A stretch of DNA of 64,000 nt from assembly GCA_963782685.1 (NCBI GenBank), contig CAWAKV010000007.1, forward strand, positions 25,558 through 89,557, written 5' to 3'. This DNA comes from an uncultured Solirubrobacterales bacterium. Lineage in GTDB: Bacteria > Actinomycetota > Thermoleophilia > Solirubrobacterales > 70-9. The position numbers and the translations under genes were made by a program. How positions within the stretch are numbered: the stretch's first letter is position 1; the number at the start of each line of letters is the position of its first letter. Positions 1 through 64,000 of the stretch are shown here, piece by piece. The notes below the pieces were generated by a model, which saw only the letters and a list, made by a program, of their open reading frames with translations, had not been told where the DNA came from and did no database searches.

Positions 1-144
1 GCCGTGCTGCTCGACGCGACCGTGGTGCGGATCGTCCTGCTGCCGGCGCTGATGCTGCTGCTGGGCGATCGGGTCTGGTGGCTGCCGCGCCCGTTGGAGA
101 AAATCTTGCCCGAAATCGATCTTCACGGCTCCCGGGCGGGTTGA
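1..144 (+). CDS. MMPL/RND-superfamily membrane transporter, C-terminal fragment (start lies left of window)
   Basis: Frame 1 open from base 1 to TGA 142-144; AVLLDATVVRIVLLPALMLLLGDRVWWLPRPLEKILPEIDL resembles the last TM helix/tail of MMPL-type exporters. Confidence 0.5.
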   Translation, partial: AVLLDATVVRIVLLPALMLLLGDRVWWLPRPLEKILPEIDLHGSRAG

Positions 145-260
145 TGTTGATGGACGACATAGGAACTCGTGTATTTTTGATACAGGGTTGGAGAACAGGG
201 GGATCGGCTGGGGGCCTTGGCTCATCGCCGGACCAGCCAGAGCAACAGGAGGATGATCTA

Positions 261-771
261 GTGGGAAGCTCAGCAAGGATGTCGTCACTGCCGATACTCG
301 GCCTCGCGTCAGTCGTGGCGCTGCTCGTGGCCGCCCCCGTCGGCGCTGGCGGCCGAAGGGGAACTGACCCGCGCCGAATACGTCGAACGGGTCGAGCCGA
401 TCTGCAAGGCCAACACGCGAAGCCAACTCGCGCATCCTCAAGGGCGTCAAAGGCCAGGTCCAGCAGGACCAGCTGGTGCCCGCCGGCAAACGCTTCGTCC
501 GCGCCTCAGGCGCGCTCGGCAAGGCGGTCGGCAAGATCGACGCGGTGCCGCGCCCGACAGCCGACGCGGCGAAGCTGACGAAATGGATCGGCTACCTGAA
601 GAACGAGAAGACGCTTCCTGCAGCAGATCGGCCAGGCGCTCAAGGCCGAGAACAAGTTCAAGGCGCAGAAACTCGCCGTGAAGCTCAACGACAACAACAA
701 CCGACGCCAACAACACGGTGATCAGCTTCGGCTTCGACGAGTGCAGGATCGACTCCTCGAGGTTCATCTAA
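261..771 (+). CDS. secreted/lipoprotein-like hypothetical protein; frame broken about four times
   Basis: AGGAGG 247-252 then GTG 261; signal-like VGSSARMSSLPILGLASVVALLVAAPVGAG. A continuous sensible protein (..AEGELTRAEYVERVEPICKANT / EANSRILKGVKGQVQQDQLVPAGKRF.. / LLQQIGQALKAENKFKAQKLAVKLNDNN / TDANNTVISFGFDECRIDSSRFI*) needs +1 steps near 350, 418, 617 and 700; TAA 769-771. Confidence 0.4.
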
Positions 772-772
772 G

Positions 773-1550
773 TTGCGCCGCGCCAGTCTGATCGCGGTCG
801 CGCTGCTCGTTGCCCTCGGCGTCGCCGGGGCGGCCCAGGCGGAGATGGACCAGGAGGGGAACGTGATCGTCGACTTCGATGGCGGCATCTCGCCGCAGGC
901 TCTGCCCCGGGTCGGGGTGGCGCCGGTTGCGGTCAGCGTCGACAGCACATTCAGTGCGGTCGACGGCGCCGACCCACCGCCGCAGCTGCGCACAATCTCG
1001 ATCGCGATCAACCGGGCCGGCAAGATCTACGACCGCGGTCTGCCGACCTGCCGCGTGCGCAGGATCCAGCCGACGACGATCACGCGCCGCGAAGAGGATC
1101 TGCGGCAACGCGATCGTCGGCAGCGGACACGTCCAGGTGCGCGTCCACCTCGCCAACCAGCCGCCATTCACTTTCAAAGGACCGCTGCTGGTCTTCAACG
1201 CGAAGCGATCCGGCGGCCACCGGCGCCTGCTGGCGCAGGTCTACGGCCGCAGGCCGCCGTCGGCCTTCGTGCTCAACTTCAAGATCCTCAAGAAGAGCGG
1301 TGAGTTCGGCACCGTGATCAAGACCTCGCTGCCGAAGACGGCTCGTGACTGGGCCTACGTCACCCACTTCGACATGCGGCTGCGGCGCACCTACACCTAC
1401 GAGGGCCAGCGGCACAGCTTCATCAGCGCCGGCTGCGCCGCACCGGAGGGCTTCCCGGGCGCCGTCTACCCCTTCGCCAGGTCGAACTTCGGCTTCGCCG
1501 GGGGCAAGCACGTCTCGACGACGTTGATCCGCGACTGCAAGGTCAGATAG
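773..1550 (+). CDS. secreted hypothetical protein; one frame break
   Basis: TTG 773; signal-like MRRASLIAVALLVALGVAGAAQA. A +1 step at about 1085 joins ORF 773..1303 to ORF 879..1550 (..RRIQPTTIT/AAKRICGNAIVGSGHVQVRV..). No family recognised. Confidence 0.45.
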
Positions 1551-1551
1551 C

Positions 1552-1934
1552 TCAGGCGCCGCCGATGGCGCGAACCGCCTCGCGCCATCGGTCCGGCACC
1601 TCGTCCTCGCGGCCTTCGGTGTGGAGCTGGGCGCAGGTGCTGATCAGGTCGGCCAGGACGTGGACCGCCTCGGTGTCGCCGAGGGCCGCCAGGCGTTCGA
1701 TGCCGAGGGCGTAGAGGTAGTCGCCGGCAAGCAGGGCGAGGTCGGCGTCGTGACCGGCGAGCAGGCGCGGCTCGCCGTAGTGGAGCAGGTAGCCCTCGCG
1801 CACCGCCTCGATCACGAATGCGTGCTCACCAGGCGCCGCAAACGCGGCATCCTCCGCGGGGTCGACCACGTGCGGGGATATCGGCGTGTCCTCGGCTCGC
1901 AGCTGCTCGGCCAGAACTGCGTAGGCTCGCTCAT
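1552..1934 (-). CDS. small hypothetical protein translationally coupled to hemL; one frame break
   Basis: ATG 1932-1934 overlaps hemL stop (ATGA). MSEPTQF.. then a break near 1910 into ORF 1552..1869 (VVDPAEDAAF..LLAGDYLYALGIERL..). No family recognised. Confidence 0.35.
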
Positions 1935-3203
1935 CGCAGCGCCTCGTCGAGCGACTCGCCGGCCGCTTCGCAGGGTGCGGTCGATCGCCTCGTCGTCGTG
2001 GGCGAGCGAGACGAACCAGGCCTCGAACTGCGACGGCGGCGGGTAGACGCCGCGGTCGAGCATCGCCCGGCAGAAGCGGGCGTGGGCCTCGAGGTCGCAG
2101 GCCGAGGCGGCGGCGAAGTCGGCGACCGGCTCGGCACTGAAGAAGAGGGTCAGCAGACCGGGCGCCGAGGCGACCCGCAGGGGTCGGTCGGCGGCGAGCT
2201 CTTCGAGGCCCACGGCGAGGCGCTCGGTGAGCGCCGCCAGGCGGCGGTAGGCCGCGGCGTCGAGGCGGCGCAGCGTGGCGAGCCCGGCCGCCACGGCGAG
2301 CGGGTTGCCGGAGAGCGTGCCGGCCTGGTAGACGTCGCCGGCGGGGGCGATCCGCTCCATCGTCTCGCGCGGACCGCCGAAGGCGGCGGCGGGCAGGCCG
2401 CCGCCGAGCACCTTGCCGAGCACGGTCAGGTCGGGCTCGACCCCGTAGAGCTGCTGGGCGCCGCCGCGGGCGACGCGGAAGCCGCTGATCACCTCGTCGA
2501 AGACGAGCAGTGCGCCCGCCTCGCGGGTCGCCTCGCGGAGGAACTCGAGGAAGCCGTCCTCGGCCGGGACGACGCCCATGTTGGCCGGCAGCGGCTCGGC
2601 GAGCAGGGCCGCCACCGGGTGCTCCGCGAGGGCGCGGTGGACCGCCTCGCGGTCGTTCCAGGGGACGACCACCGTGCCGGCCGTCTGCGCGGCGGTCACG
2701 CCCGGGCTGCCGGGAATCGCCAGCGTCGCCAGGCCCGAGCCGGCATCGGCGAGCAGGCCGTCGGAGTGGCCGTGGTAGGCGCCGGCGAACTTGACCACGA
2801 CCTCGCGGCCGGTGACGGCGCGAGCGAGGCGGACCGCGCCCATCGCCGCCTCGGTGCCGGAGCTGGTCATGCGCAGCATCTCGACCGAGGGGACGCGAGC
2901 CGCAACCTCCTCGGCCAGCTCGACCTCGGCCTCGGTGGCGGCGCCGTAGCTGGTGCCGCGCGCGGCGGCGGCGCTGACGGCCGAGACCACGTCGGGGTGA
3001 GCGTGGCCGAGGATCAGCGGCCCCCAGGAGCAGACCCAGTCGACGTAGCGGTTGCCGTCGACGTCGACCAGCTCGCAGCCCTCGCCACGCTCGACGAAGA
3101 TCGGATCGCGGCCGATCTGCCGCATCGCTCGCACGGGGCTGTTGACACCCCCCGGCAGGACGCGAAGGGCGCGCTCGTACAGCTCGGCGCTACGAGTGTT
3201 CAG
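1931..3203 (-). CDS. hemL: glutamate-1-semialdehyde 2,1-aminomutase; one frame break
   Basis: Part of composite ORF 1812..5297. ..LPGGVNSPVRAMRQIG.., ..FDEVISGFRVARGGAQ.., ..GKVLGGGLPAAAFGG.. typical of HemL. Removing the surplus base at 1970 restores ..AIDRTLEAAGESLDEALR* ending at 1931. Start uncertain: no ATG/GTG nearby, CTG at 3203. Confidence 0.85.
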
Positions 3204-4268
3204 CTTCCCACCGCGCGTAGTCGTCGGTGAAGTAGTGCAGGCGGATCTTCTTGTACTCGGTCGAGGAGTAGAGGGTGGCGCGGTCCTCCGGCCCCATGCC
3301 GCACTCGGCGGCGATCGAGTCGAGGATCGCGTCGCACTCCTGCTTCGAGCGGCCGTGGGCCATGGTGAAGACGCTGTAGGGCCAGTCCTCGTAGGTCGGG
3401 CGCTGGTAGCAGTGGGAGATGCCGCGGAAGGAGGCCATCCGCCGGCCCGTCTCGAGGATCTCCCCCTCGGGCACCTTCCAGACCCCCATCCCGTTGGCCG
3501 AGAAGCCGGCGCGGCGGTGGTAGAGGATCGCCGCGACCCGGCGCAGCAGCTTGCGGTCGACCATCTCCCGCAGCCGCTCCAGCAGCTCGACTCGGTGCCG
3601 ATCCCGAGCTCCTCGGCAGCGGCGTCGTAGGGGCGCTCGACCGCCTCCATCGGACCCTGCATCGCCCGGATCGTGGCGATGTCGCGCTCGTCGTAGGGCT
3701 GGCGCTCGAGCTCGCGCGGGGGCGCCGCCTCGACCGCGGCGGCGAGCGCCTCGGTGCCCTTCTCCATCTCCAGGTTCATGTTGATCTTGAACAGGGTCAG
3801 GGTCGGCAGCTGGCGCATCGACTCGGCCCCGGCCTCGCGCATCAGCGCCTCCAGCGTCCCTTCCATGCCGAGCTCCGAGTCGGGTGGCACGGCGATCGTG
3901 AACCAGAGGTTGAAGTCGTGCGTGCGCAGGTAGTTGTGCGAGACGCCCGGATGGGCGTTGACCGCGGTGGCGGCGCGCTGCGGGTGCTCGGCGTCGACTT
4001 TGGCGGCGACCAGCATCGACTCGTAGCCGAGCGCCCGCGTGTCGAAGATCGGCGTGATCTCGCGGATGATCCGCTCGTCGAGCAGCCGCCGGGTGCGGGC
4101 GAGGACGTCGTCCAGCTCCAGCTCCGCCTCGGAGGCGAGCAGGGCGAAGGGCTCGGGGTCGAGCGGGAAGCTCGACTGGAGCAGGTTCATCAGCCGCTTG
4201 TCGGTCTCGTCGAGCGGGATCGCGGCACCGTCCTTGCGGGAGCGCGCCTTCGACTGTGGGACCTTCAC
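3190..4268 (-). CDS. fused siroheme decarboxylase-like protein (AhbA/AhbB, NirD/L/G/H type; two AsnC-like halves); one frame break
   Basis: GTG 4266-4268 overlaps hemB stop (GTGA). First half ..HPGVSHNYLRTHDFNLWFT.., second half ..FRGISHCYQRPTYEDWPYSVFTMAH... A break near 3575 joins composite ORF 1812..5297 to ORF 3190..3564. Confidence 0.6.
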
Positions 4269-5237
4269 CGAAGCCACCCTGCGGCCTCCTTCGCGTAGTA
4301 GGTGACGATCGCGTCGGCGCCGGCGCGGCGGATCGAGGTCAGCGTCTCGAGCACCGCGGAGCGCTCGTCGATCCAGCCGTTGGCGGCGGCCGCCTTCAGC
4401 ATCGAGTACTCGCCGGAGACATGGTAGGCGGCGAGCGGCGCCCCGGTCTCCTGCTTGATCCGCCGCACCACGTCGAGGTAGGGGGTCGCCGGCTTGACCA
4501 TCAGCATGTCGGCGCCCTCGTCGAGGTCGAGCTGGGCCTCGCGCACGCGCCTCGGCGGCGTTGGCCGGGTCGAGCTGGTAGCCGCGCCGGTCGCCGAACT
4601 CGGGGGTCGACTCGGCCGCGTCGCGGAAGGGGCCGTAGAAGGCGGAGGCGTACTTGGCGCTGTAGGCGACGATCGGCGTGCCCGGGTGGCCCTCCTCGTC
4701 GAGCTGGTGGCGGATCCCGCCGACCCGGCCGTCCATCATGTCGCTCGGCGCGACCGCGTCGGCGCCGGCCTCGGCGTGGGAGATCGCCGTTTTCGCCAGC
4801 AGCTCGACCGTCAGGTCGTTGTCGACCTCGCCGTCGCGGACGAAGCCGCAGTGGCCGTGCGAGGTGTACTCGCAGAGGCAGACGTCGGTGATCACGGTCA
4901 GCTCGGGGTGGGCCTCCTTCAGCGCCCGCACCGCCATCTGCACGACGCCCTCGTCGTCGTAGGCGCCCGAGCCGGTCTCGTCCTTGTCGGCCGGGATGCC
5001 GAAGAGCAGAATCGCGCCGACCCCGGCGCTGGCGATCTCGGTCGCCTCGGCGACCAGCTCGGAGATCGAGAAGCGCTCGATCCCCGGCATCGAGGGGACC
5101 TCCTCGCGCACGCCCTCGCCGGCGACGACGAAGGCGGGCTGGATCAGGTGGACGGGCGAGAGCTCGGTCTCGCGGACCAGGCCGCGCAGGGTCTCGCTGC
5201 GGCGCAGCCGCCGCATGCGGGTGCTTGGAAACGGCAT
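4265..5237 (-). CDS. hemB: porphobilinogen synthase (delta-aminolevulinate dehydratase); one frame break
   Basis: ATG 5235-5237; ..RRLRRSETLRGLVRETEL.., ..VCLCEYTSHGHCG.., ..VAPSDMMDGRV... C-terminal ORF 4265..4546 has ..MLMVKPATPYLDVV..AAYHVSGEYSML... Surplus base at 4547. Confidence 0.9.
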
Positions 5238-5273
5238 CGACTCGATTCTACGAGGGCAGTAGCGTTCCGCGCG

Positions 5274-5986
5274 GTGGAGGCACGGGGGATTGGTCAAGCG
5301 CTACGGGCAACGCGAAGCTCTGCAAGAGCGTCGACTTCGCTGCGCCGCGCCGGGAGAGCTCGTCGGAGATCATCGGTCCCAACGGGGCTGGGAAGACGAC
5401 CCTGCTCTCGATCTTGGCCGGCACGCTGAAGCCGGACGACGGCGAAGGTCGACTCGCCCAACGGGGACGTCGGCTGGGTGCCCCAGCAGGCGGCGCTCTA
5501 CCGGCGCCTGACGGTGGAGGAGAACCTGCTGCTGTTCGCGCGGCTGGAGAAGCACGAGGAGCCGCGGAGCGGCGGTCGAGGAGATGCTCGAGCTGACCGG
5601 GCTGCGCGAGCGGCGGGACGAGATCGTCGCCCGACTCTCCGGCGGCAACCAGCAGCGGATCAACATCGCGATCGGCCTGCTGGCGCCGGCCCGTGGTGCT
5701 GCTGCTCGACGAGCCGAGCGTCGGGCTCGACCCGCGCCAGCGGGCGCGGCTCTGGGAGTTCGTCTCGGCGCTCGCCGGCGGCGGCACGACGGTGATCTTC
5801 TCGACCCACGACATCCAGGAGGCCGAGCGCTACGGCCAGCGGCTGCTCGTCCTCGCCGACGGCGAGAGCCTCTTCGACGGCTCCGCCGGGGAGCTGCGCG
5901 AGGCGGTGCGCGGCGAGGCACCGGAGGCCGCCGGCAGCGACTTCGAGACCGCCTTCGTCGCCTTCCTCCAGCACCGCGGGCACTGA
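5274..5986 (+). CDS. ABC transporter ATP-binding protein; several frame breaks
   Basis: Walker A GPNGAGKTT, signature LSGGNQQR, Walker B LLLDEPSVGLD and STHD are spread over ORFs 5225..5596, 5290..5511, 5478..5795, 5584..6372 and 5693..5986. Probable GTG 5274 (VEARGLVKRYG) if the G5 run 5284-5288 is really G4. Confidence 0.8.
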
Positions 5987-5988
5987 CG

Positions 5989-7342
5989 ATGCGCTGGCTG
6001 CTGCTCAAGGACCTGCAGATCCTGCGCCGCTCGCCGCTCCAGGCGGTGCTGCTGATCGCCTACCCGGTGCTGATCGCGTTGCTGATCGGCTTCGCGATCT
6101 CGCGCGACCCCGGCAAGCCCAAGGTCGCCTTCCTCAACGAAATCCCGCCCGGCGCGCGGGTCGCCGCCGGCGACGGGCAGGCTGCCCGCGATCGGCGTCG
6201 ACGAGCGCATCTGCGGGCGCGTCGAGTGCGTCGAGGTCGACAGCCGGGCCGAGGCCGAAGAGAAGGTCCGCGACGGCGACGTGCTGGCGGCGCTGATCCT
6301 GCCCGCCGACCTGATCGACCGACTCAACTCGCTCGGGACCCTCGACTCCCGAAACGCCGGAAGTCGACGTGATCGTCAACCAGGAGGACCCGGTCAAGGC
6401 GCGGCTCGTCGACGACCGCATCACGGCGCTGCTGGCGGAGGCCAACCTGTTCATCGCCCGGCAGATCGCGGCCGAAGGCGGCCGCTACCTGGACCTGGTC
6501 GTCAACGGCGGCGAGTTCGACGTGCTCGGCCAGCCGGTCGAGATCCTCGGGCTGCGGGCTGCGGCGGCGATCCTGCGATCGCTGCGCCCGGCGGTGCCCG
6601 AAGCTCTGCGCGACGAGCTCGACCGAGCGATCTCGCTTCGCCACTCTGGCCCGCGACAACCTCGACGTCGCCGCGCCGCTGATCGACCGGCTGGCGCAGC
6701 CGATCGCCGTCGACAAGCAAACGGTCAGCGCTCCAACGCCACCGCTCGACGTCTTCGCGATCGCCGTCGCGGCGACCTTGACGCTGACCTTCGTCACCCT
6801 CCTGCTCGTCGCCGGCTCGCTGGCCCTGGAGCGGGAGGAGAACACCTTCCCCCGCCTCACCGGCGGGCTCGTCTCGCGCTCGGCGCTGCTCGCCGAGAAG
6901 GTCGGCCTGGGCGTCGCCGTGGGGCTGGTCGTGACCCTGCTGATGCTGACCGGGGTGCAGCTCTTCGCCGACCTCGAGTGGAGCCGCTTCGGCCTCTGGC
7001 TGGCGGCGATCCTCGCCGGGGGCGGCGGCATTGGCAGCGGCCGGGGCGGCGCTCGGGGCGGCGGCGCGCGACGTGCGAGCCGTCTCCCTGCTCGCCTTCA
7101 TGATCGCGCTGCCGGTGGCACTGCTCTCGCTCGTCCCCTCGGGCGCCGTCGGCGCCATCCTCTACGACGCGATCCGCGTGGTCACCGCGCTGTTCCCCTT
7201 CAGGCCGGCGCTGGAAGCGATGACGGCCGCCCTCGATCCGGCCGGCTCGGGCATCGGCGAGCCGCTGCTGCACCTGGCGATCCTGATCGCCGCCTACGCC
7301 GCGATCGCCCGTCTCGCTCTGCGCCGCTTCGCCTCCGTCTAG
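5989..7342 (+). CDS. ABC-2 type transporter permease; about four frame breaks
   Basis: ATG 5989, 2 nt after the ATPase stop. MRWLLLKDLQILRRSPLQAVLLIAYPVLIALLIGF.. and C-terminal TM block ..VSLLAFMIALPVALLSLVPSGAVGAILYDAIRVVTALFPF... Continuity needs +1 steps near 6170, 6350, 6640 and 7025. Confidence 0.65.
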
Positions 7343-7366
7343 CCATCTCGGGGTAGGGTCCTCGCC

Positions 7367-8137
7367 ATGAGGGTCCTCTTCATCGGCGACGTGGTTGGCG
7401 GGCCCGGCAGGCGCGGGCTGGCGACTGCGATGCCCGAGCTGCGCGAGCGGCACCGGCCAGACCTGACGATCGTCAACGGCGAGAACTCAGCCGGCGGGAT
7501 GGGGATCACCGAGAAGACCGCCAAGGCCCTCTTCGATGCGGGCTGCGACGTGATCACCACCGGCAACCACGTCTACCGCCACCGCGAGGCCTACGACTTC
7601 CTCGACCGCAACGAGCGGGTGATCCGTCCCGCTAACTATCCCCATGCCAATCCGGGCAAGGGACACGTCGTGGTCGAGGCCGGTGGGATGCGCGTCGGCG
7701 TGATCAACCTCAGCGGCGCGATCGGGCTGAACGTCGCCCGCCTCCCCTTCCACGAGGTCGACGCCATCCTCGAGCGAATCGAGGCGGATTGCGTCGTCGT
7801 CGACTTCCACGCCGAAGTCAGCAGCGAGAAGGTCGCGATCGGCTGGCACCTCGACGGCCGGGTCGCCGCGGTCTTCGGCACCCACACCCACGTGCCCACG
7901 GCCGACGCGCGCGTCCTGCCCGCCGGCACCGCCTTCATCTCCGACGTCGGCATGACCGGGTCGCGGACCAGCGTGCTCGGCGTCAAGCCGGAGCTGATCC
8001 TGGAGGCGATGACCACCCAGATGCCGGTCAAGTTCGAGACCGCGGAGGACGACGTCTGGGTGATGGGGGCGGCGGTCGAGATCAACGAGCGGGGGCTTGC
8101 TGATTCGATCGAGCAGGTGATGGTGCCGGCCCATTAG
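7367..8137 (+). CDS. YmdB-like metallophosphoesterase (TIGR00282 type)
   Basis: Intact 256-aa ORF; MRVLFIGDVVG, NGENSAGGMGIT, TTGNHV, DFHAEVSSEK, GTHTHVPTAD. Confidence 0.85.
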   Translation: MRVLFIGDVVGGPGRRGLATAMPELRERHRPDLTIVNGENSAGGMGITEKTAKALFDAGCDVITTGNHVYRHREAYDFLDRNERVIRPANYPHANPGKGHVVVEAGGMRVGVINLSGAIGLNVARLPFHEVDAILERIEADCVVVDFHAEVSSEKVAIGWHLDGRVAAVFGTHTHVPTADARVLPAGTAFISDVGMTGSRTSVLGVKPELILEAMTTQMPVKFETAEDDVWVMGAAVEINERGLADSIEQVMVPAH

Positions 8138-9341
8138 GGATCGTTCGCTTCGGCCATCACCGGCAGGAAGGCCTCGATCACACGCTTGTTCGGGATGTAG
8201 CCATCTGCCCGACGCCGGACAAGACCCATCTTCACGACGGCATTGATGTCCCTGGAAACCGTCTTGTCGGTCTTGCCGGCATACATCTCGAACAGGCCCG
8301 CGCTTAGCCTGGGCAGCTCTTCGCGGGATAGCGGACGATCGACCTCGGACATCTCGAGCACGAGCTGGCGCTGGCGTAGCTGCGCTTGGCTCTTGGTTCG
8401 GCCGAACTGTTGGTAGACGTACTGCTCCCAGCGGTCGGCGAACTGTTGCTCGCGAATCTTGTCGAGCTGCTCATGAAGGCCGTCCACAAAACCCTGGAGC
8501 GCATAGCGGATGAAGGACAGCGCCTCGGCGTTCCCCCTGCTGGCCAGGCGAAGCTGCCGGTAGTACTCGCTCCGAGTCTGGTTGTAGTGATTGCTGAGGA
8601 GGTGCGTCGCCGGCGTGGGAACACCAGCTTCGAGCAGTATCCGAAGCTCCATCAGGCGTGCGGTTCGACCATTCCCGTCCCCAAACGGATGGATCCAGGC
8701 GATGTAGAGATGGGCGAGGATGGCCTTGAGCAAGGCCATCGGGCGCTCCCAGCCAGGGCCAGCTGGAGTGAAATCAGGCCCGTTGAGCCACTCCGAGAGG
8801 CGGTCCAACAGGAACGCGCGATCCTCTGGGGGGCGCCGAGGTAACCGCCCACCGCCACGGCGTGCTGCGGAAACTCGCCTGGGACGACTCCCTCTTCCAG
8901 CTCGAGGTTCTGGAGGATGAGACGGTTGTAGTTCTCGATCGTCAACCGGCTCATGGGTGGAGCGACACCAGCCACAAGCTCGTCTTTGATCTGGTTGTAG
9001 GCGGCGATGATGTTGTCTATCTCTCGTCCCAGGTACTCCCGCGACGGGGGCAGCTCGAGATGTCCCTCCACCCTCTGTCTCACCTCCTCCTCGGAGAGCG
9101 TGTTTCCCTCGATGGCCGTCGTAGCCAGGACGCCCTTCGTCAGATAGACGTTGTGCATCTCCCGAGCGACATCCGGATTGAGCAACGAGCCGGCGACGTG
9201 AGCGATCTTCGATCGAGCCTCGCCGAGCAGCATCCACAAATCTGGCGGCGCATTCCTCAGGTCCAACCGGAAGTCGATCCAGGGATGGGTTTCCTCATAG
9301 GTCCGCCCCACCGTCGGGATAAGAGTCTGTCTGTCTGCCAT
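8134..9341 (-). CDS. Fic family protein (AMPylase-type, canonical motif); one frame break
   Basis: HPFGDGNGRTAR matches HxFx(D/E)GNGRxxR; N-terminal inhibitory-type motif TTAIEGN. ORF 8652..9341 joins ORF 8134..9237 at the G6 run 8828-8833. Visibly lower G+C than its neighbours. Confidence 0.85.
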
Positions 9342-9372
9342 TGAGAGCCCATTATAGAGCCAGTTGTAGATT

Positions 9373-10896
9373 TTAGGGGCTAAATTTGTCCTCTAGACTG
9401 TCCCCTGAGATGGCAAGCAGCAAGAGGGGGTAGAACCAGACTATGTAGAGGTAGAACCAGTGTTGGGCGGTTAGCTGGAGGGCGATCAGGAGGGCCGCCC
9501 CCAGAGCGGCAACCTGGATGAGCGTCTTCCGTTTCGGCCAGAAGGCAAAGCTGACAGCAAGCGCACCGGCCCCAGCGAGAAGTGCCACGCGCAGGGGCTC
9601 GAGGCTTGGGGCCTGGCCCCAGATGCTGAAGGGGGAGTCGCGGTCGGACTGGTAGGCGACGGTGCGGTCGTAGAAGGTGTGCAGGCCGGGGTCTATCGCC
9701 GGCCATGCCATCAGCACCGCAGCGGTCAGTAGGAGCGCCCAGGCGAACTTCGCCCGCCCGGGCCCATAGGTCATGAACATCGGCGCCAGCAGCACCGGGG
9801 CGAACTTGGTCAGGGTGGCGAAGGCAAGCATCGCTCCTCTGGCGATCGGGCGGGCGAGGACGAGCAGAGTGGCCACGAGGAGGGCGGCGACCAGAGTGTC
9901 GTTGGAGTTCGACTCCAGGGCGTATGCGGTGTACGGGTAGGCGGCCCAGGCGAAGGCGAAGGTCGCGGCCAGCTTGCGACCGGACGGGCCCGGGCGAAGG
10001 CGGAGGGCCAGCCAGACCAACAGCGCCAAGGTGGCCAGGTCGAAGGCGACCGCGGCGCCGTGGGCGGCGGGAAGGTCGTCCCAGCTTCCTCTCCAGGGCC
10101 AGATCGTCTCGAAGGGAGCGTAGGCGAGGTAGTTGACCGGGCCGTAGGTGTCGCCCTGGGAGACATCGGCGGGGAAGTTGTCGTAGATCGGCTCGCCCTG
10201 GGCGATGCGATCGGCGCCCACCACGCTGGCGTAGCCGACGTCGATGACCCCCGAGTCGGCCATGTTGAGCCCCACGCGGAAGCCCATCAGGAAGAGCGCC
10301 GCGACCAGCAGCCAACTGGCCGGCCAAACCGGCCGGATCCCCTCCCCGCGTCCGCGTAGACCGATCCACAGCGCACGGGCGAGCAGGTACAGCAGCACCG
10401 GGTACTGCAACGGGACCGACACCCCGATCTCGGCTCGGTTGAAGAAGTAGTGAGAGACGCCGAAGCCGAGCAGTATGAGCAGATCCAGCGTGGCCACCCG
10501 CCAGGGCCGGCGCCAATCGATCAGACCGATCAGGAACAGCGCACAAAGCGGCAGGAACACATAGGGCGCGTTGAGCTTGTGGCCGAACGCCCCGGGGTAC
10601 CCCCTCGCCATCTTCCACAGCACCTGGTAGCCGGTCCACGACTCCCGCACCTCCCCGCTGCGCGGGTCGACGACGACCAGCGCCACCTGCTCGTCCGCGG
10701 CGAAGTAGGCAACCTCCCAGCTGCCATCCACCATCGAGGCGCTGTGCGTCAGCCCCCCGTTCTGCTCTCGCTGCGCGACGACCTTGGCATCGCGGTTCGC
10801 CGCCCGCACCGCTTCGGACGCGCTGACATCCGCCGCGCTCGCGGTCGCCGGCCAGAGTGCAAGCAGGACAGCCGCCGCGAGCAGGGCGCGGCTCAC
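9373..10896 (-). CDS. polytopic membrane protein, GT-C-like glycosyltransferase (DUF2029/GT87-like)
   Basis: GTG 10894-10896 overlaps the upstream stop (GTGA). Signal peptide VSRALLAAAVLLALWPATASA, a periplasmic domain, then about 10 TM helices. Intact inside ORF 9373..11220. Family call is tentative. Confidence 0.45.
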   Translation of the reverse strand: MSRALLAAAVLLALWPATASAADVSASEAVRAANRDAKVVAQREQNGGLTHSASMVDGSWEVAYFAADEQVALVVVDPRSGEVRESWTGYQVLWKMARGYPGAFGHKLNAPYVFLPLCALFLIGLIDWRRPWRVATLDLLILLGFGVSHYFFNRAEIGVSVPLQYPVLLYLLARALWIGLRGRGEGIRPVWPASWLLVAALFLMGFRVGLNMADSGVIDVGYASVVGADRIAQGEPIYDNFPADVSQGDTYGPVNYLAYAPFETIWPWRGSWDDLPAAHGAAVAFDLATLALLVWLALRLRPGPSGRKLAATFAFAWAAYPYTAYALESNSNDTLVAALLVATLLVLARPIARGAMLAFATLTKFAPVLLAPMFMTYGPGRAKFAWALLLTAAVLMAWPAIDPGLHTFYDRTVAYQSDRDSPFSIWGQAPSLEPLRVALLAGAGALAVSFAFWPKRKTLIQVAALGAALLIALQLTAQHWFYLYIVWFYPLLLLAISGDSLEDKFSP

Positions 10897-12357
10897 AGGC
10901 CGAAGTGCTCGAGCACGATCGGTGCCACGTCGCGCAGGGCCCACTGCCGCCGCTCGCCGGGATCGTCCGGTCCGCAACCAACGAAGAGAAGTGGGCCGAG
11001 GGAGTCGCCGGCGTGCAGGGAGCCGTGGCTGCCACCACCCGCATGACTGACGCCGCCCCAATCGACCGCCTCGTAGCCCGGCGCGAGGGAGACGACGAAG
11101 TCGCCGGCGTGGGGCGCGGTGACCGCGGCAAAGACGCGTGCCAGCGCGTCGGGGTACTCGCCGCTGCGAAACGTGCCGTCGGCGATCGACGCCTCGAGGA
11201 CGTCGGGTTGCCGTCGACATCCCAGCCGGCGCCTCGGAGGTCGGCGAGCTGGTCGCCCGGGCGGAAGCGCAGCTGCTCGTGCTGGCGCTCGACCACCGCG
11301 GTGGCGTCGTCGCGGTGGCAGACCAGGTCGATCCCCTCGGTCTCTCCCAGCCGCCGCCTCACGTCGCTGCGATCGGCTCGATCGCCGTCGCCCGGCAGCA
11401 GGTAGACGTGGGCGGCGCGGCCGGTCGGGCTGACGGCGAGCTGGGCGAGCTCAGGACGATCGTCGGAAGGGGCGAGGACGGTCCAATCGCGGGCGAGCAC
11501 GTCAGCCAGCGGCAGGCCGCGGCTGACCGGGGTCTGGGCGTGGTCGGCCAGCAGGATCACCGCGTGGTCAGCGACGAACGGCGTCCAGGCCGCCGCCGGC
11601 GTCGACCAGCTTGGCGAAGCAGTGATCGGCCTTGGCGATCGACTCGACGCTGGCCTCGGGCCCGTAGCGGTGCGAGTAGTTGTCGTTGTCGGGCAGCGAA
11701 AGCAGGAGGAAGTCGTAGTCGCCCGCTCTGCTCCAGCTCGGCGGCGCAGCAGGCCGCGTAGCCGTCGCGGCTGCCCGGGATCGAGGTCGACTTGCAGGGC
11801 ACCTCGCGGCTGGCGTAGAGGTCGCCGTAGAAGAGCTCGGCCGGCCCCCAGGTGTGGTGGCGGAACTTGAGCCGGGTCGTCTCGACCGCGCGGCGCAGCA
11901 GCCCCTCGAGCGAGACCTGGTGGCGGTGGCGGCCACGGTAGATCAGGAACGGCGTGCAGGCGGTGCGCACGCCGGCGTCGTCGAGCCGCTCGAAGAGGGT
12001 CTCGGCCTGCGGGTTGAGGTGGGCCAGGTTCATGTTGTAGACGAGGTCGTAGAGGGCGCGGAAGACGCCGACGGTCCTCGTTGCCTCCAGCGAGGAGCCG
12101 TACTCGACGTAGCGACGCTCGAGCCGGTGGAACCAGTTCATGCCGCTGATCCAGTGGCGGTCGGCGGCCACCCCGGTGACCATCTCCGCGCAGGCGACCG
12201 GCGTCACCGAGGGGAAGCTGGAGACGCAGTCGGGGATCAGCACGCCGCGTTCGAGCAGCGCGGCGAAGGTCGGCGCCCGCCCCTCCGCCACGGCGCGTTC
12301 GAGCATGTCGGTCCGCAGCGAATCGACGTAGGTGAGGACCAGCTTCTTCGCAGGCAT
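10893..12357 (-). CDS. alkaline-phosphatase-superfamily phosphodiesterase/nucleotide pyrophosphatase-like protein; 2-3 frame breaks
   Basis: ATG 12357; ..LVLTYVDSLRTDML.., ..FPSVTPVACAEMVTG.., ..DYDFLLLSLPDNDNYSHRYGP.., ..GGGSHGSLHAGD... Breaks near 11700 and 11195; ends ..APIVLEHFGL* at 10893. Confidence 0.65.
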
Positions 12358-12394
12358 CTGCCGCGAATGATGAAGCGCGGCCGGCGGCGCCCGG

Positions 12395-12829
12395 TTAACG
12401 GAGGACGCGCAGGCCGGCGTGCTTGCGCTGGGCGCGGCGGTGGCGGGCGGCACCGAGCCAGACCAGGGCGACGATGACGACCAGGGTCAGCAGCGGCAGC
12501 AGCAGCGCGGCGGCGGCCACGACCAGCGCCGCGAGCGAGACGAGGAAGCCGAGCGCCCCACCGCCGCCGCGCTCGCGCCGGCTCGCACCGCTGACCACAT
12601 CGCTGATCACCACGCAGCCGAGCACGGCGCCGACGGCGCAGAAGACTGCACCGGTCAGGTCGCCCAAATCGGCGGTGCCGGCGAGCAGGAAGCCGACTAT
12701 GAGGCCGATCACGGCGGCGAGGATCGTCATCCGGCCGCGGGCCGATCCACGCGTGCCGGTGGTGCCGGCGAGCATGCCGATCGCGATGCCGATGCCGAGC
12801 TCGAGCCCGGTGCCCTCGAGGAAGCTCAC
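12395..12829 (-). CDS. small integral membrane protein (hypothetical)
   Basis: Intact 144-aa ORF with four hydrophobic Gly/Ala-rich segments; first gene of the 12829-8134 minus-strand string. Confidence 0.5.
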   Translation of the reverse strand: MSFLEGTGLELGIGIAIGMLAGTTGTRGSARGRMTILAAVIGLIVGFLLAGTADLGDLTGAVFCAVGAVLGCVVISDVVSGASRRERGGGGALGFLVSLAALVVAAAALLLPLLTLVVIVALVWLGAARHRRAQRKHAGLRVLR

Positions 12830-12851
12830 GTCAAAAACCTACACTTCAGGG

Positions 12852-14226
12852 ATGGAAGAGACGCCCCACCGCCGCCGCGCTCACACGCGCAGCAGCGATC
12901 TGGAGCGCTACGCGGGCCTCTTCGCCGCCCGCACCGGGGTGATGCGCTCCTCGGCGATGCGCGACCTGATGGCGATCACGGCGCGGCCGGAGGTGATCTC
13001 GCTGGCCGGCGGCCTGCCCGACACCTCGACCTTCCCCGCCGGCACCTTCGCCGCGCAGATGACGCGGATCGCGCAGGAGTCGACCGCGGAGGCGCTCCAG
13101 TACGGGCCGACCGAGGGTTTCGCCGAGACGGTCGACTGCATCCTCGAGGTGATGGGCGCCGAGGGAATGCTGCCCGACCCCGACGACGTGATCGTCACCA
13201 CCGGCGGCCAGCAGGCGATCGACCTGATCTGCAAGACGCTGGTCGACCCCGGCGACGTGGTCGTCTGCGAGGCGCCGACCTATCCCGGCGCGGTGCCGGT
13301 CTTCTGCAGCTACCAGGCCGAGACGATCCAGATCGACTGCGATCGCGGACGGGATGCGGATCGAAGAGCTGGAAGCGGTGCTGGCGCGGCTCGACGGGGA
13401 GGGCCGCAGGCCCAAATTCGTCTACTCGGTGCCCAGCTTCCAGAACCCGGCCGGGGTGACGATGTCGCTGGAGCGGCGTCGGCGGCTGGTCGAGCTCGCC
13501 CGCCAGCGCGAGCTGCTCGTCGTCGAGGACAACCCCTACGGCCTGCTGCGCTTCGGCGGTGAGCCGCTGCCGCCGCTCTACCAGCTCGACGGCGGCGACT
13601 TCGTCCTCTACGTCGGCACCTTCTCCAAGATCCTCTCCCCCGGCATCCGCCTCGGCTGGGCGGTCGCGCCGCCGCCGGTGATGGAGAAGATCGTCCTCGG
13701 CAAGCAGGCTTCCGACCTCTGCACCTCGACCCTGACCCAGCACTTCGTCCGCGAGTACTTCGCGAAGGGCGCTGGCGCGAGTACATCGCCGACCTGGTCG
13801 AGATCTACCGCGGGCGGCGCGACACGATGCTCGCCGCGCTGCGCGAGCACTTCCCCGCGCAGGCGACCTGGACCGAGCCCGAAGGGGGCCTCTTCATCTG
13901 GGCGACACTGCCCGAGTACATCGACACCAGCGACCTGCTGGCCAAGGCGCTGCGCGAGGACGTCGCCTTCGTCCCCGGGCAGGCCGCCTACGTCGACGAG
14001 AGCCGCGGCCGCAGCTCGATGCGGCTCAACTTCTCCGGCGTCGGCGAGGAGGAGATCCGCGAGGGCGTGCGGCGGATCGGCCAGGCTGTCGGCGAGCAGG
14101 TCGAGCTCTACGGGGCGCTTACCGGCGAACAGGAGGCCGTGGCGGCACCCGAGGCGACGCCGGCGGCCGGGCAGGAGGGCAGCGCCGCGGACGTCCTCCC
14201 GTTCCGCAAGGAGAGGCTCCGGGTGA
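12852..14226 (+). CDS. PLP-dependent class I/II aminotransferase; frame breaks
   Basis: ATG 12852; ..VISLAGGLPDTSTFP.., ..VVTTGGQQAIDL.., ..SVPSFQNPAGVTM.., ..YVGTFSKILSPGIRLGW... Steps near 13345 and 13790. An alternate-frame TGA 14224-14226 overlaps the ddl GTG, but as given the tail stays open into ddl. Confidence 0.75.
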
Positions 14227-15188
14227 AGGTCGCGGTGCTGAAGGGCGGCCGCTCGCTGGAGCGTGGCGTCTCGCTGCGCTCCGGCGCCCGGGTCGAGGAC
14301 GCGCTCGAGCGGCTCGGCCACGAGCCGATCGCGATCGACGCCGGCGGCGATCTGGTCAAGCGGCTGACCGCGGGGCGGCCCGACGTCGTCTTCGTCGCCA
14401 TGCACGGGCTCGGCGGCGAGGACGGCACCGTGCAGGAGCTGCTGGAGATCCTCGGCATTCCCTTCACCGGCCCGGGGGTGGCGGCCTGCGCGCGCTGCAT
14501 GGACAAGGTCCTCGCCAAGCACGAGCTGCGCGACGCCGGCGTGCCGACGCCGGACTGGTTCGCCTTCAACGAGACCGCCTTCCGCGAGCTCGGCGCCGCC
14601 GATGCGCTGAGCGAGCTGGAGGAGCGCCTCGGCTTCCCGCTGGTGGTCAAGCCGAGCCGCGGCGGTTCGGCGCTCGGGGTCAAGTTCGCGGCGAGCTGGT
14701 TCGAGGTGCCCGAGGCGCTGGTCTCCGCCTTCAGCTACGACGACCGGGTGCTGCTCGAGCGCTTCGCCGAGGGTCGCGAGCTGGCGGTCAGCGTGCTCGG
14801 CGGCGAGGCGCTGCCGGTGGTCGAGGCGATCCCCAGCGGCGGCGACCGCTACGACTTCGAGGCGCGCTACGAGATCGGCCGCACCGAGTTCGTCTGCCCG
14901 GCCGAGCTCGGCGAGGAGGAGACAGCGGCGGTGACGGCGACCGCGCTGGCCGCCTACGAGGCGCTCGGCTGCGCCGGTTTCTCCCGCGTCGACCTGATCC
15001 TCGCCGCCGACGGGCCGCAGGTGCTCGAGGTGAACGCGATCCCCGGCCTCACCGACACCAGCCTCCTCCCCCAGGCCGCCGAGGCCGCCGGGATGTCATT
15101 CGAGCAGCTGGTCGAGCGGATCCTCGAGCTGGCACTGAAGCCGGCAACGCGCCTAGGAGTCTCCCTTCGGCGAAGTCGTCCGGCGTGA
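14223..15188 (+). CDS. ddl: D-alanine--D-alanine ligase (copy 1)
   Basis: AAGGAGAG then GTG 14223; VKVAVLKGGRSLERGVSLRSG.., ..VFVAMHGLGGEDGTVQ.., ..VVKPSRGGSALGV.., ..LEVNAIPGLT... The last ~140 nt overlap the convergent gene. Confidence 0.85.
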   Translation: MKVAVLKGGRSLERGVSLRSGARVEDALERLGHEPIAIDAGGDLVKRLTAGRPDVVFVAMHGLGGEDGTVQELLEILGIPFTGPGVAACARCMDKVLAKHELRDAGVPTPDWFAFNETAFRELGAADALSELEERLGFPLVVKPSRGGSALGVKFAASWFEVPEALVSAFSYDDRVLLERFAEGRELAVSVLGGEALPVVEAIPSGGDRYDFEARYEIGRTEFVCPAELGEEETAAVTATALAAYEALGCAGFSRVDLILAADGPQVLEVNAIPGLTDTSLLPQAAEAAGMSFEQLVERILELALKPATRLGVSLRRSRPA

Positions 15189-15645
15189 CCTCGTCGAGGA
15201 ACTCCTTGAACTTGTCGACGACCTCCTCGGTGTCCTCGACCTCGTGCTCGAACTCGATCGCCGACTCCTCGATCACGTCCTCGGCGGCGAAGATCGGCGC
15301 CGAGACGCGGACCGCGAGGGCGAGGGCGTCGGAGGGACGCGAGTCGATCTCCAGCTCCGAGCCGTCGATCGAGACCGTGATCGAGGCGTAGAAGGTGTTG
15401 TCGCGCAGCTCGGTGACCGAGACCCGCTCGCACTTCGCGTCGAGCTGCTCGAGCATGTCGGAGAGCAGGTCGTGGGTCATCGGCCGCGGCGTCGAGGCGC
15501 CCTGCAGCTTCATCAGGATCGCCGCCGCCTCGGGATGCCCGATCCAGATCGGCAGGAACTGGTTGCCGTCAACCGTCTTCAGCAAGACGATCGGCTGCTT
15601 GCCGACCATGTCGAAGCTGACCCCGTAGATCTGCATCTGCTGCAA
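15049..15645 (-). CDS. bifunctional nuclease (BFN/DUF151) family protein
   Basis: MQIYGVSFDMVGKQPIVLLKTVDGNQFLPIWIGHPEAAAILMKLQGASTPRPMTHDLL. The C-terminal ~45 aa overlapping ddl look non-native, so the true stop may lie further upstream. Confidence 0.75.
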   Translation of the reverse strand: MQQMQIYGVSFDMVGKQPIVLLKTVDGNQFLPIWIGHPEAAAILMKLQGASTPRPMTHDLLSDMLEQLDAKCERVSVTELRDNTFYASITVSIDGSELEIDSRPSDALALAVRVSAPIFAAEDVIEESAIEFEHEVEDTEEVVDKFKEFLDEVTPDDFAEGRLLGALPASVPARGSARPAARMTSRRPRRPGGGGWCR

Positions 15646-15732
15646 AATTGGCTCCGAGCCGTGGGTGGATCGCCCATTATAGGTACGGCTTTGGGCCGCT
15701 CCGCTAGGCCAGATCGTTGCGGCGTCGCGCAG

Positions 15733-15806
<74 letters not shown>

Positions 15807-15854
15807 GGGGCGGGGCGATGATAGCGGCCCGGTGGCTGCGGTCGCCCGCCTACT

Positions 15855-16730
15855 TCAGGCGCGCTTGCGCCCCAGCTGCCGGGCGAGCGCCGCCGCCTCA
15901 TCGAGGTCCGCGAGGCGGATCTCGACCGCCACCCCTCCCCCACGCGGCCGCACCTTGACCTCGTGACCGAGCGCGGTCTCGAGCTTGTCGGCGGCGTCGC
16001 GCATCGCGGCGGCCTCCTCGGCGCTGAGCCGAGAAGCTGCTCCCCTTTCCTGTTTTGGCTGGCTGGCCAGCTTAACCCGGTTCTCGGTCTCGCGGACCGA
16101 CCATCCGCCCCTCGCCGCGTCGCGGGCCAGGCGGCGACGGACGTCGTTGCCGGCGACGGCGAGCAGTGCGCGGCCGTGACCCTCGCTGAGCTCGCCGGAC
16201 TCGAGCAGCTCCAGCGCCTCGTCCGGCAGGTCGAGCAGGCGGATCAGGTTGGAGACGGCCGGGCGGCTGCGGCCGATGCGGCGAGCCAGGTCCTCTTTGG
16301 AGAGGCCGAGGTCCTCGACCAGGGCGGCGCAGGCACGCGCCTCCTCGACCGGGTTGAGGTCCTCGCGGACCATGTTCTCGATCAGCGCCATCTCGAGGCG
16401 CTCGGCCTGCGCGGAATCGCGGACGATCGCTGGCACCTTCTCCAGCCCCGCCTGTTGCGCGGCGCGCCAGCGGCGCTCGCCGGCGATCAGCTCGTAGCTG
16501 CCGTCGTGCAGGGGGCGGACCAGCAGCGGCTGGACGACGCCACTGCTGGCGATCGAGTCGGCGAGCCCGGCCAGCGCCTCGGCGTCGAACCTGGTCCGCG
16601 GCTGCTTCGGGTTGGGCTTGATCAGGCTGACCGGCAGCTCGCGCAGCTCGCCGACGTCCTCGCCGGCAGCGCTCTCGGGAAGGATCGCCGCCAGGCCGCG
16701 ACCCATGCCCCGCTGCGCCTTGCTAGCCAC
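15855..16730 (-). CDS. parB: chromosome partitioning protein ParB
   Basis: ..GMGRGLAAIL.., ..LLVRPL..YELIAGERRWRAAQ.., HTH ..SKEDLARRIGRSRPAVSNLIRLL... Probable GTG 16730, overlapping the parA stop. Confidence 0.9.
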   Translation of the reverse strand: MASKAQRGMGRGLAAILPESAAGEDVGELRELPVSLIKPNPKQPRTRFDAEALAGLADSIASSGVVQPLLVRPLHDGSYELIAGERRWRAAQQAGLEKVPAIVRDSAQAERLEMALIENMVREDLNPVEEARACAALVEDLGLSKEDLARRIGRSRPAVSNLIRLLDLPDEALELLESGELSEGHGRALLAVAGNDVRRRLARDAARGGWSVRETENRVKLASQPKQERGAASRLSAEEAAAMRDAADKLETALGHEVKVRPRGGGVAVEIRLADLDEAAALARQLGRKRA

Positions 16731-17481
16731 GGCCGACGAGCTCCTCGGCCAAGGCTTCGTAGGCGCCTGCGCCACGGGAGGAGGGAGCGTGCTCGGTCAC
16801 GGGCAGGCCGTAGCTCGGCGCCTCGGCGACCCTGACGCTGCGCGGTATGACCGTCTCGAAGACCATCTCGGGGAAATGCTCGCGCAACTCCCGCTCGACG
16901 TCCCGGGCGAGGCGCGTGCGCTCGTCGTGCATGGTGATCAACAGGCCCGACACGTTCAGCGCCGGGTTGAGCTCACGCCGGATCATCCCCAGCGTGTCGA
17001 GGAACTGGACCAGCCCCTCGAGCGCCAGGTACTCGGCCTGGACCGGCACGATCACCCGGTCGGCCGCGACCAGGGCGTTGACGCTGACGGGGCCGAGGGA
17101 GGGCGGGCAGTCGAGCAGCGTGAAGGCGAAGCGCTCGCGCAGCGGGCCGAGTCGTTCGCGCAGGCGCGTCTCCGAGCCGTCTAGGCGCGGCAGCTCGACC
17201 GCGGCCCCCGCCAGGTCGCGATTCGCCGGGACCAGCCAGAGGTTGTCGGGTCCTGCCGGCCGGGCCGCCTCGGCCACGGAGACCTCTCCGATCAGGCAGT
17301 CGTAGGAGGAGGGATGCGCGTCGCGGTCGCCGCCCAGGGCAACCGTGGCGTTGCATTGCGGATCGAGGTCGACCAGCAGGGTCTGCGATCCGACAGCGGC
17401 GACGCAGGCAGTGAGGTTCACCGCGGTCGTCGTCTTGCCGACGCCGCCCTTCTGGTTCGCCACCGCGTAGACCAAGCCCAT
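16723..17481 (-). CDS. parA: chromosome partitioning ATPase ParA/Soj
   Basis: Intact; deviant Walker A NQKGGVGKTTTAVNL, ..LVDLDPQCNAT.., ..IVPVQAEYLALEGL.. Confidence 0.9.
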   Translation of the reverse strand: MGLVYAVANQKGGVGKTTTAVNLTACVAAVGSQTLLVDLDPQCNATVALGGDRDAHPSSYDCLIGEVSVAEAARPAGPDNLWLVPANRDLAGAAVELPRLDGSETRLRERLGPLRERFAFTLLDCPPSLGPVSVNALVAADRVIVPVQAEYLALEGLVQFLDTLGMIRRELNPALNVSGLLITMHDERTRLARDVERELREHFPEMVFETVIPRSVRVAEAPSYGLPVTEHAPSSRGAGAYEALAEELVGRG

Positions 17482-17501
17482 GGGCGGCAGACTATTCGGC
17501 C

Positions 17502-18131
17502 TCAGCCGCGCGGACGCTTCTTGGCCATGCCCGGGCGGCGGGGGATGCCGGCCGGGGTGGGACCCAGCTTGCGGAGGACGTGCAGGTGGCGGTGCCTGCT
17601 GCCGGCGCGGTCGCCCACATCGAGGATCTGTTCTGGATGCATCGCGAGCTGCTCCGCCGCGTGAGCCAGCTGCTGCTCCTCGTCCGGGTCTCGCCTGCCC
17701 TTCCAGGCGACGAGGACGCCGTCCTCCCGGAGGAGAGGCGAGGCGAGCTCGGCGAGGGTTGAGAGGCGACCAACCGCGCGGGCCGTGACCGCTTCGTAGG
17801 TCTCACCTCGCTCGCCGCTGCGCCAGCTCCTCCGAGCGGGCGTTGATGACGGTGGCGTTGACGATGCGCCGCGGCATCGATCGCGCGCTGGATGAAGTCG
17901 CACTTACGACCTATCGACTCGATCAGATCGACCTGGGCCTCGGGCAGAGCGACGGCAAGAGGAAGGCCCGGAAACCCCGCCCCAGAGCCAATATCTGCGA
18001 TTCGGCGAGCTGCGGCGAGCTCCGGGATCTCAAGCCCGGTGAGGCTGTCCTCGACATGCACCCGCCACGCCCGCTCCGGCTCGGTCACCGAGCTCACGGA
18101 AGCTCGCTCCTCGCGCAAGCAGGTCGAGCAC
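17502..18131 (-). CDS. rsmG: 16S rRNA (guanine527-N7)-methyltransferase RsmG; about two frame breaks
   Basis: ..VHVEDSLTGLEI..IADIGSGAGFPGLPLAVALP..VDLIESIGRKCDF.. (ORF 17492..18118) continues in ORF 17502..17903 (..AVTARAVGRLSTLAELASPLLREDGVLVAWKG..). Start (GTG 18131) is tentative. Confidence 0.75.
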
Positions 18132-18156
18132 CGTCCGTAGTACCTCTCGCTGTGAA

Positions 18157-18218
18157 GGGAGCATTCGGTGGGGGTGGAACGTCTTGTACTTTAAGTGGAA
18201 CCCCCACCGAATGCTCCC
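18157..18218. repeat. perfect 18-bp inverted repeat with a 26-nt AT-rich loop, abutting the jag stop
   Basis: GGGAGCATTCGGTGGGGG (18157-18174) / CCCCCACCGAATGCTCCC (18201-18218). Direct repeat GTGGAAC at 18174-18180 and 18195-18201, spanning the loop and overlapping the stem junctions by 1 nt. Confidence 0.8.
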
Positions 18219-18700
18219 TACTCCGACACCAGCGGGGCGACCACGACGCAGCGCCGGGGCTCGTCGCCTTCGCTGAAGGTCTCGACGCCGGAGCGATCTT
18301 TGAGGTGTTCGTGCACGACGCGCCGTTCCTGCGCGCTCATCGGGTCCATCTCGACCGAGACGTTGCCGTCCAGCGCCTGCTCCGCGGCCCGGTCCGCCCG
18401 CGCGGTGAGCACCTCCCGGCGTCGCTCGCGGTAGCCGGAGGCGTCGAGCACAACCCGCTTGCGGTCTCTCAGCCCGCGGAAGGCCGCCTGGAAGCAGAGC
18501 AGCTGGAGCGCATCGATCGTCTGCCCCCGTTTGCCGATCAGCAGCCCGTAGTCGTCCTCGCCGGAGATGACGGCTTCGATCCGATCGTCGTCCTCGCGGA
18601 TCTCAACCTCTCCCTCCAGGTCAAGCTCGTCCAAAACCCCCTCCACGAGCTCCTTCACCCGCTCAGCGGGCTCCTCCGGCCACTGCGTCTCAGCACTCAC
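18218..18700 (-). CDS. jag: Jag/KhpB-like RNA-binding protein (KH + R3H)
   Basis: GTG 18700; ..GLLIGKRGQTIDALQ.. (KH GxxG) and ..MSAQERRVVHEHL.. (R3H); conserved position after yidC. Confidence 0.8.
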   Translation of the reverse strand: MSAETQWPEEPAERVKELVEGVLDELDLEGEVEIREDDDRIEAVISGEDDYGLLIGKRGQTIDALQLLCFQAAFRGLRDRKRVVLDASGYRERRREVLTARADRAAEQALDGNVSVEMDPMSAQERRVVHEHLKDRSGVETFSEGDEPRRCVVVAPLVSE

Positions 18701-18743
18701 ACCCGGCACCCTATTCCAGCCGGCGAAGCTCGTGGGGACAGGG

Positions 18744-18874
18744 GGCGGGGAGAGTCTCCGGAAGTGCCTCGCGAAGCGGCCACGGCTGAGTGACTCTTGC
18801 CGCGAAGCGGCAGCGACATAGTGAGCGGAGCGCCAGCGAAGCGAACATAGGCAGCTTCCGGAGACTCTCCCGCC
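18744..18874. repeat. 131-nt palindromic intergenic element (25-nt arms, three GCGAAGCG motifs)
   Basis: GGCGGGGAGAGTCTCCGGAAGTGCC (18744-18768) pairs with GGCAGCTTCCGGAGACTCTCCCGCC (18850-18874). GCGAAGCG at 18771, 18802 and 18836. Core GTGAGC..CGAAGCGAACATAGGC resembles the 58.3/59.3 kb elements. Confidence 0.75.
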
Positions 18875-18891
18875 GCCTGGCAGAGCTTCCG

Positions 18892-19644
18892 TTACTTGCG
18901 CCGCTTCTTCTTTTTGGGTGGAGGCGGCGGCGGCTTGGCTGCTGCGACCTGCGCTGGAGTGGGCACCTCGGGAGCTGGGATCAGTTTCTGGATCGTGTAC
19001 TGCTGGCCGATCGTCCAGACGTTGGTGGTGATCCAGTAGAGGACGAGGCCGGCGGGGAAGCTGATCACGAAGGGGACGAAGACGAAGGGCAGGATGAACA
19101 TGATCATCCGCTGGCTTTTGTCGGCCGTGACGGCCATCACCAGGCCGGAGATCAGCTGGGTGCCGACGTAGAGGATGAGCAGGGCGATCAGTTCGCCCCC
19201 AGTGGCCTTCGCGGTCAGGTCGCTGATGAAGAGGAAGGACGCTTCGCTGCCGCATTCACCGGCTTTGCAGCCGATGTCGTCGGGCAGCTCCTCTTTGAGG
19301 ACGAAGAAGAGGGTGATGAAGACGGGCAGCTGGGCGAGCAGCGGAATGCAGGAGGCAAAGGGGTTGACTTTGTTCTCCTGGTAGAAGCGCATCATCTCCT
19401 GCTGCATGCGTTTCTGGTCGCTCTTGTACTTCTCTTTGATCTCTTTCAGCTGCGGCTGGAGAGCCTGCAGGGCCCGCATCCCTTTCAGCGATTTGTAGGT
19501 GAGCGGGATCAGCAGCGCCCGGGTGACCACCGTGAGGGCGATGATCGACATCCCCCAGCTGAGCCCGACGCTGTCGTGGAAAAATTCGAGGACCGAGTTG
19601 CCGACGTCGATCAGCGGCTGGAGGACGTTCGCGACTGGGATCAT
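18892..19644 (-). CDS. yidC: membrane protein insertase YidC
   Basis: ATG 19644 overlaps the yidD stop (ATGA); ..IALTVVTRALLIPLT.., ..KVNPFASCIPLLAQLPVFI.., ..PAGLVLYWITTNVWTIGQQ.., basic tail KKKKRRK. Confidence 0.9.
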   Translation of the reverse strand: MIPVANVLQPLIDVGNSVLEFFHDSVGLSWGMSIIALTVVTRALLIPLTYKSLKGMRALQALQPQLKEIKEKYKSDQKRMQQEMMRFYQENKVNPFASCIPLLAQLPVFITLFFVLKEELPDDIGCKAGECGSEASFLFISDLTAKATGGELIALLILYVGTQLISGLVMAVTADKSQRMIMFILPFVFVPFVISFPAGLVLYWITTNVWTIGQQYTIQKLIPAPEVPTPAQVAAAKPPPPPPKKKKRRK

Positions 19645-19919
19645 GAGTGGGCTCCGTGGTGGCGGTGGTACTCGCTCGGGTCGATCGGGCCGACGCGGAG
19701 GGTGAAGCGGTCGGGAACGGGGTCGAAGCCCCCGTGGCTGAGCGGGTTGCAGCGCAGCAGGCGCCAGCAGGCGAGCAGCAGGCCGCGGAACGGGCCGAAG
19801 CGCCGGATCGAGTCGGTCGCGTATTCCGAGCAGGTCGGCTCGTAGCGACAGCGCCGGGGCATTGCGGGGGAAACCCAGCGCTGGTAGGCGGCAATCGGGG
19901 CCAGGAGAACCCGTTTCAC
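19641..19919 (-). CDS. yidD: membrane protein insertion efficiency factor YidD
   Basis: ..YQRWVSPAMPRRCRYEPTCSEYA..RLLRCNPLSHGGFDPVP. Confidence 0.9.
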   Translation of the reverse strand: MKRVLLAPIAAYQRWVSPAMPRRCRYEPTCSEYATDSIRRFGPFRGLLLACWRLLRCNPLSHGGFDPVPDRFTLRVGPIDPSEYHRHHGAHS

Positions 19920-19926
19920 GTGGAAC
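19913..19926. promoter_or_regulatory. parS-like ParB binding site
   Basis: GTTTCACGTGGAAC matches 13/14 of the core of the widespread parS consensus (tGTTTCACGTGAAACa). It lies on the rnpA stop / yidD start overlap, 3 kb from parAB. Confidence 0.55.
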
Positions 19927-20287
19927 GCTCCCCCGGATCGGTGTGCGCGAGCGCCTCTTCAAGGCTGACCCTTACCCCGTCGATCCCGTCGCGCTCGATC
20001 AGGGCGCCAATCTCGGGGCGGGCGACGAGAACGAAATCGTGGCACTCAGGCAGCCGCTCCGAAAGGGCCCAGAAGGCTTCGCGCAGGGTCCGCTTGACGC
20101 GGTTGCGGTCGACCGCGCCGCCGACCTTGCGGCTGACCGAGACCCCGAGGCGGACGTCGGCCGCCTCCTCATCCTTGCGCGGGAAGCTATAGAGCACGAG
20201 ATAACGGGTCGCGTGGGAGGAGCCGTCGCGATAGACACGGTCGAACTCGGCACTGCGCGAGAGCCGGCGTCGCTTTGCCGCCATCAC
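19916..20287 (-). CDS. rnpA: ribonuclease P protein component
   Basis: Intact 123 aa; ..RLSRSAEFDRVYRDG..VSVSRKVGGAVDRNRVKRTLREAF..; follows rpmH. Confidence 0.9.
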   Translation of the reverse strand: MMAAKRRRLSRSAEFDRVYRDGSSHATRYLVLYSFPRKDEEAADVRLGVSVSRKVGGAVDRNRVKRTLREAFWALSERLPECHDFVLVARPEIGALIERDGIDGVRVSLEEALAHTDPGERST

Positions 20288-20309
20288 CCGAACCCGACTA
20301 TGGCGACCG

Positions 20310-20447
20310 TCATCCCGGAGTGAGGCGTTTCCGGCCTTTGGCCCGCCGCCGCTTCAGGATCGCGCGCCCACCGCGCGTCCGCATCCTCGCCCGGAACCCG
20401 TGGGTCTTGGCCCGCTTTCGCTTCTTCGGCTGGTAGGTGCGCTTCAT
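20310..20447 (-). CDS. rpmH: 50S ribosomal protein L34
   Basis: [45 protein letters not shown]; ATG 20445-20447. Confidence 0.95.
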
Positions 20448-20579
20448 TGGCCGTCGCAGTATACGGACGCGGCGGGGGGTGGGCCGGCGGTGCCGAGTCA
20501 ATCGCCTGAAATCATTTCCTCGGCATTTGCGACTCCCTCTGGTTTGGCTCTCCCGGGGCGCCGCTATCGTCGCTCGGCG

Positions 20580-21911
20580 GTGCCCGACCAGCCTGCCGAA
20601 CAGAACCTCGACGCCATCTGGGAGGACGTCCGGCGGCGCCTCCGGGCAGCCGTACCGGACTCGACCTTCAAGATCTGGCTGGAGCCGCTGCGGGCCGTCG
20701 GTGCCCAGGGCACGACGCTCTACCTCGCCGCGCCCGACGGGATCCGCACCTGGGTCGAGCGGCGCTACTCGTCGCTGCTTCGCGAAGCGCTCGCCGGGGG
20801 CGACTCGGCGCTGGGCGAGATCGCCTTCTCCGACAGCGCCGAGAAACGGCCAGGGGGGACGGATTCCGCGCCCAGTGTGGAGCTCAACCCCAACTACACA
20901 TTCGAGCGCTTCGTGATCGGCGAGGGCAACCGCGTCGCCCACTCCGCGGCTCTGGCCGTCGCCGAGACCCCGTCCGAGGCCTACAACCCGCTCTTCCTCC
21001 ACGGCCCGCCGGGGCTCGGTAAGACGCACCTGCTCGGTGCGATCGCCAACTACCTGCGCCTCAACGCGCCGGCTCTGAGCGTCCGCTACACCACGGCCGA
21101 GTGCTTCACCAACGAGTTCGTCGGCGCTCTGCGCTCAAGCGGGGCCGAGCTGTTCAAGAGCCGCTACCGCGACCTCGACGTCCTGCTCGTCGACGACATC
21201 CAGTTCCTGCAGGGCAAGCAGCACACCGAAGAGGAGTTCTTCCACACCTTCAACGCCCTTTATGAGGGCGGCAGCCAGCTCGTCCTCTCGGCCGATCGCC
21301 TGCCGAGCGAGCTCTCGACTCTAGAGGTACGATTGCGCGACCGATTCGAGTGGGGCCTGACGATCCCGGTCGAGGCGCCCGACCTGGCCACCCGCCTCAC
21401 CGTCCTCCAGCGCCTCGCTCGCGAGGCTGGGCTCGAGACCGAGGACAGCGATGCCCTCTCCGAGCTCGCGCAGCGCATCGACGCCAACGTCCGTCGCCTG
21501 CACGGCGCCCTGACCAGGGTCATCGCCCACGCCTCGCTCACCGCCAAGCCGCTCAGCCCGGAGCTGATCGCCGAGGTCATCCCCAGCCGGAGCCGGGAGA
21601 GCGAGCCCACCACGGTCGAGGAGATCCAGCAGCGGGTGGCCGCCTCCTTCGGCATCTCACGAGCCGAGCTGGTCGGCACGAGCCGTGCCGCGACACCGTT
21701 GCGGGCGCGGCAGATCGCGATCCTGCTCACGCGTGAGGCGACCGATCTCTCCCTCCCCCAGATCGGCCGCCTCTATGGCGGGCGCGACCATTCGACCATC
21801 CTCAACTCGCTGCGGCGCGTCGAAACCACGCTCGCCGGCGACACCGAGCTCGCCCGCCAGGTGAGCGACCTGCGCTCCTCTATCCACAGCCCCCCGACCG
21901 AAACGGCCTGA
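20580..21911 (+). CDS. dnaA: chromosomal replication initiator DnaA
   Basis: ..[17 protein letters not shown].., ..LLVDDIQFL.., ..DRFEWGLT.., C-terminal ..[38 protein letters not shown]... GTG 20580 is tentative (in-frame TTG 20544 also possible). Confidence 0.95.
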
Positions 21912-22045
21912 CCGCCGCCGCCACTGTAAGAATCAATGCTTTCCCCAGCGGACTCCACAGCCTGAAAATCCCATGACCATGCCGATTTCCGATGGTCGCA
22001 GCCATATCCACAAGCACTAACCCAACTCAAGAGGACATCAGTCAT
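21912..22045. other. candidate oriC core / dnaN promoter region (dnaA-dnaN spacer)
   Basis: Lower-G+C 134-nt spacer with a DnaA-box-like aTATCCACA (22004-22012, 8/9 to TTATCCACA) and a weaker ACTCCACAG (21952-21960). No such box in the rpmH-dnaA spacer. Confidence 0.35.
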
Positions 22046-23152
22046 TTGAAGCTGACCACCAAATGCAACGAGCTCGTCTCCAAGCTCTCGATCGTCTCGC
22101 GTGCCGTCTCGACTCGTGCCGCGACTCAGGCGCTTTCGGGGATTCTCCTCACCGTCTCCGAGAGCGGCGTCGCGCTGGCGGCGACCGATGGCGAGATGGG
22201 ACTTCGCACCGAGATGGAGGCGGACATCGGCGGCCCCGGCTCGGTCCTGCTCCCAGGCCGGCTCCTCGCCGACCTCGCCCGCTCGCTGGGGGAGGTCGAC
22301 GTCGAGATCGAGCTGCGCGAGGCCGAGCGCGACGTGGAGATCCGCAGCGGCGGCTCCAGCTTCCACCTCCGTGTCCTCCCTGTCGAGGATTTCCCCAACC
22401 TCCCCGACGAGGGCTCCGAGCCGCTGAAGATCCCGGCGCCGGCCCTGGCCGAGACGGTCGAGCTGGTCGCCCCCGCCGCCTCGCGCGACGACATGCGCCC
22501 CGTTCTCACCGGCGTGCTGGTCACCGCCGCCGGCCAGGAGATGACGATGGTCGCCACCGACTCCTACCGTCTCGCGGTCAAGCGCACCGAGCTGGAGAGC
22601 GCGATCGGCGGCGAGCTCGAGGCCAATATCCCGGCCAAGGCGCTGCGCGAGCTGGGCCGGCTGGTCGCCGGCGAGGAGCTCGACGAGGTCGCCGTCAGCC
22701 TGCTCCCCAACCAGGCCGTCTTCAGGGCAGGGTCGATCCTCCTCAACACGAGGCTGATCGATGGCCAGTTCCCCAACTTTCGACAACTCCTGCCGGAGTC
22801 CTACGAGCACGACGTGCGCCTGCCGCGACCCGAATTCCTCGAGGTCGCCCGCCGCGTCAGCCAGCTCGCCCAGCGCAATGCGCCGCTGCGCCTCTCCTTC
22901 TCGCCGGGCGAGCTGAAGGTGTCGGCTTCGACGCCCGACGTCGGCGACGCCGAGGAGACGATGCCGGCGGCGTTCGAGGGGGAGCCGCTGGAGATCGGCT
23001 TCAACCCGGAGTTCCTGCGCGACGGGATCGAAAGCGTCGAGGGCGACGAGGTGGTGCTGCGGCTGATCTCGCCGCTTCGCCCGGGTCTGCTTCAGCCGGT
23101 CGACAACGAAGACTTCCGTTACCTCGTGATGCCGATCCGCCTCAACGTCTAG
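22046..23152 (+). CDS. dnaN: DNA polymerase III beta sliding clamp
   Basis: AAGAGGA then TTG 22046 (LKLTTKCNELVSKLSIVSRAV..); ..ATDGEMGLR.., ..MVATDSYRLA.., ..LRLISPLRPGLLQP..YLVMPIRL. Confidence 0.9.
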   Translation: MKLTTKCNELVSKLSIVSRAVSTRAATQALSGILLTVSESGVALAATDGEMGLRTEMEADIGGPGSVLLPGRLLADLARSLGEVDVEIELREAERDVEIRSGGSSFHLRVLPVEDFPNLPDEGSEPLKIPAPALAETVELVAPAASRDDMRPVLTGVLVTAAGQEMTMVATDSYRLAVKRTELESAIGGELEANIPAKALRELGRLVAGEELDEVAVSLLPNQAVFRAGSILLNTRLIDGQFPNFRQLLPESYEHDVRLPRPEFLEVARRVSQLAQRNAPLRLSFSPGELKVSASTPDVGDAEETMPAAFEGEPLEIGFNPEFLRDGIESVEGDEVVLRLISPLRPGLLQPVDNEDFRYLVMPIRLNV

Positions 23153-23162
23153 CGGGGAGCCG

Positions 23163-24251
23163 GTGCGGGTCGCCGCCGTCGAAGCGAGGCCACTGCGCAG
23201 TCTGAACGGCGTGCGGGTCGAGCTGGGCGAGGGCATCGTCAGCCTGATCGGCCCCAACGGCACCGGCAAGACGAACCTGCTCGAGGCGCTCTACTTCGCC
23301 CTCACCGGCCGCTCCTTCCGGACCTCGGACCGGCGCGAGCTGATCCCCTTCGGCGGCCAGCTGGCCCGCGCCGAGGCCGTGGTCCGCGACGAGGACGGCG
23401 TCGAACACCGCCTTCTCGCCGCGGTCAGTCGCACCGAGGGGCGGCGCCACCTGCTCGACGGCAGCCCCGCGGAGCCGACTGTGCTGGCCCGGCACCGCCC
23501 CCCAGTCGCCGTCTTTTCACCCGACCGCCTGACCCTGATCAAGGGCCCGCCGGGCGAGCGCCGCGCCCACCTCGATCGTTACGTCGCCGCTCGCTGGCCC
23601 TCTCGCGCGGCGCTGCGCCAGCGCTACGGCCAGGCGCTGGCCCAACGCAACGCGCTGCTGGCCCGCCTCGCCACCGGCCGACCTGGGGGCGACCTGGAGG
23701 TCTGGGACGCGGCCCTGGCCGAGGCGGCCGAGGCCCTGATCGCGGCCCGGGCGGAGGCCGTCGCCGAGCTCGCCGCACCATTCGCCGCCTCGGCGGACGA
23801 GCTCGGCCTGGCCGGAGGCGCGACGCTCGCGTACGCACCGCGGGCGTCGGGATCGGCCGAGGAGATTCGCGCTGGCCTCGGTGAGCGCCGCGACGCCGAT
23901 CTGCGTCTCGGCCGCACCTCGTGGGGGCCGCACCTGGATGAGCTGAAGATCGAGTCGGCCGACAAGTCGTTGCGGCGCTACGGCTCGCAGGGCCAGCAGC
24001 GCATCGCCCTCCTCTCCCTGCTCTTCGCCCAGCGCGAGGCGCTGCTCGACGCACGCCGTGTGGCGCCGCTGCTTCTGCTCGACGACGTGATGAGCGAGCT
24101 CGATCCGCAGCGGCGCGAGCGCCTGGTCGAGCGCCTCGCTGGGGGCGGCCAGGCGCTGATCACGGCGGCGGCCGAGGAGTCCGTGCCACCGCGGGCGCTG
24201 GAACGCCGCGTCCGGGTGCCGTTCGATGTCGTTCGCTCCGCGGCGGCATGA
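23163..24251 (+). CDS. recF: DNA replication/repair protein RecF
   Basis: Intact; Walker A GPNGTGKTNLLEALYF, ..GSQGQQRIALLSLLFA.., ..LLLDDVMSELD.. Confidence 0.9.
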   Translation: MRVAAVEARPLRSLNGVRVELGEGIVSLIGPNGTGKTNLLEALYFALTGRSFRTSDRRELIPFGGQLARAEAVVRDEDGVEHRLLAAVSRTEGRRHLLDGSPAEPTVLARHRPPVAVFSPDRLTLIKGPPGERRAHLDRYVAARWPSRAALRQRYGQALAQRNALLARLATGRPGGDLEVWDAALAEAAEALIAARAEAVAELAAPFAASADELGLAGGATLAYAPRASGSAEEIRAGLGERRDADLRLGRTSWGPHLDELKIESADKSLRRYGSQGQQRIALLSLLFAQREALLDARRVAPLLLLDDVMSELDPQRRERLVERLAGGGQALITAAAEESVPPRALERRVRVPFDVVRSAAA

Positions 24252-24547
24252 GTCGACGGCCCGCTCCCCGTCCCGCCTCGGCGGCATTCCGCACGGCGCT
24301 CGAGCGAGCCGCGCCGAAGACGCGCTTGGCGGCGGTGCAGGCGGTCTGGGCCGAGCTGGTGGGCGAGCGCATCGCCGACGTCGCGCGGCCGGTATCCGAA
24401 CGTGACGGCGTGGTCACGGTCGCCTGCTCGGACTCCGTCTGGGCACAGGAGCTCGATCTGATGCAGGAGCAGCTCCAGCAGCGCCTGGTTGAGCGGCTCG
24501 GTGCTGAGGCGCCGCGCGGCTTGCGGTTCCGTGCCGAAGACGGCTGA
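24248..24547 (+). CDS. DUF721 (DciA-like) protein
   Basis: ATGA overlap with recF; ..LAAVQAVWAELVGERIADVARPVSERDGVVTVACSDSVWAQELDLMQEQL..; conserved recF-gyrB position. Confidence 0.75.
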   Translation: MSRRPAPRPASAAFRTALERAAPKTRLAAVQAVWAELVGERIADVARPVSERDGVVTVACSDSVWAQELDLMQEQLQQRLVERLGAEAPRGLRFRAEDG

Positions 24548-24684
24548 CCCATCCCTGTTTCCGCCTTTGTGCGTAAGGCGACACATTCCCGCCATAATTT
24601 CCCGCGATTTGCAGGTATTTTTTAATCTCGAACCAGGTTTTCGAGGGGGCTGAACTGGTATCCTTATGTCAACTCGGATTTTGG

Positions 24685-24726
24685 CCCCGACCAGGCGCGC
24701 CGATAGCGCCAGGCGGTCGGGGTTTT
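24685..24726 (+). terminator. GC-rich nested hairpin followed by TTTT (terminator or leader attenuator) just upstream of gyrB
   Basis: CCCCGACC(24685-24692)-AGGCGC GCCGATA GCGCC AGGC-GGTCGGGG(24715-24722)-TTTT(24723-24726). It lies 138 nt after the DUF721 stop and 24 nt before the gyrB TTG. Confidence 0.4.
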
Positions 24727-24749
24727 CTGTGAGACGCGGAAAGGACCAG

Positions 24750-27181
<2,432 letters not shown>

Positions 27182-27193
27182 GGGGGATCGCTG

Positions 27194-29725
27194 ATGGCGC
27201 TCGAGGCCCTGACGGGCAAGATCGAAGAGCGCGAGCTCGAGAAGGAGATGCGCTCCTCCTACCTCGATTACGCGATGAGCGTGATCGTCGGCCGGGCGCT
27301 GCCGGACGTGCGCGACGGGCTGAAGCCGGTCCACCGGCGGGTGCTCTACGCGATGCACGACATCGGCCTGCAGCCGACCCGGCCCTACCGCAAGTGCGCC
27401 TTCATCGTCGGCGAGGTGATGGGCAAGTACCACCCGCACGGCGACTCGGCGATCTACGACACGCTGGTGCGGATGGCGCAGGAGTTCTCGCTGCGCTACA
27501 CGCTGATCGACGGCCAGGGCAACTTCGGCTCGATCGACGACGACCCGGCTGCCGCGATGAGGTACACCGAGGCGCGGCTTGGGCGGCTGGCGACCGAGCT
27601 CCTGCGCGACATCGACGCCGACACGGTCGACTTCGGGCCCAACTACGACGAATCGACGCAGGAGCCGCTGATCCTGCCGGCGCGCTTCCCGAACCTGCTG
27701 GTCAACGGGGCCTCGGGGATCGCGGTCGGGATGGCGACCAACATCCCGCCGCACAACCTGCGCGAGGTCTCCGCTGCGGTCACCGCCTACATCGACGACC
27801 CCGCCATCGACCTGGCCGGCCTGATGGAGCACGTCAAGGGCCCCGACTTCCCCGGCGGCGGGATCATGAGCCTGGAGGGGATCCGCGACGCCTACGCCTC
27901 CGGCCGCGGCACGGTCAAGGTGCGCGCCCGCGCCCACGTCGAGCCGCTCAAGGGCGGCAAGGACGCGATCGTCGTCACCGAGCTGCCCTTCATGGTCAAG
28001 AAGGGTGGCGACAACGGCCTGATCACGAAGATCGCCGACCTCGTCCGCGAGAAGAAACTGGAGGGGATCTCCGACCTGCGCGACGAGACCGACCGCTCCG
28101 GCATGCGCCTGGTGATCGAGCTGAAGCGCGGCGGCCAGCCGGCCAAGGTCGTGCTCAACAACCTCTACAAGAAAACCGGGATGCAGACCAGCTTCGGGAT
28201 CAACATGGTCGCGCTGGTCGACGGCGTGCCGCGCACCCTGAGCCTGCTCGAGCTGGTCAAGTACTACGTCCAGCATCAGCGCGAGGTCGTCACCCGCCGC
28301 ACCCAGTACGAACTGCGCCGCGCCGAGGCCCGCGCCCACATCCTCGAGGGGCTGCTGATCGCGCTCGACAACCTCGACGCGGTGATCAAACTGATCCGCG
28401 GCTCGAAAGACCCGGACGCGGCCCGCGACGGCCTGATCGAGAAGTTCGAGCTCTCGCGCGAGCAGGCGCAGGCGATCCTCGACATGCGCCTGCAGCGTCT
28501 CACCGCGCTGGAGGCCGACAAGGTGCGCGCCGAGCACGCCGACCTGATCGAGCGGATCGGCGAGCTGCGGGCGATCCTCGGCGACGAGGCGAGGGTGCTC
28601 GGCCTGGTCAAGGAGGAGCTGGCGGAGATCGTCCAGTCCTACGGCGACGAGCGACGCACCGAAATCGCCCACTTCGAGGGCGACGTCGGCATCGAGGACA
28701 TGATCGCCGACCAGCAGATGGTGATCTCGCTGACCGCGTCGGACTACGTCAAGCGCCTGCCGCTCGCCACCTACCGACAGCAGCGCCGCGGCGGCGTCGG
28801 CGTGATGGGGATGAACCTGAAGGAGGACGACTACATCGCCCACCTCCACATCTGCTCGACCCACGACTACCTGCTCTTCTTCACCAACCGGGGCAAGGTC
28901 TACCGGCTCAAGGTCTACGAGCTGCCGGAGGGCTCGCGGACGGCGAAAGGCAGCGCGCTGGTCAACCTGCTGCCGCTGCGCGAGGGCGAGCGGGTGATGG
29001 CGGTGATCCCCACCCGTGACTTCAAAGAGAACAAGTACCTCGCCTTCGCGACCGCCAAGGGCATGATCAAGAAAACCGAGTTCCTCGCCTACAACACGCC
29101 GATCCGCGCCGACGGGATCATCGCGATCAAGGTCCGCGACGGCGACGAGCTGGTCCAGGTGCGGCTGACCTCGGGCGAGGACGACCTGCTGATGGTCTCC
29201 AAGTCCGGCCACGCCTCGCGCTTCTCCGAGGACGCGGTGCGGCCGATGGGCCGCGACACCTCCGGCGTCAAAGGGATGAACGTCTCGGCCAAGGTGGGCC
29301 GCGAGGCGAACCGCGTGCTGGCGATGGACGTCGCCCGCGACGACACCGAGCTCTTCGTCGTCACCGAGAACGGCTACGGCAAGCGCACCTCGATCGCCGA
29401 GTACCCGGTCAAGGGCCGCGGCACCAAAGGCGTGCTGACCGCGAAGCTGACCGAGAAGAAGGGCGGCCTCGCCGGCGCCCTGATCGTGCGCGAGCACCAG
29501 GATCTGCTCTTCATCTCCCAGAACGGCATGGTGCAGCGGACCGAAGCCGGCGGCATCTCGCTGATGGGTCGCCCGACCCAGGGCGTCCGCGTGATGAACA
29601 TCAAGGACGACGACCGCGTCAGCGCCGTCGCCCTGGTTGTCGAGTCGAGCGAGTCCGACTCCACCGACGACGGCCCTCCCCCGGAGGGGATTCCGGGGGT
29701 CGAGGGAGAGGCCGTCGACAGCTAG
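27194..29725 (+). CDS. gyrA: DNA gyrase subunit A
   Basis: Intact 843 aa; ..[43 protein letters not shown].. and C-terminal beta-pinwheel repeats. Confidence 0.95.
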
Positions 29726-30084
29726 CTCGTGCCGTGCCGGCCTGGCCGGCCGGGGCCGCGGCGGGCGATCGAGATGACGTTGTCCGGCTCAACCGGACCG
29801 TCTTGCTCGTCGAGCTCGGGCGGCTCCTCGGGGAGCGCGTCGCCGACTTTCAGCTTGCGGTAGCGCAGCACGCCCCGCTCCAGCTCGTCGGTGTCGAGGG
29901 GGGTGCCGGCGATCAACATCCCGACGATCTCGGCGCGGGTGGCGCCAGCGTCCTCGGCGGCCTCGGCGAGCAGGTCGAGACGGTGGTGCACGGCGAGGGG
30001 CAGCGACATCGAGGTCGACTGCCGTTTCGAGTCCCGCAACCTTTCGTCGCGGGAGAGGTGGACTACTTCTTGTTCTTTGGCCAT
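29722..30084 (-). CDS. hypothetical protein with ribbon-helix-helix-like segment
   Basis: ATG 30084 (MAKEQEVVHLSR..). ..SMSLPLAVHHRLDLLAEAAEDAGATRAEIVGMLI.. has a strand-helix-helix pattern. AT-rich upstream region; 4-nt convergent overlap with gyrA. Confidence 0.4.
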   Translation of the reverse strand: MAKEQEVVHLSRDERLRDSKRQSTSMSLPLAVHHRLDLLAEAAEDAGATRAEIVGMLIAGTPLDTDELERGVLRYRKLKVGDALPEEPPELDEQDGPVEPDNVISIARRGPGRPGRHGTS

Positions 30085-30238
30085 GGACTCAACGCTGAGA
30101 GGGGATCTTTCATAGACCAAATATAGATACACAAATCATTTAGCGTTAAAAGTCGATACCCTGCCGCAATCCATCGTGCATAAATCTTAAATCTATAAAA
30201 CAACGATCGGACGGAAAAACAGAGGGTGGCGGACCGCG

Positions 30239-31642
30239 ATGATGCGCTTGTGGAGAATTCTGGAAGGCACGGCGTTCCCCTTCCTGACCCTGGGCGGAAA
30301 CGCCGGTGCGGTAGCCCTCGTCCTCGCCCAGCATGCGCAGATCGCGATCGGCGTTACCGCCTGCCTTCCCGTGGTCGCGGGCCTGCTCCAGATGCGCCTG
30401 GCGCGCCAGCGCAAGCGACGTAAAGGCCTGCGCCCGTTGCGTCGCGAGCTGCAAGGCGAGCGCGCCATCGGCCGGCTCTGCCTGGCCGTGGGGGTCGCCG
30501 TCGTCCTGACGTCCCTTCTCCTGCCGGTGGCCGCGGTCGTCGCCGTCGGCTTTGCCGGCACCGCGCTTGCGTCCCTGCGCACCTTCGCCGTCGTGGCGGA
30601 CAGCGCGATCAGGGAAGAGGAACTGGAAATCGCCGGCCTCAGCGCCGCTCAGGAATGCTCCTGTATCGAGCGCTGGGTTCGGCGGCTGACGACGATGCCC
30701 GGCCGGCTCGGGAAGTACCCGGCGAAGGTCGCTAATGCCACCCCGCCGATCGGCGGGGTGACCAGGCTCAGGGCTCTCCCGGTCATCCTGATCGCGAGCT
30801 CGGTGCTCGTCTTCTTCGTCATCGGCAGCGCTCTCGCCGCCGAGGAGGCCATCAACAGTTCTGGAGAGGGCCCGCCGAGCGCCGAGGCGGATGCGGCCGA
30901 CCCCCCGCCGCCAGGTGAAACGACCGTCGAAGGCGGTGAGGTGGAGGAAGGCGAAGAGACCTACGCGGACCTCTGCCCGGAGCTGCCCAACCCATTCGAC
31001 ATCGGTCACGGCATCGGCGCCCCGTTCTACTACGACGGTGCATATAAAGCCGGCTGCGGCACCGAAGCGGAGCGGGTGCTCGGCACCGGCGTCTGGTTCT
31101 CCGTCGGCACATGTCATGGCCACTTCCGCTCGCTCGGCGTCTCGTCACCCGGTGGAGACGCGGTGCTGCTCTACGGCTCCGGTGCGAGATTTGCCTGGCA
31201 GGCCGCGCTGCGGGGGGAGCTGGTCTCCGCCGAGGTGGCCCACCCGGCGGGCGGCGACGTCTACTCGATCGAAACCGAAGTCGGCAGCTACGGATTCGCC
31301 CGCACGGCGCCCAGCGGCGGGGCGGGCTCGGACAAGCTGCGTGATTGCACTGACGTCACCAGCACCGACCGACCCTTCGCGGAGCTCGCGCCGCTGATGC
31401 TGCTGCACTGGCGGAACCTCGTCGAATATCGGGCGGCCTGGTCCTGGCCACACCGCGAAGAGGGTGTCGCAGCCGGGCTCGCCTTCGTCACCGCCGCGGG
31501 CGGATCAGTGACCGCCCGCGGCGCCTGCGCCTCCGAATCCACCTGCTACCTGGACGTGGACGGCGTCAGGTGGCCGGGGGAAGGCACCGCTTACGTCTCG
31601 CTCGACGAATTCGAGCCGCACATTCCGCCGGAAGTCCCGTAG
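30239..31642 (+). CDS. hypothetical membrane protein (N-terminal TM block, Cys-containing C-terminal domain)
   Basis: Intact 467-aa ORF behind a 150-nt AT-rich spacer; several TM segments, acidic/Pro linker, ~230-aa domain with no motif I recognise. Confidence 0.5.
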   Translation: MMRLWRILEGTAFPFLTLGGNAGAVALVLAQHAQIAIGVTACLPVVAGLLQMRLARQRKRRKGLRPLRRELQGERAIGRLCLAVGVAVVLTSLLLPVAAVVAVGFAGTALASLRTFAVVADSAIREEELEIAGLSAAQECSCIERWVRRLTTMPGRLGKYPAKVANATPPIGGVTRLRALPVILIASSVLVFFVIGSALAAEEAINSSGEGPPSAEADAADPPPPGETTVEGGEVEEGEETYADLCPELPNPFDIGHGIGAPFYYDGAYKAGCGTEAERVLGTGVWFSVGTCHGHFRSLGVSSPGGDAVLLYGSGARFAWQAALRGELVSAEVAHPAGGDVYSIETEVGSYGFARTAPSGGAGSDKLRDCTDVTSTDRPFAELAPLMLLHWRNLVEYRAAWSWPHREEGVAAGLAFVTAAGGSVTARGACASESTCYLDVDGVRWPGEGTAYVSLDEFEPHIPPEVP

Positions 31643-31649
31643 CCGGCCG

Positions 31650-32156
31650 CTATGCGGCGACGGGTAGGTACTGCTGCCAGGCGGGTGGGATGTTGGGGCT
31701 CGCCACCTGGATGAAGATGCTGGGGCCCGGCGCCTTCGGTGACTTCTTCGGGTGCATCTGGATCTCGCGGGGGAGACGGTTGCCCTTGCGGCGGTTGCAG
31801 CTCGCGCAGGCGGCGACGATGTTCTCCCAGACCGACTTGCCACCGCGGCTGCGGGGGATTACGTGGTCGACCGTGAGGCCGGACTTGGTCGAGCCGCAGT
31901 ACTGACAGGTCCAGGCGTCCCTGGCGAGCACGGCACGCCGGGTGATCTTGCGCCGGTGCGCCTCGCGCGGCACCCGCACGTAGCTGACAAGGCGGATCAC
32001 GTCGGGCCGGTCCATCGTCATGTGCTCCGAGTGGATCGCCCCCTCGCGCCGCTCCAACAGCTCGGCTTTCTCCTTCAGCAACAGCACAGCAGCTCTTCTC
32101 AACGTGCAGACGTTGATCGGCTCATACGTCGCATTCAAGACAAGCACTCGTGCCAT
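31650..32156 (-). CDS. HNH endonuclease family protein
   Basis: ..WTCQYCGSTKSGLTVDHVIPRSRGGKSVWENIVAACASCNRRKGN.. (CxxC..DH..N..CxxCN). Confidence 0.8.
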   Translation of the reverse strand: MARVLVLNATYEPINVCTLRRAAVLLLKEKAELLERREGAIHSEHMTMDRPDVIRLVSYVRVPREAHRRKITRRAVLARDAWTCQYCGSTKSGLTVDHVIPRSRGGKSVWENIVAACASCNRRKGNRLPREIQMHPKKSPKAPGPSIFIQVASPNIPPAWQQYLPVAA

Positions 32157-32190
32157 CTTGCTCGGGAATTCTACGCAGGCGGCGGGAGGG

Positions 32191-32227
32191 GAGGGCAGGG
32201 CAGCTCCGCTGGAGCTGCCCTGCCCTC
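32191..32227 (-). terminator. perfect 17-bp GC-rich hairpin 3 nt after the pheA stop (no U-tract)
   Basis: GAGGGCAGGGCAGCTCC (32191-32207) - GCT - GGAGCTGCCCTGCCCTC (32211-32227). Confidence 0.45.
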
Positions 32228-32230
32228 ACG

Positions 32231-33068
32231 TCAACCAACCGGGTAGGAACCTAGGATCCGCACGGACTCGGCCTTTTCGCCCAGCGCCGCAAGCGCCTCC
32301 GAGATAGCTGGATCGTCGATCGCCGCCTTCGAGGTCGCAGAAGAACATGTAGCGGCCGAGGCCCTGCCGCAGCGGCCGCGACTCGATCCGGCTCAGGTTG
32401 ACGCCACGGCTGGAGAACTCCTGGAGGGCATCGACCAGTGCGCCCGGGTGGTCGGCCCCGAGCTCGGAGAAGACGAGCGAGGTTCGCCATGGGCCGCCGC
32501 CCTCCGGCGCGGTGTCGGCGGGGGCGATCCAGACGAAGCGGGTGACGTTGTCGGCGTCGTCCTCGATGCTCTCGCGCAGGACCGTGCAGCCGTAGAGGTC
32601 GGCCGCGGCCCGCGCGCCGATCGCCGCCCAGGGTCGCACCGACTCGCCGACCATGCGCACCGCCTCGGCGGTGCTGCTGACGCTGCGCCGTTCGACCCCC
32701 GGCAGGTGCTCGCGCAGGAAGCCGGCGCACTGGGCCAGCGGCTGAGGGTGCGAGAGGATCGCCGAGACCTGCTCCAGCTCGACTCCCTCGCGGGCGATCA
32801 GGTGGGCGTGCACGCGGAAGTCGTGCTCGCCGACGATCGTCACCGCCTCGGTGTCGAAGGCCAACGTGTCGAGCGTGCTCCGCACCGACCCCTCGATCGA
32901 GTTCTCGAACGGCACCAGCGCCCGCTCCGCCTCGCCCCGCTCGACCGCCAAGATCGCGTCGTGGACCGTCGGCATCCGCAAAGCCTCGATCTCCTTACCC
33001 GCAGGAAGCGCCTCCCGCAGCGCGTCTTCGGTGAAGGTACCTGCTGGTCCTAGGAAGGAGATTTTCAT
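32231..33068 (-). CDS. pheA: prephenate dehydratase; one frame break
   Basis: MKISFLGPAGTFTEDA.., ..TRFVWIA.., ACT domain ..GALVDALQEFSSRGVNLSRIESRP... Removing a surplus base near 32323 restores ..YMFFCDLEGAIDDPAISEALAALGEKAESVRILGSYPVG* (TGA 32231-32233). Confidence 0.85.
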
Positions 33069-33095
33069 CGGCTAAGGGCGAGCCCCGCCCGCCAA

Positions 33096-34137
33096 CTATT
33101 CGAAGACGACCGTGTAGCTGGCTTCGTTGTTTTCCGACACTTCCTCGCCCGGCACCGGTTCGGCCACGACTTCCAGCGTCACTTCGCCTTTCGGCGCCGG
33201 CGTCAGCGGGATCGTCACCGTTTCGGTCGCCCCGGCTTCGATGCTGCTGATCTCTCCCTGCAGGGTCTGGCCGTCGACGGTGACCGAGACGGTGATGCCG
33301 TTCTCGGTCGATTCGCCCTGGTTCTGCACTTGGACTTCGACTTCGGGCGTTTCTTCCGACACCACCGAGGTCGCTTCCTTCCGGCGTCAGTTCGGTGCCG
33401 TTGATGCTGGTCGCCGAGCAGGCCGAGGCCGTGGACGCCGGGCGTCGTGCCCGCGGTGGCGCCGCTGACCGAGCCCAGGGCGCTGCTGATTTCGGCTTCG
33501 TCGAGCCACCTGGTGCCGTCGGGGACGAAGACGCTCTCCGGCACGTCCTCGCCGTCGATCCCGTTGTCGGCCAGAACGGCGTCGACTTCGGGGCGGACGA
33601 CCGAGGCGTAGATGACGTCGCTCGCCGCCAGCACGCTCATCTGCTTGGCGATCGCTTCGGTCGCTTTCTCCGAGCCGACGTCGCCCAGCGCGGTGCTCAT
33701 CTTTTCGGCGATCGTCGGCCATCGCGCGCCGCGCAGCTCGTAGACCAGCTCCAGCGCTGTCCTGCGCGTTGCTCATGTCGCCGGGGGTGTCGAGCCCGTC
33801 GATCCGCGATCACGTAGTTGTCCATCGCGCTGCGGTCGGCGTTGACCTCGGCGACGAAGTCGGTGACCGAGAGTTCGCCGGGGTCATCGAGCTTGCCGAA
33901 GAACGATTTGCTCGTCTGGTCGGTCTCTTCGACGATCTGGGTGACGTTCTGGGCGTAGTCGCTGAGCGCGCGCTCCTTGCGCGCGTTGAGGCAGCCACGT
34001 ACGCCGAGCACGAGCAGGATCAGGATCAGCAGGCCGACGCCGAGCGCCAGACCGCGCCGCAGCAGGATCTGCTGCCGTTCGGGACGACGTGGCGGGCGCG
34101 GTCGGCGCCCCTGCCGGGATGCGAGCGAATCCTCCAA
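33096..34137 (-). CDS. membrane-anchored protein with C-terminal CARDB-like domain; several frame breaks
   Basis: Basic N-terminus + TM (..LALGVGLLILILLVLGV..). C-terminal ORF 33096..33365 (..VEVQVQNQGESTENGITVSVTVDGQTL..AGATETVTIPL..VSENNEASYTVVFE) resembles CARDB. The middle needs about four frame steps (33370-33800). Confidence 0.5.
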
Positions 34138-34193
34138 GTAGCAGGGAGTATGTCGCAGGAGGAAGCGGAATCGCGGCGAAGCTCGAAGTGAGT

Positions 34194-35113
34194 ATGGTCG
34201 GCTCCCTCGTCCTCAACCGCTTCCTGATCGAGCGCCGCATCGGCAGCGGCGGCTTCGGCGTCGTCTACGAGGCCTGGGACGGCCGCCTCGAGCGCACGGT
34301 CGCGGTCAAGGCGATCGAGTCGCGCGGCGAGTCAGGCCGCAGGGTGCTGCGCGAGGCGCAGGCGGCGGCGCGGCTCAACCACCCCGGCATCGTCACCCTC
34401 TACGAGATGGGCGAGGAGGACGGCAACGCCCTGCTGGTCACCGAGCTGGTCGAGGGCTCGACCCTGGCCCGCCTCAGCCGCGACGGCGCGCTCAGCGACC
34501 GCGAGATCGGCGAGATCGGCGCCGACCTCTGCGAGGCGCTCGACCACGCCCACTCGCGCGGCGTCGTCCACCGCGACATCAAGCCGCAGAACGTCCTCGT
34601 CGCCCCCGAGGGAGAGTTCCGCGCCAAGCTGATGGACTTCGGCGTCGCCCGCCTCGCCGACGGCGCCGCGCTGACCGCGCCCGGCGACGTCGTCGGCACC
34701 CTCGCCTACATGTCGCCCGAGCAGGCCGAGGGCCAGGCCGTCGGCCCCGAGGCCGACGTCTACTCGCTGGCGCTGATGCTCTACGAGTGCTGGGGCGGCG
34801 AGAACCCCAACCGCCGCGCGACCCCGGCGGCGACGGCACGGGCGATCGGCGGCCGGCCCCGCTCGCTGCGCCGGCTGCGCCCGGATCTGCCGCGCGAGCT
34901 CAGCGACACGATCGACGCCGCGCTCCAGCCCCGGCCCGCACGCCGGCCCGCCCTGGAGGAGCTGGGCAGCGCGATCGAGGACTCGCTCGACCTGCTCGCC
35001 GACGAGCCTTCCGCCGCGCGCGTACGTCGCTCAGGCTGCGGCTCGGCGCCCTGGCCGCCGCCGCGGCGCTGGGCGCCTGGCTCGCGCTCGGCCACGGGGC
35101 CTTCCTGCCCTAA
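34194..35113 (+). CDS. Ser/Thr protein kinase with C-terminal TM tail; one frame break
   Basis: ..IGSGGFGVVYEA..VAVKAI.., HRDIKPQNVLV, DFGVA, ..GTLAYMSPEQ... A break near 35030 joins to ..LRLRLGALAAAAALGAWLALGHGAFLP* (TAA 35111-35113). Confidence 0.8.
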
Positions 35114-35147
35114 CCCGCATCAGACCTCCGATCTCTAGGATTTCCCG

Positions 35148-35914
35148 ATCAGCGTCCTACGCAACCTCGAGAGTCGGATCGAAGGCCTCGTCGAGGGGGT
35201 CTTCAGCCGCGCCTTCAGCTCCGAGGTGCAGCCGGTCGAGCTCGCCCGCAAGCTGGCCAAGGAGATGGACGCGCACAAGACCGCCGGCGTGGCCCGCGTC
35301 TACGTGCCCAACGAGTACACGGTCTACCTCTCGGGCAAGGACCGCACGCGGCTCGAGGGCTACGAGCGCTCGCTCGAGCAGGAGCTCTCCGGCTACCTGC
35401 TGGAGCACGCCCGGCGGCGCAGCTACGACCTGCTGACCCGCCCGACGGTCGACTTCGAGACCGACGAGCGGCTGCGCCTGGGCGAGTTCGGCATCCAGAC
35501 GCGCCTGGTCAAGCCGCCCGCCCACGAGGGCGAGGCGCCCAGCCAGGGCGAGGAGGGTCACACGATGGTCTACTCGGCCGTGCGCGAGGCACCGGCGGCC
35601 GAGGCCCCATCGCCAGCGGGCGGCTCCGCGCCCGCGCGCGATCGTCATCCTCGACGACCGCCGCTACGTGCTCGACGGCGACCGCGGCGACGATCGGCCG
35701 CTCGAAGGACGCCGACTGCGTGCTCCGCGACCCCAACGTCTCCCGCCACCACGCCGAGCTGCGCCGCTCGGCCAGCGGCGAGTGGACGATCGCCGACCTC
35801 GGCTCGACCAACGGGATCAAGGTCAACGGCCGGCGCGTCGGCTCGACCCGGCTCGAGCCCGGCGACCAGGTCACGCTGGGCACGACGACCTTCCGGTTCG
35901 ACGTCGAGCAGTAG
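35148..35914 (+). CDS. fhaA: FhaA-like protein (DUF3662 + FHA domain); frame break
   Basis: ..SVLRNLESRIEGLVEGVFSRAFSSEVQPVELARKLAKEMD.. then the FHA end ..GRSKDADCVLRDPNVSRHHAELRR..WTIADLGSTNGIKVNGRRV..TTFRFDVEQ*. Break near 35640. No canonical start codon at the N-terminus, so the start is approximate. Confidence 0.75.
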
Positions 35915-35945
35915 CGCCTGAGTCTGGCTCTAGTGTGCTGAGCGC

Positions 35946-36421
35946 GTGGACTACGACCCGATCTCCGTCGCACTGAAGTTCGGCTTCCTCGCCGTCCTCT
36001 ACCTCTTCCTGCTCTGGATCGCGCGCAGCGCGCTGAAGGACCTGCGCGGCACGGTCGCGCCGGCGCCGGACGCGACCGGCTTCCACCCGGTGCCGGCCTT
36101 CGAGGCGCGCACCGGCAGGCGGCGACGCCTGGCTGGTGGCGCTGCGCGGCGGCGGCCTCGCGAGGGCGAGCGCTTCGACCTGATCGGCGGCCTCTCGATC
36201 GGCCGCTCGCAGGAGGCCGACCTGCGGATCGAGGACCGCTACGCCTCCGGCCTTGCACGCGAGGATCTTCTCGCGTGAGGGGCGCGCCTACGTCGAAGAC
36301 ATGAGCTCGACCAACGGCACCCTGCTCAACGACGCCGACCCTGCACGGCGAGGCGGAGCTGATCGACGGCGACGTGGTGCGGATCGGCGACACCGAGTTC
36401 AGGTTCGAGGCGGGTGCCTGA
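35946..36421 (+). CDS. fhaB: FhaB/FipA-like membrane FHA protein; about three frame breaks
   Basis: MDYDPISVALKFGFLAVLYLFLLWIARSAL.. then ..FDLIGGLSIGRSQEADLRIEDRYASG / HARIFSREGRAYVEDMSSTNGTLLN / LHGEAELIDGDVVRIGDTEFRFEAGA* (TGA 36419-36421). Confidence 0.7.
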
Positions 36422-37604
36422 GTGCTGCGGGTCGACGACCAGGCCTTCCGCACCGACACCGGGCCGCCAGCGCAGCGAGAACGAGGACTCGCTCTTCGTC
36501 CGCGCGCCGATCTTCGTCGTCGCCGACGGCATGGGCGGCGCCCAGGCGGGCGAGGTCGCCTCGAAGGCCGCCGCCGACGCCTTCGACCGCGACCTGCCGG
36601 CGGGACCACCCGAGCACTTCCTGCGCGAGACGATCGAGGCCGCCAACCGCCGCATCCACGAGCTCGCCCGGGCCGACCCCTCGCGCGCCGGCATGGGCAC
36701 GACGATCACCGCGGCGATCGTCGACGCGCAGAGGGAAGAGGTCGGCATCGGCCACGTCGGCGACAGCCGCGCCTACCGCCTGCGCCGCGGCAAGCTCGAG
36801 CGCCTCACCCGCGACCACTCGCTGGTCGAGGAGATGCGGCGCAAGGGGCAGATCACCGACGCCCAGGCCGAGGACCATCCGCAGCGCTCGATCATCACCC
36901 GCGCGCTCGGCCCCGAGCCCGAGGTCGAGGTCGACGTGCAGACCGTCCCCGCGGCCCCGGGCGACGTCTTCCTGCTCTGCTCCGACGGGCTGACGACGAT
37001 GGTCGGCGAGGAGCGGATCGCCGCTGTCCTCGGCTCGGCCGGCTCGATGCGCGAGGCGGTGCGCACCCTGGTCGACGAGGCCAACGGCGCCGGCGGGCGC
37101 GACAACATCACCGCGCTCGCCTTCCGCCTCGGGGACGCGGCCGCGCCCCAGGGCGAGCGCCCCGAGGACGCGACCCTGGTCGGCGCCGCGGCCGAGGAGG
37201 CGGGGCTGACCGCGACCGAGGTGCGCCGCCGCGCCGCCGCCGCCGCAGCGCAGGAGCGCCGCGAGAAGCTCGCGGCAAAGGCGCCGCGCCGCGGCCTGCG
37301 CACCGCGGCAAAGGTGCTCGCCGTGGCCGCGATCCTCGCTGCCGTCGCCTTCGGCGCCTGGTACGGCAACCGCCAGGTCTGGTTCCTCGGCACCGACGAC
37401 AGCGGCCGTGTCGCGCTCTACCGCGGCCTGCCCTACGAGTTCCCCTTCGGCGTCGAGCTCTACGAGGAGCGCTACGCCAGCCCGGTGCAGACCGTCGCGC
37501 TCAACCAGCAGCGGCGCGAGGCGGTCACCGGCCACGACATCCGCTCGCGCGCCGACGCCGTCTCGCTGATCGAAGACATCGAACGCAGCCAGGGGGTTCC
37601 TTGA
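36422..37604 (+). CDS. pstP: PP2C-family Ser/Thr phosphatase with C-terminal TM/extracellular part; early frame break
   Basis: GTG 36422; ..NEDSLFVRAPIFVVADGMGGAQAGEVAS.., ..GTTITAAIV.., ..LLCSDGLT.., ..GGRDNITALAFR... Break near 36465 between ORF 36422..38929 and ORF 36414..37604. Confidence 0.85.
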
Positions 37605-38929
37605 GGTCGGCCCGCAACCGGGAGCTCGTCGCCCTGATCCCGGTCGCGCTGCTGCTCAGCGCCGGCTTCGCCGCGGTCTTCGCCCAGGAGAACACCCGCC
37701 TCGGCGACGCCAGCCTGGTCTACGGCGCCTACTTCCTCGCCGTCTGCCTCGCCACCCACGTCTACCTGCGCCTGCGCCTTCCCAACGCCGACCCCTACCT
37801 CTTCCCCCTGGTCGCCCTGCTGACCGCCTTCGGCCTGGTGATGATCTACCGCATCGACGAGGGCCTCGCCCGCGACCAGGCCAACTGGTTCGTCCTCGGA
37901 CTCGTCCTCTTCGCCCTGACGATCCACTTCCTGCGCGAGTACGACGTGCTCGAGCGCTACCGCTACACGATCGCCGGAGTCGGGCTGCTGCTGCTGCTGG
38001 CGCCGCGGCTGCCGGGGATCGGCCAGCAGGTCAACGGCGCCTACCTCGGGGTCAAGCTCGGCCCGCTCGCCTTCCAGCCGGCCGAGTTCTCGAAGATCTG
38101 CATCGTCGTCTTCCTCGCCAGCTACCTGCGCGAGCACCGCGAGGTGCTGATCGTCGGCGCCCGCCGCGTGCTCGGGGTGACCCTGCCGCCGCTGAAGCAC
38201 CTCGGGCCGCTGCTGGTCGTCTGGGGGGCGTCGATGTTCATGCTCGTCTTCATCCGCGACCTGGGCAGCTCGCTGATGTTCTTCGCCGCCTTCCTCGCCC
38301 TGCTCTACGTGGCGACGGGGCGCTTCTCTTTCGTCGTCATCGGCATGGCGATGTTCCTGCTCGGCGCCTGGTTCTTCGCCTCGACCGTGCCCCACGTCCA
38401 CGACCGGATCGAGATCTGGCTCGACCCCTACAAGGATCCGAGCGAAAGCGGGTACCAGATCCTGCAATCGATCTTCGCCCAGGCCGACGGTGGCCTCTTC
38501 GGTCAGGGCTTCGGCCAGGCGCTGATCACGATCCCCGGCACCGACAAGGCGCTGCTGCCGGCGGCGCAGACCGACACGATCTACTCGCTGATCGTCAACG
38601 AGGTCGGCCTCTTCGGCGCCTGCGCGGTGATCCTGATCTACCTGCTGATCGCGGCGCGCGGCTTCAAGATCGCCCTGCTCGCCGACGACGGCTTCTCCAA
38701 GCTGCTGGCGACCGGGCTCACCGCGGTCTTCGCGATTCAGGCCTTCGTCATCATCGGCGGCGTGACGCGGGTGATCCCGCTGACCGGCGTCACCCTGCCC
38801 TTCATCAGCTACGGCGGCAGCTCGATCGTCGCCAACTTCGTCCTCCTGGCCTTGCTGTTGCTGATCTCCGACCGCGCCCGGCGTGAGGCCGCGAGGCCGC
38901 GAGGCGCCTTCGCCCTCGAGGGGACGTGA
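37601..38929 (+). CDS. rodA: FtsW/RodA/SpoVE-family peptidoglycan glycosyltransferase
   Basis: TTG 37601 overlaps the pstP stop (TTGA); ..FQPAEFSKI.., ..DLGSSLMFF.., ..AQTDTIYSLIVNEVG.., ..TGVTLPFISYGGSS... Intact (tail of composite ORF 36422..38929). Confidence 0.85.
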   Translation: MRSARNRELVALIPVALLLSAGFAAVFAQENTRLGDASLVYGAYFLAVCLATHVYLRLRLPNADPYLFPLVALLTAFGLVMIYRIDEGLARDQANWFVLGLVLFALTIHFLREYDVLERYRYTIAGVGLLLLLAPRLPGIGQQVNGAYLGVKLGPLAFQPAEFSKICIVVFLASYLREHREVLIVGARRVLGVTLPPLKHLGPLLVVWGASMFMLVFIRDLGSSLMFFAAFLALLYVATGRFSFVVIGMAMFLLGAWFFASTVPHVHDRIEIWLDPYKDPSESGYQILQSIFAQADGGLFGQGFGQALITIPGTDKALLPAAQTDTIYSLIVNEVGLFGACAVILIYLLIAARGFKIALLADDGFSKLLATGLTAVFAIQAFVIIGGVTRVIPLTGVTLPFISYGGSSIVANFVLLALLLLISDRARREAARPRGAFALEGT

Positions 38930-38933
38930 CGCG

Positions 38934-40394
38934 GTGAACCGCCAGATCGTCAAGCTCTTCGGCCTGATCGTCGTCCTCTTCGCCGTGCTGATCGCCTTCA
39001 CGTCTTGGTGGTCGGTCTTCGACGCGGAGGCGCTGAAGGAGAAGCGGGCCAACGCACGGCCGCTGCTGGAGCAGCAGCAGATCGAGCGCGGCCGGATCCT
39101 CGCCGCCGACGGCACGGTCCTGGCCCGCTCGGTGGCGAAGGGACGCGGCGACGCGCTGCGCTACGTGCGCCGCTACCCCGAGGGGGGGCTGTACGGTCAC
39201 CCGATCGGCTACAGCTTCGTCCGCCAGGGGGACAGCGAGTTCGAGAAGTACCACAACGACGAGCTGATCGGCGAGGACTCCGAGTTCGTCTCGATCCTCG
39301 ACGAGCTGCGCGGGCGGCGACAGGAGGGCAACGACATCGTCACCAGCATCGACGCAGAGGCACAAGCGGTGGCGCTCGCCGACCTCGAAGCCGCCGGCTT
39401 CGGTGCTGTCGTCGCGATCGAGCCGAGCACGGGACGGGTGCGGGTGATGGCGTCGAACCCGCCCTACGATCCCAACCGGGTGCCGGAGCATTCCACCGAG
39501 CTCAACCGGGACCCAACCTCGCCGCTGCTCAATCGCGCCACCCAGGGTCAGTACCCGCCGGGCTCGACCTTCAAGGTGGTGACCGCCGCCGCCGGGCTCG
39601 ACAGCGGCGCGATCACGCCGGAAACGACGATCGACGCCCCCGGCACGATCGAAGTGCAGGGGCAGCCGCTCTCCAACGACTTCAATCAGGACTTCGGTCC
39701 GATCGCGCTCGACACCGCGCTGACCAACTCGGTCAATACCTGGTTCGCGCAGCTCGGCGAGCAGCTCGGCGCCGAAACGATGTTCGAGTACATGGACGCC
39801 TTCGGCTTCGGCTCCACGCCAGCGATCGACCTGCCCGAGGACCAGGTCTACACCAGCGGCGTGTTCGAGGAAAGCGAGCTGCTCGGCCGGGACGACCCGG
39901 TCGACATCGCCCGCGTCGCCTTCGGCCAGGAGCGGCTGCTGGTGACGCCGCTGCAGATGGCCGAGGTTGCCGCGGCGGTCGCCAACGACGGCCGCCTGAT
40001 GAAGCCCCAGATCTGGAGCCGCGTCGTCGATCCGGACGGGCGCGTAACCGAGCGCCTCGATCCGTCCCAGTACAGCCAGCCGATCGACGAGCAGACCGCG
40101 GCCGAGCTGACCACGGCGATGGAAGGGGTGGTCAGCGAAGGCACCGGCACCAATGCGGCGATTCCCGGCATCGCCGTCGCCGGCAAGACCGGCACGGCGG
40201 AAACGCCGTTCAACGAGACTTGTGGCGGCGGCAGCGACGAGAACCAGGCATGGTTCATCGGCTTCGCCCCGGCCGACGACCCGCAGATCGCGATCGCCGC
40301 GACGGTCGAGTGCACGACCGCGTTCGGCGGCGACGTGGCGGCGCCGATCTTCCGTGACGTCGCCGAAACCATCCTCGAAAACGAAGGGAGCTGA
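38934..40394 (+). CDS. pbpA: penicillin-binding protein (class B transpeptidase, PbpA-like)
   Basis: GTG 38934; TM ..LFGLIVVLFAVLIAF.., active-site STFK (..PPGSTFKVVTAAA..), SVN, KTGTA. Confidence 0.85.
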   Translation: MNRQIVKLFGLIVVLFAVLIAFTSWWSVFDAEALKEKRANARPLLEQQQIERGRILAADGTVLARSVAKGRGDALRYVRRYPEGGLYGHPIGYSFVRQGDSEFEKYHNDELIGEDSEFVSILDELRGRRQEGNDIVTSIDAEAQAVALADLEAAGFGAVVAIEPSTGRVRVMASNPPYDPNRVPEHSTELNRDPTSPLLNRATQGQYPPGSTFKVVTAAAGLDSGAITPETTIDAPGTIEVQGQPLSNDFNQDFGPIALDTALTNSVNTWFAQLGEQLGAETMFEYMDAFGFGSTPAIDLPEDQVYTSGVFEESELLGRDDPVDIARVAFGQERLLVTPLQMAEVAAAVANDGRLMKPQIWSRVVDPDGRVTERLDPSQYSQPIDEQTAAELTTAMEGVVSEGTGTNAAIPGIAVAGKTGTAETPFNETCGGGSDENQAWFIGFAPADDPQIAIAATVECTTAFGGDVAAPIFRDVAETILENEGS

Positions 40395-40396
40395 GA

Positions 40397-42283
40397 GTGT
40401 CGGCTGAAGTCGGCGAGGGAAGCACAATCGACGGGCGCTACCGGCTGCTGCGCCGGATCGGCTCGGGCGGCATGGCGGACGTCTGGCTGGCCGAGGACCC
40501 GCACCTGCAGCGCCGCCTCGCGCTCAAGGTCCTGCACCGTCGCTTCGCCCAGGACCGCGAGTTCGTCGAACGCTTTCGCCGCGAGGCCGAGGCCGCCGCG
40601 GGCCTCTCGCACCCCAACATCGTCGCCGTCTTCGACCGCGGCGACGCCGAGGGCACCTACTACATCGCGATGCAGCTGCTCGAGGGGCGCTCACTGAAGC
40701 AGCTGATCGACCAGGGCATGACGCCGGAGCAGTCGACGGCGATGATTCGCCAGGTGCTCGAGGCGGCCGGCTACGCCCACAAGCACGGCATCGTCCACCG
40801 CGACCTCAAGCCGCAGAACGTCATTGTGGATGACGAGGGGGTGGCGACTGTCACCGACTTCGGCATCGCCCGCGCCGGTGCCTCGGAAATCACCCAGGCG
40901 GGGTCGGTGATGGGCACGCCGCACTACCTCTCGCCCGAGCAGGCCCAGGGCCAGGAGGTGACCGCCGTCTCCGATCTCTACTCGGTCGGCGTGATGCTCT
41001 ATGAGGCGCTCGCCGGGCGGGTGCCCTTCGAGGCCGACTCGGCCGTCGCGATCGCGATGAAACAGGTCTCGCACACGCCGCAGCGGCCGAGCTCGATCAA
41101 CCCCGCCGTCTCGCCGGCGCTCGACGCGGTGGTGATGCGGGCGCTGGAAAAGGACCCCGGGCAGCGTTTCCAGAGCGCCGAGGCTTTCATCACCGCGCTC
41201 GAGACGGCGGGCCGGGAACCCGATGCAAGCGGTGGAACCGCCGCCTTCGCCCCGCTGCCGCCGCCGGTGGTCGGCCCGGACGAGGCGGCGGCAGCCGAGG
41301 GCGACTCCGAGGAGGAGGAACGCCGCCGCCGACGCAGGAGGTGGGCGATCCTCGCTGCGGTCGCGGTGCTGCTCGGCGCCCTGCTCGGCTTCGCTCTTAC
41401 CCGCGACACGACGACCGACGTACCGGGGGTGACCGGGAACCAGCTCGGCGTGGCGATCGCGCTGCTCGAACAGAACGGCTTCAAGATCGGCGACATCGAT
41501 CGCGTCCAGCGCGAAGTCGCGGCCAACACCGTGCTCGAGCAGGATCCGCCGGCGGGCAACGCCTCGCTCGACTGCGCCTTCCTCAGCTTCTTCTGCTCGA
41601 AGCCAAAGGTGGCGCTGACGGTCAGCGCCGGCCCGGGCACCGCCAAGGTGCCGGGCGGCCTCGCTGGCCAGAGTCAGGCGGAGGCGACCGAAGCGGTGGA
41701 GGAAGCGGGCTTCGCCGCCCAGGTCGTCAAGGCAAACTCCGACCAGGTCGAAGCCGGATTGGTGATCCGCTCCACTCCCTCCGGCGGCGCGACCGCTACC
41801 CGCGGCTCGACCGTCGTCCTCACCGTCTCCAAGGGACAGAAGCTGGCCAAAGTGCCGGTCCTGGTCGGCACCCAGCGATCGGTCGCCGTGCAGCAGATCC
41901 GCGGCCGCGGCCTGACGCCCGGCGTCGAAGAAGAGGAAAGCGCCAAGCCGGAAGGTCAGGTGATCCGCCAGTCGCCCAGCGCAGGCTCGGAGCTGCCGCG
42001 CGGCTCGACCGTCTCGATCGTCGTCTCCAAGGGCGAAGAGCAGGCGCAGGTGCCGAACGTGATCGGCAAGGAACGGGCAGAAGCGGTGGAAGCGCTCCGC
42101 GCCGCCGGCCTCGAACCGACCGTGCAGGAAGAAGAAACCGAAGTGCCGCAGCAGATCGGCCGCGTCACCGATCAGTTCCCGCCACCCGGGGCCGAAGTCG
42201 AACCGGGATCGGGAGTGACGGTGATTGTCGGCAAACGCGCGCTCGAAGGCGAAGGCGACGGCGAAGCGGAAGAAGAAGAATGA
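40397..42283 (+). CDS. pknB: Ser/Thr protein kinase PknB with four PASTA repeats
   Basis: Intact 628 aa; ..GSGGMADVWLA..ALKVL.., HRDLKPQNVIV, DFGIA, TM ..WAILAAVAVLLGALLGF.., then four ~65-aa PASTA-like repeats. Confidence 0.9.
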   Translation: MSAEVGEGSTIDGRYRLLRRIGSGGMADVWLAEDPHLQRRLALKVLHRRFAQDREFVERFRREAEAAAGLSHPNIVAVFDRGDAEGTYYIAMQLLEGRSLKQLIDQGMTPEQSTAMIRQVLEAAGYAHKHGIVHRDLKPQNVIVDDEGVATVTDFGIARAGASEITQAGSVMGTPHYLSPEQAQGQEVTAVSDLYSVGVMLYEALAGRVPFEADSAVAIAMKQVSHTPQRPSSINPAVSPALDAVVMRALEKDPGQRFQSAEAFITALETAGREPDASGGTAAFAPLPPPVVGPDEAAAAEGDSEEEERRRRRRRWAILAAVAVLLGALLGFALTRDTTTDVPGVTGNQLGVAIALLEQNGFKIGDIDRVQREVAANTVLEQDPPAGNASLDCAFLSFFCSKPKVALTVSAGPGTAKVPGGLAGQSQAEATEAVEEAGFAAQVVKANSDQVEAGLVIRSTPSGGATATRGSTVVLTVSKGQKLAKVPVLVGTQRSVAVQQIRGRGLTPGVEEEESAKPEGQVIRQSPSAGSELPRGSTVSIVVSKGEEQAQVPNVIGKERAEAVEALRAAGLEPTVQEEETEVPQQIGRVTDQFPPPGAEVEPGSGVTVIVGKRALEGEGDGEAEEEE

Positions 42284-43248
42284 GGGTTGCGGTCCTCTGC
42301 GGCGGCCGTTCCTCCGAGCACGACGTCTCGCTGCGCTCGGGCGAGGCGGTGGCGCGTGGGCTGGAGGAGGCCGGCCACGAGGCGCTGCTGGTAACGATCG
42401 CCCGCGAGGGCGGCTGGAACTTCCGCGGCGCGCCGGTCGAGCTGCTGCCGGCCGCGGGGCTCTTTGGCGCCGACGCCGCCTTCCCCGCCCTGCACGGGCC
42501 CTTCGGCGAGGACGGCAGCGTCCAGGGGGTGCTCGAGTGGCTCGACGTCCCCTACGTCGGCTCCGACGTGCTCGCCTCGGCCGTCTGCATGGACAAGCTG
42601 ACGCTGAAGCGCCTCTTCGCCCAGCGTGGGCTGCCGCAGGTCGAGTTCGTCGGCGTCGGCGAGGGGGACTGGCGCCAGCGCTGCGGCGAGATGGGGCTGC
42701 CGCTCTGGGTCAAGCCCTCGCGCCTCGGCTCCAGCGTCGGCATCAGCAAGGTCGAGAGCGTGGGGGAGGAGCTCGACCGCGCGGTCGAGCTGGCGCTGCG
42801 CCACGACCCCCGCGTGATCGTCGAGGCGCATGCCCCCGGCCGCGAGGTCGAGTGCTCCCTGCTTGGCAACGAGCGGGTCGAGACCTCGCTGCCGGGCGAG
42901 GTGATCGCCCACGGCGAGTGGTACGACTACGAGACCAAGTACAGCGACGGCGGCATGGAGCTGGTTGTCCCCGCTCCGATCCCCGGCGAGCTGGTGACGT
43001 CCCTGCGCGAACTCGCCGTCGAGGCCTTCGATCTGGGCGGCTGCTCCGGCCTCGCCCGCTGCGACTTCTTCCTCGAAGCCGACGGCCGCGTCCTCGTCAA
43101 CGAGATCAACACCATGCCCGGCTTCACCGAGACGAGCGTCTACGCCAAGCTCTGGGAGGCCACTGGCCTTCCCTACCCCGACCTATGCGACCGTCTCATC
43201 GGGTTGGCGATCGAGCGCCACTCCGCGTCCCGCTCCCACGAGTTTTGA
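42280..43248 (+). CDS. ddl: D-alanine--D-alanine ligase (copy 2)
   Basis: ATG 42280 overlaps the pknB stop (ATGA); MRVAVLCGGRSSEHDVSLRSG.., ..ALHGPFGEDGSVQG.., ..WVKPSRLGSSVGI.., ..NEINTMPGFT.. Confidence 0.85.
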   Translation: MRVAVLCGGRSSEHDVSLRSGEAVARGLEEAGHEALLVTIAREGGWNFRGAPVELLPAAGLFGADAAFPALHGPFGEDGSVQGVLEWLDVPYVGSDVLASAVCMDKLTLKRLFAQRGLPQVEFVGVGEGDWRQRCGEMGLPLWVKPSRLGSSVGISKVESVGEELDRAVELALRHDPRVIVEAHAPGREVECSLLGNERVETSLPGEVIAHGEWYDYETKYSDGGMELVVPAPIPGELVTSLRELAVEAFDLGGCSGLARCDFFLEADGRVLVNEINTMPGFTETSVYAKLWEATGLPYPDLCDRLIGLAIERHSASRSHEF

Positions 43249-43999
43249 CCGCCGCGCGCCAGCCGTAGCTGATGGCCGTTTGGCCGACCACGATGTCGGC
43301 GTCCGCTCGGACCGGCATCGCCCGTACACCGTTTACGCGGCAGAACGTCGCGACGTCCTCTCCATTGGCCCAAGTGCCGTTGAGGCTTCCGAGGTCGCGC
43401 ACCAAGAGAATCCCAGGCTCTGTCAGCTTGACTGCGGCGTGTTGTCGGGAGACCGGCGTGTAGTCGAGCGAGAACTGGACATCAGACTTCGTGCCGCGGC
43501 CAATGCGCAGCCATTCGCCAGCGGAGAGCTTGAGTACCTTTGCCTCGTTTCCGGGTCCCGCCTCCTCCTCCGGATGGTCCGGGGTCCAGATCAGATAGTC
43601 GCCGCCCGCCTGCTCGTCCAGAAGGCGCCTATGAGAGTGCGGCACCGGCATGAAGTCGGTCGTCGGATGGTTTTCCCCCGTCCCGCCGCTTGCCCGCACG
43701 TCTTGCCGCAGACCTAGATGAGCGCCGCCGGCTCCATCGAGGCTTTTCCGACGGCCGCCCTCATCGCCAACTTGATCCCGTTCTTCGATCGCGGTCAGAA
43801 CCGTGGTCTCGGAGCCGCTTGACGCCCGCTTCCTTTTCCGCTCGCTGTGGACGATCAGGACGATGCCGCCGAGAAGCGCGAGCAGCCACACAGCGACCAC
43901 GAGGGGGGTCGAGCTGAGCCCGTCCGCCACCGTCGCAACCGCTCCACCGACGCCCGCCGCGATCAAGGCGCCGCCAACTAGCTTGGATACCTCAGGCAT
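43196..43999 (-). CDS. membrane-anchored FHA-domain protein
   Basis: Two N-terminal TM segments, then ..WLRIGRGTKSDVQFSLDYTPVSRQHAAVKLTEPGILLVRDLGSLNGTWANGEDV... Lower G+C; its 3' end overlaps ddl copy 2 by 53 nt. Confidence 0.7.
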   Translation of the reverse strand: MPEVSKLVGGALIAAGVGGAVATVADGLSSTPLVVAVWLLALLGGIVLIVHSERKRKRASSGSETTVLTAIEERDQVGDEGGRRKSLDGAGGAHLGLRQDVRASGGTGENHPTTDFMPVPHSHRRLLDEQAGGDYLIWTPDHPEEEAGPGNEAKVLKLSAGEWLRIGRGTKSDVQFSLDYTPVSRQHAAVKLTEPGILLVRDLGSLNGTWANGEDVATFCRVNGVRAMPVRADADIVVGQTAISYGWRAAVKTRGSGTRSGARSPTR

Positions 44000-44022
44000 A
44001 GTTGTCTTTCGTCGCTTTGCGA

Positions 44023-44047
44023 GCTAGACACTAACATAATGTCTAGC
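44023..44047. promoter_or_regulatory. operator-like palindrome in the AT-rich divergent promoter region
   Basis: GCTAGACA-N9-TGTCTAGC. Related half-sites TGTCTGGC (44080-44087) and ATGTCAT (44103-44109) / ATGACAT (44142-44148) bracket the AAGGAG RBS. Confidence 0.4.
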
Positions 44048-44151
44048 AACTGTATCGAGCTTTTAATAGAAACGAAAAATGTCTGGCATTTAGCGTTACG
44101 TTATGTCATAATGCGGGCGGAAATGACCACCCGTTAAGGAGATGACATCCG

Positions 44152-44403
44152 ATGAAGACGCGAACGACGACGATCCGGATTCACGATGCCCAGCTCCGGT
44201 TCCTGGAACTGATCGCGGAACACGACGGCGTGTCTGTCGCCGACGTTCAGCGAGCCGCCTTCACCGCCTACAGCGAGGAGCGCGCCCAGGCCAACAAGGA
44301 GCTGTCCACGGCGCGTGACCGGGTCGCCGAGGAATGGAAGGACGAGGATGACGCGCGGAGACAAGAGACGCTCCAGCGGGCGCTGGGGGAGAGCGTCGAG
44401 TAG
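44152..44403 (+). CDS. ribbon-helix-helix (CopG/Arc-like) DNA-binding protein
   Basis: AAGGAG 44136-44141 then ATG. TTTIRIHDAQLRFLELIAEHDGVSVADVQRAAFTAY has a strand-helix-helix pattern. 83 aa with an acidic tail. Confidence 0.55.
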   Translation: MKTRTTTIRIHDAQLRFLELIAEHDGVSVADVQRAAFTAYSEERAQANKELSTARDRVAEEWKDEDDARRQETLQRALGESVE

Positions 44404-45315
44404 GTGAGCGCCGCCGCTCCGCAGCAGGGCGAGGCCTCGCCCGAGTTCCCGCTCCTGCCCTTGGAGCAGGAGGAGGCGCGGGATCCGTCGGTTGCGGGCG
44501 CCAAGGCGGCGACCCTGTCGCGCCTCCGCCAGGCCCTTCCGGGCCGTGTGCCCCCCGGCTGGGTCCTTCCGGCCGCCAGCACCGCCGCCCTTCTCGATGC
44601 CGAGGGCGGGAGCGAGGAACGGCCGACTCTCGAGTCGCTGCGGGCGGGGCTCCAGCGGGCGCTTGGGAGCGAAACCTCGGGGGTCTTTGCCGTGCGCTCG
44701 TCCGGCCTCGACGAGGATTCGCCGCGGCACTCGTTCGCCGGCCAGTACCGGACGCTCCTCGGGGTCCGTGGTGACAGCTCACTCGCGGACGCCGTGCGCG
44801 CATGCGCGCACTCCGGCTCCGCTCCCCACATCGATGCCTATCGACAGCAGGCGGGGAGCCTCAACGTGGGTGCGCCGGCGGTCCTCATCCAAGAGATGGC
44901 GCCCGCCGATCGTGCCGGTGTGGCCTTCACCTCCAATCCCGTGAGCGGTGCCGACGAGGTCGTCATCGACGCTGGGTACGGGCTCGGCGACCTCGTCGTT
45001 GGCGGAGAGATCACGCCCGATGAGCTCGGTGTGGACGGAAGCGGCAGCGTGCTTTGGAGCAAGATCGGCAGCAAGCGGCGGATGAGCGTCCTGACGGCGG
45101 ATGGAGTCGTGCAGATACCGATTCCCCACGCTTTCCGGCGGCGCCTATCTCTTGCTCCGGCTCAAATCGCCGCCGTCGCCGAGGCCGCCGAGCTCTGCAG
45201 GACGACGCTGGGCTTCCACGCGGATGTCGAGTGGGCCATAGCGGATGGTGCAGTGCTCGTGCTCCAAGCGCGCCCGATAACGGCGACCGCCTCTGCAAGG
45301 CGGCGAAAGTCATGA
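44404..45315 (+). CDS. PEP/pyruvate-binding (PPDK_N-type ATP-grasp) domain protein
   Basis: GTG immediately after the upstream TAG; ..GAKAATLSRL.., ..FAVRSSGLDEDSPRHSFAGQY.., ..VLIQEMAPADRAGVAFTSNPVSG.., ..GLGDLVVGGEITPDE.. Confidence 0.75.
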   Translation: MSAAAPQQGEASPEFPLLPLEQEEARDPSVAGAKAATLSRLRQALPGRVPPGWVLPAASTAALLDAEGGSEERPTLESLRAGLQRALGSETSGVFAVRSSGLDEDSPRHSFAGQYRTLLGVRGDSSLADAVRACAHSGSAPHIDAYRQQAGSLNVGAPAVLIQEMAPADRAGVAFTSNPVSGADEVVIDAGYGLGDLVVGGEITPDELGVDGSGSVLWSKIGSKRRMSVLTADGVVQIPIPHAFRRRLSLAPAQIAAVAEAAELCRTTLGFHADVEWAIADGAVLVLQARPITATASARRRKS

Positions 45316-46848
45316 GCGCATCCGGCCAGGGCGCTCATGAGTGGGTGACCGCCGTTGCCCGCCCCAACACCCCACTCTTTCTGAGCTTTCTCATCTCGGG
45401 TCAGAGCCGGTCCGCGATCGAGGCCAACACGGGATTGCCCATCGGGTTCGAGAACATCCGTCGCGCTGGCATTCGATTGCAGTACAAGCGCGCGGAGCTG
45501 GCCGCAGCGACGGCCGTCGTACGTGAGCGAAGCACCGCGGAAGGCGTCGCCTTCTTCGAGCGCTATGCCGATCGCTGCCTCGGCTCTTGCCGTGCCTTGC
45601 TGAGGACAGTCGATCGGCTCGCGGCGGAGCACCGTATCCAGGAAGGGAGTCGCGAGAGCCTGCAGCCGGCCCTCGAGCGCTACTTCACGACCGCGGCGGA
45701 GCTGGGGTCCTTCCTGCAGACGCTAATTGTCGTCCAGTTCGAGCTCGAGGACCTGCTGCGTGGGTTTGTGACCGATCACCTGGATCAGCCGACCGGCGAG
45801 GACGTTCGAGGAGTCATGAGAGCGCTCCAGATCTCGCTCGAGCCGACCGACGAGCTGTGCAACCTCACCGAAATGTTGAAGCTCGCCCTTCTGGCGCAGA
45901 GCACGGCGGCCGACCATCGCGAATGGATCGCCGTCGACCCGATAGCGCTCGTTGCGCGTGTGGCGTACCGGCACCCCGCTGTCTGGGCCGACCTCGAGTC
46001 CTACCAGGCGCGTTTCGGCTGGATGGGGCGACGCTACTACTCCGGCGATCCGATCACTCCCGTTGACGTCGGCCTGCGGCTCCAGAACCTCCTGCGCGAG
46101 GACTGCGAGGAGCGGCTCGCGAAGATCGAGCGTCGCCGCAGCGACCATCTCGAAGAGCGCGAGCGGGCCATAGCAAGGCTGGGGCCCGACGCGCGCCGCC
46201 TGGCCGACGTCCTCAGCCGCTACATGTACCTGCGCAGCTACCGCCTCGAACGCTTTCTTCATCGCTCACGAGCGGGTGGTACCGCTGTTCGACGAAGCCG
46301 CGCATCTCCTGGCGCTCGACGGTTACGAGGACACCGTTCAGCTGAGCTGGCAAGAGCTCATGGACGGCATCCAAGGCCGCTGCGAAGGGCGAGATCTGGC
46401 GTCCAGGGCGGCCGAGCGCCGCGCCGGCTTCGAGTTCGTCGTTCGCGGCGGCAGCACCAAATGGATCGCCGCCAGCCACCCCGCCAGGACGGCCGCCGCA
46501 TCCGAGACGCCGCCGGAGACCCTGCAAGGCGTGTCCGGCTGGCAAGGGCGGTCGCGAGGCCGCGTCCGGGTGATCGCCAGCGACGACGACATGCTTCTCA
46601 TGCAGCCCGGCGAGATCCTCGTCGCGACGATGACCCAGCCACGACTAATGCTCGCGGTCGAGAAGGCGAGCGCGATAGTCACCGACGAGGGCGGCATGCT
46701 CTGCCACGCGGTCCTCGTCAGCCGCGAGTTCAACCTACCCTGCGTTATCGGGACCGAACGGGCGACGCATGTTCTTCGCAGCGGCGACCTCGTGGACGTG
46801 GACGCCGAGGAAGGCGTCGTGCGACTCGTCAGCCGGCCAAAACACTGA
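45312..46848 (+). CDS. helical domain + PEP-utilizer swivel phosphohistidine domain protein; one frame break
   Basis: ATGA overlap with the upstream gene. C-terminus ..GEILVATMTQPRLMLAVEKASAIVTDEGGMLCHAVLVSREFNLPCVIGT.. carries the mobile-domain His motif. A +1 step near 46250 joins ORF 45054..47327 to ORF 46276..46848. Confidence 0.7.
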
Positions 46849-46865
46849 TCAAGGGAGAATTGACC

Positions 46866-47327
46866 ATGACTGCAATGCTCACCGCGAAGCGCGACATACG
46901 CGCCGACCCAGACCGAGCGATGAGATGGAGGCATCCCGGGCTGCTCCGGCGCTACTGCTCCGATTTCGGCAAGACGCCCGAGGAGGCGGAGCAATGCTTC
47001 ACGGCCTTCAAGCAATTCCTCGTCGTCTGTGCGCTGGCGGACGGCGAGCGGGCGCCGTCGGCTTCGGTCGACGATATGTGGCATACGGCCCTTCTCTTCA
47101 GCCGCTCCTACCTACGGTTTTGCGAGCAGGTCCTCGGCGAGGTGGTGCACCACGAGCCGCTCGAGACGACCCCGGATGTCGCCCCCTACGCCGCGGCGAG
47201 GGCGGATGCACTTGCTCTGTTCGGCGAGCTGCCCGACGCGCACTGGCCCAGCCCAGGATGGGTGCAGCTGTGCGGCAGCAAGTATCCCGGCAAGGACTGT
47301 CCATCCTGGCCAGGTGAGCTGATCTGA
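46866..47327 (+). CDS. GRDP/DUF1399-like small protein (hypothetical)
   Basis: AAGGGAGAA then ATG 46866. ..FKQFLVVCAL..VDDMWHTALLFSRSYLRFCEQVLGEVVHHEP.. resembles the W-H..Y..C..HH core of glycine-rich-domain-protein-like families, as I recall it. Confidence 0.4.
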   Translation: MTAMLTAKRDIRADPDRAMRWRHPGLLRRYCSDFGKTPEEAEQCFTAFKQFLVVCALADGERAPSASVDDMWHTALLFSRSYLRFCEQVLGEVVHHEPLETTPDVAPYAAARADALALFGELPDAHWPSPGWVQLCGSKYPGKDCPSWPGELI

Positions 47328-47328
47328 C

Positions 47329-48165
47329 GTGTCGGTCAACGTCCTGGTTCTCGAGGACCGAGAGTCCACGAGGAACGTAATCAGGGGTTACCTCGAGGCG
47401 AACCTGTCCCGCGACGCCACCGAGACGGACAACCCCGATCCGGATGCCGCGGCCGGCCGGCTCGCGCATGTCCTTCCGCCTGGCTGGCTGCCCTTCAGGC
47501 GCCACGATTTCAACGTTTGCTGCGCCAACGACGGCGAGATCGGAACTCTCACCCAGATGGCGGAGGGCTCGGACCGCGTACGGCTCCGAGAGTACGTGAG
47601 CTCGATCTGCGTCGAGTCGTTTGCCACGGAGCCGGAACTGCCGGACGTGCTCGTCGTCGATCTCGCGCTCTCGGATAACGAGCAGCACGAACTCATGGCC
47701 AAAGAGGCCAACTGGCCGTCGCTGACCTGCAAAGAGTGCCCCCTGCCCGAGCCCGACTCCGCGATTGAGGATCCACGAGACCTGGTGGAAGGGATGACCG
47801 GATTCAAGGTCCTCGGAGCGCTGGCGGGAGAGCTGCCGATCATCGCCACGTCCTACGCGAGCCATCCGCTCGTCTCCTATCACTGCCTGGTCAACGGCGC
47901 CCGGGTGTTCATCCGCAAGCCGGTCCGCGAGAAGGAGACGATCGAGGGCCGGGAGGGATGGGATTGGGCGGCAGCCGCCCGGTATGGCGCCGAAGAGCTC
48001 CAGAAGCGGGGAGAGCGGGCGGCCGATCCACTTGCCGCCGTCGTTCTGAACTACCTGACGATGCTCACTGCGCACATCCTCGCGGTTCTCCCGAACATCG
48101 CCCTGCAACAGCTGGGCGAGTGCCGAGACGACAATCTCCAGGGGCCTGCTCCGGTGGCTCCATGA
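47329..48165 (+). CDS. atypical receiver (REC)-like protein with large insertions
   Basis: GTG 47329. VLVLEDRES (beta1), DVLVVDLALSD (beta3 Asp), PIIATSYAS (beta4 Thr/Ser) and ARVFIRKP (beta5 Lys) occur in the right order but with ~70-aa and ~40-aa insertions. No output domain recognised. Confidence 0.4.
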   Translation: MSVNVLVLEDRESTRNVIRGYLEANLSRDATETDNPDPDAAAGRLAHVLPPGWLPFRRHDFNVCCANDGEIGTLTQMAEGSDRVRLREYVSSICVESFATEPELPDVLVVDLALSDNEQHELMAKEANWPSLTCKECPLPEPDSAIEDPRDLVEGMTGFKVLGALAGELPIIATSYASHPLVSYHCLVNGARVFIRKPVREKETIEGREGWDWAAAARYGAEELQKRGERAADPLAAVVLNYLTMLTAHILAVLPNIALQQLGECRDDNLQGPAPVAP

Positions 48166-49259
48166 TCTCCGGCCGGGTCGATGCGATCATCGTCGGCGCC
48201 GGAGTGATAGGCCTGACCGCCGCACACGAGCTCACCCGCCGCGGGAGGTCGGTGCTCTGCTTCGAGCAGGGTGCGGCCGGACAGGGTCAGTCGGCGGGGG
48301 ACGCGCGGATCTTCCGCAACATCCATGACACGTCACAGATGACTCGCAGGGCAGCTCGAGCTCGAACGGCTTGGCGCTGCCTCGAAAGTCAGCTCGGCAA
48401 GACGCTGATCGGCAGCGAGGGAATGCTTGTTTACGGCAGCGCGAGCGCGCAGGGCAGCGATTGGACGCAGTTGGGGGTGGAAGCGCGACGGCTTCGCCCC
48501 CCCGAGGCCGAGTCGCTGCTGCCTCGCGCGGCGCCGACTCGGGAGGCGCTGTTTGACGTCCGCGCCGGCGCGATACGTGCCGATCGCGTGTGTTCGAGGC
48601 TGGCAGCCTCACTCGGCGCGAAGCTCAAAAGGGGTCGTGTGCTCGGCCTGCGCGCTCACGGTTCGGAGGTCGAGGCGCAGACCTCCGTGGGGACTTGGTC
48701 GTGTGGCACGGCGATCGTCGCGGCAGGCGTCCATACGGCCGCGCTGGCCGCGGCCCACGGCATCGACATTCCCGAGCGCCGCGGCGTGCACGCGCAGATC
48801 TCTTTCGAGCTGTTGCCGGGGGTCGAGCCACCCTGCTTCCTCGATCGCAGCGACCAGTTTGGCGAGCAGGCCTACGGGTTGCCCCTGCCGGGCAGGCGGG
48901 AGATGGCGGTGGGCCTTGACCATGCCGGCGGTTTGCTGAACGTTCTCAGCGGCGACGTGCTGCCGCCGTCGTCGGCTCTGCGCGAGGCCGAAGCGCGGAT
49001 AGTGACGTACGTCGAGAGGGCCTTGCCCAAGGCCCTCGGCTCACCCACGTCATCGCGCTTGTGCGTATTCACGCCGCTCGGCGCCGACCCCGACGCCTTC
49101 TCGGCCTGGCAGGCCGGGCCGATCACCTTTGTCGCCGGTCACAATGCGTTCAAGTTTGCGCCACTGATCGCCGCCGAGCTCGCGGACATCTGCGAGGGAG
49201 GCGCCGTATCGGAGTCGCTTCAGCCCAGCAGCTCGATGTCGCTGATCTCGATCTGGTAG
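48162..49259 (+). CDS. FAD-dependent oxidoreductase (DAO / sarcosine-glycine oxidase-like)
   Basis: ATGA overlap with the upstream gene; dinucleotide fold DAIIVGAGVIGLTAAHELTRRGRSVLCFEQ; 365 aa, intact. Confidence 0.75.
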   Translation: MISGRVDAIIVGAGVIGLTAAHELTRRGRSVLCFEQGAAGQGQSAGDARIFRNIHDTSQMTRRAARARTAWRCLESQLGKTLIGSEGMLVYGSASAQGSDWTQLGVEARRLRPPEAESLLPRAAPTREALFDVRAGAIRADRVCSRLAASLGAKLKRGRVLGLRAHGSEVEAQTSVGTWSCGTAIVAAGVHTAALAAAHGIDIPERRGVHAQISFELLPGVEPPCFLDRSDQFGEQAYGLPLPGRREMAVGLDHAGGLLNVLSGDVLPPSSALREAEARIVTYVERALPKALGSPTSSRLCVFTPLGADPDAFSAWQAGPITFVAGHNAFKFAPLIAAELADICEGGAVSESLQPSSSMSLISIW

Positions 49260-50731
49260 CGGCCGGGTTGGTCGCGGGCTTCGGAGGCCTTGGTGAACCA
49301 GAGGAGGAAGTAGGTCGAGGGCTGGCGGACGGTCAGGTCGATTTCCTCGACCTCCTCGGCTTCGCTCGCTTCGCCCACCGCTTCGTCCCAGCCGGAGAGA
49401 TCTGAGGGGGGCCCGGCCGGCGCGGCGTAGACCTCGGCGTCCCAGCCCGGGGTGGGAGTGCGGACGATCATCCGCTCCGGCGTCGCCGGCGAGGCGGTGC
49501 TGACGTAGACGCCGACGCCGGGGTTGGGCCCGGTCTTCGTGCCTTCGAAGACGTCGCTGTCGTAGTGCTCGGTTTCCCAGGCGGTGCCGGTCGGGTCGCC
49601 GTCGGCGGCGAGTTCGACCTTGCTGCCGACCTCTTCGCCGTCGCCCTGCGGGTCGTAGTCGGTCGCCCCCGAGAGCGCGACGCTGCCGCCCTTGCCCTGG
49701 TTGGCACCGCCCCCGCCGATCCCGCTGGAAATCAGCTGCACGGCGAGCAGCGCGCCGCCGGCGACCAGGAGCAGGACGACGATCGCCGCCCACGACCAAC
49801 GGGCGCGGCCGGAGAGCTTGCGCTTCGGCGGCGGCACCGCGTCGAGCACGCTGGTCGCCTCGCCGGTGGTCGAGCCCGCCCGCGCCGCCTCGACCTCGAG
49901 CGCGGTCTCGAGGTCGTCGATCATCTCGGCGATCGTCTGGTAGCGCTCGGCCGGGTTCTTCGCGGTCGCCCGCTCGACCACCAGCGCCACCGCGGCCGAG
50001 ACTTCCGGCCGCCGCCGCTGCACGTCGGGCAGTTCCTCGTTGACGTGTTTCATCGCCACCCCGACCTGGCTGTCGGCGTGGAAGGGGACCTGGCCGACCA
50101 GCATCTCGTAGAGGACGACGCCGAGCGAGTAGATGTCGGAGCGGGGGTCGACCTCCTTGCCCATCGCCTGCTCGGGGGCGACGTAGTCGGTGGTGCCGAG
50201 CACGCGGCCGGTGGCGGTGACGCCGTCCTGTTCGAGCTGGCGCGAGATGCCGAAGTCGGTCAGCTTGGCGCGCCCCTCGTCGTCGATCAGCACGTTCTGC
50301 GGCTTGATGTCGCGGTGGACCATGTTGCGCGCGTGGGCGACGCTGAGCCCGCGCGCGACCTCGATCGCGTAGGCGATCGCCTCCTGGGTGTCGAGCGCGC
50401 CGACGCGGCCGATCCGCTGCTTCAGCGTCTCGCCCTTGACGTACTCGAAGACGATGTAGGGGTGGCCGCCGTCCTCGCCGGCGTCGATCACCGAGACGAC
50501 GTTGGGGTGGGTGAGCTTGGCGACCGCTCGCGCCTCCTGGCGGAAGCGCTGCAGCTGGTCCTCCTGCTCGGACATCTCGCGGTGCATCACCTTGACCGCG
50601 ACCGACCGGTCGAGCGTCTCGTCGCGGGCCAGGTAGACGGTCGACATCCCGCCGCTGCCGAGCTTCGCCTCCAGCCGGTAGCGGCCGGAGAGCACGGTTC
50701 CGATCATCGAGCTGGAAGGAGGTGAGCTCAT
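49220..50731 (-). CDS. Ser/Thr protein kinase with TM and extracellular beta-rich sensor domain
   Basis: Intact 503 aa; ..GSGGMSTVYLA..VAVKVM.., HRDIKPQNVLI, DFGIS, TM ..WAAIVVLLLVAGGALLAV.., ~165-aa C-terminal domain ending ..YFLLWFTKASEARDQPGRYQIEISDIELLG. Confidence 0.85.
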   Translation of the reverse strand: MSSPPSSSMIGTVLSGRYRLEAKLGSGGMSTVYLARDETLDRSVAVKVMHREMSEQEDQLQRFRQEARAVAKLTHPNVVSVIDAGEDGGHPYIVFEYVKGETLKQRIGRVGALDTQEAIAYAIEVARGLSVAHARNMVHRDIKPQNVLIDDEGRAKLTDFGISRQLEQDGVTATGRVLGTTDYVAPEQAMGKEVDPRSDIYSLGVVLYEMLVGQVPFHADSQVGVAMKHVNEELPDVQRRRPEVSAAVALVVERATAKNPAERYQTIAEMIDDLETALEVEAARAGSTTGEATSVLDAVPPPKRKLSGRARWSWAAIVVLLLVAGGALLAVQLISSGIGGGGANQGKGGSVALSGATDYDPQGDGEEVGSKVELAADGDPTGTAWETEHYDSDVFEGTKTGPNPGVGVYVSTASPATPERMIVRTPTPGWDAEVYAAPAGPPSDLSGWDEAVGEASEAEEVEEIDLTVRQPSTYFLLWFTKASEARDQPGRYQIEISDIELLG

Positions 50732-51740
50732 CTACGTCGTACGGATGATCCTTCTACCGTACGACCGATCCTCTGCGCCTGCGGATAGTGGCGGCGCAGC
50801 GATTCGACCGCGACCTCCTCGTCGTCCGCGGCGACCACGCAGCAGAAGCCGCAGCCCATGTTGAAGACGTCGTGCATCTCCTCGTCCGGGACCCCGGCGC
50901 GCTCCTGGATCAGCTCGAAGATCGGCGGCACGGGGAGGGGGTCGTCGATCTCGTAGCCGACCTCGGCGGCGAGGCGCACGAGGTTGCCGAGGCCGCCGGA
51001 GGTGATGTGGGCCAGGCCGCGCACCGTCGACCTCGGAGCGCAGCAGCTCGAGCACCGGCTTGACGTAGATCTCGGTCGGCTCGAGCAGGACGTCGCCGAG
51101 CGGGCGACCGAGGCGGCCTTCGGGATCCTCGTCGAGCGGCAGGCCGTCGAGGGCCGAGCGGGCGAGGGTGTAGCCGTTGGAGTGGATGCCGGAGGAGGGC
51201 AGGCCGATCACCGGGTCGCCCGGGCTGCACCGCCGAGCCGTCGACGATCGCGTCGAGGGCGACGGTGCCGAAGCAGGCGCCGGCGACGTCGAAGCCGCGC
51301 ACCATGTCGCCCAGCTGGGCCAGCTCGCCGCCGGGGATCTCGACGCCGGCCAGCTCGGCGCCGCGCGCCAGGCCGACGCCGATCTGCTCGCAGACCTCCG
51401 GGTCGGCGCGCTCGATCGCGATGTAGTCGAGCATCGCCAGCGGCTCGGCGCCGACGCAGATCACGTCGTTGACGTTCATCGCGACGCAGTCGATCCCGAC
51501 CGTGTCGAAGCGGCCGAGCTGCTCGGCGACCAGCAGCTTGGTGCCGACCCCGTCGGTGGAGAGCGCGATCCCGGTCCGCTCGTCGATCCGGATCACGCTC
51601 GCGTAGTGGCCGGGCAGCGGCACCTGCCGCGAGGGCCGCCCCAGCTCGATCGCCCCCAGCGCCCGCACCAGTCCGGCGACGGCGGAGTCCGCCGCCCCCT
51701 GGTCGACCCCGGCCTTCGCGTAGGCGTCCGCGTCGCTCAC
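50728..51740 (-). CDS. purM: phosphoribosylformylglycinamidine cyclo-ligase (AIR synthetase); two frame breaks
   Basis: GTG 51740; ..YAKAGVD.., ..[14 protein letters not shown].., ..[18 protein letters not shown].., ..[16 protein letters not shown].., ..[13 protein letters not shown]... Breaks near 51219 (GGG run) and 51029. Confidence 0.85.
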
Positions 51741-53080
51741 GCCGGCGATTCTTTCAGGCGCTGCGGTAGGTCGGGGGTGGGCTCGAAGACGTACCGCTTC
51801 CCCTTTCGCTGCCGCAAGAGCAGACCGCGGTCGGTTAGGCCCGAGAGATCGGTTCGGGCGGTCTCGTGGGTGACTCGATGGCTGGTGGCGTGACTGCTGA
51901 ACGAGTAGACGTTGTGAGGGTGTCGCACGGCGTCGGTGAGCAGGGCCAGCTGTCGGTGGTTGAAGCCGTCGGCGCTCTGCAGGAGTCGCTCGACGTCCCG
52001 TACCTCGGCGATCTTGCGCTGTAGGTAGACGTCGTGCTCGTCGAGAGCTCGCTCGACCGTCTCCAGCTGGTGGATCAGGAAGTAGGTGGTATCGCCGCTG
52101 TCGGTCTCGGTCTCCAGAAAGGCACGCGTGTACCTGGAGGGCGCGTTGCGGAGGATCGGAGAGATGGGCAGGTACTCGATCAACCAGTAGCCGTGCCTCT
52201 GCATCGACCAAAAGAAGAGGATCCGAGCCGTACGACCGTTGCCGTCCTCGAAGGGGTGATCGTAGGCGAGCCAGAAGTGCAGCAGAATCGCCCGAACGAC
52301 TGGATGGATGAATTTCTCGTCGGCCTCCTCTTCGTTGGCGAAGGCGCAGAGCAGTTTCATGCGTTCCGGCAGTTGCTCTGCCCGAGGTGGCCTGTGGATC
52401 GGCTGCTCGTCCTCGTCGCGGTCGTAGACGGCAACCCGCTCTTCGCCGGGTTGCTGCAGCCGGCCCGCCGCCGAGGGATCGTCGAGGGTCCCCTCAGTGA
52501 CGATCCGGTGCAGCTCGAGGATCGAATCCAGGCTGAGCGTGTCGCCCATCTCCTCACGCATGAACTGAAGTGCCCGATAGTTGTTGGCGATCATCCGCTC
52601 GCTGCGATTTCGCGGTCGCCGCCCCGTCCGAAGCATCTCCTTTGCGACTCTCCGAGAGGTCGTCGCTCCCTCCAGCTGACTGGAGCGAATCGCCTCCTCC
52701 ATCAGCGAGTTGACGAGGAACCGCCGGCCCGCCTGCCGCTCCGACGTGACGACCTCGTCCATCGCGATCTCACCGCTGCACCGCTGATCGATGTGGTGCA
52801 GGTGCTTGAGCACGAGATCGGGCAGTCCGTACGTGAACCGAAGACCGTCGATTCCCATAAGGGGCAGCGGCCGCATTTCCGCTGCCCTCTTCGCCTTGAT
52901 CCCAAGCCACCATTCCTCGGTGCTCAATCCATCCGGGGAGGGCAGGTGGCGAAGCTTGTCCCAATGGAGGTACTTGTCAGCCGCAGGACCTTCGACGACC
53001 GCTGCCAGAGAACGCCCGGCCGCCTCGCCGCCGAGCTTTTCGAGCAGGTCGAGATAGGAAGGGGCCTTCGCTACGTACAC
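51737..53080 (-). CDS. Fic family protein (canonical motif, C-terminal wHTH-like region)
   Basis: Intact 447 aa; HPFEDGNGRTAR; inhibitory-type motif SSQLEGA. Its stop overlaps the purM start (GTGA). Lower G+C. Confidence 0.85.
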   Translation of the reverse strand: MYVAKAPSYLDLLEKLGGEAAGRSLAAVVEGPAADKYLHWDKLRHLPSPDGLSTEEWWLGIKAKRAAEMRPLPLMGIDGLRFTYGLPDLVLKHLHHIDQRCSGEIAMDEVVTSERQAGRRFLVNSLMEEAIRSSQLEGATTSRRVAKEMLRTGRRPRNRSERMIANNYRALQFMREEMGDTLSLDSILELHRIVTEGTLDDPSAAGRLQQPGEERVAVYDRDEDEQPIHRPPRAEQLPERMKLLCAFANEEEADEKFIHPVVRAILLHFWLAYDHPFEDGNGRTARILFFWSMQRHGYWLIEYLPISPILRNAPSRYTRAFLETETDSGDTTYFLIHQLETVERALDEHDVYLQRKIAEVRDVERLLQSADGFNHRQLALLTDAVRHPHNVYSFSSHATSHRVTHETARTDLSGLTDRGLLLRQRKGKRYVFEPTPDLPQRLKESPA

Positions 53081-53083
53081 GCC

Positions 53084-53168
53084 AACTCCAAATCATCTCC
53101 AAGTTTCTCCAAGATTTGGAATTGTAGCCGAACTCCAAATCAACTCCAAGTTTCTCCAAGATTTGGAA
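53084..53168. repeat. two 38-nt direct repeats (37/38 identical, 9-nt spacer) immediately upstream of the Fic gene
   Basis: AACTCCAAATCA[T/A]CTCCAAGTTTCTCCAAGATTTGGAA at 53084-53121 and 53131-53168. Each has CTCCAA x3 at 10-11-nt spacing and the inverted pair TCCAAAT/ATTTGGA. Confidence 0.85.
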
Positions 53169-53175
53169 ATAGCTG

Positions 53176-53985
53176 CTAACGGCGCAACTTGGCAAGAACG
53201 ACAGCGGCCAGAGCAGCCCGATACGCCGCGTAGGGCCAGAGCGCCCGGTCGCGCTCGACCAGGCGGATCAGGCGCTGGGAGGCGAGGGTCGAGGCGAAGG
53301 AGGCGGCTACGCCGATCGCCATCGAGCGGCGCAGCGAGGGGGAGGCGCCGCGGCGGCGCAGGCGCTCTCCCTTGAGGATGGTGGCGCCGACGATGATCGG
53401 CAGCGCGATCGTGCGCGAGAGCAGGTTCGCCTGGTCGCGCGAGAAGCGACGCCAGCGGGCGGCCGCCAGGGTGACGCCGTTGCGCGAGACGCCGGGGGCG
53501 AGCGCCGCCGCCTGGGCGACGCCGAGCGCCAGGCCGTCGGCGGGGGTGGCGTCGCCGCGGCCGCGCTGCTGTGGGCGTGTGTCGGCGATCAGCATCGCCG
53601 CGGCGCCCGCGAGCAGGCCGATCGCGGTCGCCTTCGGCCCGCCCAGCCGCTGCTCGATCGGCCGCTCGAGCGTGTAGCCGACGACCGCCGCCGGCAGGAA
53701 GGAGAGGCCGAGGACGAGCCCCCGCCGCCATTCGAAGAGGCGCAGCTCTTCGGCGATCGTCTGCCGCTGGCCGATCAGCAGCGCCACCGCCGCGCCACCG
53801 TGCAGGGCCACCTCGAAGCTCTTGCGCACCTCCGAGTCGATCTCGTCCCAGTCCCAGCCGGCCAGCCAGGGGAGGAGGACGATGTGGGCGGAGGAGGAGA
53901 CCGGTAGCAGCTCCGCCGGGCCCTGGACGAGCCCCAGCGCCAGGGCGCGGGCGGCCGGGATCCTGCCGTCGGCGGCGCGGCTCAA
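53176..53985 (-). CDS. uppP: undecaprenyl-diphosphate phosphatase
   Basis: TTG 53985 overlaps the dedA stop (TTGA); ..GLVQGPAELLPVSSSAHIVL.., ..ALAPGVSRNGVTLAA... Tail of composite ORF 53176..55203. Confidence 0.85.
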   Translation of the reverse strand: MSRAADGRIPAARALALGLVQGPAELLPVSSSAHIVLLPWLAGWDWDEIDSEVRKSFEVALHGGAAVALLIGQRQTIAEELRLFEWRRGLVLGLSFLPAAVVGYTLERPIEQRLGGPKATAIGLLAGAAAMLIADTRPQQRGRGDATPADGLALGVAQAAALAPGVSRNGVTLAAARWRRFSRDQANLLSRTIALPIIVGATILKGERLRRRGASPSLRRSMAIGVAASFASTLASQRLIRLVERDRALWPYAAYRAALAAVVLAKLRR

Positions 53986-54686
53986 GCGCCGCTGCTCGAG
54001 GACGCCGCCTCGCCGGGGGCGCCGCGCTCTTCGCCCGTCGTCTCCGGCTTGGCGCCCGGGCCGCCGCCGCGGTAGCGGCGGATCAGCAGGTAGATCGCCC
54101 CGGCGAGGACGGCCGCGACGACCGCGTAGTCGAGGTAGTGCAGGTGGCCGCGCCACTCCTCCCAGTTCTCGCCGACCGCCTGGCCGATCAGGCCGAGCAT
54201 CAGCACCCAGGGGATGCAGCCGAGCAGGGTGAGCACGGTGAAGCGCCAGAAGGGCATCTTGGCGACGCCGGCGGGGAGCGAGATGAAGGTGCGGATGATC
54301 GGCAGCATGCGGGTGAAGAAGACGGTCGCGTCGCCGTAGCGTTCGAACCAGTCGTCGGCCCATTTCAGGTACTTCGGCGGCAGGTGGATCAGGCGGTTCT
54401 TCTCGAGCAGGTCGAGGCGGGCGTAGTAGCCGACCGCGTAGGCAGCCCAGGAGCCGACCAGGTTGCCGAGCACGCCGGCGGCGACGATGCCGAACAGCGA
54501 GAGCTCGCCGGCGGCGACGCTGGAGCCGGCGAAGAGCATGATCGCCTCGCTCGGCACCGGCAGGCAGGCGGACTCGAGCGCCATCAGGATGAACACCGCC
54601 GGCAGGCCGGTGGTGCTGATGAAGTCCGTCCCCGCGTTGACGATCGGGTCGAGGAAGAAGTCGGTGACGCTGGCGAGAAGCAGCAT
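53982..54686 (-). CDS. dedA: DedA family membrane protein
   Basis: ATG 54686 (MLLLASVTDFF..); ..ALESACLPVPSEAIMLFAG.., ..FFTRMLPIIRTFISLPAGVAKMPFWRF.. Confidence 0.8.
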   Translation of the reverse strand: MLLLASVTDFFLDPIVNAGTDFISTTGLPAVFILMALESACLPVPSEAIMLFAGSSVAAGELSLFGIVAAGVLGNLVGSWAAYAVGYYARLDLLEKNRLIHLPPKYLKWADDWFERYGDATVFFTRMLPIIRTFISLPAGVAKMPFWRFTVLTLLGCIPWVLMLGLIGQAVGENWEEWRGHLHYLDYAVVAAVLAGAIYLLIRRYRGGGPGAKPETTGEERGAPGEAASSSSGA

Positions 54687-54744
54687 GCGAGAGCGGGGAT
54701 TGTAGGGATCGCGGTCGGCAGGAACTAAACTCGAGCCCACCCCT

Positions 54745-56621
54745 ATGCACCGGTTGAACCACCCCGTCTACCGCAACCGGGTACTCCAGGTCGCCGCCGA
54801 CGCGCTGCTCGTCGCGCTCGCCTTCTACCTGGCGTTCCGCCTGCGCTTCCTCGACGAAGGCCTGCCGGCGCGCTACGAGACTCTCTTCCTGCAGGCGGTC
54901 GCCTTCGTCGCCGTCGGCAAGGTCGCGGTCTTCGCCGCCTTCGGGCTCTACCAGAAGTGGTGGCGCTACGTCAGCGGCCGCGACTTCCTCACGATCGTCC
55001 GCGCCGTCGCCGTCGCCAGCGCGATCCTCGTCGTCCTCTTCACCGTCGCTGCAGCCCTTCGAGATCGGCCTGCCGCGCTCGGTCGCGGTGATGGACTTCA
55101 TGCTCACCCTGTTCCTGATCGCCGGCGCCCGCCTCGCGGTGCGGCTGATCGTCGAGCGGCCGACCCACGGCCACCGCCTGCCCAAGCACGAGGTGCTGGT
55201 CATCGGCGCCGGCTCCGGCGGTCAGATGGTCGTCCGCGAGATGCACCTCAACCCGAACCTGGGCGCGACCGCGATCGGCTTCGTCGACGACGACGCGCGC
55301 AAGCAGGGGATGCGGATGCTCGGCCTCAAGGTGCTGGGGACGACGGCGCAGATCGAGACGATCCTCGACGAGACCGAGCCCGACGAGGTCGTGATCGCGA
55401 TCCCCTCGGCGCCGGGGACGCTGCGAGCCAGGGTCGTCGCCGCCTGCCGGGAGCGCGAGATCCGCGTTCGCACCCTGCCGACCGTGTTCGAGCTCTTGCG
55501 CGGCGGCGTCCAGCTGAGCAAGCAGCTGCGCGAGGTCCAGGTCGAGGACGTGCTCGGCCGCGACCCGATCGTGGTCGAGCTCGACCGCGTCGGCGCCTAC
55601 CTGCGCGACCGCATCGTCCTCGTCACCGGCGCCGGCGGCTCGATCGGCTCCGAGCTCTGCCGCCAGATCGCCCGCGTCGGGCCGCGCCTGCTGGTGATGC
55701 TCGACCACGCCGAGGACAACCTCTTCGAGATCGAGCGCGAGATGGTCGACGAGCGCCACTTCAGCAACGTCGAGGCGGTGCTCGCCGACTGCAAGGAGCC
55801 GCACCGGATGCTGGAGACGATGCAGCGCTTCAAGCCGAGCGTCGTCTTCCACGCCGCCGCCTACAAGCACGTGCCGCTGATGGAGGCCAATCCGCTCGAG
55901 GCTGTGCGCAACAACGCGATCGCGACCCGGATCACCGCCGAGACCGCCGCCGCCTCCGACGTCGAGCGCTTCGTCCTGATCTCCACCGACAAGGCGGTCA
56001 ACCCGCAGACGGTGATGGGCGCCTCGAAGGCGATGGCCGAGTGGATCGTCGAGACCGCCGGCCACAAGCACCCCGAGCACGCGCTTCGCCAGCGTCCGCT
56101 TCGGCAACGTGCTTGCCTCCTCTGGCAGCGTCGTGCCGATCTTCCGCGGCCAGATCGAGCGCGGCGGTCCGGTCACGGTCACCCACCCGGAGATGACCCG
56201 CTACTTCATGACGATCCCCGAGGCGGTGCAGCTGGTGATCCGCGCCGGCGACATCGGCGCCGGGCGGGGCGAGGTCTTCGTCCTCGACATGGGCGAGCCG
56301 GTGAAGATCGTCGACCTCGCCAACAACATGATCAGGCTCGCCGGCTACGAGCCGGGCGCGGAGATCGCGGTCGAGTTCACCCAGCCGCGGCCCGGGGAGA
56401 AGCTGCACGAGGAGCTCTTCGGCGGCGGCGAGGAGCTGCGGCCGACGGCGGCCAAAAGGATCCACCGCGCGGTCCGCGAGGCGCCGCTCGACCCCGAGTG
56501 GGTCGAGTCCACGCTGAACTCGCTCGAGCACCTGGTCATGGCCGGCGACGAGGCCAATCTGGCCGAGCGGGTCGTGGCGCTGATCGCGAGCCCCGGTGGC
56601 GACGCGGCGGCAGTCGGCTAA
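54745..56621 (+). CDS. membrane-anchored polysaccharide biosynthesis protein CapD/PglF/WbpM-type NDP-sugar 4,6-dehydratase; two frame breaks
   Basis: N-terminal TM block, ..[10 protein letters not shown].., ..[14 protein letters not shown].., ..HAAAYKHVP.., ..[14 protein letters not shown].., ..[16 protein letters not shown]... Breaks near 55070 and 56090. Confidence 0.8.
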
Positions 56622-56656
56622 GCGCCCGGTTAACGGATAGCCTCTCGCAGCCACCC

Positions 56657-57431
56657 TTGGAGTTGCTGAAGGAAATCGGGGCTTTCGCGGGCTTGGTCGC
56701 CTTCCTCGGCCTGGCCGTCCTCGCCCTGCTCTCGTTCGCCCAGGGGCGCGACATCCGCCGCCTGCGCGAGTGGGCGGGCTCGGCGCCGGAGCGCGACAAC
56801 GAGCGCAAGGAGGCGACCTCGGCCGCAGCGGCCGAGCGGGCCGAGGAGATGCGCACGCTGGAAGAGGCACGCGATGCCGAGCGCGCGTCGCCGCGCGGGC
56901 CTGCGCGAGGCCGGTCTGCCCGAAACGACGCGCAGCGAGCGCCTGCGGGAACGCTTCGCCAGGGACGGCGGAGACAGCGGTGGGTTCGGCAGCAGGCTGG
57001 GCGAACCGCGCTACCTGGTGGCGATCTTCGTCGTCCTCGCCCTGGCCGCAGGCGGCATCGCCTATGCGGTCTTGGCCGGCTCCGACGACGAAGCGGGCGG
57101 CAAGCCCGGCAAGCAGGCTTCGCAGGCGGTCAAGCCGAGCGAAATCGAGGTGACCGTGCTCAACGGAACCGCCGTCGACGGCCTTGCCGGCACCTACGGC
57201 GACATGGTCGAGCGCAAGGGCTTCCAGCTCGGCGCGGTCACCAATAGCCGCTCGAGCTTCTCCGACAGCGTCGTCATGTTCGAGCAGGGCAACGGCCGCG
57301 AGGCGCACCGGGTGGCCACGGCGCTGGAGATCTCCCGGGTGCGGCCGATGAACGCGGAGATCGCCTCGCTCTCGGCCGGCGCTCCGGTCGCGGTCGTGAT
57401 CGGCGAGGACAATGCCTCGTCGACGGGTTAG
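56657..57431 (+). CDS. LytR_C-domain membrane protein; one frame break
   Basis: TTG 56657 (tentative); TM ..YLVAIFVVLALAAGGIAYAVL.., then ..IEVTVLNGTAVDGLAGTYGDMVERKGFQLGAVTN..VVMFEQGNGREAHRVATAL... Break near 56880. Confidence 0.6.
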
Positions 57432-57898
57432 CGCAGCAGCAGTCGTCTTCGCCCTGCTCGTCATCGCCACGATCGCGGTCTTCGCCTGGTCGCAGCGGCT
57501 GAAGCGCGATCCGCTGGTCCTCGACCGGGTCAGCTTCGTCGTCGGTTCCGCGCGTCAATCTCGATGCTCCGCCGGTCCGCGCCTTCACCCCCAACCGCGA
57601 CTGCCGTTTCGATCGCATCCGCATCCGCTTCCGCGTTACCCAGTCCGACCGTGCGCACGTGCAGATGGTGAAGCCGGGCGGCAAGCTCGTCGTCACCCTC
57701 GCCCGCGACACCTACCTGAAGCGCTACCGCTTCCACACCTACTACTGGGACGGTCGCGTACGCAATGACGGCAAGGCCCCACCCGGCCGCTACAAGCTGC
57801 GGGTCAAACTGCTCAGGCAGGACCGCACCCTGGTCCCCGGCGGCGTCATGCGCCTGCACGAAGCGCCCCGCCGTCCAGCCCGGGAGTGCAGCCGTTGA
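57412..57898 (+). CDS. membrane-anchored hypothetical protein (Ig-like beta domain?); one frame break
   Basis: MPRRRVSAAAVVFALLVIATIAVFAW.., then ..VRAFTPNRDCRFDRIRIRFRVTQSDRAHVQMVKPGG..YYWDGRVRNDGKAPPGRYKLRVKL... Break near 57545. Confidence 0.4.
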
Positions 57899-59572
57899 TC
57901 CTCTCCGCGGTGGGGGTCCTCGCAGCCGCAGCAGCCGGCGCCGCGGCGATCCTGCTGCCCCCGGGCCGCGCCCGTGCGGCGGCGATGCTGCTCGCGCTCG
58001 CCCTCTTTCCCGCTGCTGATCCTCGGCGACCAGTGGAACTCCCCCAGATCGCCGACCTGCGCGACGACTCCGTGCGCCTCGTCGCCCTCGGGCTCGCCGC
58101 GCTGGTCGCCGCCGGAGCCCTCGCCGCTGCCTTCCAGCGCTGGCCGATCATGCTGCCGCTGGCGATCGTCGCCGCGCTTCCCTTTCGCGTTCCACTGGAG
58201 GCCGGAGGAGACACCGCCAACCTGTTAGTGCCGCTGTACCTCGTGATTGCCGGTGGAGTCCTCTCTACGGCGCTGCGCGAATGGCGAGATGCCGGGGATG
58301 TTCCGCTCCAGGGACAAAGGGTCGGGGTTCCCCCCTGCGGGAACTCTGTGAGCCGCCCCCGGCAAGAACCCAGAAGGCCGCCTCAGCGCGGGTTCCCGAA
58401 GAGGGGAACCCCGACCCTCTTGCTGCCGTATGTCCTCGCCGGAGTCGTCCTTCTGTACGCCGTTCAGACGCTGTACTCGCCTGACTTCTCGAAGTCGCTA
58501 CAGAACGTGTGCTTCTTCTTCGTGCCGTTTTCGCTGGTGTACGCGCTGCTCCGGGATGTGAGGTGGGACAGCGAGGCTGCTGAAGCTGGTGCTGTGGGTG
58601 GTCGCCGTCGAGGCGGTGGCGTTCGTAGCTGTGGGGAGCATCGAGTACGTCAGCCGCGAGCTGTTCTGGAACGACCAGGTGATCAGGTCGAACGAATTCC
58701 ACACTTACTTCAGGGTGAACTCGATCTTCTGGGACCCCAACATCTACGGGCGTTACCTGGCGCTCGTGATCGTGATCGCGATGTCGGCGCTGCTCTGGGC
58801 GAAGGAGCGGAAGACGTTCGCTTTGCTCACTGGGCTGGTGGCGGTGCTCTGGCTGGGGCTGGTGCCCACCTTCTCCCAGTCGAGCTTCGCGGCGCTGTTG
58901 GCGGGGCTGGCAGTACTCGCCGCACTGCGCTGGAGCTGGCGTTGGACGCTCGCGGCTGTAGGAGCTGGAGCCATTCTTGGAATCGTCGTCGTCCTCTTCG
59001 CCGGCGGCGTCTCGAAGCTGAGCCCGGACCGCTTCAACGTCGACACCGGCGGCCGGGCCAACCTCGTCTCGGGCGGCACCGACCTCTTCGCCCAGCGCCC
59101 CATCTGGGGCTACGGCTCAGGCAGCTTCCCCCGCGCCTACCGCGAACACATAGCAACGAAAAAAGCTCCAGTGTCCGTATCGCACACGGAGCCAGTAACC
59201 GTGGCAGCCGAGCAGGGCCTGATCGGCCTAGCGGCCTACGCAGCCCTTCTCGTAGTAGCGCTATGGACCATGAGCCACCGCCTGAGCTGGGCAGGGGGAC
59301 GGGGTGTCCCCCTGCGGAAACTTGTGAGCCGCCCCCGAAACGAACACAGAAGGCCGTCTCAGCGCGGGTTTCCGAAGGGGGACACCCCGTCCCCCAGCGC
59401 GGGTTGCAGGTGGGGGACACCCCAGCCCGAGCCGCAGTACTCGCAGCCTTCGTGGCCTTGCTAGTTCACACGCATGGCCTACGCCGGCTTCTACGAGGAC
59501 CCAATCACCTGGGTCCTGCTGGCAGTGGGAGCCTCGCTGGCGACCGTGCCCGCGGTCCGTCCCGCCGCTTAG
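57886..59572 (+). CDS. O-antigen ligase/polymerase-like (Wzy_C-type) membrane protein; frame breaks and two embedded palindromic elements
   Basis: Polytopic; ..ALPFRVPLEAGGDTANLLVPLYLVIAGG.., ..RVNSIFWDPNIYGRYLALVIVIAM.., ..TFSQSSFAALLAGLAVLAAL.., ..GGTDLFAQRPIWGYGSGSF... Ends ..MAYAGFYEDPITWVLLAVGASLATVPAVRPAA* (TAG 59570-59572). Confidence 0.6.
58318..58418 (+). repeat. nested palindromic element, copy E1 (read in frame within the O-antigen-ligase-like CDS)
   Basis: Outer arms AGGGTCGGGGTTCCCC (58318-58333) / GGGGAACCCCGACCCT (58403-58418); inner arms CGGGAAC / GTTCCCG; core ..TGTGAGCCGCCCCCGGCAAGAACCCAGAAGGCCGCCTCAGCGCGGG.. Confidence 0.8.
59296..59428 (+). repeat. nested palindromic element, copy E2, plus a partial duplicate of its 3' arm
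   Basis: Outer arms GGGACGGGGTGTCCCC (59296-59311) / GGGGACACCCCGTCCC (59378-59393); inner arms CGGAAAC / GTTTCCG. 59395-59428 repeats CAGCGCGGGTT..GGGGGACACCCC. Confidence 0.8.
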
Positions 59573-59582
59573 GCTCACCGCC

Positions 59583-61132
59583 GTGTCGGGCTACCTCCGC
59601 CGCCTAGCGACGACCGGCGCCGCCTACACCGCGGCGAGCATCCTCTCGAAGCTGATCGCGGTCGCCCTGCTGCCGCTCTACACGCGCTACCTCACGCCGC
59701 GCCGACTACGGCGCCGCCGAGGTCCTCTTCGCCGCCGTCGTCGCCGCCAGCATCGTCATCCGCTTCGGCGTGATCGAGGCCGTGCTGCGCTTCTACTACA
59801 AGGCCGGCGAGGACCGCAGGCCGGGTCGTCGCCACCTCCTTCGCGGCCCTCTTCTGGTTCGGCACCGCGGCGGCGCTGATCGCGCTGCCCTTCGCCGGGC
59901 CGATCTCCGACGCGCTGCTCGACCGGCTCGCCGCGTCCCGACCTGACCCGGATCGCGATCGGCGGCCTCTGGGTGCTGACCCTGCACGAGTACCTGCTGA
60001 CCCTGTTCCGGCTCGAGGAGCGCGCCCGCGCCTTCTTCCTGGTGACGATCGCCAACGTCCTGGCGGCGATCGCCCTCACCGTGGTCCTGGTCGTCGGCGA
60101 GGACGAGGGCGCCCGCGGCCTGCTGCTCGGCAGCTACGTCAGCGGCGCCGCCTTCGTCCTCGGCCTGATCGTCGTCCACCGGCGCCGCCTCTCGCTGCGC
60201 TTCGAGCGGCCGCTGCTGCGGCGGATGCTGCGCTTCGGCCTGCCGACGATGCCGGCCGAGCTCTCGCTCTACGCGCTCAACTTCGTCGACCGGATCATCA
60301 TCGTCCGCACGGTCGGGCTGGCCGAGGCCGGTCTCTACTCGCTCGCGGTCAAGTTCGCCCAGGCGGTCAACGTGCTCGTCCGCGGCTTCCAGCTCGCCTG
60401 GCCGCCGCTCGCCTACTCGATCCGCGACGACGACGAGGCGCGCCGCGCCTACGCCGCGGTCGTCACCTGGTTCCTCGCCGCCTGCGCCTTCGTCGTCGCC
60501 GGCATGTGGCTGCTCTCGCGCTGGATCGCCCGCGCCCTCGCCGCACCGGAGTTCTTCGACTCCTACGAAGCCGTCGGGCTGATCTCCACGGCGGTCACCC
60601 TCTACGCCCTCTACATGGTGCTGCTGGTGATCCTCGGCCGCACCGGGCCGCACCGAGTTCAACTTCCCGGCGACCGGCGCGGCGCTGGTCGCCAACGTCG
60701 TCCTCAACCTCGTCCTCGTGCCGCCGCTGGGCATCGTCGGCGCCGGCCTCGCCCTGGTCGCCTCCTACGTCGTCGTCGTCGCGCTGATGTACGGCTTCAC
60801 CCAGCGCCTCTTTCCCGTCCCCTACGAATGGGGCCGGCTGGCGCGGATCGTGCTCGTCACCGCGGCCCTGGTCGCCCTGGGCGAGCTGCTCTTGCCGACC
60901 GACGGAATCCGCCGCCCTCGCCGCCCGAGTCGCCCTCTGGCTCGCCTACCCGCTCGTCCTCCTCCTCAGCGGCTTCTTCACCGCCGAGGAGCGCGGCTGG
61001 CTGTCCCGCCTCCGTCACCCGAGCGAGCTGCTCGAGCGCTACCGCGCCGCTCGCGAACGCCCGGCCGTAGTGGACGGTGCTCTACCGGAGGCCTACGAGG
61101 CGGAGATCATGGACGAGGACTCGCGCCACTAG
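59583..61132 (+). CDS. Wzx-like oligosaccharide flippase (MOP superfamily); about five frame breaks
   Basis: GTG 59583; ..AYTAASILSKLIAVALLPLYTRYLTP.., ..FGLPTMPAELSLYALNFVDRIII.., ..LVLVPPLGIVGAGLALVASYVVV... +1 steps near 59700, 59820, 59930, 60650 and 60905; TAG 61130-61132. Confidence 0.6.
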
Positions 61133-61181
61133 ACGTGCCGGCACTTAGGCACCCTATGTGACGCTTAAGTGACGGCACGTC
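61132..61181. terminator. nested inverted repeat between convergent genes (possible bidirectional terminator)
   Basis: GACGTGCCG (61132-61140) / CGGCACGTC (61173-61181), with inner CACTTA / TAAGTG in a lower-G+C loop. Confidence 0.35.
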
Positions 61182-62091
61182 CCGCGCGGTCGCGGAGGCT
61201 TTGGCCTCGGTTGGGGAAGCAGGGCCTGGCGGGCGTGGGTCCACATGATCCGCGGCGAGCGGTTGGGGAGGACGATGGCGGCGAGGGCGCGGAGGGCGTA
61301 GGACCAGGCGGTGAGCAGGCGGACCGCCAGGGCCGCGGCGCGGCCGTGGTGCTTGCGCATGTAGAGGTCGCGGTTGCGGTGGAACTCGACGATGCGGGGC
61401 AGACCGGCGGTGAGGTCGGTGGAGAGCTGGTCGTGGTGGACCGCCTCGGCCGCGGGCACGTAGAGGGTGTGCCAGCCGGCGTCGGCGAGCCGCTTGCAGA
61501 AGTCGCACTCGTCGTAGTAGACGAAGAAGTCGGGGTCGAGGTAGCCGATCTCGGCGGCGGCCTCGCGCCGCACCATCAGGGCGCTCGACTGCGCCCAGTC
61601 GACGCGCCGCGTCTCCGCACCCTTGCTCTGCACGGTGAGCAGGCGGTGGAGGAAGACGGCGCCGACCAGGGCGGTGCCGACGCCGGGGAAGCGCCAGGCG
61701 CAGGGAACCGGGTCGCCCTGCGAGTCGAGCAGCTGGGCGCCCGCAGCGCCGGCGCTGCGGTCCGCGTCGAGCGCCGCCATCAGCGCGTCGGCGGCGCCCG
61801 GGCGGCAGCTCCGAGTCCTCGTTGAGCAGCAGGCAGTAGCGGCCGCGCGCCTCGCGCAGCAGGGTCGAGTCGTTGGCCGCCTTGCCGGCGCGCCGCTCGA
61901 GCGCGATCAGGCGGATGTCGCCGCCGCGCGCCCGCACCGCCTCGGCCGAGCCGTCCGTCGGAGGCGTTGTCGAGGACGAGGATCTCGCGCTCGACCCCGG
62001 CCGGGTGGGTGCGCTCGATCGCGTCGAGGCAGGCGAGCAGGTCCTCGCGGCCGTTCGTGTTCACGACGCAGTAGGAGAGCGCGGGCGGCAC
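61154..62091 (-). CDS. glycosyltransferase family 2; about two frame breaks
   Basis: GTG 62091 (tentative); ..SYCVVNTNGREDLLACLDAI..ILVLDNASDG.., ..CLLLNEDSEL.., ..DPDFFVYYDECDFCKRL... Breaks near 61950 and 61790. Confidence 0.75.
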
Positions 62092-62149
62092 GCCGCCACG
62101 ATAATCGTCGGCGCATGGCCCCCGCCCCGCGCAGCCGAATGAGCCATCG

Positions 62150-63270
62150 ATGAAGGTGCAGCTGGTCGACCCCTCGGCCTTCACCCCGCCCTACGACCGC
62201 GCGCTCGCCGCGGCGCTCGCTCGGCACGGAGCGGAAGTCGAGCTGCTCACCAGCCGTTTTCTCTATGGCCCGGTGCCCGAGGCTGACGGGTACCGGGTAC
62301 GAGAGTGCTTCTACCGGCGCAGCGCCGCGCGCGGCCTCGAATGCGCCCGCCCGCCGCGCCTTCAAGCTCGCCGAGCACCTGCCGGACATGCTGCGGCTGC
62401 GCCGCACCCTCGACGCCGACGTCGTCCACTACCAGTGGCTGACGCTGCCCGGCCTCGATTCCCGCCTGCTGCCCGCCCGCCGCCCCCGGGTGATGACCGC
62501 CCACTACATCCTGCCGCCGCAGCCGAGCCGCCGCCAGCTCTCCGCCGCCCGCCGCTGCCTTCGGCGCGATGGACGCCGTCGTCGCCCACTCCGAGCACGG
62601 GGCGCGCCGGCTGCGCGAGCAGGTCGGCCTCGATCCCGGCCGCGTCCACGTCATCCACCACGGCGCCTTCGACTACCTGACCGAGCTGCCGGCTGAGAAG
62701 CCGCTGCCGGCCGAGCTGGAGGGAGCCGAGGGCCCGGTGATCCTCTTCTTCGGCCTGCTGCGCCCCTACAAGGGCATCGACACCCTGCTCGAGGCCTTCG
62801 CGCCGCGTCGAGGGTGCCGAGCTCTGGATCGTCGGCAACCCGCGCATGGAGGTCGAGCCGCTGCGCCGCCTCGCGGCCGAAGCCCCGGGCCGCGTCCGCT
62901 TCCTCACCCGCTTCGTCGAGGACGCCGAGATCCCGGCCCTGATGCGCCGCGCCGACGCTCGTCGTCCTGCCCTACCGCGACGCCGAGCACTCCGGCGTCC
63001 TCTACGCCGCCCTCGCCTTCGGCAAGCCGCTGGTGCTGAGCGCCGTCGGCGGCTTCCCCGAGGTGGCCGAGCAGGGCGCCGCCCGCCTCGTCCCGCCCGA
63101 GGACCCCGCCGCCCTCGCCGCCGCTCTCGCCGAGCTGGTCGGGGACGAGGCCGCTCGCGCCGAGCTCGGCGAGGCCGCCACGAGCGCCGCGGCGGCTCCT
63201 ACTCCTGGGACGAGGCCGCGCGCGCAGACGCTCGCTCTCTACGAGGAGCTGCTGGAGGCGCGAGCGGTGA
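62150..63270 (+). CDS. glycosyltransferase family 4 (GT-B, Glycos_transf_1); about seven frame breaks
   Basis: MKVQLVDPSAFTPPYDRALAAALARHG.., ..VVHYQWLTLPG.., ..ILFFGLLRPYKGIDTLLEAF.., ..AEHSGVLYAALAFGKPLVLSAVGGFPEV... Probable end at TGA 63268-63270, overlapping the next GTG. Confidence 0.7.
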
Positions 63271-64000
63271 TCGCGCTCGCCGCTCGCCTTCTGGATCTGC
63301 GCTGGCGCTGATCGTCTACACCCATCTCGGTTACCCGCTCGTCCTGCGGACCCTCGTCGCCCTGCGCCGCCGGCCGACCCTCAGCCCACGCGTCTGGGAC
63401 GAGCCGCCGCGCGTCTCGCTGATCGTCGCCGCCTTCGACGAGGAGGAGGTGATCGCGGCCAAGGTCGCCAACGCGCTCGCGCTCGACTACCCGCGCGAGC
63501 GGCTCGAGCTGATCGTCGCCTCCGACGGCTCCACCGACGCCACCGCCGAGCGCGCCCGTGCCGCCGGCGCCGACCTCGTCCTCGAGCTGCCGCGCGGCGG
63601 CAAGGTCGCTGCCCAGAACGCCGCCGCCGAGCGCGCCGCGGGCGAGATCCTCGCCTTCTCCGACGCCAACAGCACCTGGGCGCCCGACGCGCTGCGCCAC
63701 CTGATCGAGCCCTTCGCCGATCCGGCGGTCGGCTACGTCTGCGGCCAGGTCCGCTTCCTCGACCCCGGCGGCGGCAACGTCGAGGGCTCCTACTGGCGCT
63801 ACGAGATGGCGGTGCGTGAGCTGGAGTCGGGGCTGGCCGGCGTCACCGCCGGCAACGGCGCGATCTACGCCGTGCGCCGCGACGCCTACATCCCGCTGCC
63901 GCCGGCGGGCAGCCACGACCTCTCGTTCCCGTTCCTGCTCGCCAAGCGCGGCACGCGTTCGCTCTACGCCCCCTGGGCACGGGCCGAGGAGAAGATGGTG
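63267..64000 (+). CDS. glycosyltransferase family 2 (membrane-anchored), 3' end beyond window; one early frame break
   Basis: GTG 63267 then a break near 63295; ..ALIVYTHLGYPLVL.., ..VSLIVAAFDEEEVIAAKVANALALDYPRERLELIVASDGSTDAT.., ..ILAFSDANSTW.., ..GNGAIYAVRRD... Open to base 64000. Confidence 0.75.

What the first reader, a model, noticed from the sequence alone, without database searches (positions are those of the whole stretch)
43196..49259. Uncharacterised lower-G+C operon: RHH + split ATP-grasp/swivel-His phosphotransferase + GRDP-like + REC-like + FAD oxidoreductase, divergent from a membrane FHA protein
Six same-strand genes are packed almost without gaps. The junctions are TAG|GTG at 44401-44406, ATGA at 45312-45315, a 17-nt gap, TGAcGTG at 47325-47331 and ATGA at 48162-48165. 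They sit behind an AT-rich promoter region shared with a membrane-anchored FHA protein (43196-43999). The gene contents are listed here.
- An RHH DNA-binding protein.
- A PPDK_N-type ATP-grasp protein (..FAVRSSGLDEDSPRHSFAGQY..).
- A ~511-aa protein ending in a PEP-utilizer swivel domain with the phospho-His motif GGMLCHAVLVSREFNLPCVIGT.
- A 153-aa GRDP/DUF1399-like protein.
- An atypical receiver-like protein.
- A DAO-type flavoprotein (IIVGAGVIGLTAA).
The order ATP-grasp, helical middle, swivel-His is collinear with rifampicin-phosphotransferase/PpsA-like enzymes, but here it is split into two ORFs. I know of no described pathway that combines it with these partners. G+C by eye is about 62%, against more than 70% for the flanking ddl, pknB and purM. 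The island has one frame break in 6 kb. I saw no integrase or flanking repeats. Plausible roles are small-molecule (antibiotic or metabolite) phosphorylation plus oxidation, or a phosphotransfer-based signalling or defence module.
Basis: partly seen in the sequence, partly recalled or inferred. Interest (0 to 1): 0.75.

Follow-up and report, generated by a model that had tools for sequence, protein, structure and literature searches.

The report
Split dikinase operon with dedicated receiver
This is a real, conserved and uncharacterised gene cassette: an ATP-driven phosphohistidine enzyme made of two proteins, which always travels with a small repressor and a rare receiver-type signalling protein, so it may be a new way of feeding phosphate into a receiver domain.

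Summary
The genes, junctions, motifs and the single frame break are all present as described. The G+C dip was overstated: the operon is 67.6%, against 70-72% for the flanks.

The ATP-grasp protein and the helical+swivel-His protein form a split, rifampin-phosphotransferase-like dikinase. This architecture is already known from the two-component small-molecule dikinases PpsAB, CreHI and HpeHI. All catalytic residues tested are conserved.

The frame break is one extra T. Every homologue lacks it, and so does an independent assembly that encodes the identical receiver protein.

The new result is the set of partners. The 278-aa receiver-like protein belongs to a very rare family: 49 cluster representatives among 1.84 billion. 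It keeps the phospho-Asp catalytic set. In all 8 independent loci examined it lies beside such a dikinase pair, in four different gene arrangements and with no histidine kinase in any cassette; in all but one short contig that holds only the end of the PPDK_N gene upstream of REC, an RHH gene leads the operon.

The GRDP-like protein and the sarcosine-oxidase-like flavoprotein are lineage-specific add-ons. The FHA protein is not part of the cassette.

My best reading is a self-contained phosphotransfer cassette in which swivel His~P serves the receiver Asp, alone or alongside a small-molecule acceptor. No described system, PADLOC model or NCBIfam model matches it.

The parts
43196..43999 (-). 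Membrane-anchored FHA protein (267 aa). It is a divergent neighbour, not part of the conserved cassette.
   Evidence: Pfam FHA 3.5e-11 and NCBIfam FhaB/FipA-like 1e-7. It is present only in the window, L001/L002 and the 6128-bp contig. It is absent from L163, L006, L004, L164, L168 and L175.
44000..44151 (+). AT-rich divergent promoter/operator region. It contains a -35 CTGGCA / TG-extended -10 CATAAT at 44083-44112, an inverted repeat at 44023-44033/44037-44047, and the direct repeat AATGTCT(A/G)GCA at 44038 and 44078.
   Evidence: 42.8% G+C. Promoter scan. Repeats. The TATGTCATAATGC block and the SD AGGAGATGACATCCGATG are shared with L001, and CATAATG with L163. No Rfam match. The operator role for the RHH protein is inferred.
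44152..44403 (+). RHH (CopG-type) protein of 83 aa with a charged C-terminal tail. Core component; presumed operon repressor.
   Evidence: Homologous to the RHH_1-positive first genes of L164 and L004 (3e-5 and 2e-4) and of L175 (38% identity, 2e-11). Pfam RHH_1 hits for L006, L164, L168 and L175. Its stop codon abuts the next gene's start codon.
44404..45315 (+). ATP-grasp (PPDK_N) subunit of the split dikinase, 303 aa.
   Evidence: Pfam PPDK_N 4e-50. The best PDB match is the stand-alone 387-aa chain 9goj_A (4e-26). The RPH residues Lys22, Arg117, Thr136 and Glu297 align to K34, R98, T117 and the E of DVEW; the Lys22 pairing rests on a low-scoring N-terminal alignment to PEP-synthase-type chains (residues from PMC4844700).
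45312..46848 (+). Second dikinase subunit, 511 aa after removing one T at 46254-46256. It has an N-terminal helical acceptor-binding domain homologous to the RPH rifampin-binding domain, and a C-terminal swivel domain with catalytic His465.
   Evidence: Frame repair. About 55 intact homologues of 500-530 aa. H465, R308 and R311 are invariant. The profile aligns to RPH 528-866, with R308 opposite RPH Arg666. An independent contig has an intact 511-aa gene. dN/dS is 0.20.
46254..46256 (+). Site of the single-base frame break: TTT where the family needs TT (...CGC TTC TTC ATC...).
   Evidence: It lies directly after the conserved LRSxRL(E/D) phosphotransfer motif.
46866..47327 (+). 153-aa all-helical protein (PF27765 UCP032817-like, GRDP-like). 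Lineage-specific accessory.
   Evidence: Precomputed PF27765 label. Conserved Cys/His/Trp set: C44, C55, W72-H73, C86, H95-H96, C136. AF2 pLDDT 83 with no PDB fold match. Found only in the window, L001, L163 and L006. Homologues elsewhere have no dikinase nearby.
47329..48165 (+). Atypical receiver protein (278 aa) with a (beta-alpha)5 core, large insertions and C-terminal helices 213-268. The predicted phospho-acceptor is Asp111. Core component.
   Evidence: AF2 pLDDT 88. Foldseek hits are almost all receiver domains (probability about 1, TMt 0.6-0.68). E9-D10, D111, T174 and K197-P198 are conserved over 31 sequences of 24-81% identity. The family has only 49 representatives in 1.84e9. It is always next to a dikinase.
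48162..49259 (+). FAD amine oxidase of the monomeric sarcosine oxidase / N-methyltryptophan oxidase / NikD family (365 aa). Lineage-specific accessory. Its 3' end overlaps the convergent pknB-like gene by 40 nt.
   Evidence: Pfam DAO 1e-28. NCBIfam MTOX 1e-26, but 94 bits against a cut-off of 257. PDB sarcosine oxidases at about 1e-10. Present only in the window, L001 and L163.

Best explanation
The region is a four-component phosphotransfer cassette (RHH repressor, ATP-grasp subunit, helical+swivel-His subunit, dedicated receiver protein). In this lineage it carries two accessory genes, a GRDP-like protein and a sarcosine-oxidase-like flavoenzyme.

Step 1 is shown by homology and conserved residues. 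The PPDK_N subunit binds ATP. His465 on the swivel domain of the second subunit attacks the beta-phosphate. The gamma-phosphate is lost, leaving His465~P plus AMP and Pi, as in RPH, PpsAB and HpeHI.

Step 2 is inferred from the conserved Arg308 site. The swivel domain carries the phosphoryl group to the N-terminal helical domain.

Step 3 is a hypothesis. The acceptor served there is Asp111 of the cassette's own receiver protein. This could be the only acceptor, or it could compete with a small-molecule hydroxyl, so that the receiver's phosphorylation state reports phosphate flux in the way PTS regulatory phosphorylations do.

Step 4 is a hypothesis. Receiver~P acts on the RHH repressor and/or on the variable accessory enzymes.

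The window's copy has one extra base in the swivel gene, which is probably an assembly error.
For: Dikinase chemistry:
- Pfam PPDK_N and PEP-utilizers hits, with no PEP-utilizers_C barrel.
- The ATP-grasp residues K34, R98, T117 and E (DVEW) align to RPH Lys22, Arg117, Thr136 and Glu297 (PMC4844700).
- His465 is invariant in 39 sequences.
- The helical domain aligns to the RPH rifampin-binding domain. Invariant Arg308 lies opposite Arg666, the residue essential for the second transfer.

Receiver:
- The fold is confirmed.
- The full acidic pair / Asp / Thr / Lys-Pro set is conserved across 31 divergent members.

Linkage:
- The receiver family is tiny: 49 representatives at E <= 1e-3 among 1.84 billion.
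- All 8 independent loci with flanks place it beside PPDK_N and/or the swivel subunit, in four arrangements. Co-directional: window, L001, L163, L006. Convergent at the 3' end of the swivel gene, overlapping it in L004 and L168 and 25 nt apart in L164. Directly after PPDK_N: L166. After LOG in a reordered operon: L175.
- No histidine kinase or HPt gene is in any of these cassettes.
- RHH is also conserved across the deepest split: 38% identity to L175, where the swivel subunit is only 25% identical.
- Receiver-linked dikinases span the whole clade tree, so the link is ancestral.
- The minimal loci (L004, L164, L168) contain only RHH + dikinase + receiver, so the system is self-contained.
- All six window genes are under purifying selection, with dN/dS 0.19-0.48 against L001.
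Against: - No fusion of the receiver with either dikinase subunit was found.
- No phosphotransfer from a swivel His to a receiver Asp has been described, to my knowledge or in the literature searches.
- All characterised relatives (RPH, PpsAB, CreHI, HpeHI, PigC) act on small molecules.
- Some clade members lack the receiver within 10 kb: L003, L165 and the fused forms L170/L171. The dikinase can therefore work without it.
- RPH Glu667 is Ser in the window protein.
- The accessory enzymes (amine oxidase, dihydroorotase-type amidohydrolase, LOG) point to a small-molecule or nucleotide substrate.
- Only 8 loci could be inspected.
- No complex model could be run.
Confidence: 0.42

Rival explanations
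1. It is an ordinary two-component small-molecule dikinase operon for detoxifying or catabolising an unknown hydroxylated, N-containing compound. The dikinase phosphorylates the compound. DAO (or the amidohydrolase or LOG in other lineages) and the GRDP-like protein process it. RHH represses the operon. The receiver protein is only a regulator or allosteric subunit and is not phosphorylated by the dikinase.
For: - Every characterised homologue phosphorylates a small molecule (PMC12167813, PMC4844700, PMC6114531).
- The acceptor domain is homologous to the RPH drug-binding domain.
- Receiver-less members exist. L165 sits among a beta-lactamase, a Vgb lyase, a glyoxalase/Ble-like protein and an MFS transporter.
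- The accessory genes are metabolic enzymes: MSOX-like, dihydroorotase-type and LOG.
Against: - The minimal loci have no further enzyme or transporter in the cassette.
- None of the carboxylase, P450 or phosphatase partners typical of Pps, Cre and Hpe pathways is present.
- This reading does not explain why a receiver family with intact phospho-Asp chemistry exists only beside these dikinases, without a kinase of its own.
Confidence: 0.3
2. It is a conflict module, either toxin-antitoxin-like or anti-phage. RHH acts as an antitoxin-type repressor. The dikinase acts as a toxic or effector kinase on a cellular or phage target. The receiver acts as sensor or switch, with swappable accessory effectors.
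For: - An RHH-first operon with abutting stop and start codons, and weak RelB, VapB, ParD and DUF6290 antitoxin-type matches.
- L164 lies in an ICE-like region with ParB, a T4SS coupling protein, a relaxase, ArdA and a methyltransferase.
- L004 lies near an nSTAND NTPase and a transposase.
- L170 lies next to a serine recombinase.
- A conserved core with variable accessory genes.
- The cassette is found in unrelated genomic contexts.
Against: - No PADLOC match for any component in two loci.
- No close relatives in IMG/VR or in PLSDB plasmids.
- The accessory genes are not typical effectors.
- In the window lineage the cassette is stably and vertically inherited inside a cell-division/PknB gene cluster.
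Confidence: 0.12
3. In this particular genome the cassette is an inactivated remnant. The frame break is real, and it splits the swivel subunit into a helical fragment and a swivel fragment.
For: The window sequence does contain the extra base. The 0 frame reads on without a stop.
Against: - A 6128-bp contig from an independent assembly encodes the identical receiver protein and has identical gene lengths and spacings. Its swivel gene is one base shorter and intact at 511 aa.
- dN/dS of the repaired gene is 0.20.
- The break lies in a T run, a typical error site.
- All of about 55 homologues are intact.
Confidence: 0.1

Closest known systems
Two-component small-molecule dikinases HpeHI, CreHI and PpsAB (phenylphosphate synthase)
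   Same: A separate ATP-grasp subunit, plus a subunit that carries the RPH-type acceptor-binding domain and the swivel His. The catalytic His motif and the ATP-grasp residues are conserved. Neither has a PEP/pyruvate TIM barrel. The best PDB match is a stand-alone ATP-grasp chain (PMC12167813; PMC6114531).
   Different: The gene order is ATP-grasp first. The swivel subunit is shorter, 511 aa against 70 kDa for the PpsA subunit (PMC6114531), with the catalytic His at 465 against His581 in HpeH and His560 in PpsA (PMC12167813). There is no aromatic-catabolic neighbourhood. The obligatory RHH and receiver partners are not reported for those systems. The substrate is unknown.
Rifampin phosphotransferase (RPH)
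   Same: The same three modules in the same order. The Arg666 equivalent (Arg308) and His825 equivalent (His465) are conserved. The mechanism is ATP -> His~PP -> His~P -> acceptor (PMC4844700).
   Different: RPH is a single polypeptide. The window proteins score 109 and 63 bits against an NCBIfam RPH cut-off of 999. Glu667 is Ser here. There is no evidence that rifamycin is the substrate.
PTS Enzyme I -> HPr (swivel His~P donating to a protein acceptor) and PTS-dependent regulatory phosphorylation
   Same: A homologous swivel phosphohistidine domain that hands phosphate to a separate small protein. The phosphorylation state of the partner reports substrate flux. This is established knowledge and is used here only as a mechanistic analogy.
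   Different: The donor there is PEP, not ATP. The acceptor is a His on HPr, not an Asp on a receiver fold. There is no homology in the acceptor proteins.
Canonical two-component systems and phosphorelays (His kinase or HPt -> single-domain receiver such as Spo0F or CheY)
   Same: A receiver fold with the acidic pair, phospho-Asp, Thr and Lys. The presumed chemistry is His~P to Asp.
   Different: There is no HisKA/HATPase or HPt partner in the cassette. The receiver has about 80-residue insertions and falls below the Pfam threshold (17.8 against 30.2 bits). The candidate donor is a PEP-synthase-type swivel domain.
Monomeric sarcosine oxidase / N-methyltryptophan oxidase / NikD family (for the last gene)
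   Same: A DAO fold with an N-terminal GxGxxG. The best hits are MTOX and MSOX.
   Different: It scores far below the equivalog cut-offs. The substrate is unknown. It is present in only part of the cassette family.

Membership tests
Two-component small-molecule dikinase (PpsAB/CreHI/HpeHI type) | Stand-alone ATP-grasp (PPDK_N) subunit encoded next to the His-carrying subunit | tested here: met
   PPDK_N 4e-50 in a 303-aa protein whose stop overlaps the start of the swivel gene (ATGA). The best PDB hit is the stand-alone 387-aa chain 9goj_A.
Two-component small-molecule dikinase (PpsAB/CreHI/HpeHI type) | Second subunit = RPH-type acceptor-binding domain + swivel domain, with the catalytic His in a GGxxxHA(A/V) motif | tested here: met
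   The profile aligns to RPH 528-866. GGMLCH465AV, with the His invariant in 39 sequences.
Two-component small-molecule dikinase (PpsAB/CreHI/HpeHI type) | ATP-phosphate-binding residues of the ATP-grasp domain (RPH Lys22, Arg117, Thr136, Glu297) | tested here: met
   K34, R98, T117 and the E of DVEW align to them; the Lys22/K34 pairing comes from a low-scoring N-terminal alignment to PEP-synthase-type chains, not from the RPH alignment itself (residue list from PMC4844700).
Two-component small-molecule dikinase (PpsAB/CreHI/HpeHI type) | Second-site Arg-Glu pair that positions His~P (RPH Arg666-Glu667) | tested here: inconclusive
   The Arg is conserved (invariant R308). The Glu position is Ser in the window and in most of the clade, but Glu in L175 (YLREYRLE).
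Two-component small-molecule dikinase (PpsAB/CreHI/HpeHI type) | Phosphorylates a small (phenolic) molecule, with catabolic partner genes nearby | tested here: not met
   No carboxylase, P450/phosphatase or ring-cleavage genes are in the cassette in any of the 8 loci. The activity itself cannot be tested with these tools.
Rifampin phosphotransferase (RPH) | Single about 860-aa polypeptide that reaches the NCBIfam equivalog score | tested here: not met
   It is split into two genes. The scores are 108.8 and 62.6 bits against a cut-off of 999.
PEP synthase / pyruvate phosphate dikinase | C-terminal PEP/pyruvate-binding TIM barrel (PF02896) | tested here: not met
   No PF02896 hit. The swivel domain is C-terminal. 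PEPS and PPDK align only over the swivel domain.
Response-regulator receiver domain | (beta-alpha)5 fold | tested here: met
   The AF2 model has pLDDT 88 with strands at 3-8, 61-65, 107-111, 171-175 and 193-196. The top Foldseek hits are receiver domains, with probability about 1.0 and TMt up to 0.68.
Response-regulator receiver domain | Catalytic set: acidic pair, phospho-acceptor Asp, Thr/Ser, Lys | tested here: met
   D111 is invariant; E9, D10, T174 and K197-P198 are conserved in at least 90% of 31 sequences of 24-81% identity.
Response-regulator receiver domain | Reaches the Pfam Response_reg gathering score | tested here: not met
   17.8 bits against 30.2. The other family members score 17-26 bits.
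Canonical two-component system | Cognate histidine kinase or HPt encoded with the receiver | tested here: not met
   None is present in any of the 8 cassettes. Unlinked kinases cannot be excluded.
Type II toxin-antitoxin module | Small RHH antitoxin followed by a known toxin family | tested here: not met
   RHH comes first and its stop abuts the next start. The antitoxin-model matches are only sub-threshold. The downstream genes match no toxin family.
Known anti-phage defence systems (PADLOC-DB 2.0) | Any component matching a defence-system model | tested here: not met
   There were no relevant hits for the 8 window proteins (one weak desaturase-model hit for the FAD motif of DAO) or for the 8 L175 proteins.
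GRDP-like / UCP032817-like (PF07173 / PF27765) | Match to the family model | tested here: inconclusive
   PF27765 is assigned in the collection's precomputed table but is absent from the Pfam copy I searched. PF07173 matches at E = 0.16 in 1 of 10 members. A Ralstonia homologue carries a Gly/Cys-rich tail.

The most novel reading that the evidence does not exclude
A new kind of His-Asp phosphorelay that needs no histidine kinase. An ATP-grasp/swivel-His dikinase of the PEP-synthase/RPH superfamily would be the dedicated phosphodonor for a private family of receiver proteins. The RHH repressor and swappable enzymes (amine oxidase, dihydroorotase-like, LOG, cyclase-like domain) would be its outputs. 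This would be a third route, besides HisKA kinases and small-molecule donors, for charging receiver domains.
Probability: 0.3. Interest if true: 0.85.

Novelty: new variant of a known kind. Interest (0 to 1): 0.62.

Why it matters
Two-component small-molecule dikinases were recognised as a subfamily only recently, and so far only in the catabolism of aromatic compounds. This cassette shows a deep-branching clade of them, mostly from uncultured bacteria, in a quite different setting. That setting is a self-regulated module that always carries its own receiver-domain protein.

If the swivel phosphohistidine charges the receiver aspartate, that would be a previously undescribed input into receiver domains. 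It would be a mechanistic bridge between PTS/PEP-synthase-type enzymes and two-component signalling.

If instead the enzyme modifies a small molecule, it is a candidate new resistance or scavenging kinase with an unusual regulator.

Either way the work defines a testable four-protein system and a new receiver family.

Tried and rejected
1. Programmed frameshift at CGC-TTT-CTT. Rejected: all homologues and an independent assembly of the same lineage are in frame, and no stimulatory stop follows.
2. Recent genomic island. Rejected for this lineage: the region is collinear at about 85% identity with L001 and diverges at host-like rates. There are no tRNA genes, integrase or flanking repeats.
3. 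FHA protein as part of the system. Rejected: it is absent from all other cassettes.
4. Riboswitch in the AT-rich leader. No Rfam hit.
5. Phage or plasmid origin. IMG/VR holds only distant swivel-domain hits. PLSDB holds no receiver homologue and no full-length swivel homologue.
6. The metagenome and genome-collection scans with the swivel profile mostly returned distant CPR/DPANN paralogues. None had receiver or GRDP-like neighbours, so they were of little use beyond serving as negative controls.
7. Fold search of the 153-aa protein. No PDB relative was found.
8. Contexts of GRDP-like homologues on plasmids (AlkB neighbour; ABC ATPase + cupin operon; a stand-alone TM form) gave no common function.
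9. The 664-aa 'swivel' call in L004 and the 561-aa ORF in L006 turned out to be over-extended calls. They run over a convergent receiver gene and a dihydroorotase-type gene respectively.
10. The radical SAM gene next to L175 is RlmN, a flanking housekeeping gene.
11. An exact look-up of three repaired 511-aa variants found none in the collection.

Full report
**1. What is in the sequence**

Window 43196-49259 holds one minus-strand gene and six tightly packed plus-strand genes.
- FHA protein: 43196-43999, minus strand.
- An 83-aa protein: 44152-44403.
- A 303-aa PPDK_N protein: 44404-45315.
- A gene at 45312-46848 that changes frame once.
- A 153-aa protein: 46866-47327.
- A 278-aa protein: 47329-48165.
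- A 365-aa DAO flavoprotein: 48162-49259.

The 152-nt divergent intergenic region has 42.8% G+C. It carries one promoter-like site, CTGGCA-18-TG-CATAAT at 44083-44112. The -10 block is shared with two relatives. The region also has an 11-nt inverted repeat and a direct repeat AATGTCT(A/G)GCA, which are candidate operators.

The 'lower G+C' claim is overstated. The operon is 67.6%, against 70-72% for pknB, ddl and purM and 69.6% for the whole window. GC3 is 80-85% against 87-95%.

**2. The frame break**

The upstream frame (from 45312) and the downstream frame (46276-46848) join into a 511-aa protein if one base is removed. Deleting one T of TTT at 46254-46256 gives ...YLRSYRLERFFIAHERV..., which matches the family consensus ...RLDVFFIAHERV....

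All of about 55 full-length homologues are uninterrupted proteins of 500-530 aa. A 6128-bp contig from an independent assembly encodes the identical 278-aa protein. It has the same gene lengths and spacings as the window, but its swivel gene is 1536 nt instead of 1537 nt and is intact at 511 aa. The repaired gene has dN/dS = 0.20 against its 85%-identical orthologue.

I therefore read the break as an assembly error or a very recent strain variant. It is neither a designed split nor a programmed frameshift.

**3. The enzyme core is a known kind**

Pfam and NCBIfam place the 303-aa protein in PPDK_N (4e-50). They place the C-terminus of the 511-aa protein in the PEP-utilizers swivel domain (2e-22). 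There is no PEP/pyruvate TIM barrel.

A profile of 39 family members aligns to Listeria rifampin phosphotransferase (5FBS) from residue 528 to 866. That span covers the second half of the rifampin-binding domain plus the swivel domain. Using the residues that mutagenesis showed to matter in RPH (PMC4844700):
- Lys22, Arg117, Thr136 and Glu297 correspond to K34, R98, T117 and the Glu of DVEW in the window ATP-grasp protein.
- His825 corresponds to His465, which is invariant.
- Arg666 corresponds to Arg308, also invariant. Glu667 is Ser here.

The split into an ATP-grasp protein and an acceptor-domain+swivel protein is not new. It defines phenylphosphate synthase PpsAB (PMC6114531) and the 'two-component small-molecule dikinases' CreHI and HpeHI (PMC12167813). 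The window ATP-grasp protein's best PDB match is a stand-alone 387-aa chain, 9goj_A (4e-26). On chemistry, this is a new member of that subfamily. It should make His465~P from the beta-phosphate of ATP.

**4. What travels with it**

I collected loci for close homologues of the swivel subunit and for homologues of the 278-aa protein. Receiver-linked loci:
- L001/L002 (85% identity) have the same six genes and the FHA gene in the same chromosomal setting: fhaA-fhaB-PP2C-ftsW-PBP-pknB-ddl | cassette | pknB-like-purM-Fic. The 16 kb are collinear at about 85% nucleotide identity.
- L163 (68%) has the same six genes, without the FHA gene, in an unrelated neighbourhood with P450, IclR, IDO and CHAT.
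- L006, a Conexibacter MAG (54%), has RHH - PPDK_N - swivel - a dihydroorotase-type amidohydrolase - the 153-aa protein - the 278-aa protein.
- L004, L164 and L168 (45-47%) have only RHH - PPDK_N - swivel. The 278-aa homologue is encoded convergently at the 3' end of the swivel gene, overlapping it in L004 and L168 and 25 nt apart in L164. L164 lies in an ICE-like region.
- L166 has PPDK_N followed directly by the 278-aa homologue.
- L175 has a swivel subunit only 25% identical. Its order is RHH - swivel - PPDK_N - LOG-family protein - a 526-aa protein whose N-terminal 262 residues belong to the 278-aa family. Its RHH is still 38% identical to the window's.

Loci without the 278-aa protein within 10 kb:
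- L003 and L165.
- The fused single-chain forms in CPR bacteria (L170, L171).
- All of about 150 distant CPR/DPANN paralogues.

In a neighbour-joining tree the receiver-linked members span the whole clade, including the outgroup, while the receiver-less ones are nested. The link therefore looks ancestral.

**5. The 278-aa protein is a real but very unusual receiver**

Pfam sees only a sub-threshold Response_reg match. An AlphaFold model built on 31 family sequences is confident (pLDDT 88). It shows five beta-alpha units with large insertions and two long C-terminal helices. Foldseek returns almost only receiver domains, with probability about 1 and TM up to 0.68 on the target.

Across 31 members at 24-81% identity, D111 is invariant. 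The acidic pair E9-D10, T174 and K197-P198 are conserved in at least 90%. So are the family-specific motifs DPR (148-150), LTGF and NPLV..HCL.NGA.

An exhaustive HMMER search of 1.84 billion cluster representatives found only 49 proteins at E <= 1e-3, of which 33 were at E <= 1e-10. Ordinary response regulators do not score. The more distant hits are receiver + class-III-cyclase-like fusions.

In short, a receiver family that keeps the phospho-Asp machinery is found next to a phosphohistidine-forming dikinase in 8 of 8 inspectable loci, in four gene arrangements. No histidine kinase or HPt gene is in any of the cassettes.

**6. The other genes**

*83-aa protein.* It is an RHH. It is homologous to first-gene products that hit Pfam RHH_1 in L004, L006, L164, L168 and L175. 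Antitoxin-type models match only weakly.

*153-aa protein.* It is labelled PF27765 (UCP032817-like) in the collection. It has a conserved Cys/His/Trp set and a confident all-helical model with no PDB relative. Its homologues elsewhere are not linked to dikinases:
- In a Rhodococcus plasmid it lies next to AlkB.
- In Ralstonia it is a TM protein with a Gly/Cys-rich tail.
- In small E. coli plasmids it sits in an ABC-ATPase/cupin operon.

*Flavoprotein.* It belongs to the sarcosine oxidase / N-methyltryptophan oxidase / NikD family but scores far below the equivalog cut-offs.

The 153-aa protein and the flavoprotein are lineage-specific accessories. The FHA protein is a neighbour from the host's Ser/Thr-kinase cluster. 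All six cassette genes are under purifying selection, with dN/dS 0.19-0.48.

**7. How it most likely works**

*Shown by homology and conserved residues.* ATP-grasp-dependent formation of His465~P on a swivel domain, and a conserved second phosphotransfer site (Arg308) in the helical domain.

*Inferred.* The cassette's own receiver, through Asp111, is an acceptor of that phosphoryl group. Three observations support this:
- The receiver family exists only beside these enzymes.
- It retains its catalytic residues.
- The minimal systems contain nothing else.

Whether the receiver is the sole acceptor is open. It may instead compete with a small-molecule hydroxyl, which would give a PTS-like flux sensor that reports to the RHH repressor. 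I put about 0.4 on phosphotransfer to the receiver.

The main rival, at about 0.3, is a conventional small-molecule dikinase operon in which the receiver is merely regulatory. Supporting it, all characterised relatives act on small molecules, receiver-less members exist, and the accessories are metabolic enzymes. A conflict or TA-like role gets about 0.1. It is suggested by the RHH-first layout and by the mobile-element contexts of L164, L004 and L170. It has no support from PADLOC, IMG/VR or PLSDB.

**8. Novelty**

No NCBIfam, PADLOC or Rfam model describes the set, and none of the full-text searches I ran turned up a paper that does. The enzyme core is a new member of a known subfamily. The obligatory RHH + private receiver partnership is a new variant, and could be a new kind of phosphorelay.

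**9. Limits**

Only 8 receiver-linked loci could be inspected. No complex prediction or biochemistry was possible. The host organism is unidentified. It is a high-G+C, actinobacterium-like contig of 144.5 kb held in NCBI/ENA.

Noticed in passing
L011:4859-17461 (also L110:2-6046 and L041:2466-9593): In DPANN archaeal contigs, single stop-free frames of 2000-4200 codons hold up to about 10 tandem copies of the helical+swivel-His module. These are either giant multi-swivel proteins or arrays of paralogues.
   Followed up: no
L175:1758-6823: A deeply divergent version of the cassette: RHH - swivel subunit - PPDK_N - LOG/TIGR00730 protein - receiver fused to a roughly 260-aa degenerate cyclase-like domain. 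The gene order of the two dikinase subunits is inverted relative to the window.
   Followed up: partly
P0168, P0180, P0183 (distant relatives of window 47329-48165): The nearest relatives of the receiver family outside the dikinase cassettes are 470-510-aa proteins with a receiver followed by a class III nucleotidyl-cyclase-like domain. The motifs are LxDxxGFS and GDAALVF, and Guanylate_cyc scores E = 0.026.
   Followed up: partly
L006:8558-9859: In the Conexibacter MAG a dihydroorotase-type amidohydrolase (TIGR00857, 332 bits, above cut-off) sits inside the cassette, between the swivel gene and the GRDP-like gene.
   Followed up: partly
L176:5274-6357, L177:4926-5624, L178:6857-7540: Homologues of the 153-aa protein occur without any dikinase. 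One is next to AlkB on Rhodococcus ruber plasmids. One is a TM protein with a Gly/Cys-rich tail on Ralstonia megaplasmids. One heads an ABC-ATPase/cupin operon on 7.9-kb E. coli Mob plasmids. AlkB and the MSOX-like DAO are both oxidative N-demethylases, which may be a coincidence.
   Followed up: partly
window 51737-53080 (-): The Fic-domain gene has low G+C (63.7%). It is only 69% identical to its L001 orthologue (dS 1.14), while its neighbours are 86-93% identical. It is a faster-evolving or separately acquired gene.
   Followed up: no
window 49220-49259: The 3' ends of the DAO gene and the convergent pknB-like kinase gene overlap by 40 nt, and the same overlap is present in L001. In L004 and L168 the receiver gene likewise overlaps the 3' end of the swivel gene in antisense.
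   Followed up: no
P0088 (hit list): A 554-aa protein fuses MerR/HTH_17 DNA-binding domains to a PEP-utilizers swivel domain. This suggests that some relatives couple the phosphohistidine module directly to transcription control.
   Followed up: no
L165:1637-8158: A receiver-less member of the dikinase clade lies among a beta-lactamase, a Vgb (streptogramin) lyase-like protein, a glyoxalase/Ble-like protein and an MFS transporter. A bacterial-globin-like gene takes the place of the RHH. This is a resistance-like neighbourhood.
   Followed up: no

Follow-up and report, generated by a model that had tools for sequence, protein, structure and literature searches.

The Wzy_C-type membrane-protein gene of a Solirubrobacterales bacterium carries, inside its coding region, two copies (E1 and E2) of a palindromic element of about 100 nt, a new RPE/MITE-like in-frame palindromic element. 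In our view, E1 and E2 are probably two resident members of a non-autonomous family of small palindromes (foldback, MITE/RPE-like), here termed E, of the Solirubrobacterales (Actinomycetota, Thermoleophilia). An earlier note on the same 64-kb stretch of DNA (hereafter the window) had described both as in-frame palindromes of about 100 nt in a membrane-protein gene, had pointed to compensatory changes in their stems, and had drawn an analogy with the RPEs of Rickettsia; this core reading has survived the refutation tests run. The features of the window are as follows.

57886..59572, + strand: host gene, a Wzy_C (O-antigen ligase/polymerase-like) polytopic membrane protein
58318..58418, + strand: E1, full E-family element, core-forward; full-length match to covariance model R1 at 106.6 bits, with inverted arms
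58318..58344, + strand: 5' arm of E1, variable outer stem plus inner stem CTGCGGGAAC; inverted repeat of 27 nt, 93% complementary
58345..58391, + strand: central region of E1 between the arms; invariant columns in 8-9-copy alignments
58392..58418, + strand: 3' arm of E1; inverted repeat whose outer end continues into host codons (..TLLLP..)
59295..59394, + strand: E2, full E-family element, core-forward; full-length match to R1 at 101.2 bits
59395..59428, + strand: half-element, a tandem extra 3' core end plus 3' arm (CAGCGCGGGTTGCAGGTGGGGGACACCCCAGCCC); 34 nt, 82% identity to 59360-59393

Anatomy of the two elements and the reading frame of their host gene

E1 (58325-58417) and E2 (59301-59393) form a direct repeat of 93 nt with 78% identity in an ungapped comparison; when gaps are admitted, their cores are 86% identical, close to the 85% that had been estimated by eye. 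The window contains exactly two instances of a 23-nt core motif, where 0 would be expected by chance. The conserved, asymmetric core of E1 comprises the central region and the adjoining inner-stem bases (58339-58395; ..TGTGAGCCGCCCCCGGCAAGAACCCAGAAGGCCGCCTCAGCGCGG..). At the 3' arm, the E1 junction was compared with those of three orthologous loci (L007, L009, L001), and the fold prolongs the stem into the flanks. The arms of E2 (59291-59321/59368-59398) extend over 31 nt and are 94% complementary. The partial duplicate of its 3' arm, already noticed by eye, is the direct repeat listed above as a half-element; comparable additions exist in L007, where they consist of two 30-nt units and keep the frame, and in L010, where they derive from another palindromic family, F. 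In contrast, the segment 18744-18874, which the earlier note had proposed to pool with E1 and E2, is a different palindromic element, and the covariance model has no match there at E <= 1.

Translation reproduces both of the peptides that had been quoted for the elements (..RVGVPPCGNSVSRPRQEPRRPPQRGFPKRGTP.. for E1 and ..GRGVPLRKLVSRPRNEHRRPSQRGFPKGDTP.. for E2), and the element phase is identical in the two; GVPLRKLWSPPRKEPKRPPQ is an example of a predicted insert peptide. The distance between the conserved anchors on either side of E1 is 291 nt in the window, which is 0 modulo 3, so that the flanks are indeed in frame around this copy. The E2 region of the window is 113 nt longer than an empty site, and the frame is lost there. 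Additional 1-nt frame shifts of the host gene are found in the window's table of open reading frames at about 58010/58045, at about 58566 and at 59472, where the window has an extra C ('cacacgCatggcc') and every orthologue reads CACACGATGGCC. The earlier note had already cautioned that the host gene has frame breaks; the neighbouring genes also contain numerous 1-nt breaks, and many of the indels elsewhere in the window are of the non-homopolymer type. The frame breaks of the window, including that at E2, look like assembly indels, the alternative being that the gene is a pseudogene. In view of these many breaks in the gene and its neighbours, frame arguments drawn from the window alone are weak, and the in-frame claim for the elements therefore rests on other assemblies.

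The host gene matches Pfam Wzy_C on 58589-59464 (E = 3.8e-15) and has orthologues with 70-93% identity. Two of these (L007 and L009) are single open reading frames of 566 and 509 amino acids that run from the N-terminal helices through both element sites to the C-terminus, and in two further assemblies (L014 and L015), long open stretches likewise connect the N-terminal helices, by way of the E1 site, with the Wzy_C part. Hence, the flanks belong to one gene, and the possibility raised earlier that they represent separate genes is ruled out by the intact reading frames of four assemblies. It should be noted that 51 of 55 orthologue predictions begin at the E1 site and that contig ends are frequent at the E1 and E2 sites. 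A sequence search of the PDB with the intact 566-residue orthologue as the query found no match.

The elements are translated in frame, as read from the orthologous open reading frames, into 30-35 predicted extra loop residues. Both sites lie just behind a transmembrane helix, and the alternation of hydrophobic segments with basic or acidic loops (hydropathy parity) puts both on the cytoplasmic side; they are thus predicted to be cytoplasmic inter-helix loops. An AlphaFold2 model of P0009, built on an alignment of 30 sequences, depicts the insert as a coil between two helices, at low confidence (mean pLDDT of 53.5).

Two candidates of a different kind were considered for the hairpins and rejected. 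An intrinsic terminator is contradicted by the lack of a T run behind either element and by the orthologues, in which one continuous open reading frame spans both. The inner stems of integron attC sites have the form RYYYAAC/GTTRRRY; those of the E family read CGGNAAC/GTTNCCG, and there is no integrase.

Copies of the E family and two loops as insertion hot spots

Altogether, 15 DNA copies of the E family were recovered from 10 assemblies that stem from independent short-read and long-read projects. They measure 100-102 nt, have a G+C content of 67-78%, and score between 76 and 111 bits with the covariance model if complete; one copy cut by a contig end reaches 44 bits. Fourteen of the fifteen reside in the Wzy_C gene. 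The remaining one (L006) is an unlinked, intergenic, full-length copy with a score of 110.7 bits, located upstream of a Ppx/GppA-like gene, and a single Mb-scale metagenome-assembled genome (MAG) contains three copies, two in its Wzy_C gene and one in an intergenic region. Hence, further copies of the element do exist, but the expectation of a multi-copy, dispersed family, implicit in the earlier note, is not supported: judged by the copies recovered, E is low-copy and almost confined to the Wzy_C gene. Searches of two large collections with an exact pattern whose sensitivity is 60-73% gave 6 and 2 matches, and a blastn search with E1 against 72,556 plasmids gave none. At the protein level, phmmer with the E2 peptide of the window against 1.84 billion representatives returned its own protein and two repetitive proteins, an unrelated eukaryotic repeat protein (P0121) and P0122 (E = 1.3e-4), and found the E peptide in no other protein. 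A profile search with concatenated forward and reverse E-derived peptides against 5.8 billion proteins had no match at E <= 10; this outcome is uninformative, being probably due to the shortness of the query and to composition correction.

Both loops are hot spots across the Solirubrobacterales, at which elements are gained, lost with arm remnants left behind, flipped in their core, extended by half-elements, or replaced by other families. The E2 loop comprises 9-21 residues and contains no element in 48 of 84 orthologues, and it is extended to 24-71 residues in the other 36; the E2 site is empty, for instance, in L002 and L011. These loops are shared by no fewer than four palindromic families unrelated to one another (E, F, G, J), whose peptide types are recognisable. 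Orthologues therefore do not conserve these segments as ordinary protein sequence, many E2 loops being short and others being occupied by unrelated families; conservation of that kind is what the earlier note had named as speaking against its reading. In-frame copies of E2 itself are present in L001, L007, L009, L017, L018 and L019, and a solo-arm remnant persists at the E2 site of L016. At E1, the core points forward in the window and in L018 and backward in L001, L007, L009, L014 and L015, with an identical right-hand junction. The closest relatives, L001 and L005, are unlike each other in the family carried at both sites (E/E and F/F, respectively). The frame is kept at 14 of 16 occupied sites (binomial P of about 8e-5, calculated for the first 12 of 14; two in-frame copies were added later), and both frame-breaking cases lie within elements and come from long-read MAGs. 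Counted over six frames, intragenic copies contain 0-1 stop codons; in the intergenic copy, three of the six frames have 2, 2 and 1.

Within a gene, the two copies show concerted evolution. Eight of nine doubly occupied genes have the same family at both sites; the E1 and E2 cores are on average 89.9% identical within a genome (98% in L001), whereas at one and the same site in different genomes the values are 84.3% and 79.2%, and a tree of the cores groups them by genome.

The F family also has intergenic copies at a junction of glycosyltransferase genes (GT4/GT2) and occupies three sites in L013; its copy at the junction supplies a stop codon and parts two overlapping genes. Comparisons of filled with empty sites (L010 with L002 at the E2 site, and the GT4/GT2 junction) disclosed no clear direct repeat, the flanks being strongly diverged. 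No transposase was found among the 30 ORFs scanned in the 64-kb window.

Covarying arms around a conserved core, and how they may be maintained

The E element consists of a conserved asymmetric core of about 55 nt, a short inner stem with a conserved G.A mismatch, and outer arms of about 20 bp. The core, 70-98% identical among copies, is conserved at roughly the level of the flanking gene, whereas the arms covary: they are highly different between copies and complementary within every copy. In the stem alignment, 96.4% of the cells are paired and 14 pairs have two-sided changes, which was matched by 0 of 500 shuffles, and slid controls reached 41-58%. Among the 13 full copies, the outer helix of 27 bp is 95.7% paired, and 57 cells are compensated. 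The three compensatory differences originally perceived between the stems of E1 and E2 are accordingly real and extend, with 9-13 copies aligned, to 14 of the 27 outer-stem pairs. Folded as RNA, the elements have predicted energies between -67.8 and -102.3 kcal/mol; this stability corresponds to z = -4.4 to -7.2 and was equalled by 0 of 200 shuffles. At the gathering score of Rfam, only a tRNA reaches threshold in the whole window; at a permissive threshold, the elements match models of miRNA precursors, at sub-threshold level only, as generic hairpins do. Several copies contain homopolymer runs of 7-8 nt (C8/G7). Wobble mismatches in the core-forward strand comprise five G.U and one A.C, too few to decide on a strand asymmetry; as such, they slightly favour a single-stranded structure over a correction of the arms at the DNA level.

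Such strong covariation with so few mismatches, the conservation of the core and its G.A mismatch, the excess of G.U over A.C, folds far more stable than those of shuffled sequences, and the position of both sites directly behind a transmembrane helix could all be expected if the hairpins were selected as structures of single-stranded RNA or DNA. Possible roles of such a functional structured element are ribosome pausing between transmembrane segments, mRNA stability or processing, and recognition by an HUH-type transposase. We nevertheless regard this explanation as unlikely. The core occurs in either orientation relative to transcription at one and the same site, which means that the sequence offered by the RNA is not fixed; the E, F, G and J families interchange, and more than half of the orthologues do without any element at E2; the G.U pairs do not track the mRNA sense, no Rfam match rises above noise, and no HUH transposase is encoded by the 30 ORFs scanned in the window. 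Furthermore, a palindrome maintained at the level of the duplex yields an identical covariation signal without any function of the RNA.

Maintenance of this latter kind is what we favour for the resident, non-autonomous E elements. The complementarity of the arms is most likely kept at the DNA level, one arm being copied from the other. During DNA replication, template switching can use one arm of an imperfect inverted repeat to rewrite the other, so that the repeat becomes perfect, and the spacer may be inverted; compensatory changes are thereby mimicked in the absence of selection on structure. This quasipalindrome correction is reportedly described by the Ripley model, and the Lovett laboratory is said to have worked on it in E. 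coli. Being a process of mutation, it does not constitute an element family, and we invoke it by inference only for the maintenance of E: quasipalindrome template switching, or else repair within the hairpin, may copy the arms, and the same process could flip the core. Gene conversion would homogenise the two copies in a gene, and this would explain the presence of the same family at both sites and the clustering of the cores by genome. The inserts are presumably tolerated since they sit in linker loops distant from the extracytoplasmic catalytic loop; in such linkers, selection would remove only those variants that break the frame or introduce stop codons. With a family so low in copy number and so nearly bound to one locus, most copies could be vertical descendants of two old insertions and not products of ongoing mobility.

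The paired arrangement also brings to mind a module for recombination or phase variation, in which the two elements bracket the 0.9-kb catalytic segment and cause its inversion (cores inverted) or its deletion (cores direct), or in which slippage in the C8/G7 runs occurs; by either route a surface-polysaccharide gene would be switched on and off. Surface-glycan genes, to which the host gene belongs, are classic targets of phase variation. The same family at both sites in eight of the nine genes, together with concerted evolution, implies that the two copies do recombine; they are mutually inverted in L001, L007, L009, L005 and L012, runs of 7-8 nt are present in several copies, and both frame-breaking cases fall inside elements. 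Still, all 15 loci examined are collinear, and no inverted or deleted allele is among them. The two cores point the same way in the window, L013 and L018, the homology amounts to merely about 100 nt at 84-98% identity, there is no adjacent recombinase gene, and the two frame-breaking cases derive from long-read MAGs, the window having many non-homopolymer indels elsewhere. A switch of this type is thus distinctly improbable.

Least credible of all, and very improbable indeed, is the view that no mobile or copied element is involved, and that fast-evolving, low-complexity, GC-rich loop code has drifted into palindromes or palindromic reads have been misassembled: E is nearly limited to one gene, the loops vary greatly in length and sequence and contigs frequently break at the element sites, but this view is contradicted by the unlinked intergenic full-length copy, by the F copies at a separate gene junction, by the recovery of the same element in independent short-read and long-read assemblies of different projects, by a 55-nt core conserved about as well as the flanking gene while the arms covary, and by the existence of empty alleles.

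Likeness to known palindromic elements and biological meaning

In-frame palindromic MITEs are an established phenomenon, of which the RPEs are the extreme case (PMC10969869); these are palindromes of about 100-150 nt that lack a coding capacity of their own, lie in frame within genes, to whose products they add peptide segments that protein function tolerates, fall into several families, and have no known transposase (PMC10969869, citing Ogata et al. 2000 and 2002). E resembles them as an in-frame palindrome of about 100 nt without an ORF of its own, as one of several families, and in the filter proposed for both, by which only frame-preserving insertions into surfaces or loops survive. The hosts, however, belong to unrelated phyla, and E has about 70% G+C as opposed to the AT-rich Rickettsia; homology at the sequence level is therefore implausible, as judged from host and composition and not from a comparison with RPE consensus sequences. 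RPEs are dispersed over many unrelated genes (44 insertions in R. conorii), whereas nearly all copies of E lie in two loops of a single gene; moreover, the conserved core of E is set between hypervariable arms that change in a compensatory manner, its two intragenic copies show concerted evolution, and one family may take the place of another at a given site.

With MITEs such as Correia, ERIC, Nezha and BOX, E shares its small size, terminal inverted repeats, a strong hairpin, and both intergenic and intragenic copies, and like them the elements occasionally form in-frame fusions or affect neighbouring genes, as does the F copy with its stop codon (PMC10969869). E differs from MITEs in that the sequence of its terminal repeats varies from copy to copy (two-sided changes at 14 of 27 pairs), in its very low copy number, in the lack of a parent IS or transposase among the 30 ORFs of the window, and in showing no clear target-site duplication in the two comparisons of filled and empty sites with diverged flanks. 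REPs, in turn, are extragenic and high-copy, and one end of most of them is marked by a GTAG or CGTC tag (PMC3733652). GC-rich hairpins are common to REPs and E, and a REPIN, in which two REPs stand in inverted orientation, is likewise a hairpin of about 100 nt; yet the arm ends of E (AGGGTC.., GGGGAC.., GAGGGCC.., GCGTGA..) have no conserved tag, the element is intragenic and low-copy, and no RAYT or Y1 transposase was seen among the 30 ORFs scanned in the 64-kb window. Thus, of the likeness drawn in the earlier note, the part concerning RPEs is supported by the in-frame ORFs and the empty alleles, and the part concerning REP-type hairpins is not supported.

Our literature search retrieved no publication describing elements of this kind in Thermoleophilia. 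Palindromic elements that are read in frame have chiefly been regarded as an oddity of Rickettsia and are now encountered in free-living, high-GC soil Actinomycetota. A further, admittedly unlikely reading would treat the paired elements as a two-site system and not as passive passengers: like elements in the two cytoplasmic loops would recombine, and some copying or homing mechanism that has so far escaped recognition might use hairpin plus core as its substrate, being directed to resident palindromes and exchanging the cores of arms that resemble each other. If this were true, the system would switch a surface-glycan enzyme reversibly, or it would provide small palindromic DNA with a new, transposase-independent mode of spread.

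The hairpins break short-read assemblies and split gene calls, so that the Wzy_C gene family is systematically mis-annotated in soil metagenomes. At the same time, about 100 orthologues whose two loops are empty, variously filled, flipped, extended or reduced to remnants constitute a natural experiment. It opens the study of how proteins absorb selfish DNA, and it allows tests of whether the arms of a palindrome stay complementary through correction at the DNA level or through selection, and of how the members of such an intragenic pair homogenise one another.

The E1/E2 repeat pair and its host gene

E1 and E2, two ~100-nt palindromic copies of a family that we call E, form a direct repeat of 93 nt (78% identity ungapped); the arms of the E1 hairpin (27 nt) are 93% complementary and those of E2 (31 nt) 94%. 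Fold energies range from -67.8 to -102.3 kcal/mol; on both strands this is 4.4-7.2 standard deviations lower than for dinucleotide-shuffled sequences. The 64 kb of the window contain exactly two instances of a 23-nt core motif, where chance predicts none. The repeat pair, hairpins and partial duplicate that an earlier note had discerned at 58318-59428 are real. Rfam gave no match at the elements at its own thresholds; at a permissive setting the sole matches, all of them sub-threshold, were to microRNA-precursor models and signify nothing beyond "long hairpin".

Features of the window
1815-5300, - strand: 1162-codon stop-free stretch with ALAD, NirDL-like/AsnC-like and class-III aminotransferase domains in a single frame; probably three adjacent haem-pathway genes without an in-frame stop between them, or with lost stops
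15733-15806, - strand: tRNA
15858-16796, - strand: parB
18156-18219 and 18744-18874: a pair of additional long hairpins between parB and rnpA
19919-20353, - strand: rnpA
20235-21908: dnaA
31653-32225, - strand: HNH endonuclease ORF
32186-32232: hairpin with 22-nt arms adjoining the HNH ORF; looks like a terminator
58318-58418: E1
59295-59394: E2
59395-59428: 34-nt partial duplicate 3' of E2

The chromosomal origin region falls within the window (15733-29722, with parB, rnpA, dnaA, dnaN, recF, gyrB and gyrA), and dnaA is ~36 kb away from the gene that houses E1 and E2. The ORFs around the elements carry a Wzy_C (O-antigen ligase) domain, in keeping with the proposed O-antigen-ligase-like host. 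The 291-aa ORF of the window is itself a database protein (P0001; its contig measures 144.5 kb), and its closest relatives are Solirubrobacterales MAG proteins (Actinomycetota, Thermoleophilia); no sequence homologue was found in the PDB. The suspected frame breaks were confirmed: the window holds at least five frame changes in this gene, one of them due to a surplus C at 59472, a position at which every orthologue has CACACGATGGCC. Single-base breaks are frequent across 55088-61100 (for example at ~58010/58045, ~58566, 59472 and ~59700-59940), in the adjacent CapD-like, Wzy-like and Wzx-like genes, and some lie outside homopolymers. They look like uncorrected indels of a long-read assembly and not like biology, and arguments on reading frame were therefore not rested on the window.

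Fifteen related loci (handles within L001-L019) were fetched, and both sites were examined via conserved peptide anchors. One gene comprises an N-terminal part of ~150 aa, the central Wzy_C part and C-terminal helices: it is an intact ORF of 566 aa in L007 (a short-read MAG) and of 509 aa in L009 (a MAG with Mb-scale contigs), and long open stretches run through the E1 site in L014 and L015. These ORFs rule out that the elements are merely intergenic between separate genes, and place them inside a single gene, as had been supposed.

The elements are insertions in this gene. The E2 site is empty in L002 and L011, and among 84 orthologous proteins spanning the E2 loop, its length is 9-21 aa in 48, so that many orthologues lack an insert, and 24-71 aa in 36; the long loops sort into recognisable types (E, the unrelated palindromic families F, G and J, and others). 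The idea of in-frame reading held at 14 of the 16 assessable occupied sites and failed for the window's own E2, which breaks the frame, as does the E1-site element of L012; both exceptions come from long-read MAGs. Stop codons, counted in all six frames, are nearly lacking from intragenic E copies, and several are present in the lone intergenic one. Short-read assemblies and gene calls are systematically disrupted by the hairpins at the E1 site: the contigs of L001-L004, L016, L018 and L019 end inside the E1-site element, a scaffold gap of L010 (a run of N, 9900-10000) falls exactly on it, and 51 of 55 orthologue protein predictions start at most 45 aa from the site.

The intact L007 protein has ~15 hydrophobic segments, whose connecting loops alternate between basic ones (PSRAR, R, RDVRWDSRLLK, KERK, RWSWR) and others that are acidic or long; the 63-aa Wzy_C loop is among these others. 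In the Wzy_C family this loop is extracytoplasmic; by loop parity, both insertion sites would lie in cytoplasmic inter-helix loops. An AlphaFold model of the database protein P0009, poor with a mean pLDDT of 53.5, depicts the insert as a coil between two long helices.

Architecture and copy number of family E

A covariance model built from eight copies recovered 13 full-length copies (84-111 bits) and two truncated by contig ends; scanning the window and loci (~207 kb) revealed no further one. Copies other than E1 and E2 exist, one of them at an unlinked position.

Copies of family E
E1 site, 7 copies: forward in the window and L018; reverse in L001, L007, L009, L014 and L015
E2 site, 7 copies: forward in all
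Unlinked intergenic, 1 copy: L006, upstream of a Ppx/GppA-like gene, in the same MAG as L009

Exact-pattern scans found six copies in 185,579 species genomes and two in a metagenome collection; since these patterns detect 60% and 73% of known copies, E is genuinely low-copy, at an estimated ~3 to 5 per genome. No other host protein emerged when the E peptide was compared with 1.84 billion protein representatives.

E consists of a conserved asymmetric core (~55 nt) within hypervariable, self-complementary arms, with a G.A mismatch at CTGCGG/CCGAAG recurring in most copies. The compensatory stem changes seen by eye proved general. When nine copies are aligned with MAFFT in the ordinary way, 96.4% of the cells in the stem are paired (82% in shuffles, 41-58% with slid partners), and 14 of 27 outer-stem pairs changed on both sides; none of 500 shuffles matched any measure. 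In the larger set of 13 copies, pairing of the outer helix stands at 95.7%, and 57 cells are compensated. Coding copies of L001, L009 (365-464 and 1337-1436, for example), L014, L017 and L018 contain C8, C7 or G7 runs, tracts of a slippage-prone length.

Other palindromic families and turnover

Family F is palindromic and ~115 nt long (core GCGGCGTCCTGTTTTTCGCA...GGCGAGAGAG...AAGGCGAAAAACCCAGC). Outside the Wzy-like gene it sits precisely where two glycosyltransferase genes meet (L010, 15100-15214; L013, 10282-10395); this junction, when empty, is a 4-nt gene overlap (L001, L002, L011, L012); in L010, a TAG within the arm GGGGTAGGGG is the stop codon of the upstream gene. The window's hairpins 18156-18219 and 18744-18874, the second of which the earlier note had listed as a possible relative of E1/E2, are not matched by the E model and hence represent different families; the first has perfect 20-nt arms and a 24-nt loop, and the second, of 131 nt, has arms GGGGAGAGTCTCCGGAAG and three GCGAAGCG motifs. 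L011 carries a palindromic element of 79 nt, which belongs to a further distinct family (18087-18165), in an intergenic spacer of the Wzy-like gene's cluster, and an IS110-family transposase gene (PF02371; 1342-2082) 8 kb upstream of the Wzy-like gene.

E1-site copies share their right-hand junction with the host codons (T/A)LLLPY in both core orientations, so the core was either inverted where it stood or inserted anew at an identical position. Tandem gain of half-elements, consisting of the 3' core end and the 3' arm, is seen at 59395-59428 of the window, in L007 (two units of 30 nt that keep the frame) and within an F copy of L010. The E2 loop of L016 (935-975) holds a single arm motif in a short in-frame palindrome (GGGCTGGGC-TGGGGTGTCCCCC-GCCCAGCCC), probably a deletion remnant. 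Eight of nine doubly occupied genes bear the same family at both sites.

Families at the E1/E2 sites
E/E: window, L001, L007, L009, L018
F/F: L005, L013
G/G: L012
F/E: L019 (F-type end at 1-60, cut by the contig end; E at 898-997)

This concordance is not merely shared ancestry, since the host-gene tree shows L001 (E/E) and L005 (F/F) to be each other's nearest relatives. The cores of E group by genome and not by site (mean E1/E2 identity within a genome 89.9%, 98% in L001; same-site identity between genomes 84.3% and 79.2%), which indicates that the two copies in one gene exchange sequence.

Origin and persistence of the elements

The reading with the most support makes E1 and E2 resident copies of a small palindromic repeat that is non-autonomous. 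An attractive alternative is that this surface-glycan gene is switched by recombination or slippage, given that the two copies do recombine and are often mutually inverted, but none of the 15 loci displays a rearranged allele. Selection of the elements as an RNA or single-stranded DNA structure is weakened by the occurrence of both core orientations at one site, the interchangeability of unrelated families and the many orthologues (the majority) without an element. The unlinked copy contradicts a non-repeat or artefactual origin, and so does the presence of the same element in independent assemblies.

A Pfam scan of 30 window ORFs found no transposase, of the suggested RAYT/IS200-like kind or any other, and the proposed likeness to REP hairpins was not sustained, as E fails the REP/RAYT criteria (PMC3733652). 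Whereas the terminal repeats are the conserved part of a standard MITE, E has a conserved core and hypervariable arms: there are no conserved termini among its copies, and no target duplication is resolvable in comparisons of filled and empty states of the E2 site and the glycosyltransferase junction. The likeness to Rickettsia palindromic elements was apt in that E works like them, yet it stands outside their families, differing in host phylum and base composition and being low-copy and bound to one gene. A literature search found no published reports of such elements in Thermoleophilia.

The most economical account of arm complementarity despite rapid change would be that one arm is copied from its partner at the DNA level, presumably by quasipalindrome template switching, a process that may also lead to inversion of the core. 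Both the family concordance and the clustering of cores by genome would follow from gene conversion between the two copies. Translation of E1 and E2 would add residues to cytoplasmic loops, and the additions would be tolerated because variants that shift the frame or contain stops do not survive. Rickettsia palindromic elements are the established case of this logic, which has also been remarked on for other MITEs inside genes (PMC10969869).
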